Shown piece by piece: positions 1 to 64,000 of a stretch of 64,000 bases of DNA; positions within the stretch are counted from its first letter, which is position 1, and each line of letters starts with the position of its first letter. The notes beneath the pieces are model-generated. The model saw nothing but the letters and a program-made list of their open reading frames with translations. It was not told where the DNA came from and did no database searches. Source of the stretch: a virus; IMG/VR virus record IMGVR_UViG_3300031707_002715, positions 32,001 to 96,000 of that record; one strand, 5' to 3'. The translations under genes were made by a program, and so were the position numbers.

Positions 1-1
1 T

Positions 2-670
2 TTTATTGGATTTGCAGTTGGAACAGAACCTCAAGACGCTGCAAATTATGCAAAGTCTCTTAGTTATGGTCGTCTTGTAGCTGTTTATCCTGATGGTGCA
101 ATAATTGGATTGACAGATGAACGAGGTGTAGAATCTGAATACATTCTCGATGGCAGCTATATGGCTGCTGCGCTTACAGGATTGAACATTAGTACAGCGT
201 ATGATGTTGCAGAACCAATGACTCGAAAGACGATTACTGGTTTTAAGAGACTTATTAGAGTCATGGACGAAGTTGAAATGGATGAGACTGCTTCTGCCGG
301 TGTAACAATAATTCAAGACGAATCTGGAGTAATGAAAGTTCGTCATGCATTGACGACTGATATTGGCAACGTATTTAATAAAGCGCCAAATATCATAACG
401 ATCATGGACGAAACACAGATTCAAGCTCGAGCAGCGCTCGACCAATATATTGGTAAGAAATTCTTACCTAATACGGCCGGTAACGTTGCTTCTACATTAG
501 CTGCCACACTTTCAGCATTAAAAGAAGCAGAGATTATTTCTGATTATGCGAATGTTACTGCTGAACCTTCAGATACTGATCCTAATTATTTGGTCGCTGA
601 AGCTTTCTATAAACCAGTATTTGAATTATCATATATCAGAATAACATTCAATATTAGAGCAAAACTCTAA
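2..670 (+). CDS. Contractile tail sheath protein, C-terminal part (5'-truncated by the window)
   Basis: Frame is open from position 2 (FIGFAVGTEPQDAANYAKSLSYGRLVAVYP...). C-terminus 'YKPVFELSYIRITFNI' is typical of sheath C-terminal domains, and the gene lies upstream of the tube gene. Confidence 0.85.
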   Translation, partial: FIGFAVGTEPQDAANYAKSLSYGRLVAVYPDGAIIGLTDERGVESEYILDGSYMAAALTGLNISTAYDVAEPMTRKTITGFKRLIRVMDEVEMDETASAGVTIIQDESGVMKVRHALTTDIGNVFNKAPNIITIMDETQIQARAALDQYIGKKFLPNTAGNVASTLAATLSALKEAEIISDYANVTAEPSDTDPNYLVAEAFYKPVFELSYIRITFNIRAKL

Positions 671-1006
671 ATGAAGGTCGCTTTCAATAATACTAGGTAC
701 AAGGATCATCCGGAAGATAAAGATACGGATGATTCTTGGTTGTTTACTGAATCAGGAGCTGAAAGGGTTCATCCGGGTCAACTCGGTCTTGATAAAGATA
801 ATTATCTTTACAATGATACGAACGCTGACAAGTATAATGCAGGTAAAGATATTCAACAAGTGCATGGTCAACCTAAAGGAGTGACACCCGATCTTGGTCC
901 AGTAAATCAATTTGAAAGTGACAAGAAAGTTTTTGATGATGATTCAGTAAAATCGTTTAATAATGAAGAACAATTGATTCAAGACATCATACACAAGCGG
1001 AGGTAA
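671..1006 (+). CDS. Hypothetical acidic protein between sheath and tube
   Basis: 111-aa ORF abutting the sheath stop and followed by the RBS of the next gene. Confidence 0.6.
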   Translation: MKVAFNNTRYKDHPEDKDTDDSWLFTESGAERVHPGQLGLDKDNYLYNDTNADKYNAGKDIQQVHGQPKGVTPDLGPVNQFESDKKVFDDDSVKSFNNEEQLIQDIIHKRR

Positions 1007-1009
1007 CTT

Positions 1010-1648
1010 ATGGCATCGAATAGTTACATTTATCAACAGGGTTCAACTCCTAATACTAGTTTGTTGAATAGCCAAAAAGTAAAAGTATATACTGCACATC
1101 CGGGCGGGGCTGATCCTACTGCTAATCAAATTGGAATCCTTCAATCTTGGGCACCGTCTCAGTCTAGACCGACAGAACCAGTAAGAGGCATTGGTCACGG
1201 TGACAGAGTCGCCGAACAATCTGTCGGTGTGACAGAATTAACGGGATCGCTTAGCATTGCAGTCATGTATTTAGTAAACATTATGCAAGTGCTCGGTTAC
1301 AATGCGGGTGCTTCTGGTGCAGTTCGCTCTTTGAAGCATCACAGGTGGCCGTTTGATATTAAAGAACAAATCATTATTCCTGATTTTATTCAAAGAGATT
1401 TAACATATCAGCAAGGTTCGAACAAGACTGCCGGTGTGTCGAATGGCAATATTATTCAGACATACTATGAAGGTTGCTGGATGCAGGATTATAACATCAC
1501 ATTTGAAATCGGAGCTTCAACGATAATGCAAGACTGCACCGTTAATATTACGGATGTATATGATCCAGCCGTTGGCCGCGGCTTTTATGGTGAATCACTA
1601 GTTGATAGAGACATTACAACTATCAGCAAGCTCATTCGTCTTACGTAA
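1010..1648 (+). CDS. Tail tube protein
   Basis: RBS GGAGG. Motifs 'IGILQSWAPSQSR..EPVRGIG', 'WPFDIKEQI' and 'TYYEGCWMQDYNITF'; position after sheath. Confidence 0.8.
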   Translation: MASNSYIYQQGSTPNTSLLNSQKVKVYTAHPGGADPTANQIGILQSWAPSQSRPTEPVRGIGHGDRVAEQSVGVTELTGSLSIAVMYLVNIMQVLGYNAGASGAVRSLKHHRWPFDIKEQIIIPDFIQRDLTYQQGSNKTAGVSNGNIIQTYYEGCWMQDYNITFEIGASTIMQDCTVNITDVYDPAVGRGFYGESLVDRDITTISKLIRLT

Positions 1649-1671
1649 TTTTTACATCTGTAATCCCGCCG

Positions 1672-1712
1672 AGGTGCTCATTGACCAGAAATGGGAGAGC
1701 ACCTTTTTCTTC
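1672..1712 (+). terminator. Rho-independent terminator after tube gene
   Basis: Stem AGGTGCTC (1672-1679) / GAGCACCT (1697-1704) followed by TTTTCTT. Confidence 0.7.
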
Positions 1713-1732
1713 TTCAATTCTTCGTTATATTC

Positions 1733-1768
1733 TTGTAAATTTTTTGTAATAAGTTTATACTATTACAA
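1733..1768 (+). promoter_or_regulatory. Sigma70-like promoter with overlapping inverted repeat
   Basis: TTGTAA (1733-1738), 17 nt, TATACT (1756-1761). Inverted repeat TTGTAATA / TATTACAA flanks the -10. Confidence 0.5.
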
Positions 1769-1827
1769 TAGGTGAATTATGTAATCAATTAATCAAGATT
1801 AATTTCTAGACTTAGAGGATTCATCTT

Positions 1828-3153
1828 ATGGATGATATGTTTACTGATATTAGATCTCTAATCTTTAATGGTTTTATTGCAGAAACAATAAAATTTGATG
1901 AATTTATCGTCACAATTCACACACTCGGAACAGCTGAAGAAAATAGTATTATTGAGACGTATGAACACTTGCCGAACGAATACAATTTAATGGCTGCTGT
2001 TGACACAGTGCAAAGAGCAGTATATTTTATTAATGGTTGTAAAATAACTGATGAAACTAAAAAGCTTATATACGATTGGCCACGACAAATTATTACAAAA
2101 ATTTTTGATATATACTTGACAATGGCTGACCGAGTACGTACAGCCACAAAGCTTATCAATGAATTTATAAAAACTGATGAATCAAAGTTACGATGGGCTG
2201 TAATAAAGTCGACTAAAACAAGTCTTAATAGTGTCGCTATTACTGGAAATATTGAATTAGAATCTAGGGGGTTGTCGTATATTCAACAAGTATGGATTTT
2301 TTTAAATCAACAAGAAGACTCAGTCGAACAAAATAAGCTCGATTGGAATAAAGTTGAATATATGACAGATACTATTTGCACATTTGTGAATCCAAAGGCG
2401 ATGCAACAAGTGCAGAGCAGGAAAAAATTGTTGCAAGATGAACAAGCAATTAAAGAAAAAAGAAATGAAATTCAACAGATTGAACAAGATTCAAAGGAGA
2501 AACTCATGATTGAAAATACGGCTGATGAATTATTTGATGCTTTAAGTAGGAAGCAAAGCGAAACTGTGCTGCAATATCACGACCGTGTTGAAAAATCGAT
2601 AGTTAAAGCATTTTCTGAAGATGAACACGATAAAATCATTCGCGAATATGAGGAAAACGAATTTAGAAAACAATTACGGATAAAGAAAGAAAATGCTAGA
2701 CGCGCGAAAATATTACATGAAAAGAAGATGGTTAATGCGATCGTTATAGACGTACCGGCGCTTAAAGGTATCGAAGTAGGATTTCATCAAGTATCGACGC
2801 TCGGTGATGATATTATAGAAGTCCAAGAAACAGGATTATGGATTGTTAACAATGTTGATTATGCTGATGTTGTGTCGATAACTTCGTTTAGTTTACTTAA
2901 GAATAGAGATAAAATTTTTAAAGAAGTAACAGGCGAAACAGATGAAGAAACAATGAAATATATTGAACAATATTTACAAGAAGAAGAACAAGAGAAATCA
3001 GACGTAGTTAAAAGAATTGAGGTATTACAAAAGACGTTAGATCCTAATGAGACAATGCTTGATAAAAGAGAAAGAATTATAGTTTCAAATAAAAATAAAT
3101 TTGAAAGTCAACAACAGGAAATGATTAATCAAATTCAAAAAGAACAACGATAG
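1828..3153 (+). CDS. Tail/baseplate assembly chaperone-like N-terminal domain plus long charged coiled coil
   Basis: N-terminal ~105 aa resemble the next two ORFs; lies between tube and tape measure. Confidence 0.5.
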   Translation: MDDMFTDIRSLIFNGFIAETIKFDEFIVTIHTLGTAEENSIIETYEHLPNEYNLMAAVDTVQRAVYFINGCKITDETKKLIYDWPRQIITKIFDIYLTMADRVRTATKLINEFIKTDESKLRWAVIKSTKTSLNSVAITGNIELESRGLSYIQQVWIFLNQQEDSVEQNKLDWNKVEYMTDTICTFVNPKAMQQVQSRKKLLQDEQAIKEKRNEIQQIEQDSKEKLMIENTADELFDALSRKQSETVLQYHDRVEKSIVKAFSEDEHDKIIREYEENEFRKQLRIKKENARRAKILHEKKMVNAIVIDVPALKGIEVGFHQVSTLGDDIIEVQETGLWIVNNVDYADVVSITSFSLLKNRDKIFKEVTGETDEETMKYIEQYLQEEEQEKSDVVKRIEVLQKTLDPNETMLDKRERIIVSNKNKFESQQQEMINQIQKEQR

Positions 3154-3169
3154 ATTAAAAGGAGATAAT

Positions 3170-3634
3170 ATGTCGATTAAAAAATTTGAAGACCCATTAC
3201 TGGTAATGAATGCAATAGCTGAGCTAAGACATAGATCAAAAGATGTAATCGTTGACGCTAATTTTAGTGTTACAATTAGATCATTGGGTGCTAAAGATGA
3301 AACTGATTCGTTTATTGCTTGTATGAATTTATGGGGTCAGGCATTTATTTATCAACATAAGCTCGAGACGTTATCCAGAGCTATTACTCATGTTAATAAG
3401 ATATCTTTAGACAAATTAAGTACTGATGAGAAAAGAAATATAATTTCGACATGGAGTCAGGATTTAGTTGATGAATTATATTTAGAATATGCAAAGCTAT
3501 TGGGATCGTTAGATGAGTTTTTTAAGAATATCGAGTTGACAGCTCAAACAAATGTTATTGGTGTAAAAGACGCAGAAGCAAAAAGGGCGATAATGAAAAA
3601 AGAATCAGATTCAAAGGAGATTAAGAATGGCTGA
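3170..3634 (+). CDS. Tail assembly chaperone-like protein
   Basis: RBS AGGAG; motif 'VTIRSL...KLETLSRAITHVN...LVDELYLEY'; position upstream of the tape measure. Confidence 0.55.
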   Translation: MSIKKFEDPLLVMNAIAELRHRSKDVIVDANFSVTIRSLGAKDETDSFIACMNLWGQAFIYQHKLETLSRAITHVNKISLDKLSTDEKRNIISTWSQDLVDELYLEYAKLLGSLDEFFKNIELTAQTNVIGVKDAEAKRAIMKKESDSKEIKNG

Positions 3635-4052
3635 TGAAAATGAAACAAAAGCATTAGATGCATTAAAATCGCTTGAATCGTATAAATATCAAGAGAGAGC
3701 AGTCACGGTCAGCGATGTCAAAATAGTTTTGGCACCGCTAATGTCAAAAGAAGTAATAGAAATATTTGAAAATAGTAATAAGTATAATGATACAGAAGCA
3801 AGTGTACAGTCATTGAAAGTCGAAACTGTCGCTAGAGCTATAATATCAGTTAATGATATTAAGTTAGATCCAAAGGGAATGTTAAAACAAAAATTAGATA
3901 TTGTATTGTCATTTGGTGATGAATTAGTGGATTATTTATTTAGTGAGTATTGTATTTTAGATAAAGTGATTAAGTTGGCTGTTGAACAAAAAGAATTTAA
4001 TGAAGTTGATGCGAGAGGTGCTGCTGAAATAAAGGATGAAAAGAAGGGTTAA
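3627..4052 (+). CDS. Tail assembly chaperone-like protein (paralogue)
   Basis: Own RBS AAGGAG; motif 'KVETVARAIISVN...LVDYLFSEY'. Confidence 0.55.
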   Translation: MADENETKALDALKSLESYKYQERAVTVSDVKIVLAPLMSKEVIEIFENSNKYNDTEASVQSLKVETVARAIISVNDIKLDPKGMLKQKLDIVLSFGDELVDYLFSEYCILDKVIKLAVEQKEFNEVDARGAAEIKDEKKG

Positions 4053-4055
4053 AAA

Positions 4056-7000
4056 ATGGCTCGTAAATCTAAAATTATATTAGATGTTGATTTTGGCGAA
4101 ATTGACGAGTCTAGAGTGAAAGAATTGAGTAAACATCTCGGTGAGAAATTCCGTAAAGAGCATATAGATTTTGGATGGACTGAAGTCGAGAAATCGATTA
4201 CCGGTGTTCAAAAGCAATTGACAAGTATTGATAAAGAAAGTGATCAGGCTAATCAAAAACTCAAAAGTGTTGGTGAAAAAATACACGATAACATGAGTAA
4301 GTTAGAAAAGGTTCAATCTAGAATTAATGATCAAAATGTTAAAAGCAGTGAGAAAGTAATTGATTTTGAGCGTAAGATTCAAGATATGAAGGTTAAAAGA
4401 GCAAAGATAGATGCGCAGTTAAGTAATTTATCAGATAAGACTGATGAAAAGTCAATGAATAAAGCAGCGTTATTGCAAGATGAAAAGGCAAGGGCAGCAC
4501 AAGATTATGAATTGCTCGTGAATCAATTAAAAGAAGAAGCTAATAAGAGTGAAGAAGAACAGAACAAATTGATAGCAGATAGATTAGATACTGAATCGAC
4601 GCTTGAAGATTTGTATAAGCAACACGCAGATATTAAAGATGAAGCTACAAAAAAGCAAGAAGAGTATAATGGTTTATTAGCTGAAGAAGTAGATTATACT
4701 GATAAATTGAAGACTATGCAAAAAGAACGTGCAGAGATGGTTAGTGCTATTGCGACTGAATTGAAAAAATCAAATAGTTATATGACGGATGATGAGGCGT
4801 TAACTCATGCTAAAAAATATATTTCTTATGATCAAAAGCAGACTGTATTTGAGAAAAAGCATATCGACATGTTTAAAAAGTCAAAGAAAAATCGAAAAGA
4901 AGAACTTAAAGATAAAATGGCAGAATTAAAGTTACATAAAGCAGTTTTGGCTAGTCAACACGTGGGATGGCTCGAGCGGGGTAAAATAATTAGAGCTGAG
5001 AAGATGCAATTAAAGCACGAGTTGGGATTTAAAAAGCCAGGTTTACGAGAAAAATTAGTTGAGAAAGTAAAGCCTGGTGCTGTTGTAGGAGAACAGGCGG
5101 GTCAATTAATGGCTGTCGTTGGTAAACTTGCGGCACCGTTGCTTGCTCTTGGTGGTCTCGCAGGTATAATTATGACGATATTGAAGTTTAATAAAGAAGT
5201 GGCTGAAGCGAGGAAACAATTATTTTTATTTGGTGCTACAGGTAGTGATGCATGGGCTAGAATTGAGAAGGGAAACTTGGCAGGCGCAAAGTCTACAGAT
5301 GGATATATTAGAGTATTAGAGTCAATGTGGGATAGAGTGGGTATGAAATATGATGAAGCATTACAAAATGTCGGTGCACTTACAAATGCAGGTATAAATT
5401 TAAACGATGTAATGAGACATAACGCTGAAACATTTGTTGAAGTCGAGCACATGGCAATGTTGTCGGGAAAGACGTTTGGTGATATGGCTGCCATTTCTGG
5501 TGAATGGGTTACAGACATGAATATTAGCACTTCTAGATTAATGGATACGTTTGTTACATTAAGGCATGGAGCTGCAAATGCTGATATGACAACAACTAGA
5601 TTTTTCTCTAGTATAATGAATGCAGCACAAGGATTAATGCTTTATGGTACTCATGTTGAAGATGTTTCGACTGCGATGTCAAATTTAGTTAAAGGGTCTA
5701 AATTAGGTCAAAAAGAAGCTACTGGGTTGGCGACTAGTTTGGTGACTTTATCAAGTACAATGACTGATGAACAAAAATTTTTAGTAATACAACAAACAGA
5801 TGTAATTAAAAAGCTTGAACAAGAACGAAATGAATTGCAAAATAATGAAAATCAAAGAAATAAAGAAATAGATAATCTTATTGCGAAAAGAAATAAATTA
5901 GAACAACAACATAAAATATTAAGTGTCAGTGATGAAAAAAGATTAGCATTATTGCAAGAAGAAAAAGATAGACTTGATAAATTAAGTGGTACTATATTTG
6001 AGTCGGGCGCTGGCGCTTTTGAGAAAAGTGTTAGGGCTTTTGAAGCGCTTAAACCGGCGGATCAAGTCGAAGCAGCCGTTAAAGCCATTGTTAAGATGAA
6101 AGATGCGACGATAAATATTAACGATCCTAAGCAACTCTCTGAAGTATTGAGAAAATTCGGTAGGACTGAACTTACTCGACTCGGTAAGGTTTTTGGAATG
6201 CCGGAAGATACGTGGAGATTGATTGAAGATAATGCTCTTCAAGGTAAAAAATTAAGTGATATAGGTAAGTCAATAACTGACGAAGAAGAGAAGAAAGCAA
6301 AAGAGAAAGCGTCAGAGCAAGCTGCCATTATCGCTCAAGGTACAAAACCAATACAAGACACTATTGAACAGACTATAGCAAGATGGCTTCGCAATATTTA
6401 TATGATTCTTGAGAAATTTTTTGATGTAGTGATGGATTGGTTAGGAAGAGATTATAAAAAGTCATTACAGCTTAGTGATGATATTATTGATGAATTGAAA
6501 AAACAACAAGATAGGCATGCAGAATTATTGACTGATATTAAAGAAACTGAGTTAAAAATACAAAAAGAAGCTAATGCTAAAAAGAAGCAAGAATTAGAAA
6601 AGCAAAAGGATTTATATGAATCGCAAGAAAAAACTGTTAATAAAAATATAAAGACGCTAATGGAGAGTAAAGGTGACATAAAAGCTTTACAAACAGTGCA
6701 ATCAATACCTATTATTGGTGGAAAGGTAGCTAACATTCTTTATGATGCTGAAAGCCGGATGAAAGAAGCTGGAAAAGCTACAAGAGATGTACAGGAACAG
6801 ACAGCTGCTGACATCATTAATGATCCAGGGGCGTCAAAAGAAGATAAAGATAAAGCTGCGGGATTTATTTTAGGAACAGAACCTACATTGGATGTTAAGA
6901 GGACTAATTACGCTACTGGAGGAACAGAACCTACATTGGATGTTAAGAGGACTAATTACGCTACTGGTGGAACAGAACCCGCATTGGATGTTAAGAAGAA

Positions 7001-7337
7001 GAAGACTAATTACGCTACTGGTGGTTATACTGGTTTAGGATCACAGAATGCTGTAGCTGGATTAGTTCATAATAAAGAGTTTGTATTTGATGCTATGTCG
7101 ACTAGAAAAGCCGGTCCTGAAAATCTAGCAATGCTTATGCGAGCAATCAAAACTACGCCAGCAATTACCAGACCGACGGATATTGCTAGATCGATTGGTG
7201 GCGGAACAACGGCTACTACGACTGCCGGTTCTAATGTTATAAACACTGTAACTATTCAAGTTAACCAACGCGATAGGCAAGAAATTGAACAGATAGTTTA
7301 CAAAGTACTATATGGTGAAAGACGAGTAGGTTACTAA
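4056..7337 (+). CDS. Tail tape measure protein
   Basis: 1093-aa helical/coiled-coil protein with a central hydrophobic segment (LAAPLLALGGLAGIIMTIL) and C-terminal 'YATGGYTG...AGLVHNKEFVF' motif; canonical position. Confidence 0.85.
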   Translation: MARKSKIILDVDFGEIDESRVKELSKHLGEKFRKEHIDFGWTEVEKSITGVQKQLTSIDKESDQANQKLKSVGEKIHDNMSKLEKVQSRINDQNVKSSEKVIDFERKIQDMKVKRAKIDAQLSNLSDKTDEKSMNKAALLQDEKARAAQDYELLVNQLKEEANKSEEEQNKLIADRLDTESTLEDLYKQHADIKDEATKKQEEYNGLLAEEVDYTDKLKTMQKERAEMVSAIATELKKSNSYMTDDEALTHAKKYISYDQKQTVFEKKHIDMFKKSKKNRKEELKDKMAELKLHKAVLASQHVGWLERGKIIRAEKMQLKHELGFKKPGLREKLVEKVKPGAVVGEQAGQLMAVVGKLAAPLLALGGLAGIIMTILKFNKEVAEARKQLFLFGATGSDAWARIEKGNLAGAKSTDGYIRVLESMWDRVGMKYDEALQNVGALTNAGINLNDVMRHNAETFVEVEHMAMLSGKTFGDMAAISGEWVTDMNISTSRLMDTFVTLRHGAANADMTTTRFFSSIMNAAQGLMLYGTHVEDVSTAMSNLVKGSKLGQKEATGLATSLVTLSSTMTDEQKFLVIQQTDVIKKLEQERNELQNNENQRNKEIDNLIAKRNKLEQQHKILSVSDEKRLALLQEEKDRLDKLSGTIFESGAGAFEKSVRAFEALKPADQVEAAVKAIVKMKDATININDPKQLSEVLRKFGRTELTRLGKVFGMPEDTWRLIEDNALQGKKLSDIGKSITDEEEKKAKEKASEQAAIIAQGTKPIQDTIEQTIARWLRNIYMILEKFFDVVMDWLGRDYKKSLQLSDDIIDELKKQQDRHAELLTDIKETELKIQKEANAKKKQELEKQKDLYESQEKTVNKNIKTLMESKGDIKALQTVQSIPIIGGKVANILYDAESRMKEAGKATRDVQEQTAADIINDPGASKEDKDKAAGFILGTEPTLDVKRTNYATGGTEPTLDVKRTNYATGGTEPALDVKKKKTNYATGGYTGLGSQNAVAGLVHNKEFVFDAMSTRKAGPENLAMLMRAIKTTPAITRPTDIARSIGGGTTATTTAGSNVINTVTIQVNQRDRQEIEQIVYKVLYGERRVGY
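6873..7022 (+). repeat. In-frame 48-bp tandem repeat x3 (GTEPTLDVKRTNYATG)
   Basis: Units 6873-6920 and 6921-6968 are near-identical; 6969-7022 has a 6-nt AAG expansion. Confidence 0.95.
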
Positions 7338-8044
7338 TGAGCGTAGATAGCACAATTACTGGTCTACAAAATACAATTATTGCGCTAAGTGAGACTGATA
7401 ACAAATTACGCCGTGTAACAGAAGAGTTTACGGGTCAACCTTTTCCGGTCCAGGTCAGTAATAATAAAGTCTTAAACAGAAAACCAATAATCTGGCAAAT
7501 AAGAGATTTACCAGACAAGTATAAGTTACCAGATTTAATAATGCAAATTAATCCACGAAATTTGAGTTCGATCTACAAACAATTAATTAATCGTAGAAGA
7601 ACTATTGGTGGATTTTGTGAGACGCATTGGGGCGAGGAACTTGATGAATTGTCATCTTCTGGTCGCACTCAAAATTTTTATGGGCAATTTGGATTGACTA
7701 ATGAAGATAGACGAGACACTCAAGGATTTATGGAATTTGAAAAGTTTGTTAACATTTATAAAAACAACGGCACATTATTTGATGAAAAAAGTAGCATGAT
7801 AGTCGCTCAAGGATCAGTGGTCATGAATTATGATAGTGCAGTATATAGAGGTTATTTCGATTCATTATCTATCAATGAAATAGGCGATAAACAATTTGAA
7901 CTCGAATATGATTTTTCATTTAAAGTGACTCAGGAATTATATCCTGGTCGAATTAAATCATTTAGAAATGTAACGACTGTTCTAAAGCCGGGTGCGCCAA
8001 GAAATGATCACATTACATTAGACATTACGAGCATTCAAGGATAA
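7337..8044 (+). CDS. Tail tube initiator / baseplate protein
   Basis: 'MQINPRNLS...HWGEELDELSSSG...YRGYFDSLSINE...FELEYDFSFKV' has a tube-like fold pattern; follows the tape measure. Confidence 0.65.
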   Translation: MSVDSTITGLQNTIIALSETDNKLRRVTEEFTGQPFPVQVSNNKVLNRKPIIWQIRDLPDKYKLPDLIMQINPRNLSSIYKQLINRRRTIGGFCETHWGEELDELSSSGRTQNFYGQFGLTNEDRRDTQGFMEFEKFVNIYKNNGTLFDEKSSMIVAQGSVVMNYDSAVYRGYFDSLSINEIGDKQFELEYDFSFKVTQELYPGRIKSFRNVTTVLKPGAPRNDHITLDITSIQG

Positions 8045-8047
8045 TTT

Positions 8048-8596
8048 ATGGTAAATATTATAGGTTGCAAAATACCCGTAAAACCAATGTTTTTTGAATT
8101 AGACATTGACGAGCCACCGCCTGTATTGATGCTCGCAATCAATCCTGACGAATTTCAAAAAACTTTCACAAAAAGAGTCACTCAAAGTCGTAAACGAGTG
8201 ACGACTAAAGATCAAGGTGCATATTTGCATAATTTTGCGTTTGATGAACTAGACGTACTAGCTTGTTCTGGAACATCAGCCATGTTTTATGGTTCAAACG
8301 GTTTAACTGTCGATGCCAGGAGAGACACGTTAGGATTTCGTAATTTGAGGAGCTTAATAGAAATCTATAGAAATAATGGTAGGAATTATTTTACGAGGCC
8401 GGATAGTTTTTCACAAGTTAATGGCGGTAGTAGTTTAATAAAATCAGTTGGTAGAGTTATTGTCGCGTATGATGATATTGTTTATAGAGGATCGTTCGAT
8501 TCTTTTAAGCTTGATGAGACTGAAGAGAAACCATTTAATTTTGCGTTTAATTTTCAGTTTACTGTTAGCAGAACAATAGACGTGAGAAATTCATGA
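8048..8596 (+). CDS. Tail tube initiator / baseplate protein (paralogue)
   Basis: 'LAINPDEF...DELDVLACSG...YRGSFDSFKLDE...FNFAFNFQFTV' aligns with the previous ORF. Confidence 0.65.
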   Translation: MVNIIGCKIPVKPMFFELDIDEPPPVLMLAINPDEFQKTFTKRVTQSRKRVTTKDQGAYLHNFAFDELDVLACSGTSAMFYGSNGLTVDARRDTLGFRNLRSLIEIYRNNGRNYFTRPDSFSQVNGGSSLIKSVGRVIVAYDDIVYRGSFDSFKLDETEEKPFNFAFNFQFTVSRTIDVRNS

Positions 8597-10839
8597 ATCA
8601 GAATCAGTACAAACAACCAACAGTCGACACTGTTGCACCTGATGCTGTTATTTACATCGATGGCGATCGCACTATTAAATTGAAACGAATTAATACTAAT
8701 GGCCAAATAGTCGATGATGCTGTCGACTTTATGAACTTTGTTAGTAGCATCTCTGTGTCTAAAGGTATTGATCGTGTACCAGGCGAAGCATCAATATCAG
8801 TTAGGGCACCGAAATATATGTTTGACGGTATATATGGCTCTATAAAAAATGTATTGTCGACAATGTTGGAAGTTGAAATTTATATTAGGGGTCGTTTTTT
8901 AGTACAAGGCGAACCTCAATATTATCCGGTATTCTGGGGAATGATAACGAATCTTTCTGAGTCTGAAACTGCGGGTGATTTTATAACAACAACAATAACT
9001 TGCCAAGACATGATGAGGTGGTTACAAATTACGAGCGTCAACGTTCAACCGTCTGCATATAATTCAACGATGCCTCTCGATGCAAATGGTGAAACAGGAT
9101 TGAACAATCAAATGACTGCATTTGGAACATTTTTCGTAAAGACAAGCGCGCCGGGTATAATAGCAAATCTGTTGTCGTTATCTATAAATGAAAACTTTTT
9201 TGATTTTAAAAATATCACTGATAGAAGTGTAGCTATTGATAAAGCAATCATTGATTCTACTGTTAAATTTGATAATTTTAGAGATGCTAATGATCAATTA
9301 ATAAAGAAGTGGAATGAAAAATTTAGCGCGCTTTCGACTGCATTATATATTTACGGTTATAAAGGACCAGGACGAACAAACATAAATAATATAAAAGATA
9401 TTAGCATTGATTTAAGCGCGTATTCATATATTTATGGCACTCGAGTCATCACTGTTAAAAAAGTAGATAGCAATGGAAATGTCATTGCCACTGAGACACA
9501 AAAAACAGATATGCCGCGGATAGACATTTCAGTGCTATATCCAGAGGGAGCAGAGGCATTTAACACTGCGTCAGCACCAATATTTGTATCGAATTTACAA
9601 AATAGATTAGAAGTCGCGAACAATGCAAAAGAGCAAATGCATTTTGAATTTTTTCAAGATGTTGATGGCACTGTTGTATTGAAACCACAATTTTATAACA
9701 TTGATACTAGAAGCAATCCTATATACGTTATAGAAGATATTGATATCGAAAATATAAACATAGTCGAAGATGAAAGTCAAGTGTGGACTAGAATTGACGT
9801 GCAAGGCACGCCGACAAATGGGTTTCTTTATAGTCAAGGACCAGACACAGCTAATTCATATCATGGATTTGCAATTGCTTTTGATAAATTAGAAAAATAT
9901 GGATTACGACAACAGACAATTAATACAAATTTTCTTACAAGTGTAGAAAATGTTTATTTGTATGCTAGACGTGAACTTAGCAGACGAAACAGTTTAGTAG
10001 TCAACGGATCGATTTCTATTGAAGGGCGGCCAGAATTAAAATTAGGTTATCCAGTATACCTTCCTGGAAAAGATGCATTTTATTATGTTACAGGGATCGA
10101 CCACGAATTTACATTTGGTGAATCTTTTACGACTAGATTAACAGTTACAGCTATAAGACAGAAAAAACGAGATGCGCTAGGCGAAATTCTCAAAAATTTA
10201 TATACTAAAACTGACGGCACGTCATCTACCCAAAATAATATCGCAGGTAAAGACGTGTCGTCTGATGCTGATAATATAATGAAAAATATTTCAAAACTTT
10301 GCGATCCATCACAGTCTGTAACTTTTACTGCCCAGCGACCAGTTTATAAATATAAAACGCTTGATGATATTTTGCAATATCAAGGTACATTTAGATTTAT
10401 TTACAATGGGAGCGATCAGCAATCATCAGATCCTCGAATATATCAGCAGGTCACAGATAAAGAAGGGTACATATTGAATGGTGAAGGTTTTCCATTTGGT
10501 AGAGATTTATCATTAACTGAAGATTTTCGTATAGTAGTTTCAGATGCGACCCAAAAATCAGGCACTGAAATTGCATCATCAATGACGTTGATGACAGCAA
10601 CGGGCAGTCAAAAGAGCGTGTTAAGTTTTCAACAACCATTAACGCTCAACCAAGTTGAAGACGTTAGAATATTAAAAGGATTAGGAAATAGATCAGCATC
10701 TAGTATTGCAGCTGCAATGCAACCATCGTCAGAGTCGACTGAAGCACTTAGTAAGCAATCTTTAACATCTTCGACGCTCGATGCTAATCAGGTATCATTT
10801 GGTAAAGCTAAGAAAGTACCGTCAACGACTGGGAAATAA
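8593..10839 (+). CDS. Baseplate hub protein (gp27/late control D-like)
   Basis: 'FEFFQDVDGTVVLKPQFYN' and 'GSISIEGRPELKLGYPVY...YYVTGIDHEF..G..FTTRLTV'. Confidence 0.8.
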   Translation: MNQNQYKQPTVDTVAPDAVIYIDGDRTIKLKRINTNGQIVDDAVDFMNFVSSISVSKGIDRVPGEASISVRAPKYMFDGIYGSIKNVLSTMLEVEIYIRGRFLVQGEPQYYPVFWGMITNLSESETAGDFITTTITCQDMMRWLQITSVNVQPSAYNSTMPLDANGETGLNNQMTAFGTFFVKTSAPGIIANLLSLSINENFFDFKNITDRSVAIDKAIIDSTVKFDNFRDANDQLIKKWNEKFSALSTALYIYGYKGPGRTNINNIKDISIDLSAYSYIYGTRVITVKKVDSNGNVIATETQKTDMPRIDISVLYPEGAEAFNTASAPIFVSNLQNRLEVANNAKEQMHFEFFQDVDGTVVLKPQFYNIDTRSNPIYVIEDIDIENINIVEDESQVWTRIDVQGTPTNGFLYSQGPDTANSYHGFAIAFDKLEKYGLRQQTINTNFLTSVENVYLYARRELSRRNSLVVNGSISIEGRPELKLGYPVYLPGKDAFYYVTGIDHEFTFGESFTTRLTVTAIRQKKRDALGEILKNLYTKTDGTSSTQNNIAGKDVSSDADNIMKNISKLCDPSQSVTFTAQRPVYKYKTLDDILQYQGTFRFIYNGSDQQSSDPRIYQQVTDKEGYILNGEGFPFGRDLSLTEDFRIVVSDATQKSGTEIASSMTLMTATGSQKSVLSFQQPLTLNQVEDVRILKGLGNRSASSIAAAMQPSSESTEALSKQSLTSSTLDANQVSFGKAKKVPSTTGK

Positions 10840-10841
10840 AT

Positions 10842-12941
10842 ATGGCGCCTCAAAAAGCATTTGTGCAAAAAGGAGATGACCCTTCATTAGGTCAATATGT
10901 AGATTTTTACAAATTTCTACAAATTGGTCGTATTATTAGGGTCGACAATGAACGTAATTTAGTCGATATTCAATTTGGATCTAACCCTATATTGTCTCAT
11001 GGCGTGCCGATAACTAATCCGTTATTTACTGGTCGAGCATTTATTGGCGGTATGCCCGAAGAAGGATCGATTGTCGTCTGTGGTTTCATAAAATTAACAA
11101 ATAAAATCGGGACGCCAATAATACTCGCTTATCTAGATAATGAATATTATAGGGCATTAAATTACATTTATAATAATGGTAAGACAACAGATGATATTAG
11201 AGATTTAACTAGTATACACGATAAAATTGGCTGGAATGTACGGCGACTTAAAAAGAGAAAGCAATATCCGGGCGATGTTAGCTTTGAGTCTACTCACGGA
11301 TCAGAGGTTTTTCTCGATGATAGTATCCTCATTTCAGATTCAAAACTTAATGAGATATTATTCTCGAGTCCAGATCGTACTATATACAGTAATTCTATTA
11401 ATAATCGTATCTATACTAATGCTGCTAGGATAATAAATGGTCTCATTACTCGTCAATTTGCTCCAGCGATTGAACCAGTATTAATGGACAATGGTAAGCC
11501 GTTGTACATAGTCACTGACGGTCAATCTGTTGATGAAAATGGTAAGGCATTTACTGAATTAAGAACAGAAGTTAGAGAAGTCGCAAATGCTGTTTTGGAC
11601 GTTATTGAGTCTTATGATTATCGCGATTTTGCAGACGACACGTCTAAAGGTCGATTATTAGTTACACAGTTATTAGGTACCTTAGTAGGTAATGAGCAAA
11701 GCGTGATTGAAAAATATGGTAAGATTTTAAGACCACAAATATTCACCGGCGAAGGTCGAATTGTTGTCGATGATATAACTTGCAAGGCTAATGAGTTTTA
11801 TAATCTAGCATCAGCGTATCAATTAAAATTTGCTAGTAGTACGAAATTCGATGTTGATAAAGAAGGGCATACGTTTATTCATTTAGCTGGGTCATCTGCA
11901 TTACATCCGCTGGGCGCAAATAGATCGTTAGAATTTGCAGCTGATGGTAGTATTAAGTTATCAATTGGAAAAGAAAATGTCGGTGGTAAATCAGTAGAAT
12001 TAGATACTGTCGGTAAAGTTAAAATGAATTTTGGTTCAGATAAAGCATCGTTAAAAAGTTGCGAATGGGTACTAGATAGGTCATTACATATAACTGTTAA
12101 CGCACCTAATGCTGATGGTAATGCTAAGACAGAAGAATATTTTGGTAATGTAAGCGAATCAGTGCATGGTGATAAAAATACGACAGTTGATGGGTCGTAC
12201 CATTTGATTGTTAAGGGTAAAATTCAAGAAGATATTCATGGGGCAAAAATCGAGAATTATATAAATGATAAGATGACAAATTACGGTGGAGATTATCAAG
12301 AAATCGTCATTAAACAGAAACAAAGTAAGTTGGGTGAGGGTTTAAGGACAGATATTGCTACAAAAGGTGATGAGTTAATCATAACTGAAGGTAGTAAAAA
12401 AGAGACGTTAACATTAGGTAGTAAAGAAGTTACTATTGTCGCAGGTGATAGCAAAGAGACATTGTCATTAGGCAATAAAGAGACGACAGTCTTGGCGGGC
12501 AATATTAAAGAATCGATTACGAAAGGTAATAAAGAAGAAAGCATCGTTTTAGGAGATCATAAAATCGATGTTGTTACAGGCAATATAACAGAAAATGTTA
12601 AGTTGGGTGATAGTAAGGAAGACATTGCTTCTGGGAGTAAGACGATAACGATTAAATTAGGTAATTTTGAAGTTACTATTACGACAGGTAATATAACGAT
12701 AAAATCAACACTCGGAACTATCAATATGAGCTCTGACACACAAAAAGTCACAATAAATGGAATGGTTGGAGTAGATATAATTAGTGCAGCTACAATAAAT
12801 GTCCAAGCGCCTCTAGTAAAAATCGGCGGAATGCCAGCACAGGGAGGTATTGTTTCTGGGTTACCGGGAATACCATCACACTTAGATTATATTTGTGGCA
12901 TTCCATTAATGGGCTCAAAGACAGTGAGTGTTATGTCATAA
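10842..12941 (+). CDS. Baseplate central spike (gp5/gpV/VgrG-like)
   Basis: N-terminal OB-fold motif 'GRIIRVD...GGMPEEGSIVVCGF', C-terminal Gly-periodic beta-helix repeats and a His/Cys tip. Confidence 0.8.
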   Translation: MAPQKAFVQKGDDPSLGQYVDFYKFLQIGRIIRVDNERNLVDIQFGSNPILSHGVPITNPLFTGRAFIGGMPEEGSIVVCGFIKLTNKIGTPIILAYLDNEYYRALNYIYNNGKTTDDIRDLTSIHDKIGWNVRRLKKRKQYPGDVSFESTHGSEVFLDDSILISDSKLNEILFSSPDRTIYSNSINNRIYTNAARIINGLITRQFAPAIEPVLMDNGKPLYIVTDGQSVDENGKAFTELRTEVREVANAVLDVIESYDYRDFADDTSKGRLLVTQLLGTLVGNEQSVIEKYGKILRPQIFTGEGRIVVDDITCKANEFYNLASAYQLKFASSTKFDVDKEGHTFIHLAGSSALHPLGANRSLEFAADGSIKLSIGKENVGGKSVELDTVGKVKMNFGSDKASLKSCEWVLDRSLHITVNAPNADGNAKTEEYFGNVSESVHGDKNTTVDGSYHLIVKGKIQEDIHGAKIENYINDKMTNYGGDYQEIVIKQKQSKLGEGLRTDIATKGDELIITEGSKKETLTLGSKEVTIVAGDSKETLSLGNKETTVLAGNIKESITKGNKEESIVLGDHKIDVVTGNITENVKLGDSKEDIASGSKTITIKLGNFEVTITTGNITIKSTLGTINMSSDTQKVTINGMVGVDIISAATINVQAPLVKIGGMPAQGGIVSGLPGIPSHLDYICGIPLMGSKTVSVMS

Positions 12942-12955
12942 TATAAAGAGGAATC

Positions 12956-13573
12956 ATGCCAATTTCTGGTCCTATTCTTGCGCAATTAATATACGCTGAA
13001 ATGTTAAGTGCCGGTATGACAGGTCAATATACATTTAAGATGGCTCAAGCAGTCGGTAATGGTGTCATAATTACTGTCTTATCATCGGCTGTTTATAATG
13101 GTATATCTACAGGATTTGCAATAGGTGCTGGCACATCAGTTGGCACATTATCGGGATCGATCGTAATCGGTAAAACTGTTGGATCATTGATTTTTACATC
13201 AATGACGTCGTTGGGTTTAGTGGGTCAAAAGTCGCAACAATTTGCAGGTGCAATAGGGAATGCTGTCGCAAATCATATGTCGATGGCCATAGTTCAAGGT
13301 GCGTCTGTGCCTGTAGCTATTGGTAGTGGTACAGGAATTATTTCTGGTGTTGTCGTGCCGTTAATGACAAATAATATATTGATGCAAATGTCAATGATGG
13401 GTTTCACGGGTCAAAAGATTTTTCAATTAGCGCAAGGCATTTCGATCGGAGTTTGCACTGCGATTCAAATGTCGGTAGCGACAACATCGATTACAGGTAT
13501 AGCTATAGGCACAGTACCACCAGCACTTCCACCGATACCGATGTCTGGAACAGATACTGGTAAAATCGTATAG
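12956..13573 (+). CDS. Gly/Ala-rich hydrophobic virion protein with three internal repeats
   Basis: Three 'G(M/L/F)xGQ....A.A(V/I)...V'-like units and almost no charged residues; directly after the spike. Confidence 0.55.
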   Translation: MPISGPILAQLIYAEMLSAGMTGQYTFKMAQAVGNGVIITVLSSAVYNGISTGFAIGAGTSVGTLSGSIVIGKTVGSLIFTSMTSLGLVGQKSQQFAGAIGNAVANHMSMAIVQGASVPVAIGSGTGIISGVVVPLMTNNILMQMSMMGFTGQKIFQLAQGISIGVCTAIQMSVATTSITGIAIGTVPPALPPIPMSGTDTGKIV

Positions 13574-13581
13574 GAGAAAAA

Positions 13582-16500
13582 ATGCCGCAGTTAACTGAAC
13601 GTGATAGAGGACTATTACAGAATCAGATTAACGATTTGCAAAGCAGTAATCAACAATTACAAGACGGCATTGTGTCCGATACGAATCAATTAAACACATT
13701 GACGTTGACAGATATTGTATCGAAAAAATTTTTAGATGAAAAACACGCATATATTTATGCATTAGAAGAAGAAAGACGATTATTATCAGGTAAAACAATA
13801 ATAGCACCAGTTCAAGAAGCTGCTTTTTGGATAACGACGCCGGAACAAAACGTTAGTGTCACAGTTAATGATGGTCGATTTGTTGCTAAAAAGAATGATA
13901 TTACATTTGTCGATGTGCCGATAATACCATCAAGGGCATATAATGTTTCTAAATCTGTCGGTCTAGATTTTGAAATTTGGACTCGAGATAGACACGGATC
14001 GACGACGTCTGAGAAAAATGTTCCATCGTCGTATACAATTCATTCAGGCAATAATAAATTAGTTATTATTATTGACGGCAATACTGCTGATGTAAAAATA
14101 TTTGAAGACATTTTAGTAGACCAACAATCAATAGTCATTGATGCTATGGTACTATCTGCTAAAATTAAAGAGGGATTAGAACTTGTAGGTTTCACTAACG
14201 CGCAGTGTTTTTATAATTCTAGCATTGCTACTTTTACAATTGCATCAGGCACTATGGGACCGACTTCTACTGCTGAAGTCGTAACGTCGACAAATCTGAC
14301 AGATTTGTCAAATTTAATGAAGTTTACTAATAATCAGGTAATGGTTGCAGGTAAGTATGCTAATAATAAGTTAAATGTAAAAATTGATGGTCAAACACAA
14401 CAAATCCAGTTGATAACTGATATTAGAAAAGCGACGCAGAGTTCATTGGGTTTAGCAATTGATGATTATAGTGTTGATTGGCGCCAGGATTTTAGTGATG
14501 GACCGATGTTTCCAGCACAACCGAATAATGGTCCAAAAATCGCGATAACGATACAGAATAAATTAAGAGAAGTAGGGTCCGGTGGGTTTACGACAGCTGA
14601 ATGCGTTTATTATACAAATAGTCAAAAATTTGTAATTTATTCAGGCACTTTTGGTCATACTTCTTCTGTTGAAATATTACCGGCTGATGATATTAACAGA
14701 GATTTACGACCGTTTATCGGCATGGACGCACCGACAGATGTTAAAAATAACGAAACATCTTACGAGACTCTTCAAGATCTTTATAATTATCTTAATCAAA
14801 AAACGTGTTTGCAATGTACTAATTTATTAAATCCGATATATAAATGTTATTCATTATTGTCGATTAACAATATCGCAATTTCAAATCGACAATTAATTTT
14901 ACAAACTACATCTGAATATTATGCTGCTCATAATTCATTGCCAAAGTTATATGGTAATAAATTACGAGTAGATAATACAAATGACAAATTTGATTTAAAT
15001 GAGGGTTCAGGTGTGATTACTGTGACACTAGTACACGGCAATTATGCAGAGTCTGAATTAGCAGAAGCATTGCAAGATTTGTTAAATATTGGTAGTAATG
15101 TATATACTATATTGTATAAAAAATCGACGTTTAAAATAACGGCTACTAGTAATTTTACACCGTTATTTAATTCGGGACCGAATAAATCAAGGAATATATC
15201 CGTATGTATGGGATTTGCAAATTTTGTTGACCCGCCAGCGGGTAAAACATTTACAAGTAATATTGTATCATTTTCTGGGCCTGATTTTTTCAGTATGGCA
15301 TCAATACCTCAATTAGTACCGATGTCATATTTCAATAATCAACCGCCGTATTATTATGTGTCTGTGACAGAACAGGCAATGACAATGAATGAGTTGATAT
15401 ATTTACAAACAGAAGATAATAGTGGCACGGGCTTAATCAATTTGATTAAGGCACAGAATGACATTTATAATGAAGCAAATATTATCGCCTGGGAGAATGT
15501 AGCGACTGAAGAATTAATTATCGTAAATGAATTAATTGAAAATGTCCAGTTGCAGATAACTGCATATAGTTCTGTCAGCATGACTGATGCAAATTATAAT
15601 AATTTAGTAAATGAACTAAATAGTTTGACAGTTAATAAAAACAGTCTGATTCAATATTTGTCGTCTCACGATTATTTATTAAATTTACGCATAAGCAGCG
15701 CTTCTTATATATTTGGCGCTGTGTTTACTGAAGGCGGGACAGAACAGTTGCAAGTATTATTTCTAGCGCCAAATAACGATAGAATATATAATTTACCGGC
15801 AATTGAATTTAGATATGCCGATAATAAGTATATACCAATGAATAATGCGAGTCTTATTTATAGCAATAACGTATTATTTGAGCTTTTTATTCAGACGGCA
15901 TTTAGTATTAAGAGTAATGTGACAAATGCTTTTGGTCATGCTATAATAGATACAAAGTTAACAATAACTGATACATATATTTCTAGTGTAGTATATTGGT
16001 CTGGCGGTGATGCTGAACATTTTCATTATGATTTTTCGACGTATCCTACTATTAAACAGATATTTGATGTCATAGTTAACGATTATCCGACAGATTATAC
16101 TACGACGTTAGGTTTAGCAATGTTATGGTCAAAAAAGCCAGAAACGTTCTTAATTAATAATGGTGAACAGTTTCAAATTAAAGTTGCTACCGGTCCAACG
16201 CAAACTATTACTTTTTCAGTCTTTCCGGCGATTTTATCGTCTGGTGCATCTCCATCTATAGCAGCCATTGTCGGTGACACGTTGACGTTATCTATTAATG
16301 GTGAACCTGCGATTACAATAGCATTTCCGATGTCTACAAATTCGGGAACTGAAACTGCAGCAATGTTACAATCTTTAGTTAGAGCATCGATTGCTGCTAG
16401 CGTAAATAATCAATTAGGCTATTCTAATTTTACTTGTGCGTATTCTGGTGTTTATACGTTAATGTGTGGTACATCTGGTGTAGGTTCATCTATTAACGTG

Positions 16501-17166
16501 CTTGGTGGGACGTTATCTACCAAATTAGTATTAACAGGATCTGTGTCTGGTTCGGGCGCAGTTAGTAATAATACTGCGATTACTACTGCCACTATGGTTT
16601 CGCTTTTATCAAGTTTCACAGGTGTCACAGTTTCAAGCGATAATTTGTTTTTAAAATTTACGGCTAATAATGCTGGTGATAAAATAGAAATTATTTCAAA
16701 TACATTAACGAATAGAGTCGGATTTTCAAGCGGCAATTTAATAAGCGATCCAGTTACAGAATTGGCAAGCGTCAATTGCACATCGATGCAAAATGTGAGC
16801 AATCAATCGATTCAATTAGCACCATTTAATGTGCTCCGGGGTTATGAAAATCGAGGAAATATAACTGCTAATTTTACTATAACAGATAATGTACGATTAA
16901 ATGCAAGATTAAATGACGTCGTCATTAGAGAATCATCTATTACGACCAGACTGTCGCAGATGACTAGTAGGATACCCGCTATCGAATCATTGTTAACGGC
17001 TACAATATATACGGATAGATGGAATGAAGTCATCAAACGATTAAATAAGAAAACGGGATCGTATTATAAAGTTGGCGAGAAGGAACAGAATATTATAAAT
17101 GAACAAAATATGATAACTGAAAATAATACTAAAATAGCTGAATTACAAGCAATGTTAGGAGTTTAA
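13582..17166 (+). CDS. Large virion/baseplate protein with terminal coiled coils and repeated beta domains
   Basis: 1194 aa; RBS AGGAG; repeated 'G(F/Y)...C.Y.....(F/Y).(I/L)..GT.G..S...(V/I)' units. Confidence 0.55.
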   Translation: MPQLTERDRGLLQNQINDLQSSNQQLQDGIVSDTNQLNTLTLTDIVSKKFLDEKHAYIYALEEERRLLSGKTIIAPVQEAAFWITTPEQNVSVTVNDGRFVAKKNDITFVDVPIIPSRAYNVSKSVGLDFEIWTRDRHGSTTSEKNVPSSYTIHSGNNKLVIIIDGNTADVKIFEDILVDQQSIVIDAMVLSAKIKEGLELVGFTNAQCFYNSSIATFTIASGTMGPTSTAEVVTSTNLTDLSNLMKFTNNQVMVAGKYANNKLNVKIDGQTQQIQLITDIRKATQSSLGLAIDDYSVDWRQDFSDGPMFPAQPNNGPKIAITIQNKLREVGSGGFTTAECVYYTNSQKFVIYSGTFGHTSSVEILPADDINRDLRPFIGMDAPTDVKNNETSYETLQDLYNYLNQKTCLQCTNLLNPIYKCYSLLSINNIAISNRQLILQTTSEYYAAHNSLPKLYGNKLRVDNTNDKFDLNEGSGVITVTLVHGNYAESELAEALQDLLNIGSNVYTILYKKSTFKITATSNFTPLFNSGPNKSRNISVCMGFANFVDPPAGKTFTSNIVSFSGPDFFSMASIPQLVPMSYFNNQPPYYYVSVTEQAMTMNELIYLQTEDNSGTGLINLIKAQNDIYNEANIIAWENVATEELIIVNELIENVQLQITAYSSVSMTDANYNNLVNELNSLTVNKNSLIQYLSSHDYLLNLRISSASYIFGAVFTEGGTEQLQVLFLAPNNDRIYNLPAIEFRYADNKYIPMNNASLIYSNNVLFELFIQTAFSIKSNVTNAFGHAIIDTKLTITDTYISSVVYWSGGDAEHFHYDFSTYPTIKQIFDVIVNDYPTDYTTTLGLAMLWSKKPETFLINNGEQFQIKVATGPTQTITFSVFPAILSSGASPSIAAIVGDTLTLSINGEPAITIAFPMSTNSGTETAAMLQSLVRASIAASVNNQLGYSNFTCAYSGVYTLMCGTSGVGSSINVLGGTLSTKLVLTGSVSGSGAVSNNTAITTATMVSLLSSFTGVTVSSDNLFLKFTANNAGDKIEIISNTLTNRVGFSSGNLISDPVTELASVNCTSMQNVSNQSIQLAPFNVLRGYENRGNITANFTITDNVRLNARLNDVVIRESSITTRLSQMTSRIPAIESLLTATIYTDRWNEVIKRLNKKTGSYYKVGEKEQNIINEQNMITENNTKIAELQAMLGV

Positions 17167-17168
17167 TT

Positions 17169-17375
17169 ATGTCTGAACAGATTAAATGGGAGAAAACTAA
17201 TAGTATTGGTTTTCAAAATATTTTGCAACCCATTCTTGTTGGATTAAAAGAAGCATTAGAACATGAAAAAAGTGAATTAGTGCATAAACTAAGTAATTTG
17301 AAGCGTCTCGGAGTAATACAAATGAATAAAATAGAGCTCGATAAGAAACTTGATGAAATGAGAACAATCAAATGA
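17169..17375 (+). CDS. Small hypothetical tail-module protein
   Basis: 68 aa, coupled to the next gene by an ATGA overlap. Confidence 0.55.
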   Translation: MSEQIKWEKTNSIGFQNILQPILVGLKEALEHEKSELVHKLSNLKRLGVIQMNKIELDKKLDEMRTIK

Positions 17376-20300
17376 TTCAATTATCATCATCAATATTAGA
17401 CTTTGGCTCATTATCTAAGGGTCAGACATCGACTAGACAGGTAACGATTTATAATATTAGTGCTAGCAGCGTTAATATTACAAATATAATAAGTTCTAGT
17501 TCGGATTATGAAATAGCACCGTTAGCATTTTCTATCGATGCTAATAGTTCGAAAAATATATCAATCAAATATACTGCAAATGATATATTATTTGCTATAG
17601 GTACTATTTCTGTCTCTAACACTGCAGGTCCTGATGAAGTGATTAATACGACTGCGAATATTTTAGAACCAATAGTGATTTTAATTACAAGCCCGCTAAA
17701 TTTTCCGAAATTAAGTATCGATGATTCTTTAACGTTATCGAAGAACATTGGTAATTCTGCATCAAATGGATCACAATTAATTGCTAACGTATTATCGATA
17801 GATTCTAATTTTGTTGTGATGTCTCCTGTAATTATAGTCAATGCCGGTTCAACTGCTGATATCTTAATAAAGTTTTTGCCTACGACTGTCGGTATTAAGA
17901 GTGGGACGATAAATATTACGACGAATGATTCGATAGGTAGTTATTCTTTTAATGTTAACGGTGAAGCAGTGATTCCTACTTACACATTATCGAGCTCGTT
18001 TCTTAGTTTTGGGTCGGTACCTGTCAATGATTATAAGACGATGACATTTAGCGTTACAAATACTAGTATTGACGTGAATTTGATCATAAGTTCGGTAACG
18101 ATCGGTGATAGCGTGTTTTCAATAGACGTTTCTAGCGTCACTATTGCTCCTTTACAATCACAAATATTTACTGTGACATTTTTGCCATTGACATCTGAGA
18201 CTATATCTGGTTTAATAGCATTATCAAATAACACAGGCAGTGACATTAATGTAAACTATTCTGGCACCGGTTTAATTGTGCCAGCAATACAATTATTAAG
18301 TACTAACATCGATATCGGAATATACACTATTTTTATTAGTAAAACATTTGACATTACGATTCAAAATGTCGGCGTTGTTGATTTAGTAATAAACGATATT
18401 GTTTTTCCTATAATTAGTGGCACGATTTTCTCTTCGTCAATTTCTTATCCTTATATAGTTAATCGAGGTGATGAAGTAGTTGTAACTGTGACAGTTAATT
18501 CAAGTGTCGAAATCACATATTCCGGTATAATTTCAATTGTCAGTAACGCTTATAATAGTCCTCATGCCATTAATATAAGCGGCATCTCACAGTCAGCGTT
18601 AATAGTAGTCGACGTTGCCAGTTTAGATTTTGGTACGATTCAGGTAGGCGAACAAAAAATATTATCATTCGTGGTGAAAAACACTAGAGATGTAGATTTA
18701 TCGGTATTGATTAATGATATAAATGCATTTACTGTGTCCGAGAATAATTTTATAGTTTCTGGTCATAGTTCGCACACGATCAGCGTGACATTTACATTAG
18801 ACACTGTAGGTTCTGTAAGCGAAGTATTAACGATAATTTCTAATGATATTTTTAGTCCGACAGTCGCAGTAAACTTATTAGGATCTGCTGACGTTAACCA
18901 TTCATTCACATTGATACCTGACAAAATTACGAATAACTATATATCTAAAAGTATAACTAGCATTACTGAATTAACAATAATAAATAGAAGCTTATTGACA
19001 GCAACAATTGATAGTTTGACAGTCACTGATTTGCTGGGTGTTGCAACATATAGTATTACAGTTAACAATTTACCGGTAACGTTAGCTCCGGGTGAAGCTA
19101 CGATAGTCGACGTTTCATTACTGGCATCCACTGTTGGTAAAGTCGCAAGCGATCTTAAATTTAATACTCACGTTAGTGGTATTGCGACTTCAATTGTGAT
19201 TAGATATGAGGGTGAAATATTTGCACCGACAATTAATTTATCAGACGATAGTATCAATTTTGGTAGTGTAGCAGTCGGTGATACTAGTTTTGAAAATGTC
19301 ATTATCACGAATGATAACAGCAATGTTGATTTATCGGTAGAACTAACGTCAAATAACGATGCTTTTCATTTCAAGCAATCGGGCGAAGACGATAATTTAG
19401 TCGTATCGTATGTTAATTCAAAATATGTCGTCGACACTACTAAACAGGGATTAATACTAGATTCAGTGACTGTAGTCGATAGTTTAACGGGCGAACAATA
19501 TGCGTTAGGTGATCCTGCAAATGTAAATGAGTTCTCAGTAAATACAGACACCGGTGTGATAACTGTAAATTCTGTATTAAATAATAAATCGTTAAATGTT
19601 AGATACGATCACAAGTTGTCGACGCTTACACTTAATATACATGCTAATGCAAGTACTACAATAAGTATAGGATTTTCTCCACAAAGAACGGGAATACAAT
19701 TTGGTACAATAACAGTGTTATCTAATGATGATGTCAATCCGACGCTTATAATTAGTTTAGCTGGTGATGGCATACCCAACATAGCATCGATGATTCAAGA
19801 CAGCGCTTTAGTTAAATTTATAGCAAAAGTCGGTAAGTCTGTGTCACAAAAAGTCAAGCTTAAAAATACAGGGACTGTAAAATTATATGTTACTAGCGTG
19901 ACATGTGTATTACCATTTTCTGTTGCAAATAGTCAATATGGTATTGATCCTAATGAAACGTTTGACCTCGAAATAATATTTCAACCGACTAATGATTCTG
20001 ATATAAATCAAACTGTGACAGTCCATAGTAATGCTCCAGATTTAATTATACCGGTCAATGGTCAAGGCGCATATTCGCATATATTATTGCCGACTTCATT
20101 TGATTTCGGTGAATCGCCCATTAATATAAAAACTGATAAAATATTAACAGTTAGTAACACTGCAATTGTGAATTTAGATGTGCAATTACAAATTAATTCA
20201 GCTTATTTTTCTGTTACGCCATTAGATTTCACAATATTGGCCAATAGCACTTACGACGTTGTCGTTTCTTTTAAACCGACTGAAGAAATTACATATTCTA

Positions 20301-23020
20301 AAAGTTTAAAAATAATAAGCGACGATCCGACGCAACACGAGATTAATTATACTATTACAGGTATTGGTAAAAATAAGCCAGTAATCGAAGTTGCATCTCG
20401 GTTAGAGTTCGATAGGACAAACGTTAGAGAAACTTCACAGAAAATGCTCGAAGTATTTAATCGCGGATCTGCGACATTACAAATAACAAACATATCTATA
20501 ATAGAGAATTTAGCATCGTATTCAATTTCATCGGCGTCATTTGCTAGCATTCCACCGGGTGCATCGACTCAATTTACGATAATATTTTCACCGCAAAGCG
20601 CGCCGAAAGATTATATTACTGGTAAACTCAAAATAGTGAATAATACTGACAATCCTAATGTTGAAGTGCTACTTAAAGGAAAAGGCAATCAACCGAAAGG
20701 TGAATGGCAAGCATTTAATTTAAGCTCGATGATGCCTGACGCGATAATTTCTACAGCAAATGCCATCGATGATGTAATCGATCCATTAAAGACGGTGTTA
20801 AATCTTATTAAGCAAGTAGTTGATTTAGTAAAAGTATTATTAATCGATACGCAAAGTGCGTTAAAAGTTATTTTGGATAAGATATTTAAAGTTATTAAGA
20901 ACTATACAGACGATCTGCTATCATTTGGTGTGTACATTTTACCCATATTTCCGAGTACGTCATATTACGATCCCGATAATAATACGAGCGATTTTGCAAA
21001 ATTTTTAGCGAGTATTGGTGGTGGATCAGATTATTTTAAAAGGAAGATTGCCGATTCATTTGATGATTTATATGATAGTCAAAGACCGCAGTTTTCTGAT
21101 TCTGCTATTTGTGGTGCATATGTGATTGCAGTTGATTCCGGAAATGTTTCTGAAGTAGTAAAGGGTATTATCGCGTTAAATAAAATATTTACTGCTGTTG
21201 ATTGGCAACCAAATGTGCAAGAACCACAATCATTAGAAGCCATATCCGGTTCTCAAGTCATATTACGATGGGAATTACCAGAATTTTTGACGTTTAATGT
21301 TGCAGGTATTTTTAATAAACAGAAGTTTATAGATCTTATTGAAGGGTTTGAAGTTTATCGGTCTGAAGAGCCGTTAAAGATGGTGACTGCTACTCAGAGA
21401 CACACTGATCCAAATAATTCTGCGACACAAATATCGAATGTCGGTGATGTTATTGATGTGACAACGTTTAGAAAGTTAGATCCAATAGGTACAGTCGCTG
21501 CCGATCAATATCATTTTAGGATTGAAAATTTTGCTACGGGTTGGAAAAATGCAGACAATAAAGATACAGCAAAAGCAATGGGTTATGAATTTAATGACGA
21601 TGATGTCCAATTGGGCAAAAATTATTATTATGTTGTCAGGACAAAGCTCGGCGACATATATAGTAAATTGTCAAATGAAGTTACAGGTTCTAGAATTGAT
21701 ATTGAAATATTGCCGGCAACAGATGCACTTAATCGATGCGTCAATTTTAGATGTATTAAAACTAAAGGAAATACAAAAATAATACGCACGTTGCAGCGAC
21801 CGATCGTTAAATTAATCAATAGAACCGGTATTATTATTCAATCAGAGTCTAGATATAATAAAAATGGTGTTATACCAGATGCAAATGAGCAGCAAGTCAA
21901 CACATTTACTTTTTTTATTAGCTCTGTGAATATTGATATCAATAATATAATTATAAGAAATCCGACAGAAGCTGAGCGAAGAATTGCAGTCGATAAGTTG
22001 ACTGTAAAGTCGACATTATTTTTTGATAATGGTGAAATAAAGATCTGGGACGATGGCACTTCTACGGGTACAAGTGGTACGAGCAATACAGATATTGAGT
22101 TAAATAGGGAAGGATATTTTAACATTTTGAATGATACAAAGTTAGTTCCCGGTTGGGATTTATTAGTGACGTATAGAAACAATAATACATATTTAACTAT
22201 AAACGACATATCAAATGCTGGGTACAAACAAGGTGATTATATAGTAATTGAATATTACGCTAGTGATTATACGGCGCAATGTACAAAACAAATGGACGTT
22301 TTTGATGCTTTTAAATGTAATAGTGGTGAAAATAAAGGTATATGTCCCAATTATTCTAATGCCAGATGTATATATCATGGTGGGACTGTTTGTTTAAATA
22401 ATGGTAATACGAAACTCGGTAATAGATGTATATCTAATAAAACATTTTTTGATGCATATAGGTGTCAAGATTCATCGATGGGTGGTGAAGTTAAAGCTAT
22501 TGACAAAATGAAAAGGAATGATCTTAATTATTGTATCGATACTACTGGAGTCTGTGCAGGATATCAATCGTTAAGCGAACAGAGTGTCGGATTATATCCA
22601 AACTGGATAGCATTGACGTCAATGATGTCGCTTATAAAGCCCGTAGACGATTTTATTTTGACATTACAAGCATGGGTTAATAGAGAGATTGATGCGATAC
22701 AAAAAGGGTCACAGACAGTCGAACAGTTCATTGATTTATTGTCAAATAAGATTGAAGAATTAGAAAAGTTTATAGATACAATACAAAAAATATTAGATAC
22801 ATTGCTTTCAATTTTTAGTAGTAATGTTGGTTTTTATATATTGTCTATAGACGCTGCGACAGGCGGGCCGCAACGTGTAAAACAGTTAATTCAATCGGCT
22901 GAAGGCGGGCCTAGTTCTGGATCGAGCGGTTATACTGCTGGTATAGTTTTGTTTATTGGAGCGCCTGATGCAAAAACTGTTCGAACAACGTATCAATTTT
23001 TAAGATTGTTTTTCAAATGA
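17372..23020 (+). CDS. Baseplate-associated protein with ~10 ASH/HYDIN (choice-of-anchor D) Ig-like domains, an FN3-like domain and a Cys-rich region
   Basis: Repeated 'LDFG.V.VG......F.(I/V).N.....L...F.P...G...G.I.I.SND......L.G.G' units, followed by helical, FN3-like ('VILRWELP...GFEVYRS...YYYVVR') and Cys-rich segments. Confidence 0.75.
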   Translation: MIQLSSSILDFGSLSKGQTSTRQVTIYNISASSVNITNIISSSSDYEIAPLAFSIDANSSKNISIKYTANDILFAIGTISVSNTAGPDEVINTTANILEPIVILITSPLNFPKLSIDDSLTLSKNIGNSASNGSQLIANVLSIDSNFVVMSPVIIVNAGSTADILIKFLPTTVGIKSGTINITTNDSIGSYSFNVNGEAVIPTYTLSSSFLSFGSVPVNDYKTMTFSVTNTSIDVNLIISSVTIGDSVFSIDVSSVTIAPLQSQIFTVTFLPLTSETISGLIALSNNTGSDINVNYSGTGLIVPAIQLLSTNIDIGIYTIFISKTFDITIQNVGVVDLVINDIVFPIISGTIFSSSISYPYIVNRGDEVVVTVTVNSSVEITYSGIISIVSNAYNSPHAINISGISQSALIVVDVASLDFGTIQVGEQKILSFVVKNTRDVDLSVLINDINAFTVSENNFIVSGHSSHTISVTFTLDTVGSVSEVLTIISNDIFSPTVAVNLLGSADVNHSFTLIPDKITNNYISKSITSITELTIINRSLLTATIDSLTVTDLLGVATYSITVNNLPVTLAPGEATIVDVSLLASTVGKVASDLKFNTHVSGIATSIVIRYEGEIFAPTINLSDDSINFGSVAVGDTSFENVIITNDNSNVDLSVELTSNNDAFHFKQSGEDDNLVVSYVNSKYVVDTTKQGLILDSVTVVDSLTGEQYALGDPANVNEFSVNTDTGVITVNSVLNNKSLNVRYDHKLSTLTLNIHANASTTISIGFSPQRTGIQFGTITVLSNDDVNPTLIISLAGDGIPNIASMIQDSALVKFIAKVGKSVSQKVKLKNTGTVKLYVTSVTCVLPFSVANSQYGIDPNETFDLEIIFQPTNDSDINQTVTVHSNAPDLIIPVNGQGAYSHILLPTSFDFGESPINIKTDKILTVSNTAIVNLDVQLQINSAYFSVTPLDFTILANSTYDVVVSFKPTEEITYSKSLKIISDDPTQHEINYTITGIGKNKPVIEVASRLEFDRTNVRETSQKMLEVFNRGSATLQITNISIIENLASYSISSASFASIPPGASTQFTIIFSPQSAPKDYITGKLKIVNNTDNPNVEVLLKGKGNQPKGEWQAFNLSSMMPDAIISTANAIDDVIDPLKTVLNLIKQVVDLVKVLLIDTQSALKVILDKIFKVIKNYTDDLLSFGVYILPIFPSTSYYDPDNNTSDFAKFLASIGGGSDYFKRKIADSFDDLYDSQRPQFSDSAICGAYVIAVDSGNVSEVVKGIIALNKIFTAVDWQPNVQEPQSLEAISGSQVILRWELPEFLTFNVAGIFNKQKFIDLIEGFEVYRSEEPLKMVTATQRHTDPNNSATQISNVGDVIDVTTFRKLDPIGTVAADQYHFRIENFATGWKNADNKDTAKAMGYEFNDDDVQLGKNYYYVVRTKLGDIYSKLSNEVTGSRIDIEILPATDALNRCVNFRCIKTKGNTKIIRTLQRPIVKLINRTGIIIQSESRYNKNGVIPDANEQQVNTFTFFISSVNIDINNIIIRNPTEAERRIAVDKLTVKSTLFFDNGEIKIWDDGTSTGTSGTSNTDIELNREGYFNILNDTKLVPGWDLLVTYRNNNTYLTINDISNAGYKQGDYIVIEYYASDYTAQCTKQMDVFDAFKCNSGENKGICPNYSNARCIYHGGTVCLNNGNTKLGNRCISNKTFFDAYRCQDSSMGGEVKAIDKMKRNDLNYCIDTTGVCAGYQSLSEQSVGLYPNWIALTSMMSLIKPVDDFILTLQAWVNREIDAIQKGSQTVEQFIDLLSNKIEELEKFIDTIQKILDTLLSIFSSNVGFYILSIDAATGGPQRVKQLIQSAEGGPSSGSSGYTAGIVLFIGAPDAKTVRTTYQFLRLFFK

Positions 23021-23049
23021 TAATCACGTATATTTGTTGGAGGTTTTAA

Positions 23050-23514
23050 ATGGCTTTTGATTTTTTAGGTACTTTTTCAAAGCAAGAATTAGATAATTTA
23101 AGGACATTTTTACAGGGCGAATTAGATAAAGTTGATGCTCAAGTTAATCACATGATTTTAGAGTCGAATAAGTTGCAGAAAACGTTAATAGAAGTAATAA
23201 ATCAGTCAAATCTAATAAATTCAAAATCGAAATCATTTGAGAATACTTTTCATAGACAGATTCAATCTCAGGTTGATGATTCAGATGCAGCATTATTAGT
23301 GCAAAGAGTTAAACAACCATTTTATCAAAATATAAAAGAAAAAGATTATTACGAGCACAAAATGCGAAAATTGATAGATAAGATCGAGCAATTGCAAGAG
23401 CGAGTCCATCAATTGAGGATATCTAAAGGTGAATTTAGGACTGATATCGAGACTATAAATTCATTATTTGATTCTAAACACGACTTTTTAACAGTTGAAA
23501 AAGAGGTTGTTTAA
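23050..23514 (+). CDS. Hypothetical coiled-coil tail-module protein
   Basis: RBS GGAGG; 154 aa helical. Confidence 0.6.
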   Translation: MAFDFLGTFSKQELDNLRTFLQGELDKVDAQVNHMILESNKLQKTLIEVINQSNLINSKSKSFENTFHRQIQSQVDDSDAALLVQRVKQPFYQNIKEKDYYEHKMRKLIDKIEQLQERVHQLRISKGEFRTDIETINSLFDSKHDFLTVEKEVV

Positions 23515-25007
23515 TGTCGTATGACACAAAACTTTTAAGGTATTGTGATCATCGAGTGATTGAAGAAGATCATACAGTTGATGTAGATTTTTTAACTGTG
23601 TACTTGAATTCTTTTGTTGCTAACAATAACAATGTAACTGTTAGAGTTAATAGTGTTGTATGGGACAGAAATAATAAGTCAGAAGTATTATTTGAAGAAG
23701 ATGTTACGAGTCAAGTCACAGGTGTAAATTCAAACTTTTCAGTTTCGAGAACGCCGATTTATAATGGTGCGAATAAAAAACAAATAGCGACAAAATTGAC
23801 AGACGTTGTGGTGCAAGTGACAGTTTATAATGAGGATGCGTCGGCTCAATTTACAGGCGGTACAGATAAATTATTAGTAACACAACATCGACCATTAATG
23901 TCAAATTATGATATTTATGCAGTACAATTGACAGAAAATGATGTTACAGTCACAGTTAATTCTATTGAAGCGGAGATAGATTCGATCGAACCAGTTCATG
24001 GTAAGATCATGTTAAAAGACGCACCGCCTGTTAGTGCAACTGTGATAGTGACGTATAATTATCGGGCCCATGTTCAAGCATTTAATGCAGATACGGGTGT
24101 AATTACTATTAAAGAAAAACCTGTGATCGGTCAAGACGTTATCATTTCTTATTATTACTTGACAAATGATGGTTGGAAAATTAATAACGATGTACAACTA
24201 AAAAGCAGTACGATTATATTTGATAGACCAAAACAGACAAATAATTTTTTAGTGCAAGATGAAGATGATTCAGATCAATTTACGGGACTTGAAGATCGTT
24301 TTTATACTAAAAATAAACCGATCATTCCGCCGAGAGCTAAGTTAAATACTGATCCGTCATCGACGATGATAACACAAATTATTGTTAAGATTAATGGTCA
24401 ACGAATAATGCCGGTTAATTTTAATGCCGATACTGGATTAATTGTTTTAGGATTGATACCTACAACGACAGATGTAGTAACTGTGACATATAATTATCGT
24501 AGTAGTAATCCTGCAGATATAATTTCAGTTGATTATCAGGTGGATATAAATGGTTGTAAGAAATGTAAACGTACGGGTCAAGTTAACGATTTTGATTATG
24601 ATAAATTGGGTGAACTCATAACAGTTATTGATGAACAGAAATTGATGCAAGACGTGCTCAAATTTACAATAGCTGTTAAAGGTTCGAATGCAGCTAATCC
24701 ATGGTGGGGAACATCGTTAGTTTCTTTTATTGGAACTGCCCATACGTCAGAATATTATGATCCTAAATTTAAAAGCGAGATAATTGATGGTGGAGAAAAA
24801 TTAAAAGACTTACAAATGCAACAGTCACAGTATCAAGAAGTCACAGATAATGAGTTTTTTAGTTATTTTGGTAACATAACAGTCGAACAAAGCGATTATG
24901 ATTTTAACTTTTACGAAATAACTGCGACGATAGTTTCGCAGGCGGCAACTGCGATCTCAATGACGACGTCGTTGTATTTTAATAAGCCGTTGACGTCAGT
25001 ATCATAA
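23514..25007 (+). CDS. Baseplate wedge gp25-like protein with inserted repeat domains
   Basis: C-terminal 'EQKLMQDVLKFTIAVKGSNAANPWWGTSLVSFIG' is gp25-like; N-terminal CDH and later CKKC. Confidence 0.7.
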   Translation: MSYDTKLLRYCDHRVIEEDHTVDVDFLTVYLNSFVANNNNVTVRVNSVVWDRNNKSEVLFEEDVTSQVTGVNSNFSVSRTPIYNGANKKQIATKLTDVVVQVTVYNEDASAQFTGGTDKLLVTQHRPLMSNYDIYAVQLTENDVTVTVNSIEAEIDSIEPVHGKIMLKDAPPVSATVIVTYNYRAHVQAFNADTGVITIKEKPVIGQDVIISYYYLTNDGWKINNDVQLKSSTIIFDRPKQTNNFLVQDEDDSDQFTGLEDRFYTKNKPIIPPRAKLNTDPSSTMITQIIVKINGQRIMPVNFNADTGLIVLGLIPTTTDVVTVTYNYRSSNPADIISVDYQVDINGCKKCKRTGQVNDFDYDKLGELITVIDEQKLMQDVLKFTIAVKGSNAANPWWGTSLVSFIGTAHTSEYYDPKFKSEIIDGGEKLKDLQMQQSQYQEVTDNEFFSYFGNITVEQSDYDFNFYEITATIVSQAATAISMTTSLYFNKPLTSVS

Positions 25008-25021
25008 TAAGGAGTTTATAA

Positions 25022-28000
25022 ATGGCAAGACCTTCACAACCGACTGGATTAACGACAGAGGCTTCTAGTAATTCTATTATAATAAATTGGACAGCGAATC
25101 CAGAGCCAGATGTTAAAGGTTATAACATATATAATTCTACTACGTCAGGTGGTGGAATTAGCGGTTATGTTAAATTGAATAATGAACTTATTACAACGTA
25201 TAGTAGGATAGACGACGTAGTGACAAATAGCACGACGACAGTCCAGACAATTGGCGGTCAGCGTACAACTACGACCATTGAGACGATAACACAGATTGTT
25301 ATATTCGCTTTTACACATTCAGATTTACTTGATACAAAGCCTCAATATTATGTATTAACAGCTGTCAATAATTCAGATGAAGAAAGCTTATATTCTATTG
25401 AAATTTATGACGTACCATTAATTTTATCGACGGTGCTCGTCGAATTTCCAGTAAGAAGCACGAGCGACGTTACAAAGTCAATGATCGCGAATGTATTGAC
25501 TCGTTATCCAAATATTGATATTAAACCAGGCACGATGACTCGTGATATTCATATTGATCCTCATGCATCAGAATTTGGATTTCTTTATACATATATTGAT
25601 TTTTTGGTGCGATCAGAATCATTTATTACATTATTAGAAATTGATGATCCGACAAATACGGGCACGTCAATTGCTGTGTCGCAGTCAACATACAAACAAC
25701 AATTGAAAGCTGCGATGCAATTGACGAACGACAGTGATGTGCAATCTATAATTGATTTTGCGTTTGACAAACTGGCAAATAATTTTAATACGTTTAGGAA
25801 AGCAGCGACTGCGTCGATCGGTGAAGTTGTATTTTATACGCAGATAGAACCGACAGCGACCATAACTGTTCCACAAGGTACAGTTATATCTACAACATCG
25901 ACGTCTGCTAAGCCGGCTATTAATTTTCAAACTCTAGCCGAGGCGAAGATGTTGATCGGTTCAATCGATCAATACTTTAATGAAGTTACACAACGATATG
26001 AGTTAACTGTTTCTATTCAAGCAATTACGACGGGCGAAGTGACGAACGTCGGCTCTAATACTATTAACAATTCTACGTTTACACAATTGCAAGTGACAAA
26101 TATAAAGCCGACTGAAGGAGGAAATGATATTGAAAGTAATAGGAGTCTTGCTAGTCGAGCGATGTTAGCATTTACTGGTCTTGATGTTGGAACAAGAGAC
26201 GGATATTTAAGAACTGCGATTGAAACGCAGTACGTTTATGATGTTTTAGTGGTTGATGCAGGAAATACATTGATGCAAAGAGACTACGATGCAGTTAGAA
26301 GTCAACATGCATACGGTAAAGTTGATATATACTTTAAAGGCAGTGTCTTAATTAGCTTTGTAGAGACGTTTGGATTTTTATTCAAAGGCGCTTATAGAGA
26401 AGACGTCAACATTGATACTACAACACTGAGTGCAGCAAGCGCTACGAATATGAGAATATTTGTAATAAATTCTGAAGTTTCGACATCGTACCCAGTATAT
26501 TTAATTCAAGAGATAATAAATGTCACAAAATCAGATTCTTTTGATTTAACAGGAAATTTCACATTATACAAAAATGCAGTAATAATGCCAAAGACACAAT
26601 ATTTATTGGATTTGTCGTCGGGATTGATTACATTTTACACACAAATATTTCTCGGCGATAGCGTTACTGCAGATTATGAGTATAAAGTGCCGATCGTAAA
26701 TGAAGTCGTTATTGCATCTGCGACAGGCGGTGAAATAAGTGCTTATCTTGATGCAAATGCTTTAGCGAGAAATGTCGCAATATTCACTGATAAAATTTAT
26801 CTTAATAGGATCAGCGCGTTTTCAATCGATCCGTCGACAGACCAATTAACAATATTACTCGGGCACGTATATCACACTGGTGATATTGCAAGAGTCGCAA
26901 GCACTGGTACTTTACCAAGTCCTTTAATTGCGAACACAGATTATTACGTTATTAAAATATCAAATACTAGATTAAAATTAGCGACGACGTTAAGCAATGC
27001 AACAAATGGTATAGCGATCGACATAATCACTTCTGGTGTCGGTGCGCTTTCGATACAACCGTCAACGAAGATAACATTAATCAGAGATGTAGATTATGCT
27101 ATTTATTATAAAACTGTCGGTGTTCATCAGGTAGGATTGATTATGTTTTCTTTTATATCATTTCCTACGGGACTTACTTCAAGTGATGTAATTACAGCTG
27201 ATTATTCATACGTCGAACCAATTGTAGGCGAAGTCGTTATTGCTAGTGCAGTAGGAAACGAAACTACGGCTAATTTAGCGCACGGTAATGTAGTTGAAGC
27301 ATTTGTTATAGAATCTAATGGCATATCTATCGACATTAATAATACTAATGCGATAAATTATTTAATTAACATCGCATTAACAGATATCATTCGAGTGACT
27401 TATAAATATAAGAAAGCTGACAGCGCTATTTTTAGTAATCAACCGGTCGATTCAATTAATTCTGTTACTACTAGCACGGGCGATCCTTTACAAGAAGGCA
27501 CGCAATATTTATTTAACAAAGTTGATGATATTTTGCTCACTGGCAATTCAGTTAGAACGCAGCGTAGCATTCAATTGATATATGATAGCACGTCAGGATT
27601 GCCGGCAGGCGAACTGTTTGATTATAGTGAACATGTCAGTTTAGTAGGTACTGAATATAAAACATTGAGTAAAAAGGGAATAGACGTTCATACTATAGTT
27701 GTTAAAAATATAGCAGGCACTATTACATACAATATAAATAACGATTACGTGTTGGATTTGCCGGAAACACCATTTTATTACATGCAAATTGCTAGATCAA
27801 CGACGTCGACAATTGGTGATGGTCAAACTGTGGTCATCAGTTATAAATACGGAGAATCGATAACTGTTTCTTACAATGTCAATTCATTAATAAAAACGAT
27901 ACAAGATAAAGTCGATGTAAGAAGACACATCACGGCCGATGTTCTAGTTAAAAGTGCGAATAGGATTGATGTTGACATTGAATTTACAGTTAAATTAAGA

Positions 28001-28558
28001 TTGAACGCAAGTGGTCCTGTGGTAATAGACGCATTAACTAATGATTTAAATTCACTATTTGATCAAAAGAAAATGGGTGAACGTATAAATCAGAGTGACA
28101 TTATTGCAATAGCAGACGACAATAATGGTGTCGATTACGTGATGCTACCATTAACTAGGATGGCGATATCAGACGGAACGCACATCGCTAACGAAATAAT
28201 ACCTAGAAATACAGTGTGGTCAGTTTATCAAGTCGGTGTTGTTACATCATATAAAACGCCAAGCCATGTGTTAAAATATAATACTGCTGGTAGCGCAAGC
28301 GATAGTTCAAAATTTTGGCGAATTAGTGCTAATGACGTAGCATTACAACTAGTGAGCTCTCCAAATGATGTCGCAGCAGGTGCGAGTAGAGGATATATCA
28401 GCAATGACGGAACGATTTACATTTCGACTGTTACAGATCCTACGGCATATACAATAACTGTAGCATATAATGTTTCTGATGAAACTGGGTCAAAAGACAT
28501 AATAACGACAGATTTAGATTATTTGAATTTAAAATCACTAGTAATTAACACTATCTAA
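25022..28558 (+). CDS. Baseplate J-like wedge protein with N-terminal FN3 domain
   Basis: 'PSQPTGL...INWTANPEPDVKGYNIY' (FN3); 'RKAATASIGEVVF', 'VPQGTVIST', 'PTEGGNDIESNRSLASR' and 'GKVDIY' (baseplate J). Confidence 0.85.
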   Translation: MARPSQPTGLTTEASSNSIIINWTANPEPDVKGYNIYNSTTSGGGISGYVKLNNELITTYSRIDDVVTNSTTTVQTIGGQRTTTTIETITQIVIFAFTHSDLLDTKPQYYVLTAVNNSDEESLYSIEIYDVPLILSTVLVEFPVRSTSDVTKSMIANVLTRYPNIDIKPGTMTRDIHIDPHASEFGFLYTYIDFLVRSESFITLLEIDDPTNTGTSIAVSQSTYKQQLKAAMQLTNDSDVQSIIDFAFDKLANNFNTFRKAATASIGEVVFYTQIEPTATITVPQGTVISTTSTSAKPAINFQTLAEAKMLIGSIDQYFNEVTQRYELTVSIQAITTGEVTNVGSNTINNSTFTQLQVTNIKPTEGGNDIESNRSLASRAMLAFTGLDVGTRDGYLRTAIETQYVYDVLVVDAGNTLMQRDYDAVRSQHAYGKVDIYFKGSVLISFVETFGFLFKGAYREDVNIDTTTLSAASATNMRIFVINSEVSTSYPVYLIQEIINVTKSDSFDLTGNFTLYKNAVIMPKTQYLLDLSSGLITFYTQIFLGDSVTADYEYKVPIVNEVVIASATGGEISAYLDANALARNVAIFTDKIYLNRISAFSIDPSTDQLTILLGHVYHTGDIARVASTGTLPSPLIANTDYYVIKISNTRLKLATTLSNATNGIAIDIITSGVGALSIQPSTKITLIRDVDYAIYYKTVGVHQVGLIMFSFISFPTGLTSSDVITADYSYVEPIVGEVVIASAVGNETTANLAHGNVVEAFVIESNGISIDINNTNAINYLINIALTDIIRVTYKYKKADSAIFSNQPVDSINSVTTSTGDPLQEGTQYLFNKVDDILLTGNSVRTQRSIQLIYDSTSGLPAGELFDYSEHVSLVGTEYKTLSKKGIDVHTIVVKNIAGTITYNINNDYVLDLPETPFYYMQIARSTTSTIGDGQTVVISYKYGESITVSYNVNSLIKTIQDKVDVRRHITADVLVKSANRIDVDIEFTVKLRLNASGPVVIDALTNDLNSLFDQKKMGERINQSDIIAIADDNNGVDYVMLPLTRMAISDGTHIANEIIPRNTVWSVYQVGVVTSYKTPSHVLKYNTAGSASDSSKFWRISANDVALQLVSSPNDVAAGASRGYISNDGTIYISTVTDPTAYTITVAYNVSDETGSKDIITTDLDYLNLKSLVINTI

Positions 28559-28571
28559 TGTGAGGTAAATC

Positions 28572-31500
28572 TTGGCAATTCCTGTCACTAATAGTAATAT
28601 ATCTACTAGCTGGTGCACTAGTTTCTTTGCTGTTATTTTTGAGACTAATGAACCGTCACTTACTTATTATACTTTAGATGGTTCTATTCCGACGACATCA
28701 TCATCTTTATATACTAGTCCATTTATTATTGAAACTGAAGGAATCACTACTGTCAAATATTTTTCTATTAGCGATTCAACTCATGAGGCAAATATAGTTC
28801 AGACTGAGCAAGTTAAGATTGACGGTATTACTCCTATATCTACTATACATGTCAATATCAATCCTGACGGACAAAATAGCTGGTATATTACATTACCGGT
28901 AATTACTATAACTGCTAATGATGCAGTCTCTGGAGTCGATAAAATATATTATTCGTGGGACGGTGCTACATTTGTAGTATATACAGGAGGATCGTTTACT
29001 ATCCCTGGTGAAGGCATTCACTATTTACAAGTTTATTCCATAGATTTTGCGAGCAACAAAGAAGAAGTACAGACTAGAACATTTAAATACGACAACGTAG
29101 TGCCGTCGACTGCTATTACGATTCCGCTCGAAGTGTCTCATAATCCTGTCACTATCACTTTTACAGTGACAGATTCTGCTTCTGGTCAACAAAATACTTA
29201 CTATACTACTGACGGTTCGACGCCGACAACTGATTTAACACCGGCAACATCCTTTGAAATAAAGACATCGGGTTTATATGTTGTAAAATTCTTTTCAGTG
29301 GATAATGCCGGAAATATCGAATCTGTCAAACAGTCTGCACCGTTTAGACTTGAAATAGAACCGGCAGCTTTACAAGTTTTAATAACTGAAAGTTTTCCGA
29401 TTAATGGTGATAATTGCTGGTATAAATCATCACCACAAATCAGTTTGCTCACGACAAAACCTAATTTAGTTACGAGCCTCACATACAAAATTGCTCCGAG
29501 AGCAAAACCGACGACTGCTACTTATACAAGTACTGTTCATATAACTGGCACAATCAATTTGTCACAGGGTTCGTTTATTGCTTTAGAAATCGATCAGTCT
29601 AATAATCCACTAGTTATAAATATTCGCGGAGTTGATGCGACTCAGACTTCTATTCAAGACATAATTGATCAGATTAATAATACTGTTGGTGGTGATGTAC
29701 CAATAGCTAAACAGACTGATGTTAATGGATTGACTGGCACTGGATACATCACAGTGACATCACCGACTGGTGGATCGGGATCGCCGACGTCTGAGATTAA
29801 ATTTGTGAGTCCCGGGACATTTGATGCAACCGAAGTCGTGTTCGGCCTCAATATAGACACTTATCCGCACACGTTTACAGAGACATATCTTTATATAAAT
29901 TACACGAACCATTTTGTATTACCGAGCGATGGTTCGTGGTTAGTTTCAGCGATTGCAGTAACAGATACAGAGACTGCAACAGTAGAAAAAAATTATAATT
30001 TAGATTCTACAGCACCGATAACTGTGATTACAGTTGTTCCAGATCACGGTAGCGGTTTTTACACCACCACACCAGACATTACTTTTTCTGCCACAGATAA
30101 TGCTTCAGGTATTCATCATATTATCTATCAATTTGATGAAAATCCTACATTCGAATATCATCTTGAAGACGGGCCAATACATTTACCAAATACATCAAAA
30201 ATAATTCGATTAACGTATTTTTCGGTCGATGTCGCTGGAAATGTCGAAACGCCCAAAGAAAGACTATTCAATTTCGACAACATAAAACCTGTAACTAGCA
30301 CTGATGCGACTGCTATTAACGAATATAATGATCTTAATATCATATTATCGTGGGCTCACGTAATAGAATTCAACCCGATATCTGAAGAATATGAATTTAC
30401 ATTATTAACACCATCATTGCGACAAAATCTAACGACTTATACTGACTGGTCGACGATGATGTTATACTTGACATCATTAAACGTTGATTCTACGTCAAAG
30501 GTTTTCACAGTCGACTTACTAAATAATTATTTGGTGACATCTGTCACTCACAATTTAAGCACGGGCAATGTTCTTGAAGTCAGAAGCACGGTGCAATTAC
30601 CAAATCCATTATTAGCAAACAGGTATTATTATATAATAGCAATATCAGCGACTCAGATAAAAGTTGCAGACACTTATGATAATGCGTTACTCGGCACTGC
30701 CATAACTTTAACTAATACGGGCATCGGCGTCTTAACATTAAATAGAGCAAAACCAGAGATAGTAGTATCTGATCCGTTACGTATATTTTTGAAACCAGTG
30801 GACGATAGACAATACACTGTCGTAAATGAAAGAATATTGACGCAAGACGATGCAATTAACGAATTAACGACTGCAAATAATTTCTTAATAAGCGTTTCGA
30901 GAGTTTATAATAGTACTACTAGCACAACATTAACTGTCAAGTACACTTCTAATAATAAGATCTATACTAACGAAGTTTTTGCTGCGACTGATGTAATATA
31001 TGTTGATTACATTTATACTGGTATCAGCCATGTTTATTATGGAATAAATATTGAACCGTCGATATTAACGCCTGAAGGTGTGATAGTCGATCTAAATGAT
31101 AATGGTGTTAGCTCAATAAAATGGTTTGCAATTGATACAGCTGGTAATATAGAAGACACTAAAGATTTGAGTGCTACGGTCGCTGTTTTGAATAGGGCGC
31201 CCGTAGTTGATGTAAATATAGTAAAAAGTACTGATTTGACTGATTTTGTACCGAACGGCGATAATGATTGGTATAAATTAAATGAGTCGATTCCTACATT
31301 ACGACCAGAAATAAAGATTAATATTAAAAGCCCAAATGTATTTTTCTTTAATTATCATCCGACATTTATAAGCGTGAGCGGCCCTGGACCATATACGGTC
31401 CAATATCAAATACCATTTATAAACACGACATATGAAGAATTATCAGATGTTACACCGTATTTAAAAACTCGTGTAGAAAATATCACTAAGAATGAAGTAT

Positions 31501-34500
31501 ATACTGTTCAAACTCTTAGTGGTAACATCATCACGACCACTGCGACTATATTGCCTGCACCTAGTGATATAGTTCAAGTAGATTGTATATACTCTACATT
31601 ATTTGATGCTACTGTAGGTTCAGGTGCAAAAGTAATTACAATAGGTGATATACATAATCCAGATATAGTATTTGATTTTTCTGACAAGGCTAATCCGTAT
31701 TATTATCCTGAATCGCCGACTACTTATAATTTACAAGGTGAAAAAGATATAACGACTGTTGCTATAGATAAACGAGGTCGAGAAACGACAAATACTTCTA
31801 TACCTCAATTAAGCGGTCGCAACACGTTAAAATTAGATACTGATGCACCGATTTCTACAGATAATGCAGTTACTGGTTGGGTAAATCACGATGTCGTAGT
31901 GACAATCACATCAAATGATTTTGTACCGCCACCAGATCAGACTGCATCAGGCATTAACAGGATACTTTATAGTACTGACGGATCAGATCCGAATATAATC
32001 GTATATGATTCATCTGTGCTCGTGACTCTTTCAATCACGGGACAATATGCTGTTAAATACAGGGGCGTCGATAATGCGGGTAATTATGAAATAATCAAAG
32101 AATCTGTGCTCGTGCAAGTCGATAAGAGTGCGCCCATAACGTCTGTAGTGGTCGTTGCACCAGACGGGACAAATGGTTGGTATATATCGTCACCGCTTAT
32201 TACTTTAAATGCACAAGATCCCGATTCAGGCATTTACAAGACTTTTTACAAATGGGACGCCGGTTCGTTCGCATTATATCCGGGATCGTTATTGATACCG
32301 TCTGAAGGTGTTCATATACTTTATTTTTACAGTATAGATAATGTTGGAAATATCGAGACTATAAATCAATACACTTTTAAACTCGATACATCGATACCAA
32401 TAACTACAGATAATATTATAAGCGGCTGGATGAATAATCCAGTCGTACAATTGACGGTTAGTGCGTCGCCTTCAGGCGTGTATAGGACTTATTACGAGTT
32501 CGCTGTAGATCCCATCATACCGCCTGATCCGACTACGGGCTCATCGTTTACAATAACACAACAAATTAGATTTCCTGCAAGCAATATTTATAATTTGAAA
32601 TATTTTTCTATTGATATCGCAGGCAATGTTGAATCTGTAAAGGCTGCGACTAATAAATTAAAATTAGATTTAGAGAAACCGATCGTAGTTTCAATAAATC
32701 CAGTGAATTTAATATTTAATCCACCGCCAAATTTGACTGTTAATTTTGCAGATGTATTGTCTGGTATTAACGTTAACACTGTCAAAATAGTCGTCGATGA
32801 TATTGAATACTCGACGACTAAGAATTCGACATATTTTTCATACACGGGTGCTGCTCCATATAACACGTTGCAAGTAGTTGTAGGACCTGTAGCTAGCATT
32901 CCGAATTTTGATAATTTAGAAAATGTCGTCATTTATGCTAACGACAACGCAGGCAATGCATTGATTCCTGTCGTGGTCGGGATATTGCCTGTCGATACGA
33001 CTGCGCCATATATAAGAGGATTTTGGCCAAAAAATAAAGCTGAAGATGTGTCGAGAGACACTAATGTGATGCTGTTTATCGATGATGATATTTCGGGCGT
33101 CGATCTGCGAACTGTTTCAATAAAAATTGCAAACACTACATACCAAATTATTACGACGAATGTTATCGATGTCACGTATGTCGGGTCGTTACCAGATGTA
33201 TATTTAGATGTTCTAGATAATAATTTATATGTGACAGTGGGCGGTGTGGTTGTTGCAGAAGTTAATTTGACGCACGATGAATACTCGACCGTTAAAAAAG
33301 TCAGCGAGTTTTTAGATTCATTACCGGATTTTACAGCTACTGTTATAAATAAAGATTACGATCAAATTTCAAGTTTAGAATTCTTGAATTTATATCACGT
33401 CGCAGTTAATCCGAGTTTTACAATGTTTGTTGCAACATTTGAAGACAATAAGAGTATTTATTTTATACCTCGTAATAAGGGCTATTTAATCGCTATTACA
33501 CCTAGCGAGACATTTGAAGATAATTATTTAGTAAATGTGTACGTTGATGCAAAAGATTTTAGTAACAATTCAATGCAGGCTGAACATTACTATTTTACAT
33601 GTAAAGATTCAGTGACACCGTCGAGAGAATTTAGAGATAAATGGTATCAATATCACATCGACATTGTAAATCGTATTTTAAGTAGGTTAGAAACTACTTA
33701 TAACAAAAACTCAGAATCGACTGTATTTTACGGTTATTTCCGATCATTAGCGCTCGAAATTGCCAGGTCTAAACAAATAGCTGAAGATTACGCAAATGAC
33801 AATTATTATAATCAAACGAGATCAGATTTGTTATACCAAAATCTGGGCTATTTATTGAAGTTTGAACCGCGGCCTGATTTTTCGCATGATAGATATCGTG
33901 AAGTATTATTATCGTTAATGCAAATGTTTTTTAAAGGTTCGACAAAAGAAAGCTTAATTGAAGGCTTATCGGTATTTCTTGGCGTACAATCAGTGGCTAT
34001 TCGTGAATATTTAGATAACATCGCATGGCAATTCATGTTTTCTGTCGATATAGATATCGGCACTACGCCCATAAGAAATTGGGACGAGTTTAATGCAGAT
34101 GTGACTGCTGTAGTAAAATTAGTAAAACCTGCGCACACGTATTTCTTGTTAAGATACGTGTTCTCTGAAATTATTAGGACGCAAGATATTCAGGATGAGA
34201 TTGTAAGATGGGATTTTGCTTTTCATTCATCGGAAGATGTCAGGGCAAATTGCGAAGATAAATATAAGATAGCCGAAATAATAACTGAAAATGTATCGGC
34301 ACAGTTTGACGGTTCAAACAATTGTTGTTATGCTTATTATAAACCGATTTTGAATTGGTTAGAGACGACAATAACTAATGATCCAATAGACATACAGCTT
34401 GATGTGACACCGGTTGGACCGCCTATAAGTGTAACATCTGTTAATGGAATTACTGGTAAGATATGTTTAAGTAGGAACCCATTAATAACAGAGACAGTGA

Positions 34501-35063
34501 AAATTATCTATAAATTTAATAAATACGTAATATATAGAGAACTTAGATTATATACGAATACTTATACAATTACTACAGGTCAATTCGACTTAACTAGAAA
34601 AGCATTATTAAATCAAATTAATGTACCAAGTGATACAATAATTTCTTATAATATTCCAGAACAACTTCATGCTCATATATGCGAATCTGGAATATTTATC
34701 AATGTCCACTATGGTACTCTTAATGAGAGATGGACTTTACCAAATGAAAGATTGTTCTTTAACGTAAATGATTTTAAACACGAACGGGTAGAATTTGACA
34801 TTCGTGAGAAAGTAAATTTTGGCGCATTAATTAAAGAGACTGTAGATATACCAGACGAACGAGTGATGATGCAATTTGCGATACCGTATAGAGAAAGAGT
34901 ATCTATCATTAACAATGAAATCGGTTTTGTACACGAAACAAATGCTCAACCATTTACAACTAATTATGCAGAGTCTTTGACAAATAATAATCGCGATAGA
35001 TTTATATTTCCAAATGCTGCAGACTTGTTGTTTTTCTGGATTGAGCGAGATCTTGGAGGATAA
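28572..35063 (+). CDS. Giant baseplate wedge/tail protein with chitobiase-C-terminal (FN3-associated)-like and OmpL47-like Ig repeats
   Basis: TTG start after GAGG. Repeated 'YYT.DGS.PT', 'D..SG(V/I)..(I/T).Y..D' and 'YFS.D.AGN.E'. C-terminal 'LYQNLGYLL...YREVLLSL...GSTKESL...LVKPAHT' is wedge-like. Confidence 0.75.
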   Translation: MAIPVTNSNISTSWCTSFFAVIFETNEPSLTYYTLDGSIPTTSSSLYTSPFIIETEGITTVKYFSISDSTHEANIVQTEQVKIDGITPISTIHVNINPDGQNSWYITLPVITITANDAVSGVDKIYYSWDGATFVVYTGGSFTIPGEGIHYLQVYSIDFASNKEEVQTRTFKYDNVVPSTAITIPLEVSHNPVTITFTVTDSASGQQNTYYTTDGSTPTTDLTPATSFEIKTSGLYVVKFFSVDNAGNIESVKQSAPFRLEIEPAALQVLITESFPINGDNCWYKSSPQISLLTTKPNLVTSLTYKIAPRAKPTTATYTSTVHITGTINLSQGSFIALEIDQSNNPLVINIRGVDATQTSIQDIIDQINNTVGGDVPIAKQTDVNGLTGTGYITVTSPTGGSGSPTSEIKFVSPGTFDATEVVFGLNIDTYPHTFTETYLYINYTNHFVLPSDGSWLVSAIAVTDTETATVEKNYNLDSTAPITVITVVPDHGSGFYTTTPDITFSATDNASGIHHIIYQFDENPTFEYHLEDGPIHLPNTSKIIRLTYFSVDVAGNVETPKERLFNFDNIKPVTSTDATAINEYNDLNIILSWAHVIEFNPISEEYEFTLLTPSLRQNLTTYTDWSTMMLYLTSLNVDSTSKVFTVDLLNNYLVTSVTHNLSTGNVLEVRSTVQLPNPLLANRYYYIIAISATQIKVADTYDNALLGTAITLTNTGIGVLTLNRAKPEIVVSDPLRIFLKPVDDRQYTVVNERILTQDDAINELTTANNFLISVSRVYNSTTSTTLTVKYTSNNKIYTNEVFAATDVIYVDYIYTGISHVYYGINIEPSILTPEGVIVDLNDNGVSSIKWFAIDTAGNIEDTKDLSATVAVLNRAPVVDVNIVKSTDLTDFVPNGDNDWYKLNESIPTLRPEIKINIKSPNVFFFNYHPTFISVSGPGPYTVQYQIPFINTTYEELSDVTPYLKTRVENITKNEVYTVQTLSGNIITTTATILPAPSDIVQVDCIYSTLFDATVGSGAKVITIGDIHNPDIVFDFSDKANPYYYPESPTTYNLQGEKDITTVAIDKRGRETTNTSIPQLSGRNTLKLDTDAPISTDNAVTGWVNHDVVVTITSNDFVPPPDQTASGINRILYSTDGSDPNIIVYDSSVLVTLSITGQYAVKYRGVDNAGNYEIIKESVLVQVDKSAPITSVVVVAPDGTNGWYISSPLITLNAQDPDSGIYKTFYKWDAGSFALYPGSLLIPSEGVHILYFYSIDNVGNIETINQYTFKLDTSIPITTDNIISGWMNNPVVQLTVSASPSGVYRTYYEFAVDPIIPPDPTTGSSFTITQQIRFPASNIYNLKYFSIDIAGNVESVKAATNKLKLDLEKPIVVSINPVNLIFNPPPNLTVNFADVLSGINVNTVKIVVDDIEYSTTKNSTYFSYTGAAPYNTLQVVVGPVASIPNFDNLENVVIYANDNAGNALIPVVVGILPVDTTAPYIRGFWPKNKAEDVSRDTNVMLFIDDDISGVDLRTVSIKIANTTYQIITTNVIDVTYVGSLPDVYLDVLDNNLYVTVGGVVVAEVNLTHDEYSTVKKVSEFLDSLPDFTATVINKDYDQISSLEFLNLYHVAVNPSFTMFVATFEDNKSIYFIPRNKGYLIAITPSETFEDNYLVNVYVDAKDFSNNSMQAEHYYFTCKDSVTPSREFRDKWYQYHIDIVNRILSRLETTYNKNSESTVFYGYFRSLALEIARSKQIAEDYANDNYYNQTRSDLLYQNLGYLLKFEPRPDFSHDRYREVLLSLMQMFFKGSTKESLIEGLSVFLGVQSVAIREYLDNIAWQFMFSVDIDIGTTPIRNWDEFNADVTAVVKLVKPAHTYFLLRYVFSEIIRTQDIQDEIVRWDFAFHSSEDVRANCEDKYKIAEIITENVSAQFDGSNNCCYAYYKPILNWLETTITNDPIDIQLDVTPVGPPISVTSVNGITGKICLSRNPLITETVKIIYKFNKYVIYRELRLYTNTYTITTGQFDLTRKALLNQINVPSDTIISYNIPEQLHAHICESGIFINVHYGTLNERWTLPNERLFFNVNDFKHERVEFDIREKVNFGALIKETVDIPDERVMMQFAIPYRERVSIINNEIGFVHETNAQPFTTNYAESLTNNNRDRFIFPNAADLLFFWIERDLGG

Positions 35064-35066
35064 TTT

Positions 35067-35201
35067 ATGCAAAAGATTCAAAATCAAGTTAAGAAGCAAG
35101 CACCAGCAAAGCTCAAAGAAGATTTTAAGAAAATTAGGTCTAGTGCAGGTGTGGGTATAATGAGACATGTAGACGGTCGAATTGAAAAACGGAAATTTTA
35201 A
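35067..35201 (+). CDS. 44-aa basic mini-ORF (not in ORF track)
   Basis: MQKIQNQVKKQAPAKLKEDFKKIRSSAGVGIMRHVDGRIEKRKF*, preceded by GGAGG, and fills the gap exactly. Confidence 0.55.
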   Translation: MQKIQNQVKKQAPAKLKEDFKKIRSSAGVGIMRHVDGRIEKRKF

Positions 35202-35218
35202 ACTATTCAGGAGGATTT

Positions 35219-35758
35219 ATGTTATTTGAAAATCAGAATCGATGGATAAAAAAGGGTGATATCTTCATGACGATGAAGCATAGAGATGGTACAATCGAAC
35301 GTCGAGAAATGCACAATGTCATTGTTGATCAGGCTTCATTTTTAATGGCACAATTAATGAAAGAATATGGTGGCACTAGTACAATTCCAGTTTCATATGT
35401 GCCGGGTATATTTGTATTAGCTGTTGGTACGGGTGATCCTGGTTGGGATTTGCAGAATCCACCGATTGCAACTGCAGCACAGACGTTATTGGTTAATGAA
35501 TTAGACCGTAAGAGATTTAGTCGTACTTATTATGTCGATGATCTCGGTGTCGAGTCATTAACGAGGACTCACATTGTTGATTTTGAGACGACGTTTAATG
35601 ATACAGAAGCTGTCGGTGCGCTTGTTGAAATGGGATTATTCGGTGGAACGGGATCAACGTCTGCAGGTGGAGGCGATATGGTAAATTACCACACGTTTCC
35701 AGTCTGGAATAAACCAAGTACATCGACTCTCGTATGTACTTGGAGATTGACGTTTTAA
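35219..35758 (+). CDS. Baseplate / tail-fibre attachment-like protein
   Basis: RBS AGGAGG; 'HNVIVD', 'LAVGTG', 'LVNELDRK', 'EAVGALVEMGLFG' and 'TWRLTF'. Confidence 0.65.
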   Translation: MLFENQNRWIKKGDIFMTMKHRDGTIERREMHNVIVDQASFLMAQLMKEYGGTSTIPVSYVPGIFVLAVGTGDPGWDLQNPPIATAAQTLLVNELDRKRFSRTYYVDDLGVESLTRTHIVDFETTFNDTEAVGALVEMGLFGGTGSTSAGGGDMVNYHTFPVWNKPSTSTLVCTWRLTF

Positions 35759-35809
35759 TGCATGATCATGTTCTAGTTTCAGCAAAATAGTTTTCAATAA
35801 CAAAGAATA

Positions 35810-38191
35810 ATGATGAAATATTTCGATTTAATACAATGTGAATTTACAAAATATGCACGGTCTGAAGAGATGTGTAAGATAGCTAGACGTTTGAAAAGAA
35901 GCAAGAGTACGACCAAAGATTTTTTGAATGATATGGGTGATAAAAATGTCACGAATCCAAGTGCTAAGGGTAAAAAGCGTACAATTAAAGTCAAGTCATT
36001 GAAAAGCGGTGATGAGCGCCAAAAACAGTTGTTTAAGCAATTATATAAACAGTGGAAGGGATCAAAAACTAAAAAAGTTGACAAAAAAGATAAGTTAAAG
36101 AGTAAAGTTAAGAAGCGCAGGAAACAGATAAGACAAGAGTTTAAAAAGAAGAAGCAAGAGATAAAAAAAGAGCCTACTGAAAAAAAGAAAATTGAAAAAG
36201 TCAAGATGAAAGTCGATCCTAAAAAGATCGAAGAGCATCGAAAAGATATAGCGAGTGAAACAAAATCTAATAAAGAACAGCAAGTCATTGAAAAACAGAT
36301 AAGTGAGAAATTAAAAGCTGTTGGTGATAAATCAGACGAACAATATAAATCGACAATATCCGTAGTTAAAAAGAACGAAAAGAGCTTGTATAGAGACACT
36401 AGTGATTTAAATGATCCATTGCCGCCTGATCCAGAAAAATTAAAAACGATTGATACAGATCAAAAATCGTTATCTCGTGCAATGAAAGCTTTAGATATTA
36501 GTAATTCAGAGATATCAGATGTTGTTAATAGTCCAAATGTTGTAACATATAAAATTAGCTTGAAAAATTTAAGTGATAAAGATAAAGCTAGAGCAATGCA
36601 TAAGTTATTATCAACGGAAAGTAAAACAGTATTGAGTCATTTTATTGGTAAAAAAGAAAATGTCACTGTTAATGAAAATAGAGACACTGATACCATTGAT
36701 GTGCACGTACCGAAAGGTACTGATTTGAAAGATAGAGATCCCGTATCATTTAAAGAATTGATTACTAATGATAAATTTGTAAAGGCTTCAAAAGATCCGA
36801 CTAAATTACCGATTGCATTTGGTAAAGATGAGAATAATAACACAGTGACGTACGATTTTAGTAATACACCTCATTTAATAGTTTCAGGTGCGACTAAATC
36901 TGGAAAATCTGTGTTTAATCAAAGCATAATTAATTCAATTCAGATGGGTAAATCGCCAGATGAAGCGAAATTAATATTAATAGACGCTGCTAAAAAGGGT
37001 GCTGAATTTGCACAGTATAAAGATAGTGAATATTTGGATAGACCGATTGCAACGAGCGCTAAAGAGGCTGAAGATGCATTGCAGTCATTAAGCGACGAAG
37101 TCAATCGACGTAATGAGTTCTTGAAGACTATTAGTGGTAAGACGGGCATGAGTTTTAGAAATATTGAAGAATGGAACTCATTTGTCACTAAAGATACTGA
37201 GAAAATGAGTCCAAATGAACAGAAAGCATTCAATATTGTGCCAGAAGATCAACGAAAAAAAATGCATAGAATAGTAACGATAGTTGACGAAGCGAAAGAT
37301 TTGTTCAATAAAGAAGTCAATCCAAATGCACCAAAATTATTTAATTTAGTTGATCATATGCTAACAGTTGCTAGGTCTGTTGGTGCTCACATGGTTATAG
37401 CGACACAGTCGCCTGCAAAACAAAATATACCGGGTAAAATACAGGCTAATATTGGTGCAAAGATGACATTTAGATTGCAAAATAAGAGTGATGCTGAAAA
37501 TATTGGTGTGCCAGATGCAACTGATTTATTAATGTATGGTGACGGATATTTTGAAGATCCGTCTATGGGTGGCGGACCGACTAGATTGCAAACGGGTTTT
37601 ATTGATAAGAATGATGATGCAAAAATTAGCGAGAAAACAAAAGGCGAACAAAAGTTCATTGAACGTGAAAAGAAAGTTGTACCAAAACCGGTAGAAGAAT
37701 TTAAAGGAGTGACTGATCCGGCTTTTCTAGAATTCAAGCAAAGAATGAGTGATGTTCATAAACAGCTTGATGAACAGCGTATTAAGATACAAGAAAGACT
37801 AAAAGAATTAAAGGGTCGCGAATCAGAAATAGAAAAAGAACACCAGAGTTTACGAGAACAATTAGAAGAAAGACGACGTAAAACTCAAGACATCAGACAG
37901 CAACAATCGGATGTCGCACGTCAAAAAGAACGGTCGCCGGCAGTTGAAGTCGAAGAAGAACCTGTAGCTAAAGAACCAACAGTAGAATCTTCTTCGCCTG
38001 ATGTCGCTAGTGAAATTGAAGAATTAACTAAGACAGTACCTGTCAGCGATGTCAAGAAAGAGCCTAAAGCAAAAGAACTAGAGAGGCCGACTGAAAAGAG
38101 AAAATCGCTTCTTGATAGAATTAAAAAAATGTTTGGTAAAAAATCATCAATCGATATGACAAATCATTTCATCCAGAACATTTTAACATGA
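35810..38191 (+). CDS. FtsK/SpoIIIE-type P-loop ATPase with Lys-rich N-terminus and charged C-terminal tail
   Basis: 'TPHLIVSGATKSGKS' (Walker A), 'LILID', 'IVTIVDE' (Walker B), 'ARSVGAHMVIATQSP' and 'LLMYGDG'. Confidence 0.9.
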   Translation: MMKYFDLIQCEFTKYARSEEMCKIARRLKRSKSTTKDFLNDMGDKNVTNPSAKGKKRTIKVKSLKSGDERQKQLFKQLYKQWKGSKTKKVDKKDKLKSKVKKRRKQIRQEFKKKKQEIKKEPTEKKKIEKVKMKVDPKKIEEHRKDIASETKSNKEQQVIEKQISEKLKAVGDKSDEQYKSTISVVKKNEKSLYRDTSDLNDPLPPDPEKLKTIDTDQKSLSRAMKALDISNSEISDVVNSPNVVTYKISLKNLSDKDKARAMHKLLSTESKTVLSHFIGKKENVTVNENRDTDTIDVHVPKGTDLKDRDPVSFKELITNDKFVKASKDPTKLPIAFGKDENNNTVTYDFSNTPHLIVSGATKSGKSVFNQSIINSIQMGKSPDEAKLILIDAAKKGAEFAQYKDSEYLDRPIATSAKEAEDALQSLSDEVNRRNEFLKTISGKTGMSFRNIEEWNSFVTKDTEKMSPNEQKAFNIVPEDQRKKMHRIVTIVDEAKDLFNKEVNPNAPKLFNLVDHMLTVARSVGAHMVIATQSPAKQNIPGKIQANIGAKMTFRLQNKSDAENIGVPDATDLLMYGDGYFEDPSMGGGPTRLQTGFIDKNDDAKISEKTKGEQKFIEREKKVVPKPVEEFKGVTDPAFLEFKQRMSDVHKQLDEQRIKIQERLKELKGRESEIEKEHQSLREQLEERRRKTQDIRQQQSDVARQKERSPAVEVEEEPVAKEPTVESSSPDVASEIEELTKTVPVSDVKKEPKAKELERPTEKRKSLLDRIKKMFGKKSSIDMTNHFIQNILT

Positions 38192-38415
38192 TAGACACAA
38201 AAGCTATTATTAGACGATGTCCAAAAAAAGACAAAGACAATCGGCCATCGGATAAACAAAAATATTGTTTATACACTAGCGACGGTTCTAAATTATTGGG
38301 TCGTCATCCTTCGAAAGAAAAAGCATTGCGTCAAGAAAGAGCTATTCAAAAACATAAACATTCATCTATAATTAATAAAGAATTTTCAAAAATAGTTCTC
38401 GACAGGAGTGATTAA
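38188..38415 (+). CDS. Small basic phage protein
   Basis: 'YCLYTSDGSKLLGRHPSKEKALRQERAIQ' resembles small proteins common in large phages; ATGA overlap. Confidence 0.6.
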   Translation: MIDTKAIIRRCPKKDKDNRPSDKQKYCLYTSDGSKLLGRHPSKEKALRQERAIQKHKHSSIINKEFSKIVLDRSD

Positions 38416-41298
38416 ATGTCAACATTAGACTATGGCACTGGTGTTTCAAGAACATTGCAACCTGAATTTCACGGTTTTGACACGATAGTCTTTCAAGATG
38501 GTAAACCTGTTCTTGATTCAGAGCTTAATTTGTTGTTTGATGTCGTATCTGATAAATTTCAAAAATATATTTCTAATCAAGCACAAAGCGGTTTTCTTAA
38601 CGTGCCGTCATTTGTGTTCGATGTTACTTGGCCAAACAAATTTCAAATGCCTCAAGACATTGCTATTGTAAATGGTCATCAAATCAACGTTCTTTCTCAC
38701 GGCGATTCATTTATTGAATTGAATCCTGCATCGCTCGGTAGCGGCAATAATAGATATGATTTTTTATTTCTAGAAGTTTGGAAAGTAGAACTGTCTGGTG
38801 GCACTACAGACTATAAACCAGATGCGACTCACATTTATAAAGAAGGTAATGTCCAAAATACATTAAGCACATTAGACGATGATATTATCGATCCTATAAT
38901 TGTAGCTACTTATCCTGAAACTACAAAACGCGTACAAATTCAATATAGGATTCGTATTCAAGAAAATGATCCGAGCTTCATACTCAATTCGCAAAATTCA
39001 AATATATTTGACAGTATAACTTATGCTCAAGGCGGAGCATTAGTGCCTGTAAATCCATTTAACTTTTCAAATTTAGGTGCATCGACGGGCGATTATGGAT
39101 TGTGGCGCGCAGGAAACGGCGATGCTTCTTCGAGGCTACAATTAAAGAGCGTTGATGGTTATGTATATGCGATACCTATCGCATTAGTTTTCAGGAGATC
39201 GCAAGCGCCTTACATAGATGAAGATATTAACGGACAACAGGCGTCCGATGTCGCGATAGGTGGAACTTCAGATAGACCTGATGGATTATTTTATGATTCA
39301 GTTGCTAGCGCTGATGTCATTGATTTACGACACAATGTCGTTTTTGGTAAGCAAATAACTTATGATGAGATACTGAAAACAGCTATTAAAGACTTATTAA
39401 CTGGCCAGAACAAGACTAAACGACAGATCGCTGTGAAATACGATGCATTAAGTGACATTGCTATAACGGGATATTCGATTGTTGGTGCAGCTGACAAGAC
39501 GAGGACGACGATTAGCGACTTACAAACGACTATCGTTTCAAATGTTGTGAGACTTAATGTCGGCGACACTGATCCTTCTCAAGATTTTTATACTAGTAGA
39601 GCAGCTGGCAATTGGCAAATTGGAGATACTATAACGGTTAAAGCGCCTGCTGGATCGCCGGCAGGAACGATTATTTTAGGCACAGATGATGCTAGCGTGA
39701 GCACGAAACCCTTTGTGTATAGAAATAATGCGGGATTAATCAATGTAGCAGGCTCGTGGTTGAATACAGGCACTGCAACTGCTATATTTACTATTAATGA
39801 AAATATAACTGCCCAAGAAATATGGGTCACATATGATGTGCAATATCCAAATAATCAGGGCATGTCTTATATAGCTGATGACGTAATAAAAGTCGATTAT
39901 ACAAATGCTGCATCATTTCCAACTGTGCAAACTTCATATGTGCCTCATAGCGGAATTGTTCGTGCAAGTACAAATCTAGCTAATACATCGTTATATTTAT
40001 CGAGACATTCTAAACAGTTGAATTTTACGCATGCTGCAACCATCAATAGTTATGCCGCAAATTACCAGTTTACTAAGCATAACAAACAAATTAGCATAAC
40101 CCCAATCATTTCATCTACGACTACGATCAACGGTTCTACTCGAACGTTATTTACTAATAACACTAGCGCTACAACTAGAGAGTTATATTTACCGTTTGCT
40201 ACGAATAAGACGTGGATGGTTCGAGGCGTTTATACTACTCAGTCTGGTACGACTGAAATAGCTACTGAAGTATTTGCTAGCCAAAATCCATCATTGATTT
40301 CAGGTCATGTGTTTAAGCATCCGACAGCAGTTACTCAATATTCATTTGCAAAAATTACATCGATGGTCTACGTGCCGACTAGCACAGAGCTAGTTTCAAC
40401 AGGTGCGTGGTCGCCGGTATACAAGCAGAGTTCAAATGGCAATATAGACTTATTTGTCCTCGTTAATAGTAGCGGTGTAGAATATGTGCCGCCATCGTCT
40501 AATACGGCAGATTTCGTCATGGCTTATAGGAGTATCCCGACAAATAGAGTTAATGCTTATGTAGCTAGTAGCGTTGCACCGATCGATAATTGGATTAAAG
40601 TTCGTGATGATGCGACGATTATTGACGGCCAACAATTATGGGTTGATATGGATTATATTGGAGAACCTCATGATGGAGCCCAGGTAAAGATAGCTTATAA
40701 ATATTTACCATACCAAGGCTTAGTCGATACTTCGTCAGGTCTTCAATTGGATGCAATCATAAAAGCTTTAGGTGGTTTTATACATTCTGATGGTACTGGT
40801 AATGTCACTGCTAATATTGATCTAAAGACTTATCCACGAACATTAATATCTTATTTACCAACGCCATTAAATATCGAATATCTATTAAAAGGCGATTCGA
40901 TTACTGGCGTTACAAGCCTCGGTAAATATAATTCAAACGATGTATGTCACGTGGATACTAGTTTACTAGAATATGCTACAACAGATCAATCCATGTTGAA
41001 AATAGACGACATCATCACTGCTAGATTTAATGTAGCTTTAAATGCGATTGAACGAGGTGGTAATGAAGCTACTGCGTTAAAGTCGATTATGTTATTACCG
41101 TTAGCAGTTGCAAATTACAAGCAAGTAGTTATATTTGGATTAGCTATTACGACGAACAATTTTGCATTTAAAAACGAATTAATCTTGTATGTATGGACGT
41201 ATACTAATAATAATACAGCTAATCAATTGACATCGGCAGATGCAACTCATATAGGTGTTGACTTTTATTTCATAAATAAACGACCATTAGTAAAGTAA
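38416..41298 (+). CDS. Tail fibre/baseplate structural protein
   Basis: RBS AGGAG. N-terminal 'IVFQDGKPVLDSELN', 'RYDFLFLEVW', 'ETTKRVQIQYRIR' and 'VDGYVYAIPIALVFRR...RPDGLF'. Confidence 0.7.
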   Translation: MSTLDYGTGVSRTLQPEFHGFDTIVFQDGKPVLDSELNLLFDVVSDKFQKYISNQAQSGFLNVPSFVFDVTWPNKFQMPQDIAIVNGHQINVLSHGDSFIELNPASLGSGNNRYDFLFLEVWKVELSGGTTDYKPDATHIYKEGNVQNTLSTLDDDIIDPIIVATYPETTKRVQIQYRIRIQENDPSFILNSQNSNIFDSITYAQGGALVPVNPFNFSNLGASTGDYGLWRAGNGDASSRLQLKSVDGYVYAIPIALVFRRSQAPYIDEDINGQQASDVAIGGTSDRPDGLFYDSVASADVIDLRHNVVFGKQITYDEILKTAIKDLLTGQNKTKRQIAVKYDALSDIAITGYSIVGAADKTRTTISDLQTTIVSNVVRLNVGDTDPSQDFYTSRAAGNWQIGDTITVKAPAGSPAGTIILGTDDASVSTKPFVYRNNAGLINVAGSWLNTGTATAIFTINENITAQEIWVTYDVQYPNNQGMSYIADDVIKVDYTNAASFPTVQTSYVPHSGIVRASTNLANTSLYLSRHSKQLNFTHAATINSYAANYQFTKHNKQISITPIISSTTTINGSTRTLFTNNTSATTRELYLPFATNKTWMVRGVYTTQSGTTEIATEVFASQNPSLISGHVFKHPTAVTQYSFAKITSMVYVPTSTELVSTGAWSPVYKQSSNGNIDLFVLVNSSGVEYVPPSSNTADFVMAYRSIPTNRVNAYVASSVAPIDNWIKVRDDATIIDGQQLWVDMDYIGEPHDGAQVKIAYKYLPYQGLVDTSSGLQLDAIIKALGGFIHSDGTGNVTANIDLKTYPRTLISYLPTPLNIEYLLKGDSITGVTSLGKYNSNDVCHVDTSLLEYATTDQSMLKIDDIITARFNVALNAIERGGNEATALKSIMLLPLAVANYKQVVIFGLAITTNNFAFKNELILYVWTYTNNNTANQLTSADATHIGVDFYFINKRPLVK

Positions 41299-41432
41299 AG
41301 AATGATTTGTAATTTTTTAATCTACAATTTAATAAATAAAATTTTTGTAAATTAATTTTAAAACGAAACATAATATAAACGACAAATTCAATTTCTGTTA
41401 TCATTTATATACAACTTTTATCTTCTGTTTTC

Positions 41433-41495
41433 TATGGAAGACGAAGAAGTAAAAGAAAAACAGAATAATTAATAAAAGAACTTAAAAATGATTAG
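41433..41495 (+). pseudogene. Remnant of IS607-type serine-resolvase tnpA C-terminus
   Basis: Translates YGRRRSKRKTE*LIKELKND*, matching IS607 TnpA C-termini; overlaps the tnpB start. Confidence 0.65.
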
Positions 41496-42582
41496 ATCAT
41501 CAGAACATATCTTAAAATACCAAACAGATTCAAAGTCTACTTTACTGTCTCAACTATTCAAAGACTACAAACAAGACCTTCAATTCTTTATTGACTTACT
41601 CTGGAACAAACAATTACCCCTAAAAAAGAACTTATCTTCTAAAATTCTACCTTCAAATATTTTAAAACACTCTCAATACAAACAAATACTCTATAAACAA
41701 GCATCTGAAATTATAAGATCTAATTTGACTAAAAAGAAAACTTCAAAACCAATAATTAAAAACATTTCAATTAACATAGACTCAAGACTATTTGATATAC
41801 AAAAAGATTCAAAAGAATTTGATGAATTTGTTCATTTAAGATTGCCTTACTTTCAAGACAACAAAAAAAGAGCTTTGCATATAAGACTTCCTATACGTTA
41901 TCATAAGCAGTCTTTGAAGTTTAAAGATTGGAATAGAGATAGCAGTATTAAGTTGAAAGAGATTAATGGGCATTATTTTGTAATTTATAGTTATGAGAAA
42001 CAAGAACCAGAGAAGAAGATAATTGGAAAAGACATTGGAATAGACCAGGGTTATAAAAAGTTAATAGTGACATCTGATGGAAGATTTATTGGAAAAGAGT
42101 TTGAAGAATTGTATGAAAGAATTTCAAATAAGGAACAAGGTAGTAGAAATTTTAAAGATTTGTTAATTGAAAGAGATAAAAAGATTAATGAGATTATAAA
42201 CAATGTTGATTTTAGAGATGTTAAGCAGATAGTAATAGAGAATTTGAAAGATGTTAAAAGAAATTCAAAGAAAAGAATTTATAAGAGATTTATGAACAAG
42301 TTACAAAGATGGAGTTACCCAAAGGCAATAAATAAGTTAGAACGACTTTGTGAAGAGAATGGTATTCTTTTGACAAAGATTGATCCAGCTTATACATCTC
42401 AGACTTGTTCTAAATGTGGATCTGTGCATAAAGAGAACAGATTGTTAGAGTTCTTTAAGTGTGTGGATTGTGGGTATGAGACTGATGCGGATTATAATGC
42501 ATCAGTGAATATCTTACATAGAGGAGTTTATAATCCCTCTACCACAAAAGAATTTTTGAACATTGTTGATAATAAAAGATAA
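41488..42582 (+). CDS. tnpB: TnpB RNA-guided endonuclease (IS607-derived)
   Basis: RuvC-I IGIDQG, RuvC-II IVIENL, 'DPAYTSQTCSKCG...CVDCG' Zn finger, RuvC-III DADYNAS. Confidence 0.9.
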   Translation: MIRSSEHILKYQTDSKSTLLSQLFKDYKQDLQFFIDLLWNKQLPLKKNLSSKILPSNILKHSQYKQILYKQASEIIRSNLTKKKTSKPIIKNISINIDSRLFDIQKDSKEFDEFVHLRLPYFQDNKKRALHIRLPIRYHKQSLKFKDWNRDSSIKLKEINGHYFVIYSYEKQEPEKKIIGKDIGIDQGYKKLIVTSDGRFIGKEFEELYERISNKEQGSRNFKDLLIERDKKINEIINNVDFRDVKQIVIENLKDVKRNSKKRIYKRFMNKLQRWSYPKAINKLERLCEENGILLTKIDPAYTSQTCSKCGSVHKENRLLEFFKCVDCGYETDADYNASVNILHRGVYNPSTTKEFLNIVDNKR

Positions 42583-42584
42583 TG

Positions 42585-42754
42585 TCAAAAGTAATTATAT
42601 ATATGTATTTAAAGATGAATCAGCTACAAGCAAATTACCAACATTACGTATAGAGTTTAAACCAGACGATCCAAGAATGTGGAGAGAATGGAGGATTTGT
42701 CATAGTGATACAATGATTAATAAAGAAAAAGAAAGTGATAGAATTAGATGGTAA
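42585..42754 (+). pseudogene. Possible 3' fragment of a gene abutting the tnpB element end
   Basis: Protein-like frame KSNYIYVFKDES...DRIRW* with no convincing start or RBS. Confidence 0.3.
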
Positions 42755-43080
42755 GAATCTATGCTACTATAATCTACGTTTTTTTGCAATTAACATAGCG
42801 ACAATTAAAGTTATTCTCACAAAGTAAACTAAATTCCCTCTCTCCTCTCTCAACGTCTTGCATTTTATTTCTCTACATCGCAGCTCCACTACTCACTCAA
42901 ACACTTATTACCTACTCATAAACATTGACCATCTCTTGTGTCTATCTTGTACATGCGATGGTCGAAATGAAGAATTTTGATAGCCTATTGATAAGTACTC
43001 TTACATGATGAGCAACTTAAGTATTTGAGAATTTAAGAAGAGTAAGCGAGAGTGAGTCGAATCTATAAAAAGGAGTTGCC

Positions 43081-43632
43081 ATGTATTTCGTAGGAAAAAT
43101 TTCTGACAAATCTTTAGTTGAAACATCGGGTACTTATTTACCTGATGATCCACCTGATGCAGCAATCCTAACGAATATCAAGGCTCGGTTAGGTGGAGTC
43201 GACGCTGATTATTCTGTGTATCATATTAGTAATACAGGATCAGATGCACAGAGAGTTTTAGCAGGTGACTCCGTAGCTTTAACCTGGACTGGCGACTCCG
43301 TAACAGGAATTTCTTTTGCGTCCGAAGATGCTAAAAAATGGATACAGTCATCTATCGATAAAACTTCTATTCTTGCTGATGGAGTCGAAGAAGCGATTAT
43401 CAATATGACTATTCTTACTGCTAATAAATCAGGAACGGATACTTCATTTAATGGAAACCTCGACATCAATATCGGAACACCTACAGGTAGGAATAAATAC
43501 AGGTTCTATTTTTATAATGGAGTAGCATCAAGTTCACTAAAAACTACTAATGCTGGAAAATTTACAATACCAGCAGGAAGAATGACTGACTATCGAATCG
43601 ATAACACTGTAACTTTAGAAGCAATTCAATAA
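43081..43632 (+). CDS. Tail-fibre cassette protein with C-terminal Ig-like domain
   Basis: RBS AAGGAG; 'DKTSILADGVEEAII' resembles the start of a Big-1-type domain. Confidence 0.55.
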   Translation: MYFVGKISDKSLVETSGTYLPDDPPDAAILTNIKARLGGVDADYSVYHISNTGSDAQRVLAGDSVALTWTGDSVTGISFASEDAKKWIQSSIDKTSILADGVEEAIINMTILTANKSGTDTSFNGNLDINIGTPTGRNKYRFYFYNGVASSSLKTTNAGKFTIPAGRMTDYRIDNTVTLEAIQ

Positions 43633-43642
43633 GGAGGATCAA

Positions 43643-43933
43643 ATGAGTCTTTTAAGCGTATACAATCTTAAGGCAAATGCAGAGTTTAAAGCCAGGGTAG
43701 CATCTTCTGTTGCTAAAGCGGCGTATGATGTTCTCAACGAAAGTCCAGCGACCACTAATCATGCTGCACGAGTAGTGTGGGCTAAAGCAGCTATGAAAGA
43801 CGCGGCACCAGTCGCGGAGCAGATGTTGTGGACTATAGTTCAAAATGCAACGATTCAATCGTCTGGAACAACCTCGACAGATAACGACATCCAGTTTGTC
43901 GTTAATTCAAATATAGACTATTTTGCAGTATAG
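43643..43933 (+). CDS. Small tail-fibre-associated protein
   Basis: RBS AAGGAGG; 96 aa. Confidence 0.6.
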   Translation: MSLLSVYNLKANAEFKARVASSVAKAAYDVLNESPATTNHAARVVWAKAAMKDAAPVAEQMLWTIVQNATIQSSGTTSTDNDIQFVVNSNIDYFAV

Positions 43934-43943
43934 GATGTAATTA

Positions 43944-44996
43944 GTGGCTACAATAAAATCAGTACAGAAAGGCACTGTTTCATTTGCTGGTACAGATACC
44001 AGCAAGACTGCTACCATTACTTCTATAACTATCGCTAATTCTGTCCTGTATTTCACTAGTTCTGGTTACACTTCTACTCAACCAAACTACAACTGTGTCA
44101 GAGGTGCAATTACTAACGGCACTACTCTAACCTTTACAAGAGGAAGTAGTGCAAATCCTAATACTCTTCAAGTAGAATTCTATGTCGTTGAATTTACATC
44201 AGGTGTAACAGTACAACGAGGGTCTGAGAATCTTGATGATCTAGCGTCAGCTAATGTAACTATAACAAGTTCTAGCCTTACAACTTCGTGGTCAACATGC
44301 TCATGGAGTATGGATGGTTTCACGATGCGTAGAGGGCATTTCATGGTTCATTATCTGAGTACTACCACGAATTTAGCACTAGTTAGAGGAGTTACTGGAG
44401 ATCCATGTGTTGTAGAGTGGCAGGTGATAACATACGATAATGCTACAGTACAGCAAGTGACAAAATCCTTGCTAACGACAGACACATCAGCCACCTCTAC
44501 AATAACATCTGTAACAACAACGAAGACATTTTTAGAATTCTCGTATTCGTCGACTACAACAGGGGCTTTTGAGAATAGAAATTGCTGGAATTCCTATCTT
44601 ACAAACGCCACGACAATCACTTACAGTAGAGATACTGCTCTTTTTAACTCTACTACCAGAGATTATGTAATAAGTATATCAGACTCCATTGCAGTACAGA
44701 GGGGTGAGAAAGCTGTCGCTTCTGGAACTGCAACGACTACCAATGCCTTGACTGCCATAGTAATAGCCAATTCCTTTGCACATTCGTTAAACACGCCAGG
44801 CATCTGTAAGAATGATGACAGCGATGGCGATAGTTGGAATTCTGATAAAAACGGAATAAAGTTAAAGTTTAATTCTACTACAGAGTTAAATTTTGCCAGA
44901 AATACCTCTACTTCTAATGTTACCTGCTCATGGGAAGTGGTGGAGTGGACTGCTGCTGCAGCAAAACCTGTTTTTATTATGATTTGGATAAGTTAA
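43944..44996 (+). CDS. Thr/Ser-rich tail fibre / receptor-binding protein with four repeats
   Basis: GTG start; 'IKSVQKG...FYVVEF', 'VTVQRG...WQVI', 'TVQQV...' and 'AVQRG...WEVVEW' repeats. Confidence 0.65.
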   Translation: MATIKSVQKGTVSFAGTDTSKTATITSITIANSVLYFTSSGYTSTQPNYNCVRGAITNGTTLTFTRGSSANPNTLQVEFYVVEFTSGVTVQRGSENLDDLASANVTITSSSLTTSWSTCSWSMDGFTMRRGHFMVHYLSTTTNLALVRGVTGDPCVVEWQVITYDNATVQQVTKSLLTTDTSATSTITSVTTTKTFLEFSYSSTTTGAFENRNCWNSYLTNATTITYSRDTALFNSTTRDYVISISDSIAVQRGEKAVASGTATTTNALTAIVIANSFAHSLNTPGICKNDDSDGDSWNSDKNGIKLKFNSTTELNFARNTSTSNVTCSWEVVEWTAAAAKPVFIMIWIS

Positions 44997-45091
44997 AAAC
45001 GTATCGGTTTCTCATACTACTATAATCTACACTTTAACTCCCTGTTATTTTCTACGTTTTTATACATGATTATAAAATTATGATAAATAAT

Positions 45092-45112
45092 AAAGGCGCA
45101 GCAAGTGCTCTC
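45092..45112 (-). terminator. Probable terminator of the minus-strand operon
   Basis: Minus strand AGAGCACTTGCTGCGCCTTTATT, an imperfect stem just after the SPFH stop. Confidence 0.35.
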
Positions 45113-45121
45113 TATGATAAA

Positions 45122-46333
45122 TTATTTTGCTTTTACTGATAAATCCACACTAAGATCTTTAGCAGCTTTTACTTTTAAAAGATCAATTAAATCATTTGCA
45201 TTATTCGCTTTACCATCGCTATTACCCATTAAAATTTGTGGCACCCAATTACCTTGATAACCTTTAACTGCTTCTGCATACATGCTATCAATACGTATAA
45301 CAGCCGCAAGCTTCTTATCAAGCGCGCCATCTGCTGCCATGATTAACTGGCGCTTCTTAGCTTCACCTTCACCTTCTAATATTAAAGCTTGCTTTTTATG
45401 TCCAGCTGCTACTTCTTGTAAAATAGCGACATCTCTATCTTTTTCTGCGGCCGTCACTGCTTCAACTTTAATCTTCTCTTGTTCCCATTTAGCTTGCATT
45501 GCTATTGCTCGACCTTTCGCTTCTGTAGTAATCGCTTCTTGCTGTGCTCTCAATGCTTCTTGTTTAGCCACTTCAGTCCTAAGCGCTTGTTCTCTTCGGA
45601 GCTGAATAGCGTCATCAACAGCTTTTTCAAAGTCAGGCACACCAATCTGGCATGAAGTAACTTTGCATCCCAATTCCATTAAAATGTGTTTCGTTCTCTT
45701 TGGCTGTCCCGTTGGATCACGAGCAATCGCAGTTAAAACTTTCTTTTCGACTTTTGCTATCCTCTCATTACCATTAGTCTCCCAAACAGTATCAATTGTA
45801 GTAATCGGCACTGTCACATACATACCAAACATTAATTGGTCTTCAATATCTTGTTGCATTAAAGCAAGCGTTTGCGCAGCTTCTTGAGCGCCTCGTAAAT
45901 TCGCAGCTAGCTTAAAAGCGTTTTGAACGACTGGAACTATACCATTTTCTACAAAATGATCGTAACCACCTGAATATTGTCTAATAATTTCAATGATTTG
46001 TTTTTCAGTATTTGGTAATTGAATTCTAACAAGACCATTTAATTTAGCTTTTCCAAGATCACAAAATTGAACTACTATTGGTTCAATTTGAGCAGAGCTT
46101 TTGTCTTTTGCATCTCCAATACTAATAGTCACGACTTGCTTAAGAATTTCTACTCGTGACCATAACTTAAATGTCGGTCCTGGATTCATTTTAACTCGCA
46201 TATGACCCGTAAGACTCTGCAAAAACATGTACTCACCTTGATGATTAAATGCCACTATCCCTGTACACAATGGTATCAAAATTACCAACAATACGACGCC
46301 AATTATAAGTTTAATTAAACTTGTAGCACTCAC
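45122..46333 (-). CDS. SPFH/Band-7 family membrane protein
   Basis: N-terminal TM, SPFH-like core and 'AxQEA...EAxG.A' coiled coil ending 'ADGALDKKL...WVP'. Confidence 0.8.
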   Translation of the reverse strand: MSATSLIKLIIGVVLLVILIPLCTGIVAFNHQGEYMFLQSLTGHMRVKMNPGPTFKLWSRVEILKQVVTISIGDAKDKSSAQIEPIVVQFCDLGKAKLNGLVRIQLPNTEKQIIEIIRQYSGGYDHFVENGIVPVVQNAFKLAANLRGAQEAAQTLALMQQDIEDQLMFGMYVTVPITTIDTVWETNGNERIAKVEKKVLTAIARDPTGQPKRTKHILMELGCKVTSCQIGVPDFEKAVDDAIQLRREQALRTEVAKQEALRAQQEAITTEAKGRAIAMQAKWEQEKIKVEAVTAAEKDRDVAILQEVAAGHKKQALILEGEGEAKKRQLIMAADGALDKKLAAVIRIDSMYAEAVKGYQGNWVPQILMGNSDGKANNANDLIDLLKVKAAKDLSVDLSVKAK

Positions 46334-46611
46334 AAATCCTCCTTTAAATAATTGTTTGCTGCTCTTGTATGTGCTTTTCGTACTTTTTTTGGCATGACTA
46401 CACTGCTTATATTAGCTTCAACATCTTTTGTTAAATCTTGTAACTCTTTATCTTTTGTTACCTTTTCATTAGCTAATAAAGCTCTACTCTTTCTTGTACA
46501 ATACTCAAATGCCAATTTAACTTCTGGTATTTTAAGAAACCAAAATTTAAACAACAAAAATATCACGATAAGCATCACGAGTAAATCTACAACTAAATAT
46601 ATAACACTCAT
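46330..46611 (-). CDS. Small single-TM protein
   Basis: Hydrophobic N-terminus; ATGA overlap with the SPFH gene. Confidence 0.65.
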   Translation of the reverse strand: MSVIYLVVDLLVMLIVIFLLFKFWFLKIPEVKLAFEYCTRKSRALLANEKVTKDKELQDLTKDVEANISSVVMPKKVRKAHTRAANNYLKEDL

Positions 46612-46620
46612 TTTACTCTC

Positions 46621-47679
46621 CTACGTAAATTGAAACGAACTACCAGCGTAAGGTTCTCTGCGCAGTGATTTAAATTGAGGTGCAGTCGTTCTTTTACCTT
46701 CTGTACTCACTAATGACAAATACACATAATGTTTGTCGCCATGCAAGACGCCTTGGCCGACAAGCTGTTCATTTTCAAATTTCATCATTGTTAGTTCACC
46801 GATTCTTTCAAGTACTCTATAACCAACATTCAATTGAATAGTCTGACCGACAATGTGTTGAACATTGTCGTGAAATGCATTTTTCATTTGATCATATTGC
46901 GTCGTCAAATCTTCAATTGAATTTACTTTCTCTAAATCAATTGCCGGACTATTAATAGTAGCACCTTCATTTTGAATTATACGTACTGCCTCCGCACCAT
47001 AACTGTCACGAATAATTGCTCGCCAACTCTTTTTCCAACTATCATATTTCGGTAATACGTCGATAGCAATAATCCTACCATTTATCATAACGATAGCACC
47101 GAGCTGTTTATTAACAGGCTCAAACTGTGCTACAAATTGTTCGAGCCGATCTTCAAATTGGCTGTAAAATAATTGTAAACCATTAGTGCGACAATCAATG
47201 CCTTTTGACCACGTCGATAAAGTATCCCATAAAGCTCCTGTATCAGCTTCTTCAAATGTTGCTTTTTTAATAGCGATGCCCCTTAATGACGGCGGTAAAA
47301 TCATAAATGAATCTTGTTTAATTTTAGACATGTCAAAATGACCTGCTTGACTAGCCTGAACACAATTAGCAGGTATAAGCTTTGCATTGGCAGCTTTTAT
47401 TAAATGTGCATAAGGTACAGTGCGATCTTGAGCGTGTTGATTTCGATCGATCATCGTCCAGCCCTGCATTACGATACCAATATTACCGCTAGCATTTTTA
47501 AATTCTAAAGTATTATATTGCGGATCAGATTTCAATGTTACATCATTTATGTCAGCAACATTAGTGAATTCTACGTCGCTAATTATAGGTATCACTGTCA
47601 TATTACCGACGCTCTGAATGTTGCTGCGATCAACAACATATCCAACAAGTAATTCTTGGATTTGTAACATATCTGGCAT
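46621..47679 (-). CDS. ARPP-1/ARPP-2-like (DUF6569-like) domain protein
   Basis: 'QSVGNMTVIPI', 'AQDR...IPANCVQ' and 'FVAQFEPVNKQLGAIVMING...W...WRAIIRDSYG'. Confidence 0.6.
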   Translation of the reverse strand: MPDMLQIQELLVGYVVDRSNIQSVGNMTVIPIISDVEFTNVADINDVTLKSDPQYNTLEFKNASGNIGIVMQGWTMIDRNQHAQDRTVPYAHLIKAANAKLIPANCVQASQAGHFDMSKIKQDSFMILPPSLRGIAIKKATFEEADTGALWDTLSTWSKGIDCRTNGLQLFYSQFEDRLEQFVAQFEPVNKQLGAIVMINGRIIAIDVLPKYDSWKKSWRAIIRDSYGAEAVRIIQNEGATINSPAIDLEKVNSIEDLTTQYDQMKNAFHDNVQHIVGQTIQLNVGYRVLERIGELTMMKFENEQLVGQGVLHGDKHYVYLSLVSTEGKRTTAPQFKSLRREPYAGSSFQFT

Positions 47680-47718
47680 TTTAACCTCACTTGCATAAAC
47701 TTTAATATGATTTTTTCA

Positions 47719-49296
47719 TCATTTGCTTTCAAGAAAATGACCTTTAGACTCAATCAATTGTTCTCTAACTTGATCGGGCATTAATTCTTTAGCTTTGTCA
47801 CTTTGTAATGTGAGAAGATGTTTACAAAACTTAGCAATAGCGAGCTCAGGCTTATGTTTAGCAATTGCAAGAAACATCGACTCATTCAAACCATTAACTT
47901 CTCGAACGCCGACTGTCGCTGCAATATTAGAAATAGTACGAACGTCCATTGATTCAGCGGCAAACACTGGATTAAAATGTATAATCATCACTTTATTCTT
48001 GACATCGACTTTTTTCTTCAATGCAAATATAAGTTGGTGTAACGCACCCTCAAATGGTGAATTCTCATATCCATCACCGACAATTATAATCGTCTTACAA
48101 CCATCTTTCAACGCTTGCATAAATGCATCAGCATAATTAGATTGATCTTTTAATGTCGGAAATAGTTCATCATTATTCCCGTTCGTCCTATATTCTTTGA
48201 AATTCGTCGATACTTGTTTAAGCACCATACTAATCGCTAAACCACGAAGCATTGGATGATACTTAGTCTCATTTGTTCCATACATACTTTTTGATGTATC
48301 TAAAATAAGACCGACATCATCTAATGTAAAAGAAATATTTTTAGCAATTTCTTTTGCTTTATTTTCAAGTAACTCTCGTATTTGATTTACCGGTTTAGGT
48401 AACTTATCTAAAGAATTCAGATACACCAGTAAATCAAAAAGCTTCGCCTGCCTCATATCAAAACCAGTATCAACACCGACAGCTTTTACAGATTCTACTT
48501 TGAGTCGTTTTTCTTTAGCAGTAAGCTGCCCACCTTCGTCCTTATACATTTTCCAAAAGTCTTCCGGCTTAATCTTAAATTTCGACATAAAACCTTCTGC
48601 CACTGTAGCAGGAAGCTTTGCTAACTTTTCTTTATCGCCATTTTGAACTGCTACATAATCTTTAATCAATTGCGAGCAGTTTTCATATTCGTTGTATTTT
48701 AAATACCGCCAAATTTTCAATAATTGCTCATCACCATTAGTATGCGCGTGATAAAGAATTCTTTTAAATTCATTGCGATATTTAATCGCCCACAACGACC
48801 ATCTATTTTTGTTCTTACGAAGATATTCGTGAATCAAAAACATTGCTCTCTTTTTAGTGACTCTTTTCTCTTGTAACATAGTTAAAAAATCAAATACTCG
48901 AGTAACAGGCATCTTATCGAATGCTTGGAGAATTAGTTCATTTTCCCACTTTGAAAACGCAGAATATTTATGAGTCAATCCATTTTTAATATAAGTTTCT
49001 GTCGCCGGTAAAGAATTGTCGATCAATGTCCACGCTATTAATTGTTTATTGACATCGTTAACGCCCGTCGGCAACATCATCAAAGAATAAAACGACCGAG
49101 CATTTGTAAAGACAGGTGCATGCTGATCAATCATAGCTTGTCGTTGTTCGTCTTTTAAATTATAGAATGTCGATTTACCGATGTTGGTCTGTGCGCCAGA
49201 AATAAAAGCTATAAGGGCTTCACCGGTCAACACCATTGATTTACTCTCAGTCGCATTCTTTTCAACATTTTTCTTTGTCGTTAATGTCGTTGCCAT
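47719..49296 (-). CDS. Helical (TROVE-like) N-terminal domain plus vWA domain protein
   Basis: MIDAS 'LILDTSKSM' and 'IIIVGDGYENSP'; ~320-aa basic helical N-terminus. Confidence 0.7.
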   Translation of the reverse strand: MATTLTTKKNVEKNATESKSMVLTGEALIAFISGAQTNIGKSTFYNLKDEQRQAMIDQHAPVFTNARSFYSLMMLPTGVNDVNKQLIAWTLIDNSLPATETYIKNGLTHKYSAFSKWENELILQAFDKMPVTRVFDFLTMLQEKRVTKKRAMFLIHEYLRKNKNRWSLWAIKYRNEFKRILYHAHTNGDEQLLKIWRYLKYNEYENCSQLIKDYVAVQNGDKEKLAKLPATVAEGFMSKFKIKPEDFWKMYKDEGGQLTAKEKRLKVESVKAVGVDTGFDMRQAKLFDLLVYLNSLDKLPKPVNQIRELLENKAKEIAKNISFTLDDVGLILDTSKSMYGTNETKYHPMLRGLAISMVLKQVSTNFKEYRTNGNNDELFPTLKDQSNYADAFMQALKDGCKTIIIVGDGYENSPFEGALHQLIFALKKKVDVKNKVMIIHFNPVFAAESMDVRTISNIAATVGVREVNGLNESMFLAIAKHKPELAIAKFCKHLLTLQSDKAKELMPDQVREQLIESKGHFLESK

Positions 49297-49383
49297 TTTA
49301 AACCTTTTAATTTATTTTTACAAACATTATTCTCCAAACAATAATCACTCATTTTATCGTCGAAATGAATTTTTAAAAAAGAA

Positions 49384-49713
49384 TTAAACTTTGCAAGCGC
49401 TTTGCATTATTATATCGATTGTATCTGTCCATTTACGAGGTAAATGCCCTTCTATATTAAGGGCATAGTCTTCAGATGCTTGATCATTTGTTTCATAATA
49501 AATTACAACTTCTAAATACGGTCCGAAATCGTGCAGAAACTTTTTTGTTACAAACATACAATTTTTAGGAATATTAGGAAAAAGAGTCGCTAAAAACTGC
49601 TTATAGCGTAAACATTCAACCCTCATTTTTTCAAAATACGTCGAATCATCACTTGACACTTGCACGCAGTCTTCATCACTGGGTGCCGATCCGAGCTCGA
49701 TATAATCTTGCAT
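49384..49713 (-). CDS. Hypothetical phage protein
   Basis: Likely start 49713 (AAGGAG RBS): MQDYIELGSAPSDEDCVQV...HDFGPYLEVVIYY. Confidence 0.65.
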   Translation of the reverse strand: MQDYIELGSAPSDEDCVQVSSDDSTYFEKMRVECLRYKQFLATLFPNIPKNCMFVTKKFLHDFGPYLEVVIYYETNDQASEDYALNIEGHLPRKWTDTIDIIMQSACKV

Positions 49714-49804
49714 ATAGTCTCCTTTCATTTTTCTTTGAATAAAAAATTCTTTAGTAGTTGCAGGAGCCAGTGCGTCGCTGGAAATCTTTTTAATCACCTT
49801 TTTT

Positions 49805-51127
49805 TCATCTTTTTCCGACTAATGCTTTAGCAGCCTCTATCGCTGCATCTTTATTTGTGATTTCACCTTCTAATTGTCTATCATATATCTCTCTAAGAAT
49901 TTTTCCAATTAACGGCGATTGAACAAAACCAATGTCAATTAAGTCCCTACCATTTATAAATGATAATGGTTTAATTTCTTCTTTTAAATATTCATTTTTT
50001 TTAGCTATTGCAAAGTCCCATTCTGTCAAATCACCATTACCACCTAATGAATCTGCTTTTAGCAGCGCTAAAATATCATCTATGTGATCTTGCCCTAAAA
50101 ACTTACGCAGCGTCGACTTTCTCATTTCTTTTATACTCATAGGTGTCATATGCTGATAAATTAAATCACAAGTATGATCTATAAAGTCGTTTGAAAACAT
50201 CAGTCTACTTAAAACATCCCTCGCTATATCAGCTCCGACTTTTGCATGTTCTGGAAATCTAATTCTATCAGTACATTCATTCGTCGCAGGTTTACCGACA
50301 TCATGTAATAATGCTGCAAAAATTAATTCATCAGATGGATTCATCGTAAATAAATTTTCCATTGTACGAATAATATGTTCTAATACATCTCCTTCAGGAT
50401 GAAATTGTGTCGGCTGTTGGACGCCTTTCATTCTTTCAACTTCAGGCAAAATGTAATTAATTAGTCCAGTATCAAACAAATAATTTAATGCTATTCGAGG
50501 CTTACCGATCCTAAATAATTTTACGAGCTCATCTCGAATTCGTTCTTGTGAAATGACTACGATGTTAGAAGCATTGAACTTTATAGCTTCATAAGTATTT
50601 GATTCTATAGTAAAATCAAATTTGACTGCAAAACGTATGCCTCGTAAAATGCGTAATTTGTCTTCATCAATTCTTACTTGAGGATCGCCAATAAATCGTA
50701 TGACCTTGTCTCGTATGTCTTTACGACCATCAACATAGTCAATAAATTTATCAGCAATCGGATCGTAAAACAACCCATTAATAGTAAAATCACGTCTTTT
50801 TGCGTCGTCTTGCATTGAAGAAAAAGTAACAGTTTCAGGTCGTCGACCATCGAGATAACGACCATCTATCCTAAAAGTAGCCACTTCAAATTCATAATCA
50901 TTCAACAATACTCTAATGACGCCAAATGATTTACCAGCAGGAACAGTTTTTTCAAAAATCATTTCAACATTATCAGGTAATGCGCTAGTAGCTATATCGA
51001 TGTCATTACTTTCATTTTGCATTATTTTATCTCGGACAAACCCACCAACAAATACAGCCTGATAGCCATGCCTTTGCAGCTCTTTAACAATGCTTATTGC
51101 GTCATTTAGTGCTGTCGATATCATCAT
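49805..51127 (-). CDS. cca: CCA tRNA nucleotidyltransferase with HD domain
   Basis: 'VGGFVRD...DIDIATS', 'EVATFR', 'RRDFTIN', 'EDKLRILR', 'SQERIRDE', 'HPEGDV..H' and 'LLHDVGKP'. Confidence 0.92.
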   Translation of the reverse strand: MMISTALNDAISIVKELQRHGYQAVFVGGFVRDKIMQNESNDIDIATSALPDNVEMIFEKTVPAGKSFGVIRVLLNDYEFEVATFRIDGRYLDGRRPETVTFSSMQDDAKRRDFTINGLFYDPIADKFIDYVDGRKDIRDKVIRFIGDPQVRIDEDKLRILRGIRFAVKFDFTIESNTYEAIKFNASNIVVISQERIRDELVKLFRIGKPRIALNYLFDTGLINYILPEVERMKGVQQPTQFHPEGDVLEHIIRTMENLFTMNPSDELIFAALLHDVGKPATNECTDRIRFPEHAKVGADIARDVLSRLMFSNDFIDHTCDLIYQHMTPMSIKEMRKSTLRKFLGQDHIDDILALLKADSLGGNGDLTEWDFAIAKKNEYLKEEIKPLSFINGRDLIDIGFVQSPLIGKILREIYDRQLEGEITNKDAAIEAAKALVGKR

Positions 51128-51130
51128 AGT

Positions 51131-51850
51131 TTATTCTGTGCTCTTCCAATAGCAATACAGACATGCATGAGCACAGCGCTGCTTGTTTTCAAGCAATTCT
51201 TTTTTATTACCAAGACATGCGCAGCATGGCCTTTGCTTAAACGACTTATCAATAGGTCGTTCGTTCAATATTTCGCAATCTATAGCAGATATACAGCCTG
51301 TGCATTCAAAATCAGGTTCACCGCAAATCTCAGGTTTATCTAATTTCTCCCACGCTTTTTTCCTTAATTCTAATGGCGCATGAAAAGTCGACCACGGTAA
51401 TTTTATATCTTTTTCTTCAAATCTCTTTTTCACATGTTCGTATTGATCAATAAATGATATCCTAACTCTAGTCTTAAAAATTTGTCGAGCTTGAAGTAAT
51501 ACACCATAAGCTGTATTTATCCCTACATCTGTCGGAATAATTGGATCGATCCTCAGTACTACTCTTTCCGGACCAAGCAATTCACAGAGACTCTTAAATC
51601 CTTTTAACGACTCTTCAACAATAGGCACATTTGGTTCGACTATCGATCCACCAAAACCGGTAATTGTCGTATGAACTATAACATTCGGTGTAAAATGATA
51701 CACTTCAGGTGCTTCATTTATCATCGTCTTAAGCAAATAAAATAATTTAAGTGGATTTTTCGATATTAAAATTGCAGGCTTGAAATCTAAGACCCATGGC
51801 ATCCATTGTAAATTAATAGCAGGGTCACCGCGCTCAGTTATACCGATCAT
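51131..51850 (-). CDS. DUF1848-family (radical-SAM/SP-lyase-like) protein
   Basis: 'SKNP', 'TITGFG...EPNVP', 'LRIDPII' and C-terminal CAHACLYCY. Confidence 0.75.
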   Translation of the reverse strand: MIGITERGDPAINLQWMPWVLDFKPAILISKNPLKLFYLLKTMINEAPEVYHFTPNVIVHTTITGFGGSIVEPNVPIVEESLKGFKSLCELLGPERVVLRIDPIIPTDVGINTAYGVLLQARQIFKTRVRISFIDQYEHVKKRFEEKDIKLPWSTFHAPLELRKKAWEKLDKPEICGEPDFECTGCISAIDCEILNERPIDKSFKQRPCCACLGNKKELLENKQRCAHACLYCYWKSTE

Positions 51851-51857
51851 AATATTC

Positions 51858-52235
51858 TTAATGTGATATACATTTGAAAAATAAGTCTTGACTTATTTCT
51901 CTTGCATTTTTTCCCCTTCGAATAGCATCAGAGACTTGCTTCTTCATCACTTTTTTGCTTCCAGTCGATATGTCAGTCGTGACCTTTGCAATAGCTTCAG
52001 CCTCTGTCCTTCCATGACCAACTAGCGCACCCGATGTCCCTTCTGCTATATGATATTTCTTTACATGAAGATTCTTAAAAACATGAAGAACATAACCGGA
52101 CACTGTTATTGTCTGTAAAGGAATAGCCATAGTAAAAACAGGTTGATGAAGATCGCCACCAAACATAAATGGTTCATATTTTAATGTCCAAATACGAACG
52201 GGAACGGCAGCAGTGATTTTAACATTTTTGTGCAT
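51858..52235 (-). CDS. Hypothetical protein
   Basis: Likely start MHKNVK at 52235, just after the ligase stop. Confidence 0.55.
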   Translation of the reverse strand: MHKNVKITAAVPVRIWTLKYEPFMFGGDLHQPVFTMAIPLQTITVSGYVLHVFKNLHVKKYHIAEGTSGALVGHGRTEAEAIAKVTTDISTGSKKVMKKQVSDAIRRGKNAREISQDLFFKCISH

Positions 52236-52237
52236 TG

Positions 52238-54190
52238 TTATTCCACCATTTTCCAAAAATCGGCTTCAGGAATTGTTTTAACTCCTAATGCAGCCGCTTT
52301 TGAAATCTTATTACTGTTTGATCGACATACGAGCAAATAATTTAATTCTTTGTTCACTCGTTTAATTTCACCACCGTTTGCCGCAACAAATTCGTACCAA
52401 TCTTCTCTTCTATAAGCTTTATTCGTTTTAGGATCGATCTTTGTTAGTGGTCCGGTCACTTGAAACGATTTACCTTGCAATTTATTAGACTCCAATTTGA
52501 CTTCAACGAGCTTTTTAATTTTAACACCACTTTTCATTAACCGTTCAATTAAAGGTCGTCGTTGCTCAAGCCCTTCGACTATGTCTTTAGCTCGCGACGG
52601 ACCGATTCCTGAAATTTTTGCCAAATCCTGCTCAGTCACTTCTTCCATAAGTGCGTATAAATCGTATTCATCAGTAATTAATTCAGCCATTGTCTCACCG
52701 AGAGTGGGAATTGCTAGCGCGCATAAAAAAGTAACAATATCCATTTCTTTGCATCGTCCAAAACCTTCAACTATTTTCGTGGCCGATTTTTCACCTGATC
52801 GATCTAAACTTGCGACCTTTTGTATAGTGAGATCGTAAAAATCTGCAGGATCTTTTATAAGATTTTTCTCGTACAATTGTTCAATCGTGCTTTCACCGAT
52901 GTCTGTTAAACTCATACGTTTTTTCAAAACATCGACCCAGTGACGTAATTTACGAAATTCTTTACCTACACAATTATCGCTATCACATCTCAAATACGCG
53001 CTCTCCGGATCACGAGTCACCGGACCACCGCAAGAAGGACATTTCGTAGGCGCAACGATTTTCTTACCGACAGATTTGATGACCTGGATGACCTTAGGGA
53101 TTATCTCTCCCGATTTAATAACTAAGACGGTATCACCAATGCCGACGCCTAACCTGGCAATCTCATCGAAATTGTGAAGAGTCGCTGATTTTACTATTGA
53201 ACCATCAATATTAACTGGTTCAAGAACTGCATTTGGCGAAATGACTCCTGTCCGGCCAACTTCACATACGCAATCGAGTAATGTTGTTGCTACGCCACGC
53301 GCATCAAATTTAAAGGCAATTTGACCTTTAGGGTCACCGTTTGGATGTAGTCCGAGCTCTTTTTGTCGCGAAATGCTGTTGACCTTAAGGACTAAACCGT
53401 CAATATTGTATTTGAGTTTTTCTCGATCTGTGTCCATGTATTGTTGACGAATTCGAATGACTTCTGCCGGCGTAATTAATTTATAATTAGTGGTGACTAA
53501 TCCCAATGTGTTTGACAAATAATCAAGTTTTTCTGTTTCAAATGAAAATGTGATATCGGGTGAAACAATATCGTAAACGATCACGCAAACATATTCGAGA
53601 AATTGACCGTCAAACCGTTTTATTATGCCATTTGCAGCATTACGAGGATTTGAAAATGTTTTAGTCGATAAGCTGTTGACTTTATCAAAGTCGACTTTTA
53701 ACATCATTGCTTCACCGCGAATGCTAGCTGTGATTTTTTCCGGTAATGTCTGTTTTACAAACTTCAATTTCTTAGCATTGATAGTGATCTCATCACCGAC
53801 GTGACCGTCTCCTCGAGTGATGCCTTGTACTAATTCACCATTGATATAATTCAAGGCTATTGATGCACCGTCGAATTTGTCTTCGAGCACTAAAACTTTG
53901 CCTTGTATACGACTTGAATCAGCCCATTTTTCAAATTCAGCAATCGACATTGCGTTTGCTAATGACGACATTGGCATAGAATGTTTAGCTTTTTGCCATC
54001 CGTTCTCAGCATCTGGCGGTGCACCGGTTTTCTTCAATTCTAAATTATCAGGATCGAGCTGTTTCAATCTTTCTAATAAAGCATCGTAAACTCCATCCAA
54101 AATTCGAGGTTCCTTATTATAATAAAGATATCGATGAAGCCGAATTTCTGATGCTAATCGATCAACTTCATCTTTGACATTTTTTTTCAT
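52238..54190 (-). CDS. ligA: NAD-dependent DNA ligase
   Basis: KFDG adenylation motif, 'TRGDG', 'RGE', 'NPRNAA', 'DGLVLK', 'VGRTG', Zn finger, HhH and BRCT; start MKKNVK at 54190 with GGAG. Confidence 0.95.
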   Translation of the reverse strand: MKKNVKDEVDRLASEIRLHRYLYYNKEPRILDGVYDALLERLKQLDPDNLELKKTGAPPDAENGWQKAKHSMPMSSLANAMSIAEFEKWADSSRIQGKVLVLEDKFDGASIALNYINGELVQGITRGDGHVGDEITINAKKLKFVKQTLPEKITASIRGEAMMLKVDFDKVNSLSTKTFSNPRNAANGIIKRFDGQFLEYVCVIVYDIVSPDITFSFETEKLDYLSNTLGLVTTNYKLITPAEVIRIRQQYMDTDREKLKYNIDGLVLKVNSISRQKELGLHPNGDPKGQIAFKFDARGVATTLLDCVCEVGRTGVISPNAVLEPVNIDGSIVKSATLHNFDEIARLGVGIGDTVLVIKSGEIIPKVIQVIKSVGKKIVAPTKCPSCGGPVTRDPESAYLRCDSDNCVGKEFRKLRHWVDVLKKRMSLTDIGESTIEQLYEKNLIKDPADFYDLTIQKVASLDRSGEKSATKIVEGFGRCKEMDIVTFLCALAIPTLGETMAELITDEYDLYALMEEVTEQDLAKISGIGPSRAKDIVEGLEQRRPLIERLMKSGVKIKKLVEVKLESNKLQGKSFQVTGPLTKIDPKTNKAYRREDWYEFVAANGGEIKRVNKELNYLLVCRSNSNKISKAAALGVKTIPEADFWKMVE

Positions 54191-54206
54191 TTTTTCTCCA
54201 TTATGT

Positions 54207-54587
54207 TCACCAGCACAGAAATAAGCGTCCGATCCCGAAATGTTCACCACTTAAAATAAATTCATATTCCCAGTTATCTTCTATCCATATTCCAGAAATC
54301 ATAATATTAGTCACAGTTGCTTTGACTTTAACATTCTTCAATTCCACTACATGATCAGCCGGCGTCACGATCACAACAGCTTTATTATCATCAATATCAA
54401 TTGTTACGGAATAAAGATATTGCTTTTTATTATTAACATCCTGCCAATTAAAACTAAAAGCATAGCTTTCTGAGCCATCTTCATTTGTCCGTCTTATAGT
54501 TACTGCGCTACAACCAGATTTTTCCGTCTTATAAACAGACGTCCAAATTATCTTAGAATTATATCTCAAATGATGGAGGATTTCCAT
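54207..54587 (-). CDS. Hypothetical protein
   Basis: 126 aa with AAGGA RBS. Confidence 0.6.
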   Translation of the reverse strand: MEILHHLRYNSKIIWTSVYKTEKSGCSAVTIRRTNEDGSESYAFSFNWQDVNNKKQYLYSVTIDIDDNKAVVIVTPADHVVELKNVKVKATVTNIMISGIWIEDNWEYEFILSGEHFGIGRLFLCW

Positions 54588-54640
54588 TTTCCTTATTAAA
54601 TCTAATCATACAGAAACACGTAGATTTATGAAAATAAGCA

Positions 54641-54676
54641 AAAAAAGCTGTAGAAATATACTCTACAGCTTTCTTT
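54641..54676. terminator. Rho-independent terminator (potentially bidirectional)
   Basis: AAAGCTGTAGA (54644-54654) / TCTACAGCTTT (54662-54672) with flanking A and T tracts. Confidence 0.8.
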
Positions 54677-54687
54677 CTATAGGCCGT

Positions 54688-55188
54688 TTATTGCGTAGAT
54701 TTTTTCTTCTTTTTAAGACCGTACATTGTCGCAATAAGCGTAGAAATTGCACCGATTAATGCCACTAATCCTTCTATGACTTTAACAACAAAATCGAGGT
54801 TTTTGCGATGAGAATCTGACTGTGATTGCAAATTTTCTAAAATAGTCGTCACCTTATTTAATGAAGTTTTCGTTTCTAAAATTCGGTTATCTAACTGCTC
54901 CATATCTTTATCATATTCGTGGATTGTCACATATTGGAAATTGCGACTTAAATATAAAGGTCTTAAAATAGCGTTAGTGTCTCTCGTCGTATCTTTTATA
55001 GAGTCACGCATTGCAAACAGCTTGTCGGGCGATGTCAACGGTATTAATGGCATATATTGGAGCTGTATGAAACCAGGCTGCCTATGTGCTCTAATTCTAC
55101 CAGACTCACTTTTACTCACTAATGAATCTAATGCAGTCGCACTCACAATCGAACAGCAGACGATAATCAATAACGACATGTTACGCAT
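54688..55188 (-). CDS. Secreted/membrane protein: signal peptide, coiled coil, C-terminal TM and poly-Lys
   Basis: 'MSLLIIVCCSIVSATA' and 'VIEGLVALIGAISTLIATMYGLKKKKKS'. Confidence 0.65.
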   Translation of the reverse strand: MRNMSLLIIVCCSIVSATALDSLVSKSESGRIRAHRQPGFIQLQYMPLIPLTSPDKLFAMRDSIKDTTRDTNAILRPLYLSRNFQYVTIHEYDKDMEQLDNRILETKTSLNKVTTILENLQSQSDSHRKNLDFVVKVIEGLVALIGAISTLIATMYGLKKKKKSTQ

Positions 55189-55295
55189 GTTGCTCCCTAT
55201 TTAAAAAGTTTCGAGTAGCAATCTGTGGACTCAATCTCTTTTCTCTGACGTACTCCCACGACTAAAGTCGTTGGGTTCTCGTGTTCACTGTCTAA

Positions 55296-56321
55296 TCATG
55301 CGGCTACGCCGCTGGATAGGACAACTCCACGTTGCGGGGCATCAGTGCTCCCTTTGCATACATCCCTGTCTGTATGCAATGGATCAATTAGAGGCCACGC
55401 AGCTATGTTAAAAGCTGCGTTAGCATCCGCATGATCTACGTGTCCACACGAAGGACACATAAAGCTCTTATCTTTTCGTATGCCTATAGTCCCACACCTA
55501 CTACACTTTTTAGAAGTGTATGCGGGAGCAATTAAGCCTACGCCTACTCCAAACTTTTTGGCCTTGTACTGAATCATCATCAGTAGCTGAAAATAAGACC
55601 AAGAGGATAGGGAGTACTTGAAAGATCGAGCCTGTTTTTTATTGTTTCGGATTCCTTTAAGACTCTCCAACTTAATTGAGCAATTGTTCTCCTTTGCTGT
55701 TAAGACTATTTTCTTTGAAATCTTGTGATTCAAATCTCTAACAATATCAGACTCTCTACGTTTAATCTGATTCAGCTTTCTGTATTTCTTTTGGCTCTGT
55801 AGCTTTTTTCTGATGCTTTTATATTTTGTATGTATATGTAGAGCTTTTTTCCCAAGTTTGACAACCGACCCAGTAGAAGGAATCCCAATAACTGCACAGT
55901 GCCCCTTAGTATTCAAATCAACACCGAGATAGTTTTCAGACTTAATCAGATCAGGTTCTTTGATTTCTCCTGAGATGTAGGCGTAAGTCTTATCAAGTTC
56001 TATCTGATTTATTTTCTGGAGCTCATATCTGAAATATGTGGTGGGGAGTTTGAGCTTTAAGCATGGTATGATTAGTTCCGTTTTATCAATCTTGATGGAC
56101 TGACTTGGTACAGTCAACTTGACTCTGTTGATCCTTTTAAGTTTTTTGTTAGCACTATACTTTTTGAGTATCTGGTTAGACAGTGCTGATTTCAATCCGA
56201 AATGTTTAACATCTTTGGAACTTCTCAAACCTGTCTTTAAAGCAAATAGGGCTATCTGTCGAGCCTTTTCAAGCTCGGCGGATAAATCTACGCCATGTTT
56301 AATTTTGATCGTGAGGATCAT
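55296..56321 (-). CDS. tnpB: TnpB RNA-guided endonuclease
   Basis: LGVDLN, IKLESL, 'PAYTSKKCSRCG...CPSCG' and HADANAA. Confidence 0.92.
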   Translation of the reverse strand: MILTIKIKHGVDLSAELEKARQIALFALKTGLRSSKDVKHFGLKSALSNQILKKYSANKKLKRINRVKLTVPSQSIKIDKTELIIPCLKLKLPTTYFRYELQKINQIELDKTYAYISGEIKEPDLIKSENYLGVDLNTKGHCAVIGIPSTGSVVKLGKKALHIHTKYKSIRKKLQSQKKYRKLNQIKRRESDIVRDLNHKISKKIVLTAKENNCSIKLESLKGIRNNKKQARSFKYSLSSWSYFQLLMMIQYKAKKFGVGVGLIAPAYTSKKCSRCGTIGIRKDKSFMCPSCGHVDHADANAAFNIAAWPLIDPLHTDRDVCKGSTDAPQRGVVLSSGVAA

Positions 56322-56713
56322 TTGTAATTTTGGTCGTCAATATATTTCTTGACGGTGTCTTCTGAAATGTGACCTATAGATTCACAGTAGTAGGATCGAG
56401 TCCAGAGGAAAGGCATTCTTGATTTTAGTTTTGGAAACTCTAAACGCATTATTCTTGAACTGTATCCTTTGAGATGCTTAACAATCAAATGAGGGGAATG
56501 TATTGGTGAGCATTTAACAAAAAGATGGACATGATCTGGCATGACCTCTATGTTCTCTATGATGATAGAGAATTCTTTCGCCTTTTCATAGAAAAGTTCT
56601 TTGAGTCTTTTTTCAACATCCCCCACTAAAACCTTGCGCCTATACTTGGGACACCAGATTAGATGATAGCCCAGATTGTAGGTAGCCTTGTTTGACTTTT
56701 TCAATCTTGGCAT
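56318..56713 (-). CDS. tnpA: IS200-type Y1 HUH transposase
   Basis: 'YHLIWCPKYRRKVL', 'MPDHVHLF', 'LKGYSSR', 'LWTRSYY' and 'VKKYIDDQ'. Confidence 0.95.
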   Translation of the reverse strand: MPRLKKSNKATYNLGYHLIWCPKYRRKVLVGDVEKRLKELFYEKAKEFSIIIENIEVMPDHVHLFVKCSPIHSPHLIVKHLKGYSSRIMRLEFPKLKSRMPFLWTRSYYCESIGHISEDTVKKYIDDQNYK

Positions 56714-56800
56714 ATTAGATACCTCCTACTTATCTAATATACATCATTTTAAAAGAAGTGTAGAATTTATTTTGTGGCACGGCTCGCTTTCATCCCACGG

Positions 56801-57043
56801 CTAAAGACGCTCGAAGACTCGCTCCGTGGGCTTTCCCGCTCGCAGGATTGTAAAATTTGCAATGTCCTTACCATTATATGCCACTGTACAATGTACTTGA
56901 CTATAATTCCTTAATAAATAATTTTGTACAATCTTCTTAAATTTTTTTATTGCCTCATCGTGGCTGTTAAAATCTTTAGCAGAATATTGAGTCCTGTGCG
57001 ATTCTAAGTTATCGATCTTTTCAATGTACAGTACATATCTCAT
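56801..57043 (-). pseudogene. Hypothetical gene interrupted by the IS605 element (native 3' end at 55244-55181)
   Basis: The last ~15 codons come from the IS left end; the empty site reads ...IANFTEKRLSPQIATRNFLNREQHA*. Confidence 0.75.
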
Positions 57044-57825
57044 TGCTCCTCCTCTAATTTTTTTACTAAGGTTTTAAGACTTTCATTAATATTAAATGAA
57101 CAATCAATCCAGTTACACCATTTACAATTATCACTTTGCTTCTTTTTGAATTCATCAGCCTTTATTGCTTGAAATATCTCATCTACTTTTTTCTTAACAT
57201 CATAGTAATCTTCATCTTTAACATGTACGTCGACTATTCTATTTTCTTTTTTTGATGGATACACGAACTTAATACATTCTTCTACTATGTCGAATTGTTT
57301 ATAGAGGGCCCAACTATAAATTAACGCTTGCAACCTGTGTTTTTCTTCATTATGTTTTCCTGTCTTCCAATCTAATACATAAATCTTGCCATTGACTTCA
57401 GTCACTAGATCTATATAGCCATGAACATCAATTTCGAATTTATCATTATTATATGCCTGTTTAAATTCAAGTTCAGAACCAATCGCTTCATGTAACCAAT
57501 CATTAGCTTTTGCCATTGAAACCCAGTTTTTTATTATTGTAAAACCAGAAGCCCTAGCGTACTTCAATTCTATATCTTGCGCATTCTGCATTTTAATTTC
57601 TATATCAAAAAACTTTTCCCAATTTTGAAATAAATCGTGAGTCTGAAACGTACGCTGATTATAAAATGTCTGGAGTAATTTATGAAATGCTTGACCTAAT
57701 ACTAATGCAGCGCTCGGTGCTTTTATCGCAGTTCGTTTAAGTATTTTATCTTGTTTAAAAGCCCATGGGCACGTACAAAAATAGTTGATCGTAGAAGCAG
57801 ACAAATTGAAATCGAGCTTAATCAT
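57040..57825 (-). CDS. PD-(D/E)XK RecB/Cas4-like exonuclease
   Basis: 'LSASTIN...CP', 'GYIDL', 'VLDWKTG', 'LQALIY' and 'CKWC....C'. Confidence 0.88.
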   Translation of the reverse strand: MIKLDFNLSASTINYFCTCPWAFKQDKILKRTAIKAPSAALVLGQAFHKLLQTFYNQRTFQTHDLFQNWEKFFDIEIKMQNAQDIELKYARASGFTIIKNWVSMAKANDWLHEAIGSELEFKQAYNNDKFEIDVHGYIDLVTEVNGKIYVLDWKTGKHNEEKHRLQALIYSWALYKQFDIVEECIKFVYPSKKENRIVDVHVKDEDYYDVKKKVDEIFQAIKADEFKKKQSDNCKWCNWIDCSFNINESLKTLVKKLEEEQ

Positions 57826-59108
57826 TTTCGTTCTTTTACTGTATTTACTAATATTTTTGTCGCTTTCTCGTGCTTAACAGCTGTTTCGCTAGCACGATAA
57901 TTATTTCCCTTCTTTAAATCTTCAATAATTTGGTCTATTTCTATTTTATTTTTATTGAGTGTATTTGCTCTATTCAAAACAAATTCTTCGACCTCAGCGC
58001 TTGTCGCTGTTATATTATTAATCTGGCAAATGTGATCTAAGAAAATTTTAACTTCTAGAGCTTTTTCGACTCGAGGTCTCTTTTGAGCGTAAAATACGTC
58101 TTTACCATTTTTGTTCTTTTTCACAAATTCTTCTTCGGTCGTCCCCATCCGATACAAAAATTGATTCCATTCATTTGCTAATTCCCACTCAATCATTGCA
58201 TTCGGTATGCACTCTATTTTTGACTTGGTCACACATTGTGTCAAAATGTCTGATTCAAAATTCTCTTCATCTATCTTCTTGTAATCTTCGATTAATTTAT
58301 CACGCAATGTTGATCGAAATTGATCGACTGTCTGATCCTCATCAACTGCTAATTGTTCGACAGTTTTAATAGTTTTCGATTCTATTTTATTAATGGTAAC
58401 AGTGAATTCAGCTTCTTTATCCTGCAAATCTTTTACTTGGTAATCTGTCGGAAATCTCGTCACCACTTTACCAACTGTGCCCAATTTCAACTTGACCATT
58501 TGTTCTTCGAAACCGCTAATAAATTTTGTTTCACCGACTACAAATTTATAATTCTTAGCTGTACCACCAGAAAATGATTTGCCGTCGACTTGGCCCATAA
58601 AATCAATTATTAACACATCACCTCTTTTGATTTCATAATTTAGATCGAGCATATTAGTAAACAAGGCTTTTGAATGCTGTAAAGCTTTAACTTGGTCGTC
58701 AACCATTTGTTCAGAAATAATCGTCACATTCTTGACTACATTCACGTCTGCGATATTAAAATATTCGACTTTTGGTTTTAAGTATACTGTAGCCTGGATT
58801 GTTAGCGGTATATTATCTTCAAATGGACCGACGACTTCAAAATCAGTCGCGTCAACTACTTCTAACTTCTCCTGTTCAAGAGCTCTCTTATATAATATGT
58901 CAAACACTTCTCGATAAGCAGTGAACCTGTTAAAATGGGGTTGTTTTTCAGCTACTTCACGAGGTACATGGCCCTTGCGAAATCCGTTAGCATAAATTTG
59001 GTCTTTAATCTTTTCATATTGTTCTTCGACCAGACCTTTGACCACTTCTACAGATTCAACAAATTTTAATTTGTACGGTATTGACAACTTCTTCAACTTA
59101 ATCTCCAT
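57822..59108 (-). CDS. tig: Trigger factor (ribosome-associated chaperone/PPIase)
   Basis: GFRKGHVP ribosome-binding loop, FKBP domain 'GDVLIIDFMGQVDGKSFSGG...FISGFEEQM...FPTDY' and helical C-terminal domain; AGGAGG RBS before MEIKL. Confidence 0.92.
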   Translation of the reverse strand: MEIKLKKLSIPYKLKFVESVEVVKGLVEEQYEKIKDQIYANGFRKGHVPREVAEKQPHFNRFTAYREVFDILYKRALEQEKLEVVDATDFEVVGPFEDNIPLTIQATVYLKPKVEYFNIADVNVVKNVTIISEQMVDDQVKALQHSKALFTNMLDLNYEIKRGDVLIIDFMGQVDGKSFSGGTAKNYKFVVGETKFISGFEEQMVKLKLGTVGKVVTRFPTDYQVKDLQDKEAEFTVTINKIESKTIKTVEQLAVDEDQTVDQFRSTLRDKLIEDYKKIDEENFESDILTQCVTKSKIECIPNAMIEWELANEWNQFLYRMGTTEEEFVKKNKNGKDVFYAQKRPRVEKALEVKIFLDHICQINNITATSAEVEEFVLNRANTLNKNKIEIDQIIEDLKKGNNYRASETAVKHEKATKILVNTVKERK

Positions 59109-59325
59109 TGCGTCCTCCTGCACATAAGAATTTGAATTTAGCAATCTTGTCTTGCAATTCTAGTTTATTAGAATTCACAGGCAATTTCTTAATTTTAAGT
59201 TTATCTAAATATCTATTTGTTAACACAATCGCATTAGCTTGTTGAACTAGTGAACGTTCTCCGCGATTATTTAATTCATTAGCCATCGCAACTATCGCCG
59301 GTATAACTATGCGTCTCTTCGGCAT
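59098..59325 (-). CDS. Hypothetical protein (start uncertain, next to an IS junction)
   Basis: 75-aa ORF overlapping the tig start; weak RBS. Confidence 0.45.
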   Translation of the reverse strand: MPKRRIVIPAIVAMANELNNRGERSLVQQANAIVLTNRYLDKLKIKKLPVNSNKLELQDKIAKFKFLCAGGRNGD

Positions 59326-59394
59326 TTTCTCAATCTCAATAAATTGTTTCTAAAAGAATACTTTATTGGTACGACACCCAATTTTACAAGTTCT

Positions 59395-60533
59395 TTGAGC
59401 CTCTGCCGGGGATAAATCCCCGCAGATTCCTGACTGCAATCATGCTGCTGCATGTAGCACCTCGACGGTCGCTCCGACCGCAGCATTTAGAACATTAACG
59501 GCAGAATTTATATCTCTGTCGTTTTGTGCACCACAAGCACAGTTCCAGTGCCTTACCGAGAGTTGTGCGAGACCGCTTGGCCCGGTTAAGGCCCCGCAAG
59601 CCGAGCACATCCTCGTGGAGTTTTTTGACGGAATTTCTAAATACTTTCGACCGCACGAACTGCTTTTGTACGAAAGCATTTTTCTTAACTGGTAATGTCC
59701 AGAACTGGACACAGATTTACCGAATTTCTTGGCAATACTATTAATATTATCAGAGCTAAAAGCAATAAGAACATTTTCCTTGACAAGACGAAGTGACAGC
59801 TTGTGATTTCTATCATTGACGCGGCTTGCTCTGCGCTCAGAAAGTCTGGCGGCAAGTTGCTTATCATGGCCCCGCTGCGCTTGTCCTATCCGTTTTTCAA
59901 TAGCTTCCAGTTCCCTCGGATGTTCTATCTTTTCTCCGGTAGAGAGGGTCAACAGAGTTTTAAAACCGGGATCAATCCCTATCTGCCCATTACCGGTACA
60001 AGCTATTGGTTCTCTTTTCGCATCAATAAAAAGGCATAAGTACCAACCGGAAGCACGCTTGATTATGCGTCCGTTTTTAATAATTCCTTTAGGCAACTCC
60101 TGTTTGTGGTAGCGTATTTTACCGATACCAGGAATACTGATATGGTTTTCTTTTGGGGGATGAATGCGGTCTGGAAAGGATATGGAATTTAATTTGTTCC
60201 GCACACCTTTGAGGCGCGGTTTTCCACTAATCTTTTTAAAGCACCGCTGCCATGCCGTATAGACCTGAGACAAAACGCCTTGAATAGTGTGTGAAGGAAT
60301 TTCCAGTTTCTTTCCATGATCAGCGAGAAGATTTACAAAATCAAAAGCAGAAAAATATATTTTATCTTGTGCGTTAAGTTCTATTTTCCGTAATCCAAAA
60401 TTATAAATTGCCGTCAGATTCCACAACCAATTATCAAGCGTGGATTCCTGCTTTTTATTGAAGTGAAGTTTGAGGGCAGATGTTATCATGATTGCTGGTT
60501 AATATATCGTTGTATGGTTTGCCCGCAGACATT
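59395..60533 (-). mobile_element. 5'-truncated IS605-type element (tnpA remnant + tnpB + right end)
   Basis: Right end GAAT-CTGCGGGGATTTATCCCCGGCAG-AGGC-TCAA; tnpA tail NVCGQTIQRYINQQS* at 60533-60486; no left-end hairpin found. Confidence 0.75.
59440..60489 (-). CDS. tnpB: TnpB with atypical RuvC-II
   Basis: N-terminal HTH, IGIDPG, 'IAFSSDN' in place of I.IEDL, CSAC...CAC and DRDINSA. Confidence 0.88.
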   Translation of the reverse strand: MITSALKLHFNKKQESTLDNWLWNLTAIYNFGLRKIELNAQDKIYFSAFDFVNLLADHGKKLEIPSHTIQGVLSQVYTAWQRCFKKISGKPRLKGVRNKLNSISFPDRIHPPKENHISIPGIGKIRYHKQELPKGIIKNGRIIKRASGWYLCLFIDAKREPIACTGNGQIGIDPGFKTLLTLSTGEKIEHPRELEAIEKRIGQAQRGHDKQLAARLSERRASRVNDRNHKLSLRLVKENVLIAFSSDNINSIAKKFGKSVSSSGHYQLRKMLSYKSSSCGRKYLEIPSKNSTRMCSACGALTGPSGLAQLSVRHWNCACGAQNDRDINSAVNVLNAAVGATVEVLHAAA

Positions 60534-60702
60534 AGTGAGTTATAGAGTCAATTATGTGTGAAAAATTCTTTATGACGAAGTCCGCGACTTCATCTTCATT
60601 TATCTCTTCGTGCTTTTCCATTAAATACAAAAGGATACCCGCAGTCAAAATATCTTTAACTATTCCACTGTCAAACAATTGACCTCGTTCGTCTGTTGCC
60701 AT
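60532..60702 (-). CDS. Small hypothetical protein (56 aa; possibly truncated by the element)
   Basis: AAGGA RBS; MATDERGQLFDSGIVKDILTAGILLYLMEKHEEINEDEVADFVIKNFSHIIDSITH*. Confidence 0.55.
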   Translation of the reverse strand: MATDERGQLFDSGIVKDILTAGILLYLMEKHEEINEDEVADFVIKNFSHIIDSITH

Positions 60703-60805
60703 TTATGTTATCCTTTTCGTTAACAATGTTAACACAGACAAAATATTTAAATACAACATGTCTGAGTGATATATCGTACACATTTTTAGTTACTATTCGC
60801 CAATT

Positions 60806-62239
60806 CTATTCAGGGCTACTTTGACCTGTAATTTCAGCCATTATCTCGTCGTGCGGATTGTAATCGACATCATATTCTACTTTCATTACATCAAATTTTC
60901 GTTTCAGGAATAATGTAGGACCCCGACCGTCTCGATACTTGACGATCGACATTTTTAGCCACTGTGCTTCATCTGAAAATATACCCAACATAATATCTGA
61001 ATTTTGACCTAACCTATCAGAGCTCGCTGAATCCATAGCATCCATGTCTCTACCTTGTAAATGTCTCTTGTGACCTTCCCTGTTAATTTGGTTCGCATTT
61101 ATCACTGGCACGTCCAACTTTCTTCCCAATAATTTCAAATCCCAAGAGATAGCACCGACTGGATCATCGTCTTCTTTATTAGGCTTCATCAAATAAATAG
61201 GATCGACGATCACTAATTGAATTTTTTTACCACTTGATTTCTCAAAATTATTAATTCTAGATTCAATAAAACTCGCCTTACACATTGACGGTGCATCTAA
61301 AATTAAAAAAACATTTTCGCGCTTATCTCTTTCTTCCTTAATCTTTTGCTCAATATAAATCAATTCTTCGTCTGTCAATAAATCTGCATTTTTCATTTTA
61401 AAATAAGGTATACCGGTCATCCTCGAGTATAACCGCCTTTTTTGTTGCAATATCGGCATCTCGATTGTCACGTACATTACATTAGATCCAGTTTCCCAAG
61501 CCGCATATGCGAAATTCAATAACACGATAGACTTACCTTGTCCGGTCCTGCCCATGACTGTTATCAAATCGCCGCCCGTCCAGCCGCTAGTCGCTAACGT
61601 CAATGGCTCGATACCAGTGTCAATGCCTTTATACTTTTCTGGATTATTGTGCCTGTCTTTTATTAACGCAATATCTTCATCTATATTCTGGAATGCGTCT
61701 TCTTCAATTATCCTCTCACGAGTATTTTGATCATTTAATTGTTCTAATGTTACTTCTAACTTTCTTATTAATGGCGCAGCACTTACGTCTCTGGAGCCTT
61801 CTTTAATAGATCGAAGTTCGTTTAATATGCCTTGTGTGACGTCAAATATTTTTCTAATGTTAGATAAATTCTTTACGTCATCGATAATCGGTTCCAATTC
61901 TTGCTGCTCAAATTTCCTATTTAATATCTTTTCGAATAATGCTTTTGCATCAGCTATCGATTGCTCTTTTTTGTACTTCTTAACGATTTTTTGATTGACG
62001 AGATCAGTGGTTAAAGCTGAAGAATACGAATGATAATGTATCACTATTGCAGAGAATAACCAACCCCTAAAATCAGTCGTAAAACAATCAGGAGAAATAT
62101 TACTGTTTATAGCTTTTTCAATGTTACGATTAGCAGCTTGTTGATCGATCACATCGTGATTAATCAGACTTTTAAGTAATTTATTTTCGCCAGCTATAGA
62201 TGTAAATATCTTCTCAGACACGGTGACCCTTTTTCCCAT
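60806..62239 (-). CDS. dnaB: DnaB-like replicative helicase
   Basis: 'GIDTG', Walker A GRTGQGKS, 'YVTIEM', 'VIVDPIYLM', 'NQINR', 'QNSD' and 'IVKYRDG'. Confidence 0.92.
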   Translation of the reverse strand: MGKRVTVSEKIFTSIAGENKLLKSLINHDVIDQQAANRNIEKAINSNISPDCFTTDFRGWLFSAIVIHYHSYSSALTTDLVNQKIVKKYKKEQSIADAKALFEKILNRKFEQQELEPIIDDVKNLSNIRKIFDVTQGILNELRSIKEGSRDVSAAPLIRKLEVTLEQLNDQNTRERIIEEDAFQNIDEDIALIKDRHNNPEKYKGIDTGIEPLTLATSGWTGGDLITVMGRTGQGKSIVLLNFAYAAWETGSNVMYVTIEMPILQQKRRLYSRMTGIPYFKMKNADLLTDEELIYIEQKIKEERDKRENVFLILDAPSMCKASFIESRINNFEKSSGKKIQLVIVDPIYLMKPNKEDDDPVGAISWDLKLLGRKLDVPVINANQINREGHKRHLQGRDMDAMDSASSDRLGQNSDIMLGIFSDEAQWLKMSIVKYRDGRGPTLFLKRKFDVMKVEYDVDYNPHDEIMAEITGQSSPE

Positions 62240-62957
62240 TCATAGGTCGCTTCAACTGTTCAAGTAAGACTTTCGACTTTTCCTCTCGAATGTCAGAACC
62301 GACTATCCTAAGTTCAATCAAACTCGATTTCAATAACGTCACTAATGAGTCGTTAAAAATTGTCGATGATGCTGTAATGTCGTGCATAGATGTCAATATA
62401 GTACATTTCTTTTGATTGCAGCGCGTCACAAATAATTTATCTAAAAATTGTGTTGATTGATTAGTCTGTATATGATAATCGCGACCAATGTCATCAACTA
62501 CTAAAAAATCAACACTTGTCATGATGTATTGATATTTTAATTTTAGATTGTATTCTTTCCAACCTGACGTTATGAAGTCAACTAAATCAGTCATCGATAT
62601 AAAATAAACAGTAAATTTTTGTTCGATCGCTTTCTTTAATACGACGACGGCAGCCGTTGTCTTTGCTAAACCATGAGTACCCGATAAAAATAGCCCTGTA
62701 CCATTATCTTTTGCTTTTTCAAGATTTTCAAAATACAACGTAAAATTTTGAATAGACTCATCATTTGCGACATCGTTACTCCAAGTGTCAACTACATCAT
62801 TAAAAGTATAAGAATAATAATTAGCAGGAATATTAGCTAGGAGCATGTGCCGCTTGAGTTCATTATTTTCTTCTTTTAAGACGTGCCTGGTGCCGTCAAA
62901 CTCCGTCATCTCGTACATGCGAAAATAATGATCGAGGAATTTTCTGTGTTGATTCAT
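62214..62957 (-). CDS. DnaC/IstB-like AAA+ helicase loader
   Basis: 'ANIP..Y...TF', 'GLFLSGTHGLAKT', 'FLVVDDIG' and 'GSDIR'. Confidence 0.8.
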   Translation of the reverse strand: MNQHRKFLDHYFRMYEMTEFDGTRHVLKEENNELKRHMLLANIPANYYSYTFNDVVDTWSNDVANDESIQNFTLYFENLEKAKDNGTGLFLSGTHGLAKTTAAVVVLKKAIEQKFTVYFISMTDLVDFITSGWKEYNLKLKYQYIMTSVDFLVVDDIGRDYHIQTNQSTQFLDKLFVTRCNQKKCTILTSMHDITASSTIFNDSLVTLLKSSLIELRIVGSDIREEKSKVLLEQLKRPMNGKKGHRV

Positions 62958-62975
62958 AATGCATAATATACTTTT

Positions 62976-63890
62976 TTATTCGTTAGATTTCAACCAATTG
63001 TATCCATCGTAAATTTTATTTTCTCGCTGTTCGTCTCGTAACATTTTACAGCCTAATTTCCACAATCTGCGTAATTCATCAACATTATTATTAAGAAATT
63101 TTGCATAAACAGCATTACCGATTATGTTGCCGATCGCAAGTTTTATTGCGAACTGTTTTTCGCCAGATTGTTTTTGTTTTTCAGTGTCTCTTGTGACCTG
63201 TTCTTCATCAATATGGGGTTTATTTTTAGTTTCCACCGATATGCCTTCAGCCATCCTGACGACATATCTAAATCCTCGTAGTCCGGCTATCTTAAGGTTA
63301 TTATTATATTTGTAACAAACTTCTTTTAAAGTAATTTTATCGAAATTTGAGAGGTCCAATAAAAATTGAGCTATCGTACCAAGAGTAAAACGTTTATCTC
63401 GTTCTCGACAATGTTTTTGTATCAATTTAATCGTTTTAAGTAGCGAGTCGACTAATATATTATCAGGTTCAGAAATCACTAATTGAATCTTTTGCTTAAT
63501 CACTTCGTCAGATATCTCTCTTTGCTCTTCTTGCTGTTGTTCATTAGCAAAAACTGTCACTCTAATATTCCTAAGCTGATCATTTTCTGAAAATTCAGCA
63601 TTATCTTGTCTAATTTTTCGACCGTTTAATACATACGTTATTGAATCTTGCCGTTCTTTCTTAGTTATTAAATCACTGTCAACCAATTCTTTCCAAATGC
63701 TATGTGCATAAGCGATATTAATGCCTACAGATTTTCTCAGTGCTCTAGCGCTTCTAATATGCATATCATTATCATTAGTGCGAGCAAGATAAATCATTTT
63801 AAGAAGCACTTTAAACGCATCGCTACTTAATTCATCAATGTACTTTTCAAAAACAACTTTTTCGACTTCAAAGTAAGAGTTCATGATCAA
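62976..63890 (-). CDS. Putative replication initiator (N-terminal winged HTH)
   Basis: 'LSSDAFKVLL...LRKSVGI....WKELVDSDLI'; upstream of the loader and helicase. Confidence 0.55.
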   Translation of the reverse strand: MIMNSYFEVEKVVFEKYIDELSSDAFKVLLKMIYLARTNDNDMHIRSARALRKSVGINIAYAHSIWKELVDSDLITKKERQDSITYVLNGRKIRQDNAEFSENDQLRNIRVTVFANEQQQEEQREISDEVIKQKIQLVISEPDNILVDSLLKTIKLIQKHCRERDKRFTLGTIAQFLLDLSNFDKITLKEVCYKYNNNLKIAGLRGFRYVVRMAEGISVETKNKPHIDEEQVTRDTEKQKQSGEKQFAIKLAIGNIIGNAVYAKFLNNNVDELRRLWKLGCKMLRDEQRENKIYDGYNWLKSNE

Positions 63891-63922
63891 TTTTTAACAA
63901 AATTTTTCGTCAACTTTACAAT

Positions 63923-63950
63923 AAAAAGGCACTCAATTTCTTGAGCGCCT
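63923..63950 (-). terminator. Rho-independent terminator
   Basis: Minus strand AGGCGCTCAA-GAAA-TTGAGTGCCT-TTTT. Confidence 0.75.
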
Positions 63951-64000
63951 CTTTAATTTATAAAAAATAGCAATTTTTTATATCTTAGAATCTTCAGGCT

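What the first reader, a model, noticed from the sequence alone, without database searches (positions are those of the whole stretch)
57822..59108. Phage-encoded full-length trigger factor
Seen: all three domains with an intact GFRKGHVP loop, a strong RBS and ATGA coupling to a phage exonuclease, with no clpP/clpX neighbours. Known: tig is a bacterial ribosome-exit-tunnel chaperone, usually beside clpPX, and is not a typical phage gene. Inference: the phage occupies the ribosome exit site to fold its giant multi-domain tail proteins or to displace the host factor.
Basis: partly seen in the sequence, partly recalled or inferred. Interest (0 to 1): 0.7.

Follow-up and report, generated by a model that had tools for sequence, protein, structure and literature searches.

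The report
Megaphage-encoded canonical trigger factor chaperone
A family of very large uncultured phages carries its own, long-inherited copy of trigger factor, the bacterial chaperone that receives new proteins at the ribosome exit, probably to help fold the phage's many giant proteins.

Summary
Window 57822-59108 (-) encodes a 428-aa, three-domain trigger factor (TF). It scores 231 bits against the 180.2 cut-off of TIGR00115. The GFRKGHVP loop is intact, AGGAGG lies 5 nt before the ATG, and an ATGA overlap leads into a Cas4-like PD-(D/E)XK nuclease.

The contig is viral and not chimeric. It is a 126-kb IMG/VR record judged 27% complete, with baseplate, neck and tape-measure genes. Nine other IMG/VR contigs (43-424 kb) keep the block [304-aa ORF]-DnaC-like-DnaB-TF.

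TF identity tracks DnaB identity across these contigs (r 0.96), and dN/dS is about 0.1. These TFs form their own clade. No cellular genome examined reaches more than 32% identity. The gene is therefore an old, vertically inherited phage gene and not a recent host pick-up.

ClpP, ClpX, deformylase, Hsp70 and Cpn60 were not found in five family records. A second phage lineage also carries a TF beside a nuclease and Pol III alpha.

The function, a ribosome-docked chaperone for phage proteins, is inferred and untested. The host is unknown.

I found no paper describing a phage TF. The nearest is a megaplasmid TF proposed to chaperone giant proteins. This scan's unchecked notes report phage TFs on other DNA.

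The parts
57822..59108 (-). Trigger factor gene, 428 aa (P0001)
   Evidence: TIGR00115 scores 231 bits against a 180.2 cut-off. Three Pfam domains match. The AlphaFold2 model has pLDDT 89.3 and matches E. coli TF 2vrh/1w26.
58680..59108 (-). N-terminal (ribosome-binding type) domain, residues 1-143
   Evidence: Pfam Trigger_N, E 3.9e-18.
58962..58985 (-). GFRKGHVP, the TF signature loop (residues 42-49)
   Evidence: Read. G42, R44, G46 and P49 are invariant, and F43 and K45 at least 90% conserved, in 33 clade sequences. It aligns to E. coli G43-P50.
58392..58631 (-). FKBP-type PPIase domain, residues 160-239
   Evidence: Pfam FKBP_C, E 4.5e-12. F179, F200, Y223 and F235 are invariant in the clade.
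57846..58331 (-). C-terminal chaperone ('arms') domain, residues 260-421, with clade-specific invariant W314 and R320
   Evidence: Pfam Trigger_C, E 3.7e-18.
59114..59119 (-). Shine-Dalgarno AGGAGG, 5 nt before the ATG
   Evidence: A GGAGG occupies the same place in L002-L007.
59098..59325 (-). 75-aa ORF that overlaps the TF start by 11 nt; conserved upstream of TF in subclade A
   Evidence: tblastn matches in L002, L003 and L005 (E 1e-4 to 2e-12), a partial match in L004, and none in L006, L007, L096-L098.
57040..57825 (-). PD-(D/E)XK / Cas4-like nuclease with four conserved Cys, joined to TF by an ATGA overlap
   Evidence: Pfam PDDEXK_1 E 2.6e-26 and Cas_Cas4 E 6.2e-11. PHROG 'exonuclease'. 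Invariant C19, D139, D152, K154, Q166, Y170, C234, C237, C242.
56801..57043 (-). 80-aa ORF after the nuclease, function unknown
   Evidence: A homologue sits in the same place in L004.
60806..62239 (-). DnaB-like replicative helicase, upstream operon partner of TF
   Evidence: Pfam DnaB_C. phrog_19. Adjacent to TF in all nine related contigs.
62214..62957 (-). DnaC-like helicase loader
   Evidence: Pfam IstB_IS21/Bac_DnaA. phrog_50.
62976..63890 (-). Conserved 304-aa ORF at the head of the block, function unknown
   Evidence: Homologues in the same place in all nine related contigs. No Pfam or PHROG match.
59440..60489 (-). TnpB-type IS element inserted between DnaB and TF. It has removed all but the last 28 codons (59313-59396) of a ~220-aa gene that relatives keep there.
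   Evidence: Pfam Cas12f1-like_TNB and OrfB_IS605. Remnant and relatives' gene. Other sequencing runs hold only this part.
55296..56713 (-). IS605-family element (TnpB 55296-56321 and IS200-type TnpA 56318-56713) on the other side of the TF segment
   Evidence: Pfam. Absent from this place in L002-L005.
52238..54250 (-). NAD-dependent DNA ligase, the next conserved member of the replication module
   Evidence: phrog_3869, E 3e-152. Syntenic in L002-L004.

Best explanation
This is a functional, phage-encoded trigger factor. An ancestor of a family of roughly 400-500-kb tailed phages acquired a bacterial tig gene long ago. The family has kept it since as part of its DnaC-DnaB-TF-nuclease operon.

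Inferred mechanism. The gene is transcribed with the replication genes and translated efficiently from a strong Shine-Dalgarno site. The protein then docks through its GFRKGxxP loop at the host ribosome's exit port (uL23/uL29). There it shields and folds nascent phage polypeptides with its C-terminal cradle and FKBP prolyl-isomerase head. This adds co-translational folding capacity, tuned to phage clients, before and during synthesis of the phage's many very large multidomain proteins.

Shown: identity, fold, motif conservation, purifying selection, phage location, vertical inheritance. Inferred: ribosome binding, the clients, the timing.
For: Family membership: TIGR00115 scores 231 bits against a 180.2 cut-off, and three Pfam domains match. 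The profile aligns end to end with E. coli TF 1w26, E 1.1e-48. The AlphaFold2 model (pLDDT 89.3) has as top Foldseek hits E. coli TF on the ribosome (2vrh, E 1.4e-22) and T. maritima TF.

Functional residues: G42, R44, G46 and P49 are invariant and F43 and K45 at least 90% conserved in 33 clade sequences. So are the aromatic positions that align to E. coli F177, F198, Y221 and F233.

Selection: dN/dS is 0.11 (window vs L002) and 0.08 (L002 vs L003), with synonymous sites near saturation.

Phage location: the record is an IMG/VR virus record, 27% complete by CheckV. It has Baseplate_J, a baseplate wedge, a tape-measure match and a neck protein. Its distant relatives include Bacillus phage G genes.

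Inheritance: the block [304-aa ORF]-DnaC-DnaB-TF occurs in 9 of 9 related IMG/VR contigs of 43-424 kb. Pairwise TF identity follows DnaB identity (Pearson 0.96; Mantel 0 of 2000) and DnaC identity (0.94).

Separateness: a 33-row clade (7 rows on viral contigs, 26 unnamed metagenomic proteins) has 100% SH-aLRT support and a stem of 0.65, apart from 83 other rows. The best of 80 kept cellular loci is 32% identical. An exhaustive HMMER search shows a graded series of 72, 46, 42 and 36% identity, then 25-35% down the full-length rows, with no break between clade and cellular proteins.

Clients: 8 of 121 ORFs in the 126-kb record reach 1000 aa or more, up to 2163 aa.

Selectivity: ClpP, ClpX, deformylase, Hsp70 and Cpn60 gave 0 of 5 records each, including a 424-kb record 98% complete.

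Precedent: gut megaplasmids encode a TF that their authors propose chaperones 7300-aa proteins (PMC12934698, passages read).
Against: No experiment or expression data exist. No RNA run was available.

The conserved neighbours are replication and recombination genes, not structural genes. This neither requires nor points to giant tail proteins as clients.

The host is unknown, so compatibility with its ribosome is assumed.

Bacterial TF is already abundant in cells, so the need for extra TF is not obvious.

Only 7 of the 33 clade rows in the first tree are verified to lie on viral contigs. One of them (P0009) is labelled as coming from a Nitrosarchaeum MAG.

IMG/VR flags two related records (330 kb and 195 kb) as 'provirus'.

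The trees are quick searches with a taxon sample biased by the search patterns.
Confidence: 0.6

Rival explanations
1. The phage TF works mainly off the ribosome, as a dedicated holdase or assembly chaperone for the replication and recombination machinery encoded next to it: the DnaB helicase, its loader and the Fe-S Cas4-like nuclease. This would resemble the chaperone-driven release of helicase from its loader in phage lambda.
For: DnaB-TF adjacency occurs in 9 of 9 related contigs. In L006 and L007 the DnaB end and the TF start overlap. A nuclease gene follows TF with a 4-nt overlap in the window, L004, L005, L006, L007, L096 and L097. The L006-type gene is a divergent homologue of the window's nuclease. 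A second phage lineage again places TF two genes from a PD-(D/E)XK nuclease and three genes before Pol III alpha. T. maritima TF has a described assembly activity (title of PDB entry 3gty).
Against: Gene order may only reflect early or middle expression timing. The ribosome-docking loop is invariant, which an off-ribosome chaperone would not need. Nothing obtained here points to contact between these proteins.
Confidence: 0.15
2. The TF is a host-takeover device. It is made in excess, competes with the host TF and other exit-site factors (SRP, deformylase) for uL23, and so disturbs host protein export, maturation or cell division instead of folding phage proteins.
For: The docking loop is intact. 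A strong SD is present in all seven genes examined. It is co-expressed with early/middle-type replication genes. The C-domain is clade-specific and divergent, with invariant W314 and R320. That TF overproduction blocks E. coli division is my recollection of the older literature and comes from no call.
Against: The PPIase pocket and the whole C-terminal cradle are conserved under dN/dS of about 0.1. That is more than a pure competitor would need. No other takeover gene is linked to it.
Confidence: 0.1
3. The TF serves counter-defence. It might buffer or hide phage proteins that trigger chaperone-dependent or folding-sensing host immunity, or stabilise anti-defence proteins.
For: Only indirect. 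A paper on large aquatic phages discusses phage DnaK/DnaJ as possible counter-defence (PMC12619734, passages read). The window is rich in conflict-type elements: three TnpB genes.
Against: No defence or anti-defence gene is linked to TF in the conserved block. A padloc scan was not run.
Confidence: 0.05
4. The gene is not a phage gene at all. On this reading it is either cellular DNA, a chimeric join at the flanking IS repeats, or a recent passenger picked up from the host.
For: IS elements flank the TF segment, and independent contigs break at them. Some IMG/VR contigs do carry cellular-type TFs: L100 groups with Lachnospiraceae, and L101, L102, L106 and L108 with Alphaproteobacteria. A SAR11 prophage is known to integrate beside the host tig (bioRxiv 10.1101/672428, passage read).
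Against: The same gene order occurs in relatives that lack the IS elements. Depth is uniform at about 43 across 55200-62300, and one 3875-nt contig with 0 differences spans 55549-59423 in the probable source run. Co-divergence with DnaB and DnaC. At most 32% identity to any cellular TF found.
Confidence: 0.02

Closest known systems
Bacterial trigger factor (Tig; TIGR00115; E. coli TF, PDB 1w26/2vrh; T. maritima TF, 3gty)
   Same: Same three-domain order, length (428 vs 432 aa), signature loop, FKBP aromatic pocket and overall fold.
   Different: Encoded by a phage, without clpP or clpX. At most 32% identical to any cellular TF found. Forms its own clade. Carries clade-specific invariant residues in the C-domain (W314, R320). 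Sits in a DnaC-DnaB-TF-nuclease operon.
Trigger factor of 'Hodor' conjugative megaplasmids of gut bacteria (preprint PMC12934698; passages read)
   Same: A TF carried by a very large mobile element that also encodes giant proteins. Its authors propose that the TF chaperones them.
   Different: That element is a plasmid, and its TF lies with a class B sortase and SecYEG for secreted surface proteins. Here the carrier is a tailed phage and the TF lies in the replication module. Sequence relatedness between the two was not tested.
Other phage-encoded general chaperones (HSP60, HSP10 and J-domain proteins of jumbo phages, PMC7824862; DnaK/DnaJ of 'moraphages', PMC12619734; passages read)
   Same: Large phages import host-type folding helpers, presumably for virion assembly or takeover.
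   Different: Those act after translation and mostly recruit host partners. TF acts on the ribosome and needs no ATP or partner. Neither paper's main text holds 'trigger factor'. This phage family gave no Hsp70 or Cpn60 match.
Phage-encoded ribosome-associated proteins (for example bS21 in large phages, PMC9723584, abstract seen; ribosomal proteins in viruses, PMC6375957, abstract seen)
   Same: A virus-encoded protein that would sit on the host ribosome and could bias it towards viral needs.
   Different: Those are ribosome subunit components at the mRNA side. TF is a detachable factor at the exit tunnel.
PHROG family phrog_26774 ('unknown function')
   Same: The window's protein matches it over its whole length, E 3.2e-45. 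TF-like proteins therefore already sit, unnamed, in a phage protein catalogue.
   Different: The PHROG has no annotation, and I could not see its members. GenBank phage records with TF-like matches are at most 32% identical. Most are unannotated, several are short, and they were not examined further.
Bacillus phage G (497.5 kb) and the uncultured 485-kb phage LR745208
   Same: These include the strongest matches of two of the window's proteins in the GenBank phage collection: DnaB to phage G gp226 (E 2e-28), and the 960-aa protein to LR745208 (E 9e-31), a Tunturiibacter phage (E 9e-26) and phage G gp211 (E 3e-17). Phage G has the same loader-DnaB order.
   Different: Phage G shows no TF beside DnaB and none by tblastn. 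It does encode ClpP and ClpX (PMC12484599, passages read), which this family lacks.

Membership tests
Trigger factor (Tig, TIGR00115 equivalog) | Whole-protein score above NCBIfam's curated cut-off | tested here: met
   231 bits against 180.2; profile positions 7-409 of 410 are matched.
Trigger factor (Tig, TIGR00115 equivalog) | Domain order Trigger_N - FKBP PPIase - Trigger_C | tested here: met
   Pfam PF05697 at 1-143, PF00254 at 160-239, PF05698 at 260-421, all above the gathering scores.
Trigger factor (Tig, TIGR00115 equivalog) | Signature loop GFRxGxxP in the N-domain (the ribosome-docking element; that role is recalled from the literature) | tested here: met
   GFRKGHVP at residues 42-49. 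It aligns to E. coli G43-P50 and is conserved in 33 clade sequences.
Trigger factor (Tig, TIGR00115 equivalog) | Aromatic PPIase pocket (E. coli F168, F177, F185, I195, F198, Y221, F233; roles recalled, numbering counted) | tested here: met
   The window has F170, F179, Y187, I197, F200, Y223 and F235 at the aligned places. F179, F200, Y223 and F235 are invariant in the clade.
Trigger factor (Tig, TIGR00115 equivalog) | Three-dimensional TF fold | tested here: met
   The model has pLDDT 89.3. Foldseek finds 2vrh_A (E 1.4e-22, TM 0.55 over 435 columns), 1w26, 3gty and 1t11. The modest TM-score is usual for a flexible multi-domain protein.
Trigger factor (Tig, TIGR00115 equivalog) | Binding to the 50S subunit at uL23/uL29, and chaperone or PPIase activity | not testable with these tools
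   This needs co-sedimentation, cryo-EM, a refolding or PPIase assay, or complementation.
Cellular tig locus (tig-clpP-clpX neighbourhood typical of many bacteria; recalled) | clpP and clpX beside tig, in a cellular chromosome | tested here: not met
   The neighbours are DnaB, a TnpB element and a nuclease. ClpP and ClpX gave 0 of 5 related viral records.
Tailed phage (Caudoviricetes), huge-genome class | Virion structural genes and a viral classification of the contig | tested here: met
   IMG/VR virus record. Baseplate_J scores 75.4 bits against 21.1. phrog_6 baseplate wedge, E 1.7e-32, and a tape-measure match. Neck1/tail completion, E 1.2e-6. Terminase_6N was not found, and the sheath Pfam gave only one weak match. 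No capsid gene was identified by me.
Tailed phage (Caudoviricetes), huge-genome class | Genome above 200 kb | tested here: inconclusive
   The window's record is 126 kb at an estimated 27% completeness. Relatives are 416 kb (77%), 424 kb (98%) and 330 kb (67%). The size of this particular phage is an extrapolation.

The most novel reading that the evidence does not exclude
Trigger factor is a lineage-defining core gene of a megaphage family and the only classical chaperone found in it among those searched. It is hard-wired between the replicative helicase and a Cas4-like Fe-S nuclease and translationally coupled to them. Either it turns host ribosomes into phage-specialised ribosomes at the exit tunnel early in infection, or it has been recruited as an off-ribosome assembly factor for the phage replisome and recombination machinery. 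Either would be a new role for this chaperone. A more remote possibility is not excluded: some members infect hosts that lack TF. One clade protein is labelled as from a Nitrosarchaeum MAG, and the nearest named relatives of the IS605 TnpB are archaeal.
Probability: 0.15. Interest if true: 0.8.

Novelty: new member of a known kind. Interest (0 to 1): 0.55.

Why it matters
Viruses are known to carry tRNAs, translation factors, a few ribosomal proteins and post-translational chaperones. A virus-encoded factor for the ribosome exit tunnel would extend viral control of translation to co-translational folding.

The gene here is not a stray pick-up. It has been kept for a very long time in phages with genomes of several hundred kilobases and many proteins above 1000 residues. 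That makes it a natural test of whether folding capacity limits how large a phage and its proteins can become.

The claim is easy to test by complementation of tig/dnaK mutants and by ribosome co-sedimentation. The protein could also serve as a co-expression helper for large phage proteins.

The repeated linkage to a helicase and a Cas4-like nuclease is unexplained and worth an experiment.

Tried and rejected
I used the search for related loci instead.

Binding of TF to the neighbouring nuclease: complex prediction gave no verdict (score 0.00). This counts neither for nor against binding.

Expression: no RNA holder was listed. The three small-share runs laid (X2, X3, X8, including pond and viral metagenome runs) hold essentially only the IS/TnpB parts, not TF.

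Host identification was not settled.
- The TnpB at 55296-56321 has unnamed relatives at 74-89% identity. Its nearest named relatives are archaeal at 57-60% (Thermoplasma, Thermoplasmata MAGs, Methanohalophilus).
- I rejected an archaeal host as the main reading for four reasons: the module uses DnaB, a DnaC-like loader and an NAD ligase; the CCA enzyme is class II with an HD domain; the second lineage has a sigma-70-like gene and Pol III alpha; and Bacillus phage G is among the few isolated phages with matches to both proteins searched.
- Terminator-like sites are not enriched (14 against 11.4, sd 3.5). Promoter-like sites are modestly enriched (104 against 71.1, sd 9.0).
- A Shine-Dalgarno core precedes 26 of 92 ORFs of 100 aa or more, against a background of 3.4%.

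Donor of the gene: not resolved. The best cellular matches are Bacillota and Mycoplasmatota at 28-32% identity. In the trees the phage clade stands apart from all sampled phyla. The cellular sample was chosen by peptide patterns and is biased. 79 of 80 loci were used, one having failed the length/X filter.

Single or double acquisition by the two phage lineages: the free tree separates them. An AU test does not reject joining them (p 0.358).

A tig-clpP-clpX origin shared with phage G's ClpXP: I considered this, but found no ClpP or ClpX in this family and no TF in phage G.

Structural hallmarks: most PHROG and Pfam scans of structural ORFs came back blank. Terminase_6N was absent and the sheath match weak. 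BFVD holds no TF-like fold, with 0 matches at E 0.001 or better.

Loci L008 and L109 and the FKBP-only loci L110-L117 were not analysed beyond their listing.

Literature: six searches found no main text describing a phage-encoded TF. One virome paper states that none was detected (PMC8407431, passage read). Supplementary tables, which were closed, may list such genes.
Full report
THE GENE. On the minus strand an ORF runs from the ATG at 59108 to a TGA at 57824-57822 and encodes 428 residues. AGGAGG lies at 59119-59114, 5 nt before the ATG. The stop overlaps the ATG of the next gene in the form ATGA. Pfam finds Trigger_N (1-143), FKBP_C (160-239) and Trigger_C (260-421). The NCBIfam equivalog model for tig scores 231 bits against a cut-off of 180.2. 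GFRKGHVP occupies residues 42-49. The downstream gene is a 261-aa PD-(D/E)XK nuclease of the Cas4 type, which PHROGs call an exonuclease. Its relatives share four invariant cysteines and the D..D-x-K and Q...Y motifs.

STRUCTURE AND FUNCTIONAL RESIDUES. A profile of 23 relatives aligns end to end with E. coli TF (1w26, E 1.1e-48). An AlphaFold2 model built on that alignment has mean pLDDT 89.3. Its best Foldseek matches in the PDB are E. coli TF bound to the ribosome (2vrh, E 1.4e-22; 1w26) and T. maritima TF (3gty). I counted residues along the printed alignment. By that count the window's loop aligns to E. coli G43-P50. Its F170, F179, Y187, I197, F200, Y223 and F235 align to E. coli F168, F177, F185, I195, F198, Y221 and F233. 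That these positions form the ribosome-docking loop and the prolyl-isomerase pocket is my recollection of the TF literature and comes from no call. In an alignment of 33 clade members, G42, R44, G46, P49, F179, F200, Y223 and F235 are invariant. So are W314 and R320 in the C-domain, which mark this clade.

IS IT REALLY IN A PHAGE? The window is bases 32001-96000 of a 126,451-base IMG/VR virus record that CheckV rates 27% complete. By simple division that implies a genome of roughly 470 kb. The record encodes a Baseplate_J protein (Pfam 75.4 bits; phrog_6, E 1.7e-32), a tape-measure-like C-terminus and a Neck1/tail-completion protein. Most other structural ORFs match nothing. Terminase_6N was not found, and the sheath model gave only one weak match in a relative. 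Matches to isolated phages are all distant. Bacillus phage G gives the highest-scoring DnaB match among the listed rows (497.5 kb; gp226, E 2e-28). The 960-aa protein matches a 485-kb uncultured phage (E 9e-31), a Tunturiibacter phage (E 9e-26) and phage G gp211 (E 3e-17).

SYNTENY. The decisive evidence is conserved gene order. Scans of IMG/VR with clade alignments returned nine other contigs: L002 (113 kb), L003 (128 kb), L004 (416 kb), L005 (330 kb), L006 (71 kb), L007 (424 kb), L096 (195 kb), L097 (63 kb) and L098 (43 kb). All nine keep the order [304-aa ORF]-[DnaC-like loader]-[DnaB]-[TF]. A nuclease homologue follows TF in L002-L005, L097 and L098. A divergent nuclease follows it in L006. 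A same-sized ORF in L007 and L096 aligns with it. CheckV rates the 424-kb record 98% complete and the 416-kb record 77%.

CHIMERA CHECK. In the window the TF segment is flanked by IS605-family elements, and assembled contigs of the probable source run break at them. However, depth is uniform at about 43 across 55200-62300, and one 3875-base contig without a single difference spans 55549-59423. Relatives that lack the IS elements show the same gene order. The TnpB element at 59440-60489 has removed all but the last 28 codons of a ~220-aa gene that L002-L005 keep between DnaB and the small ORF before TF. TF itself is untouched. A chimeric or cellular origin is therefore rejected.

AGE AND INHERITANCE. 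Across the ten contigs, pairwise TF identity (26-84%) follows DnaB identity (34-92%), with Pearson r 0.96. None of 2000 Mantel permutations reached this value. The correlation with DnaC identity is r 0.94. TF evolves faster than DnaB but along the same history. dN/dS is 0.11 (window vs L002) and 0.08 (L002 vs L003), with synonymous sites close to saturation.

RELATION TO CELLULAR TFs. An exhaustive HMMER search of 1.84 billion representatives gave 11,012 hits. The top of the list is a graded series of 72, 46, 42 and 36% identity, and the full-length rows below it fall between 25 and 35%, with no break in identity or E-value separating clade from cellular proteins. A pattern-seeded scan of one genome for each of 185,579 species found 223 confirmed relatives. 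The best 80 kept were at most 32% identical, and Bacillota and Mycoplasmatota led the list.

FIRST TREE. The tree had 116 rows (quick IQ-TREE, SH-aLRT only). In it 33 rows form a clade with 100% support and a stem of 0.65 changes per column, apart from 83 other rows. The 33 comprise the seven from viral contigs then in hand and 26 unnamed metagenomic proteins. The 83 comprise 79 named cellular loci from eleven phylum labels and 4 unnamed proteins. No donor phylum is resolved. The cellular sample is biased by the search patterns, and the root is only a midpoint.

A SECOND PHAGE LINEAGE, AND CELLULAR-TYPE TFs IN VIRAL RECORDS. Four further IMG/VR contigs (L103, L104, L105, L107; 28-162 kb; GC 0.30-0.37) share the order dNMP kinase - 5' nucleotidase - small ORF - Fn3/CHB domain protein - PD-(D/E)XK nuclease - sigma-70-like protein - unknown - TF - two small ORFs - Pol III alpha. 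Their TFs form a separate long-stemmed clade (100% support, stem 1.17) that the free tree does not join to the main clade. An AU test does not reject joining them (p 0.358). One or two acquisitions therefore remain open.

Other TF matches in IMG/VR are of cellular type. L100 groups with a Lachnospiraceae TF. L101, L102, L106 and L108 (GC about 0.6) nest within Alphaproteobacteria. They probably reflect host DNA at prophage borders, as described for a SAR11 prophage that integrates beside tig (bioRxiv 10.1101/672428, passage read). Eight more loci hold only an FKBP-type segment in large viral contigs. I did not study them.

WHAT ELSE THE FAMILY CARRIES. I searched five family records for each of five genes. 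ClpP and ClpX were searched in the 416-, 330-, 424-, 195- and 128-kb relatives. Peptide deformylase, Hsp70 and Cpn60 were searched in the window's record and the first four of those relatives. All five gave 0 of 5, while the control genomes rang as expected. Among the classical proteostasis genes tested, TF is thus the only one this family keeps. The 126-kb record encodes 8 ORFs of 1000 aa or more (1093 to 2163 aa) and 15 of 700 aa or more, out of 121 ORFs. Every TF gene examined has a GGAGG-type site just upstream. Only 26 of 92 larger ORFs in the record show a Shine-Dalgarno core. This suggests efficient translation of TF.

MECHANISM. The best-supported reading is that this is a working trigger factor. 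It would dock on the host ribosome through the conserved loop and chaperone nascent phage proteins. It would be expressed together with the replication genes, so that it is in place when the giant structural proteins are made. Identity, fold, conserved residues, selection and inheritance are shown. Ribosome binding, the clients and the timing are inferred.

A preprint on gut megaplasmids offers a close parallel. Those elements encode a TF next to a sortase and SecYEG, and the authors suggest it chaperones 7300-aa proteins (PMC12934698, passages read).

The main rival is an off-ribosome role tied to the helicase and the Cas4-like nuclease. It draws on the remarkably stable operon position and on the recurrence of a nuclease near TF in the second lineage. 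The complex prediction for TF with the nuclease returned no verdict and is not used either way. Takeover by competition at the exit site and counter-defence are possible but have less support.

HOST. The host is unknown. The replication genes, the class II CCA enzyme, the sigma-70-like and Pol III alpha genes of the second lineage and the kinship with phage G point to bacteria. Two oddities remain. One clade protein is labelled as from a Nitrosarchaeum MAG. This is possibly a binning error, since the phage GC of 0.27-0.38 could fit such a bin. That this archaeon has low GC is my recollection. Also, the nearest named relatives of one TnpB are archaeal at 57-60% identity.

NOVELTY. Six full-text searches found no paper whose main text describes a phage-encoded trigger factor. 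A Southern Ocean virome paper says no analogue was detected among its viral proteins (PMC8407431, passage read). In the listings, the huge- and jumbo-phage papers show zero occurrences of the term. For the Iyer-Aravind overview I also searched for FKBP and prolyl and found none. Supplementary tables were closed and may list such genes.

TF-like proteins do sit unnamed in PHROGs (phrog_26774). Two 'Acinetobacter phage' GenBank records annotate a tig gene at 26% identity. BFVD holds no TF-like fold. Unchecked notes of this scan report phage TFs on other DNA: a cut-down one beside ClpP, a divergent one in a salt-lake phage, and one fused to an FN3 protein. I did not test those.

I class the finding as a new member of a known kind. 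It is an orthodox trigger factor in an unorthodox carrier, with an unexplained, conserved link to replication and recombination genes.

Noticed in passing
G000:C1 120041-125016 (outside the window, 24-29 kb beyond its end): Seven tRNA genes, including one with a CTA anticodon (an amber-suppressor type, which ARAGORN calls 'Pyl') and one called with a four-base anticodon (cttg). The window itself has no tRNA, and its ORFs are open under table 11.
   Followed up: no
window 55296-56321 (-), 59440-60489 (-), 41488-42582 (+); G000:C1 104574-105623 and 125338-126450: Five TnpB-type genes lie in the 126-kb record. Only two are close copies of each other, at 80% identity. The nearest named relatives of the one at 55296-56321 are archaeal at 57-60% identity (Thermoplasma, Thermoplasmata, Methanohalophilus), and unnamed relatives reach 74-89%.
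   Followed up: partly
window 59313-59396 (-): This is a remnant (the last 28 codons, 79% identical) of a ~220-aa gene that relatives L002-L005 keep between DnaB and the small ORF before TF. The TnpB element has replaced the rest of it.
   Followed up: yes
G000:C1 100869-103835 (-) = L092:5370-8336: A 988-aa ResIII/DEAD helicase carries an intein with a LAGLIDADG domain. The homologue is about 980 aa in L007. It is only 483-510 aa, apparently intein-free, in L002, L003, L005, L006 and L097.
   Followed up: partly
L103, L104, L105, L107 (IMG/VR contigs of 28-162 kb): A second phage lineage carries its own TF clade in the order dNMP kinase - 5' nucleotidase - small ORF - Fn3/CHB domain protein - PD-(D/E)XK nuclease - sigma-70-like - unknown - TF - two small ORFs - Pol III alpha.
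   Followed up: partly
L110-L117 (IMG/VR contigs of 89-389 kb): Eight loci match only the FKBP/PPIase part of TF (query residues about 103-247, 28-32% identity). They are possibly stand-alone FKBP isomerases of other large phages.
   Followed up: no
window 17372-23020 (+): This 1882-aa protein has repeated ASH/HYDIN/Cep192-type Ig-like domains (Pfam ASH, E 4e-50, five stretches). These domains are better known from eukaryotic cilia proteins and bacterial surface proteins.
   Followed up: no
window 54640-54676 (both strands): A 16-bp-stem hairpin followed by a T run, the only strong terminator-like site in 44001-64000, lies between the ORFs at 54688-55188 and 54207-54587.
   Followed up: no
protein P0009 (33-kb contig, not fetched): A member of the phage TF clade, 57% identical to the window's protein, is deposited as 'MAG: trigger factor [Nitrosarchaeum sp.]'. 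As far as I recall, archaea have no trigger factor, so the contig is probably a mis-binned phage fragment. I could not read it.
   Followed up: no
IMG/VR records behind L005 (330 kb) and L096 (195 kb): IMG/VR classes both as 'provirus'. Either these huge phages integrate, or the host-region call is an artefact of their many cellular-type genes.
   Followed up: no
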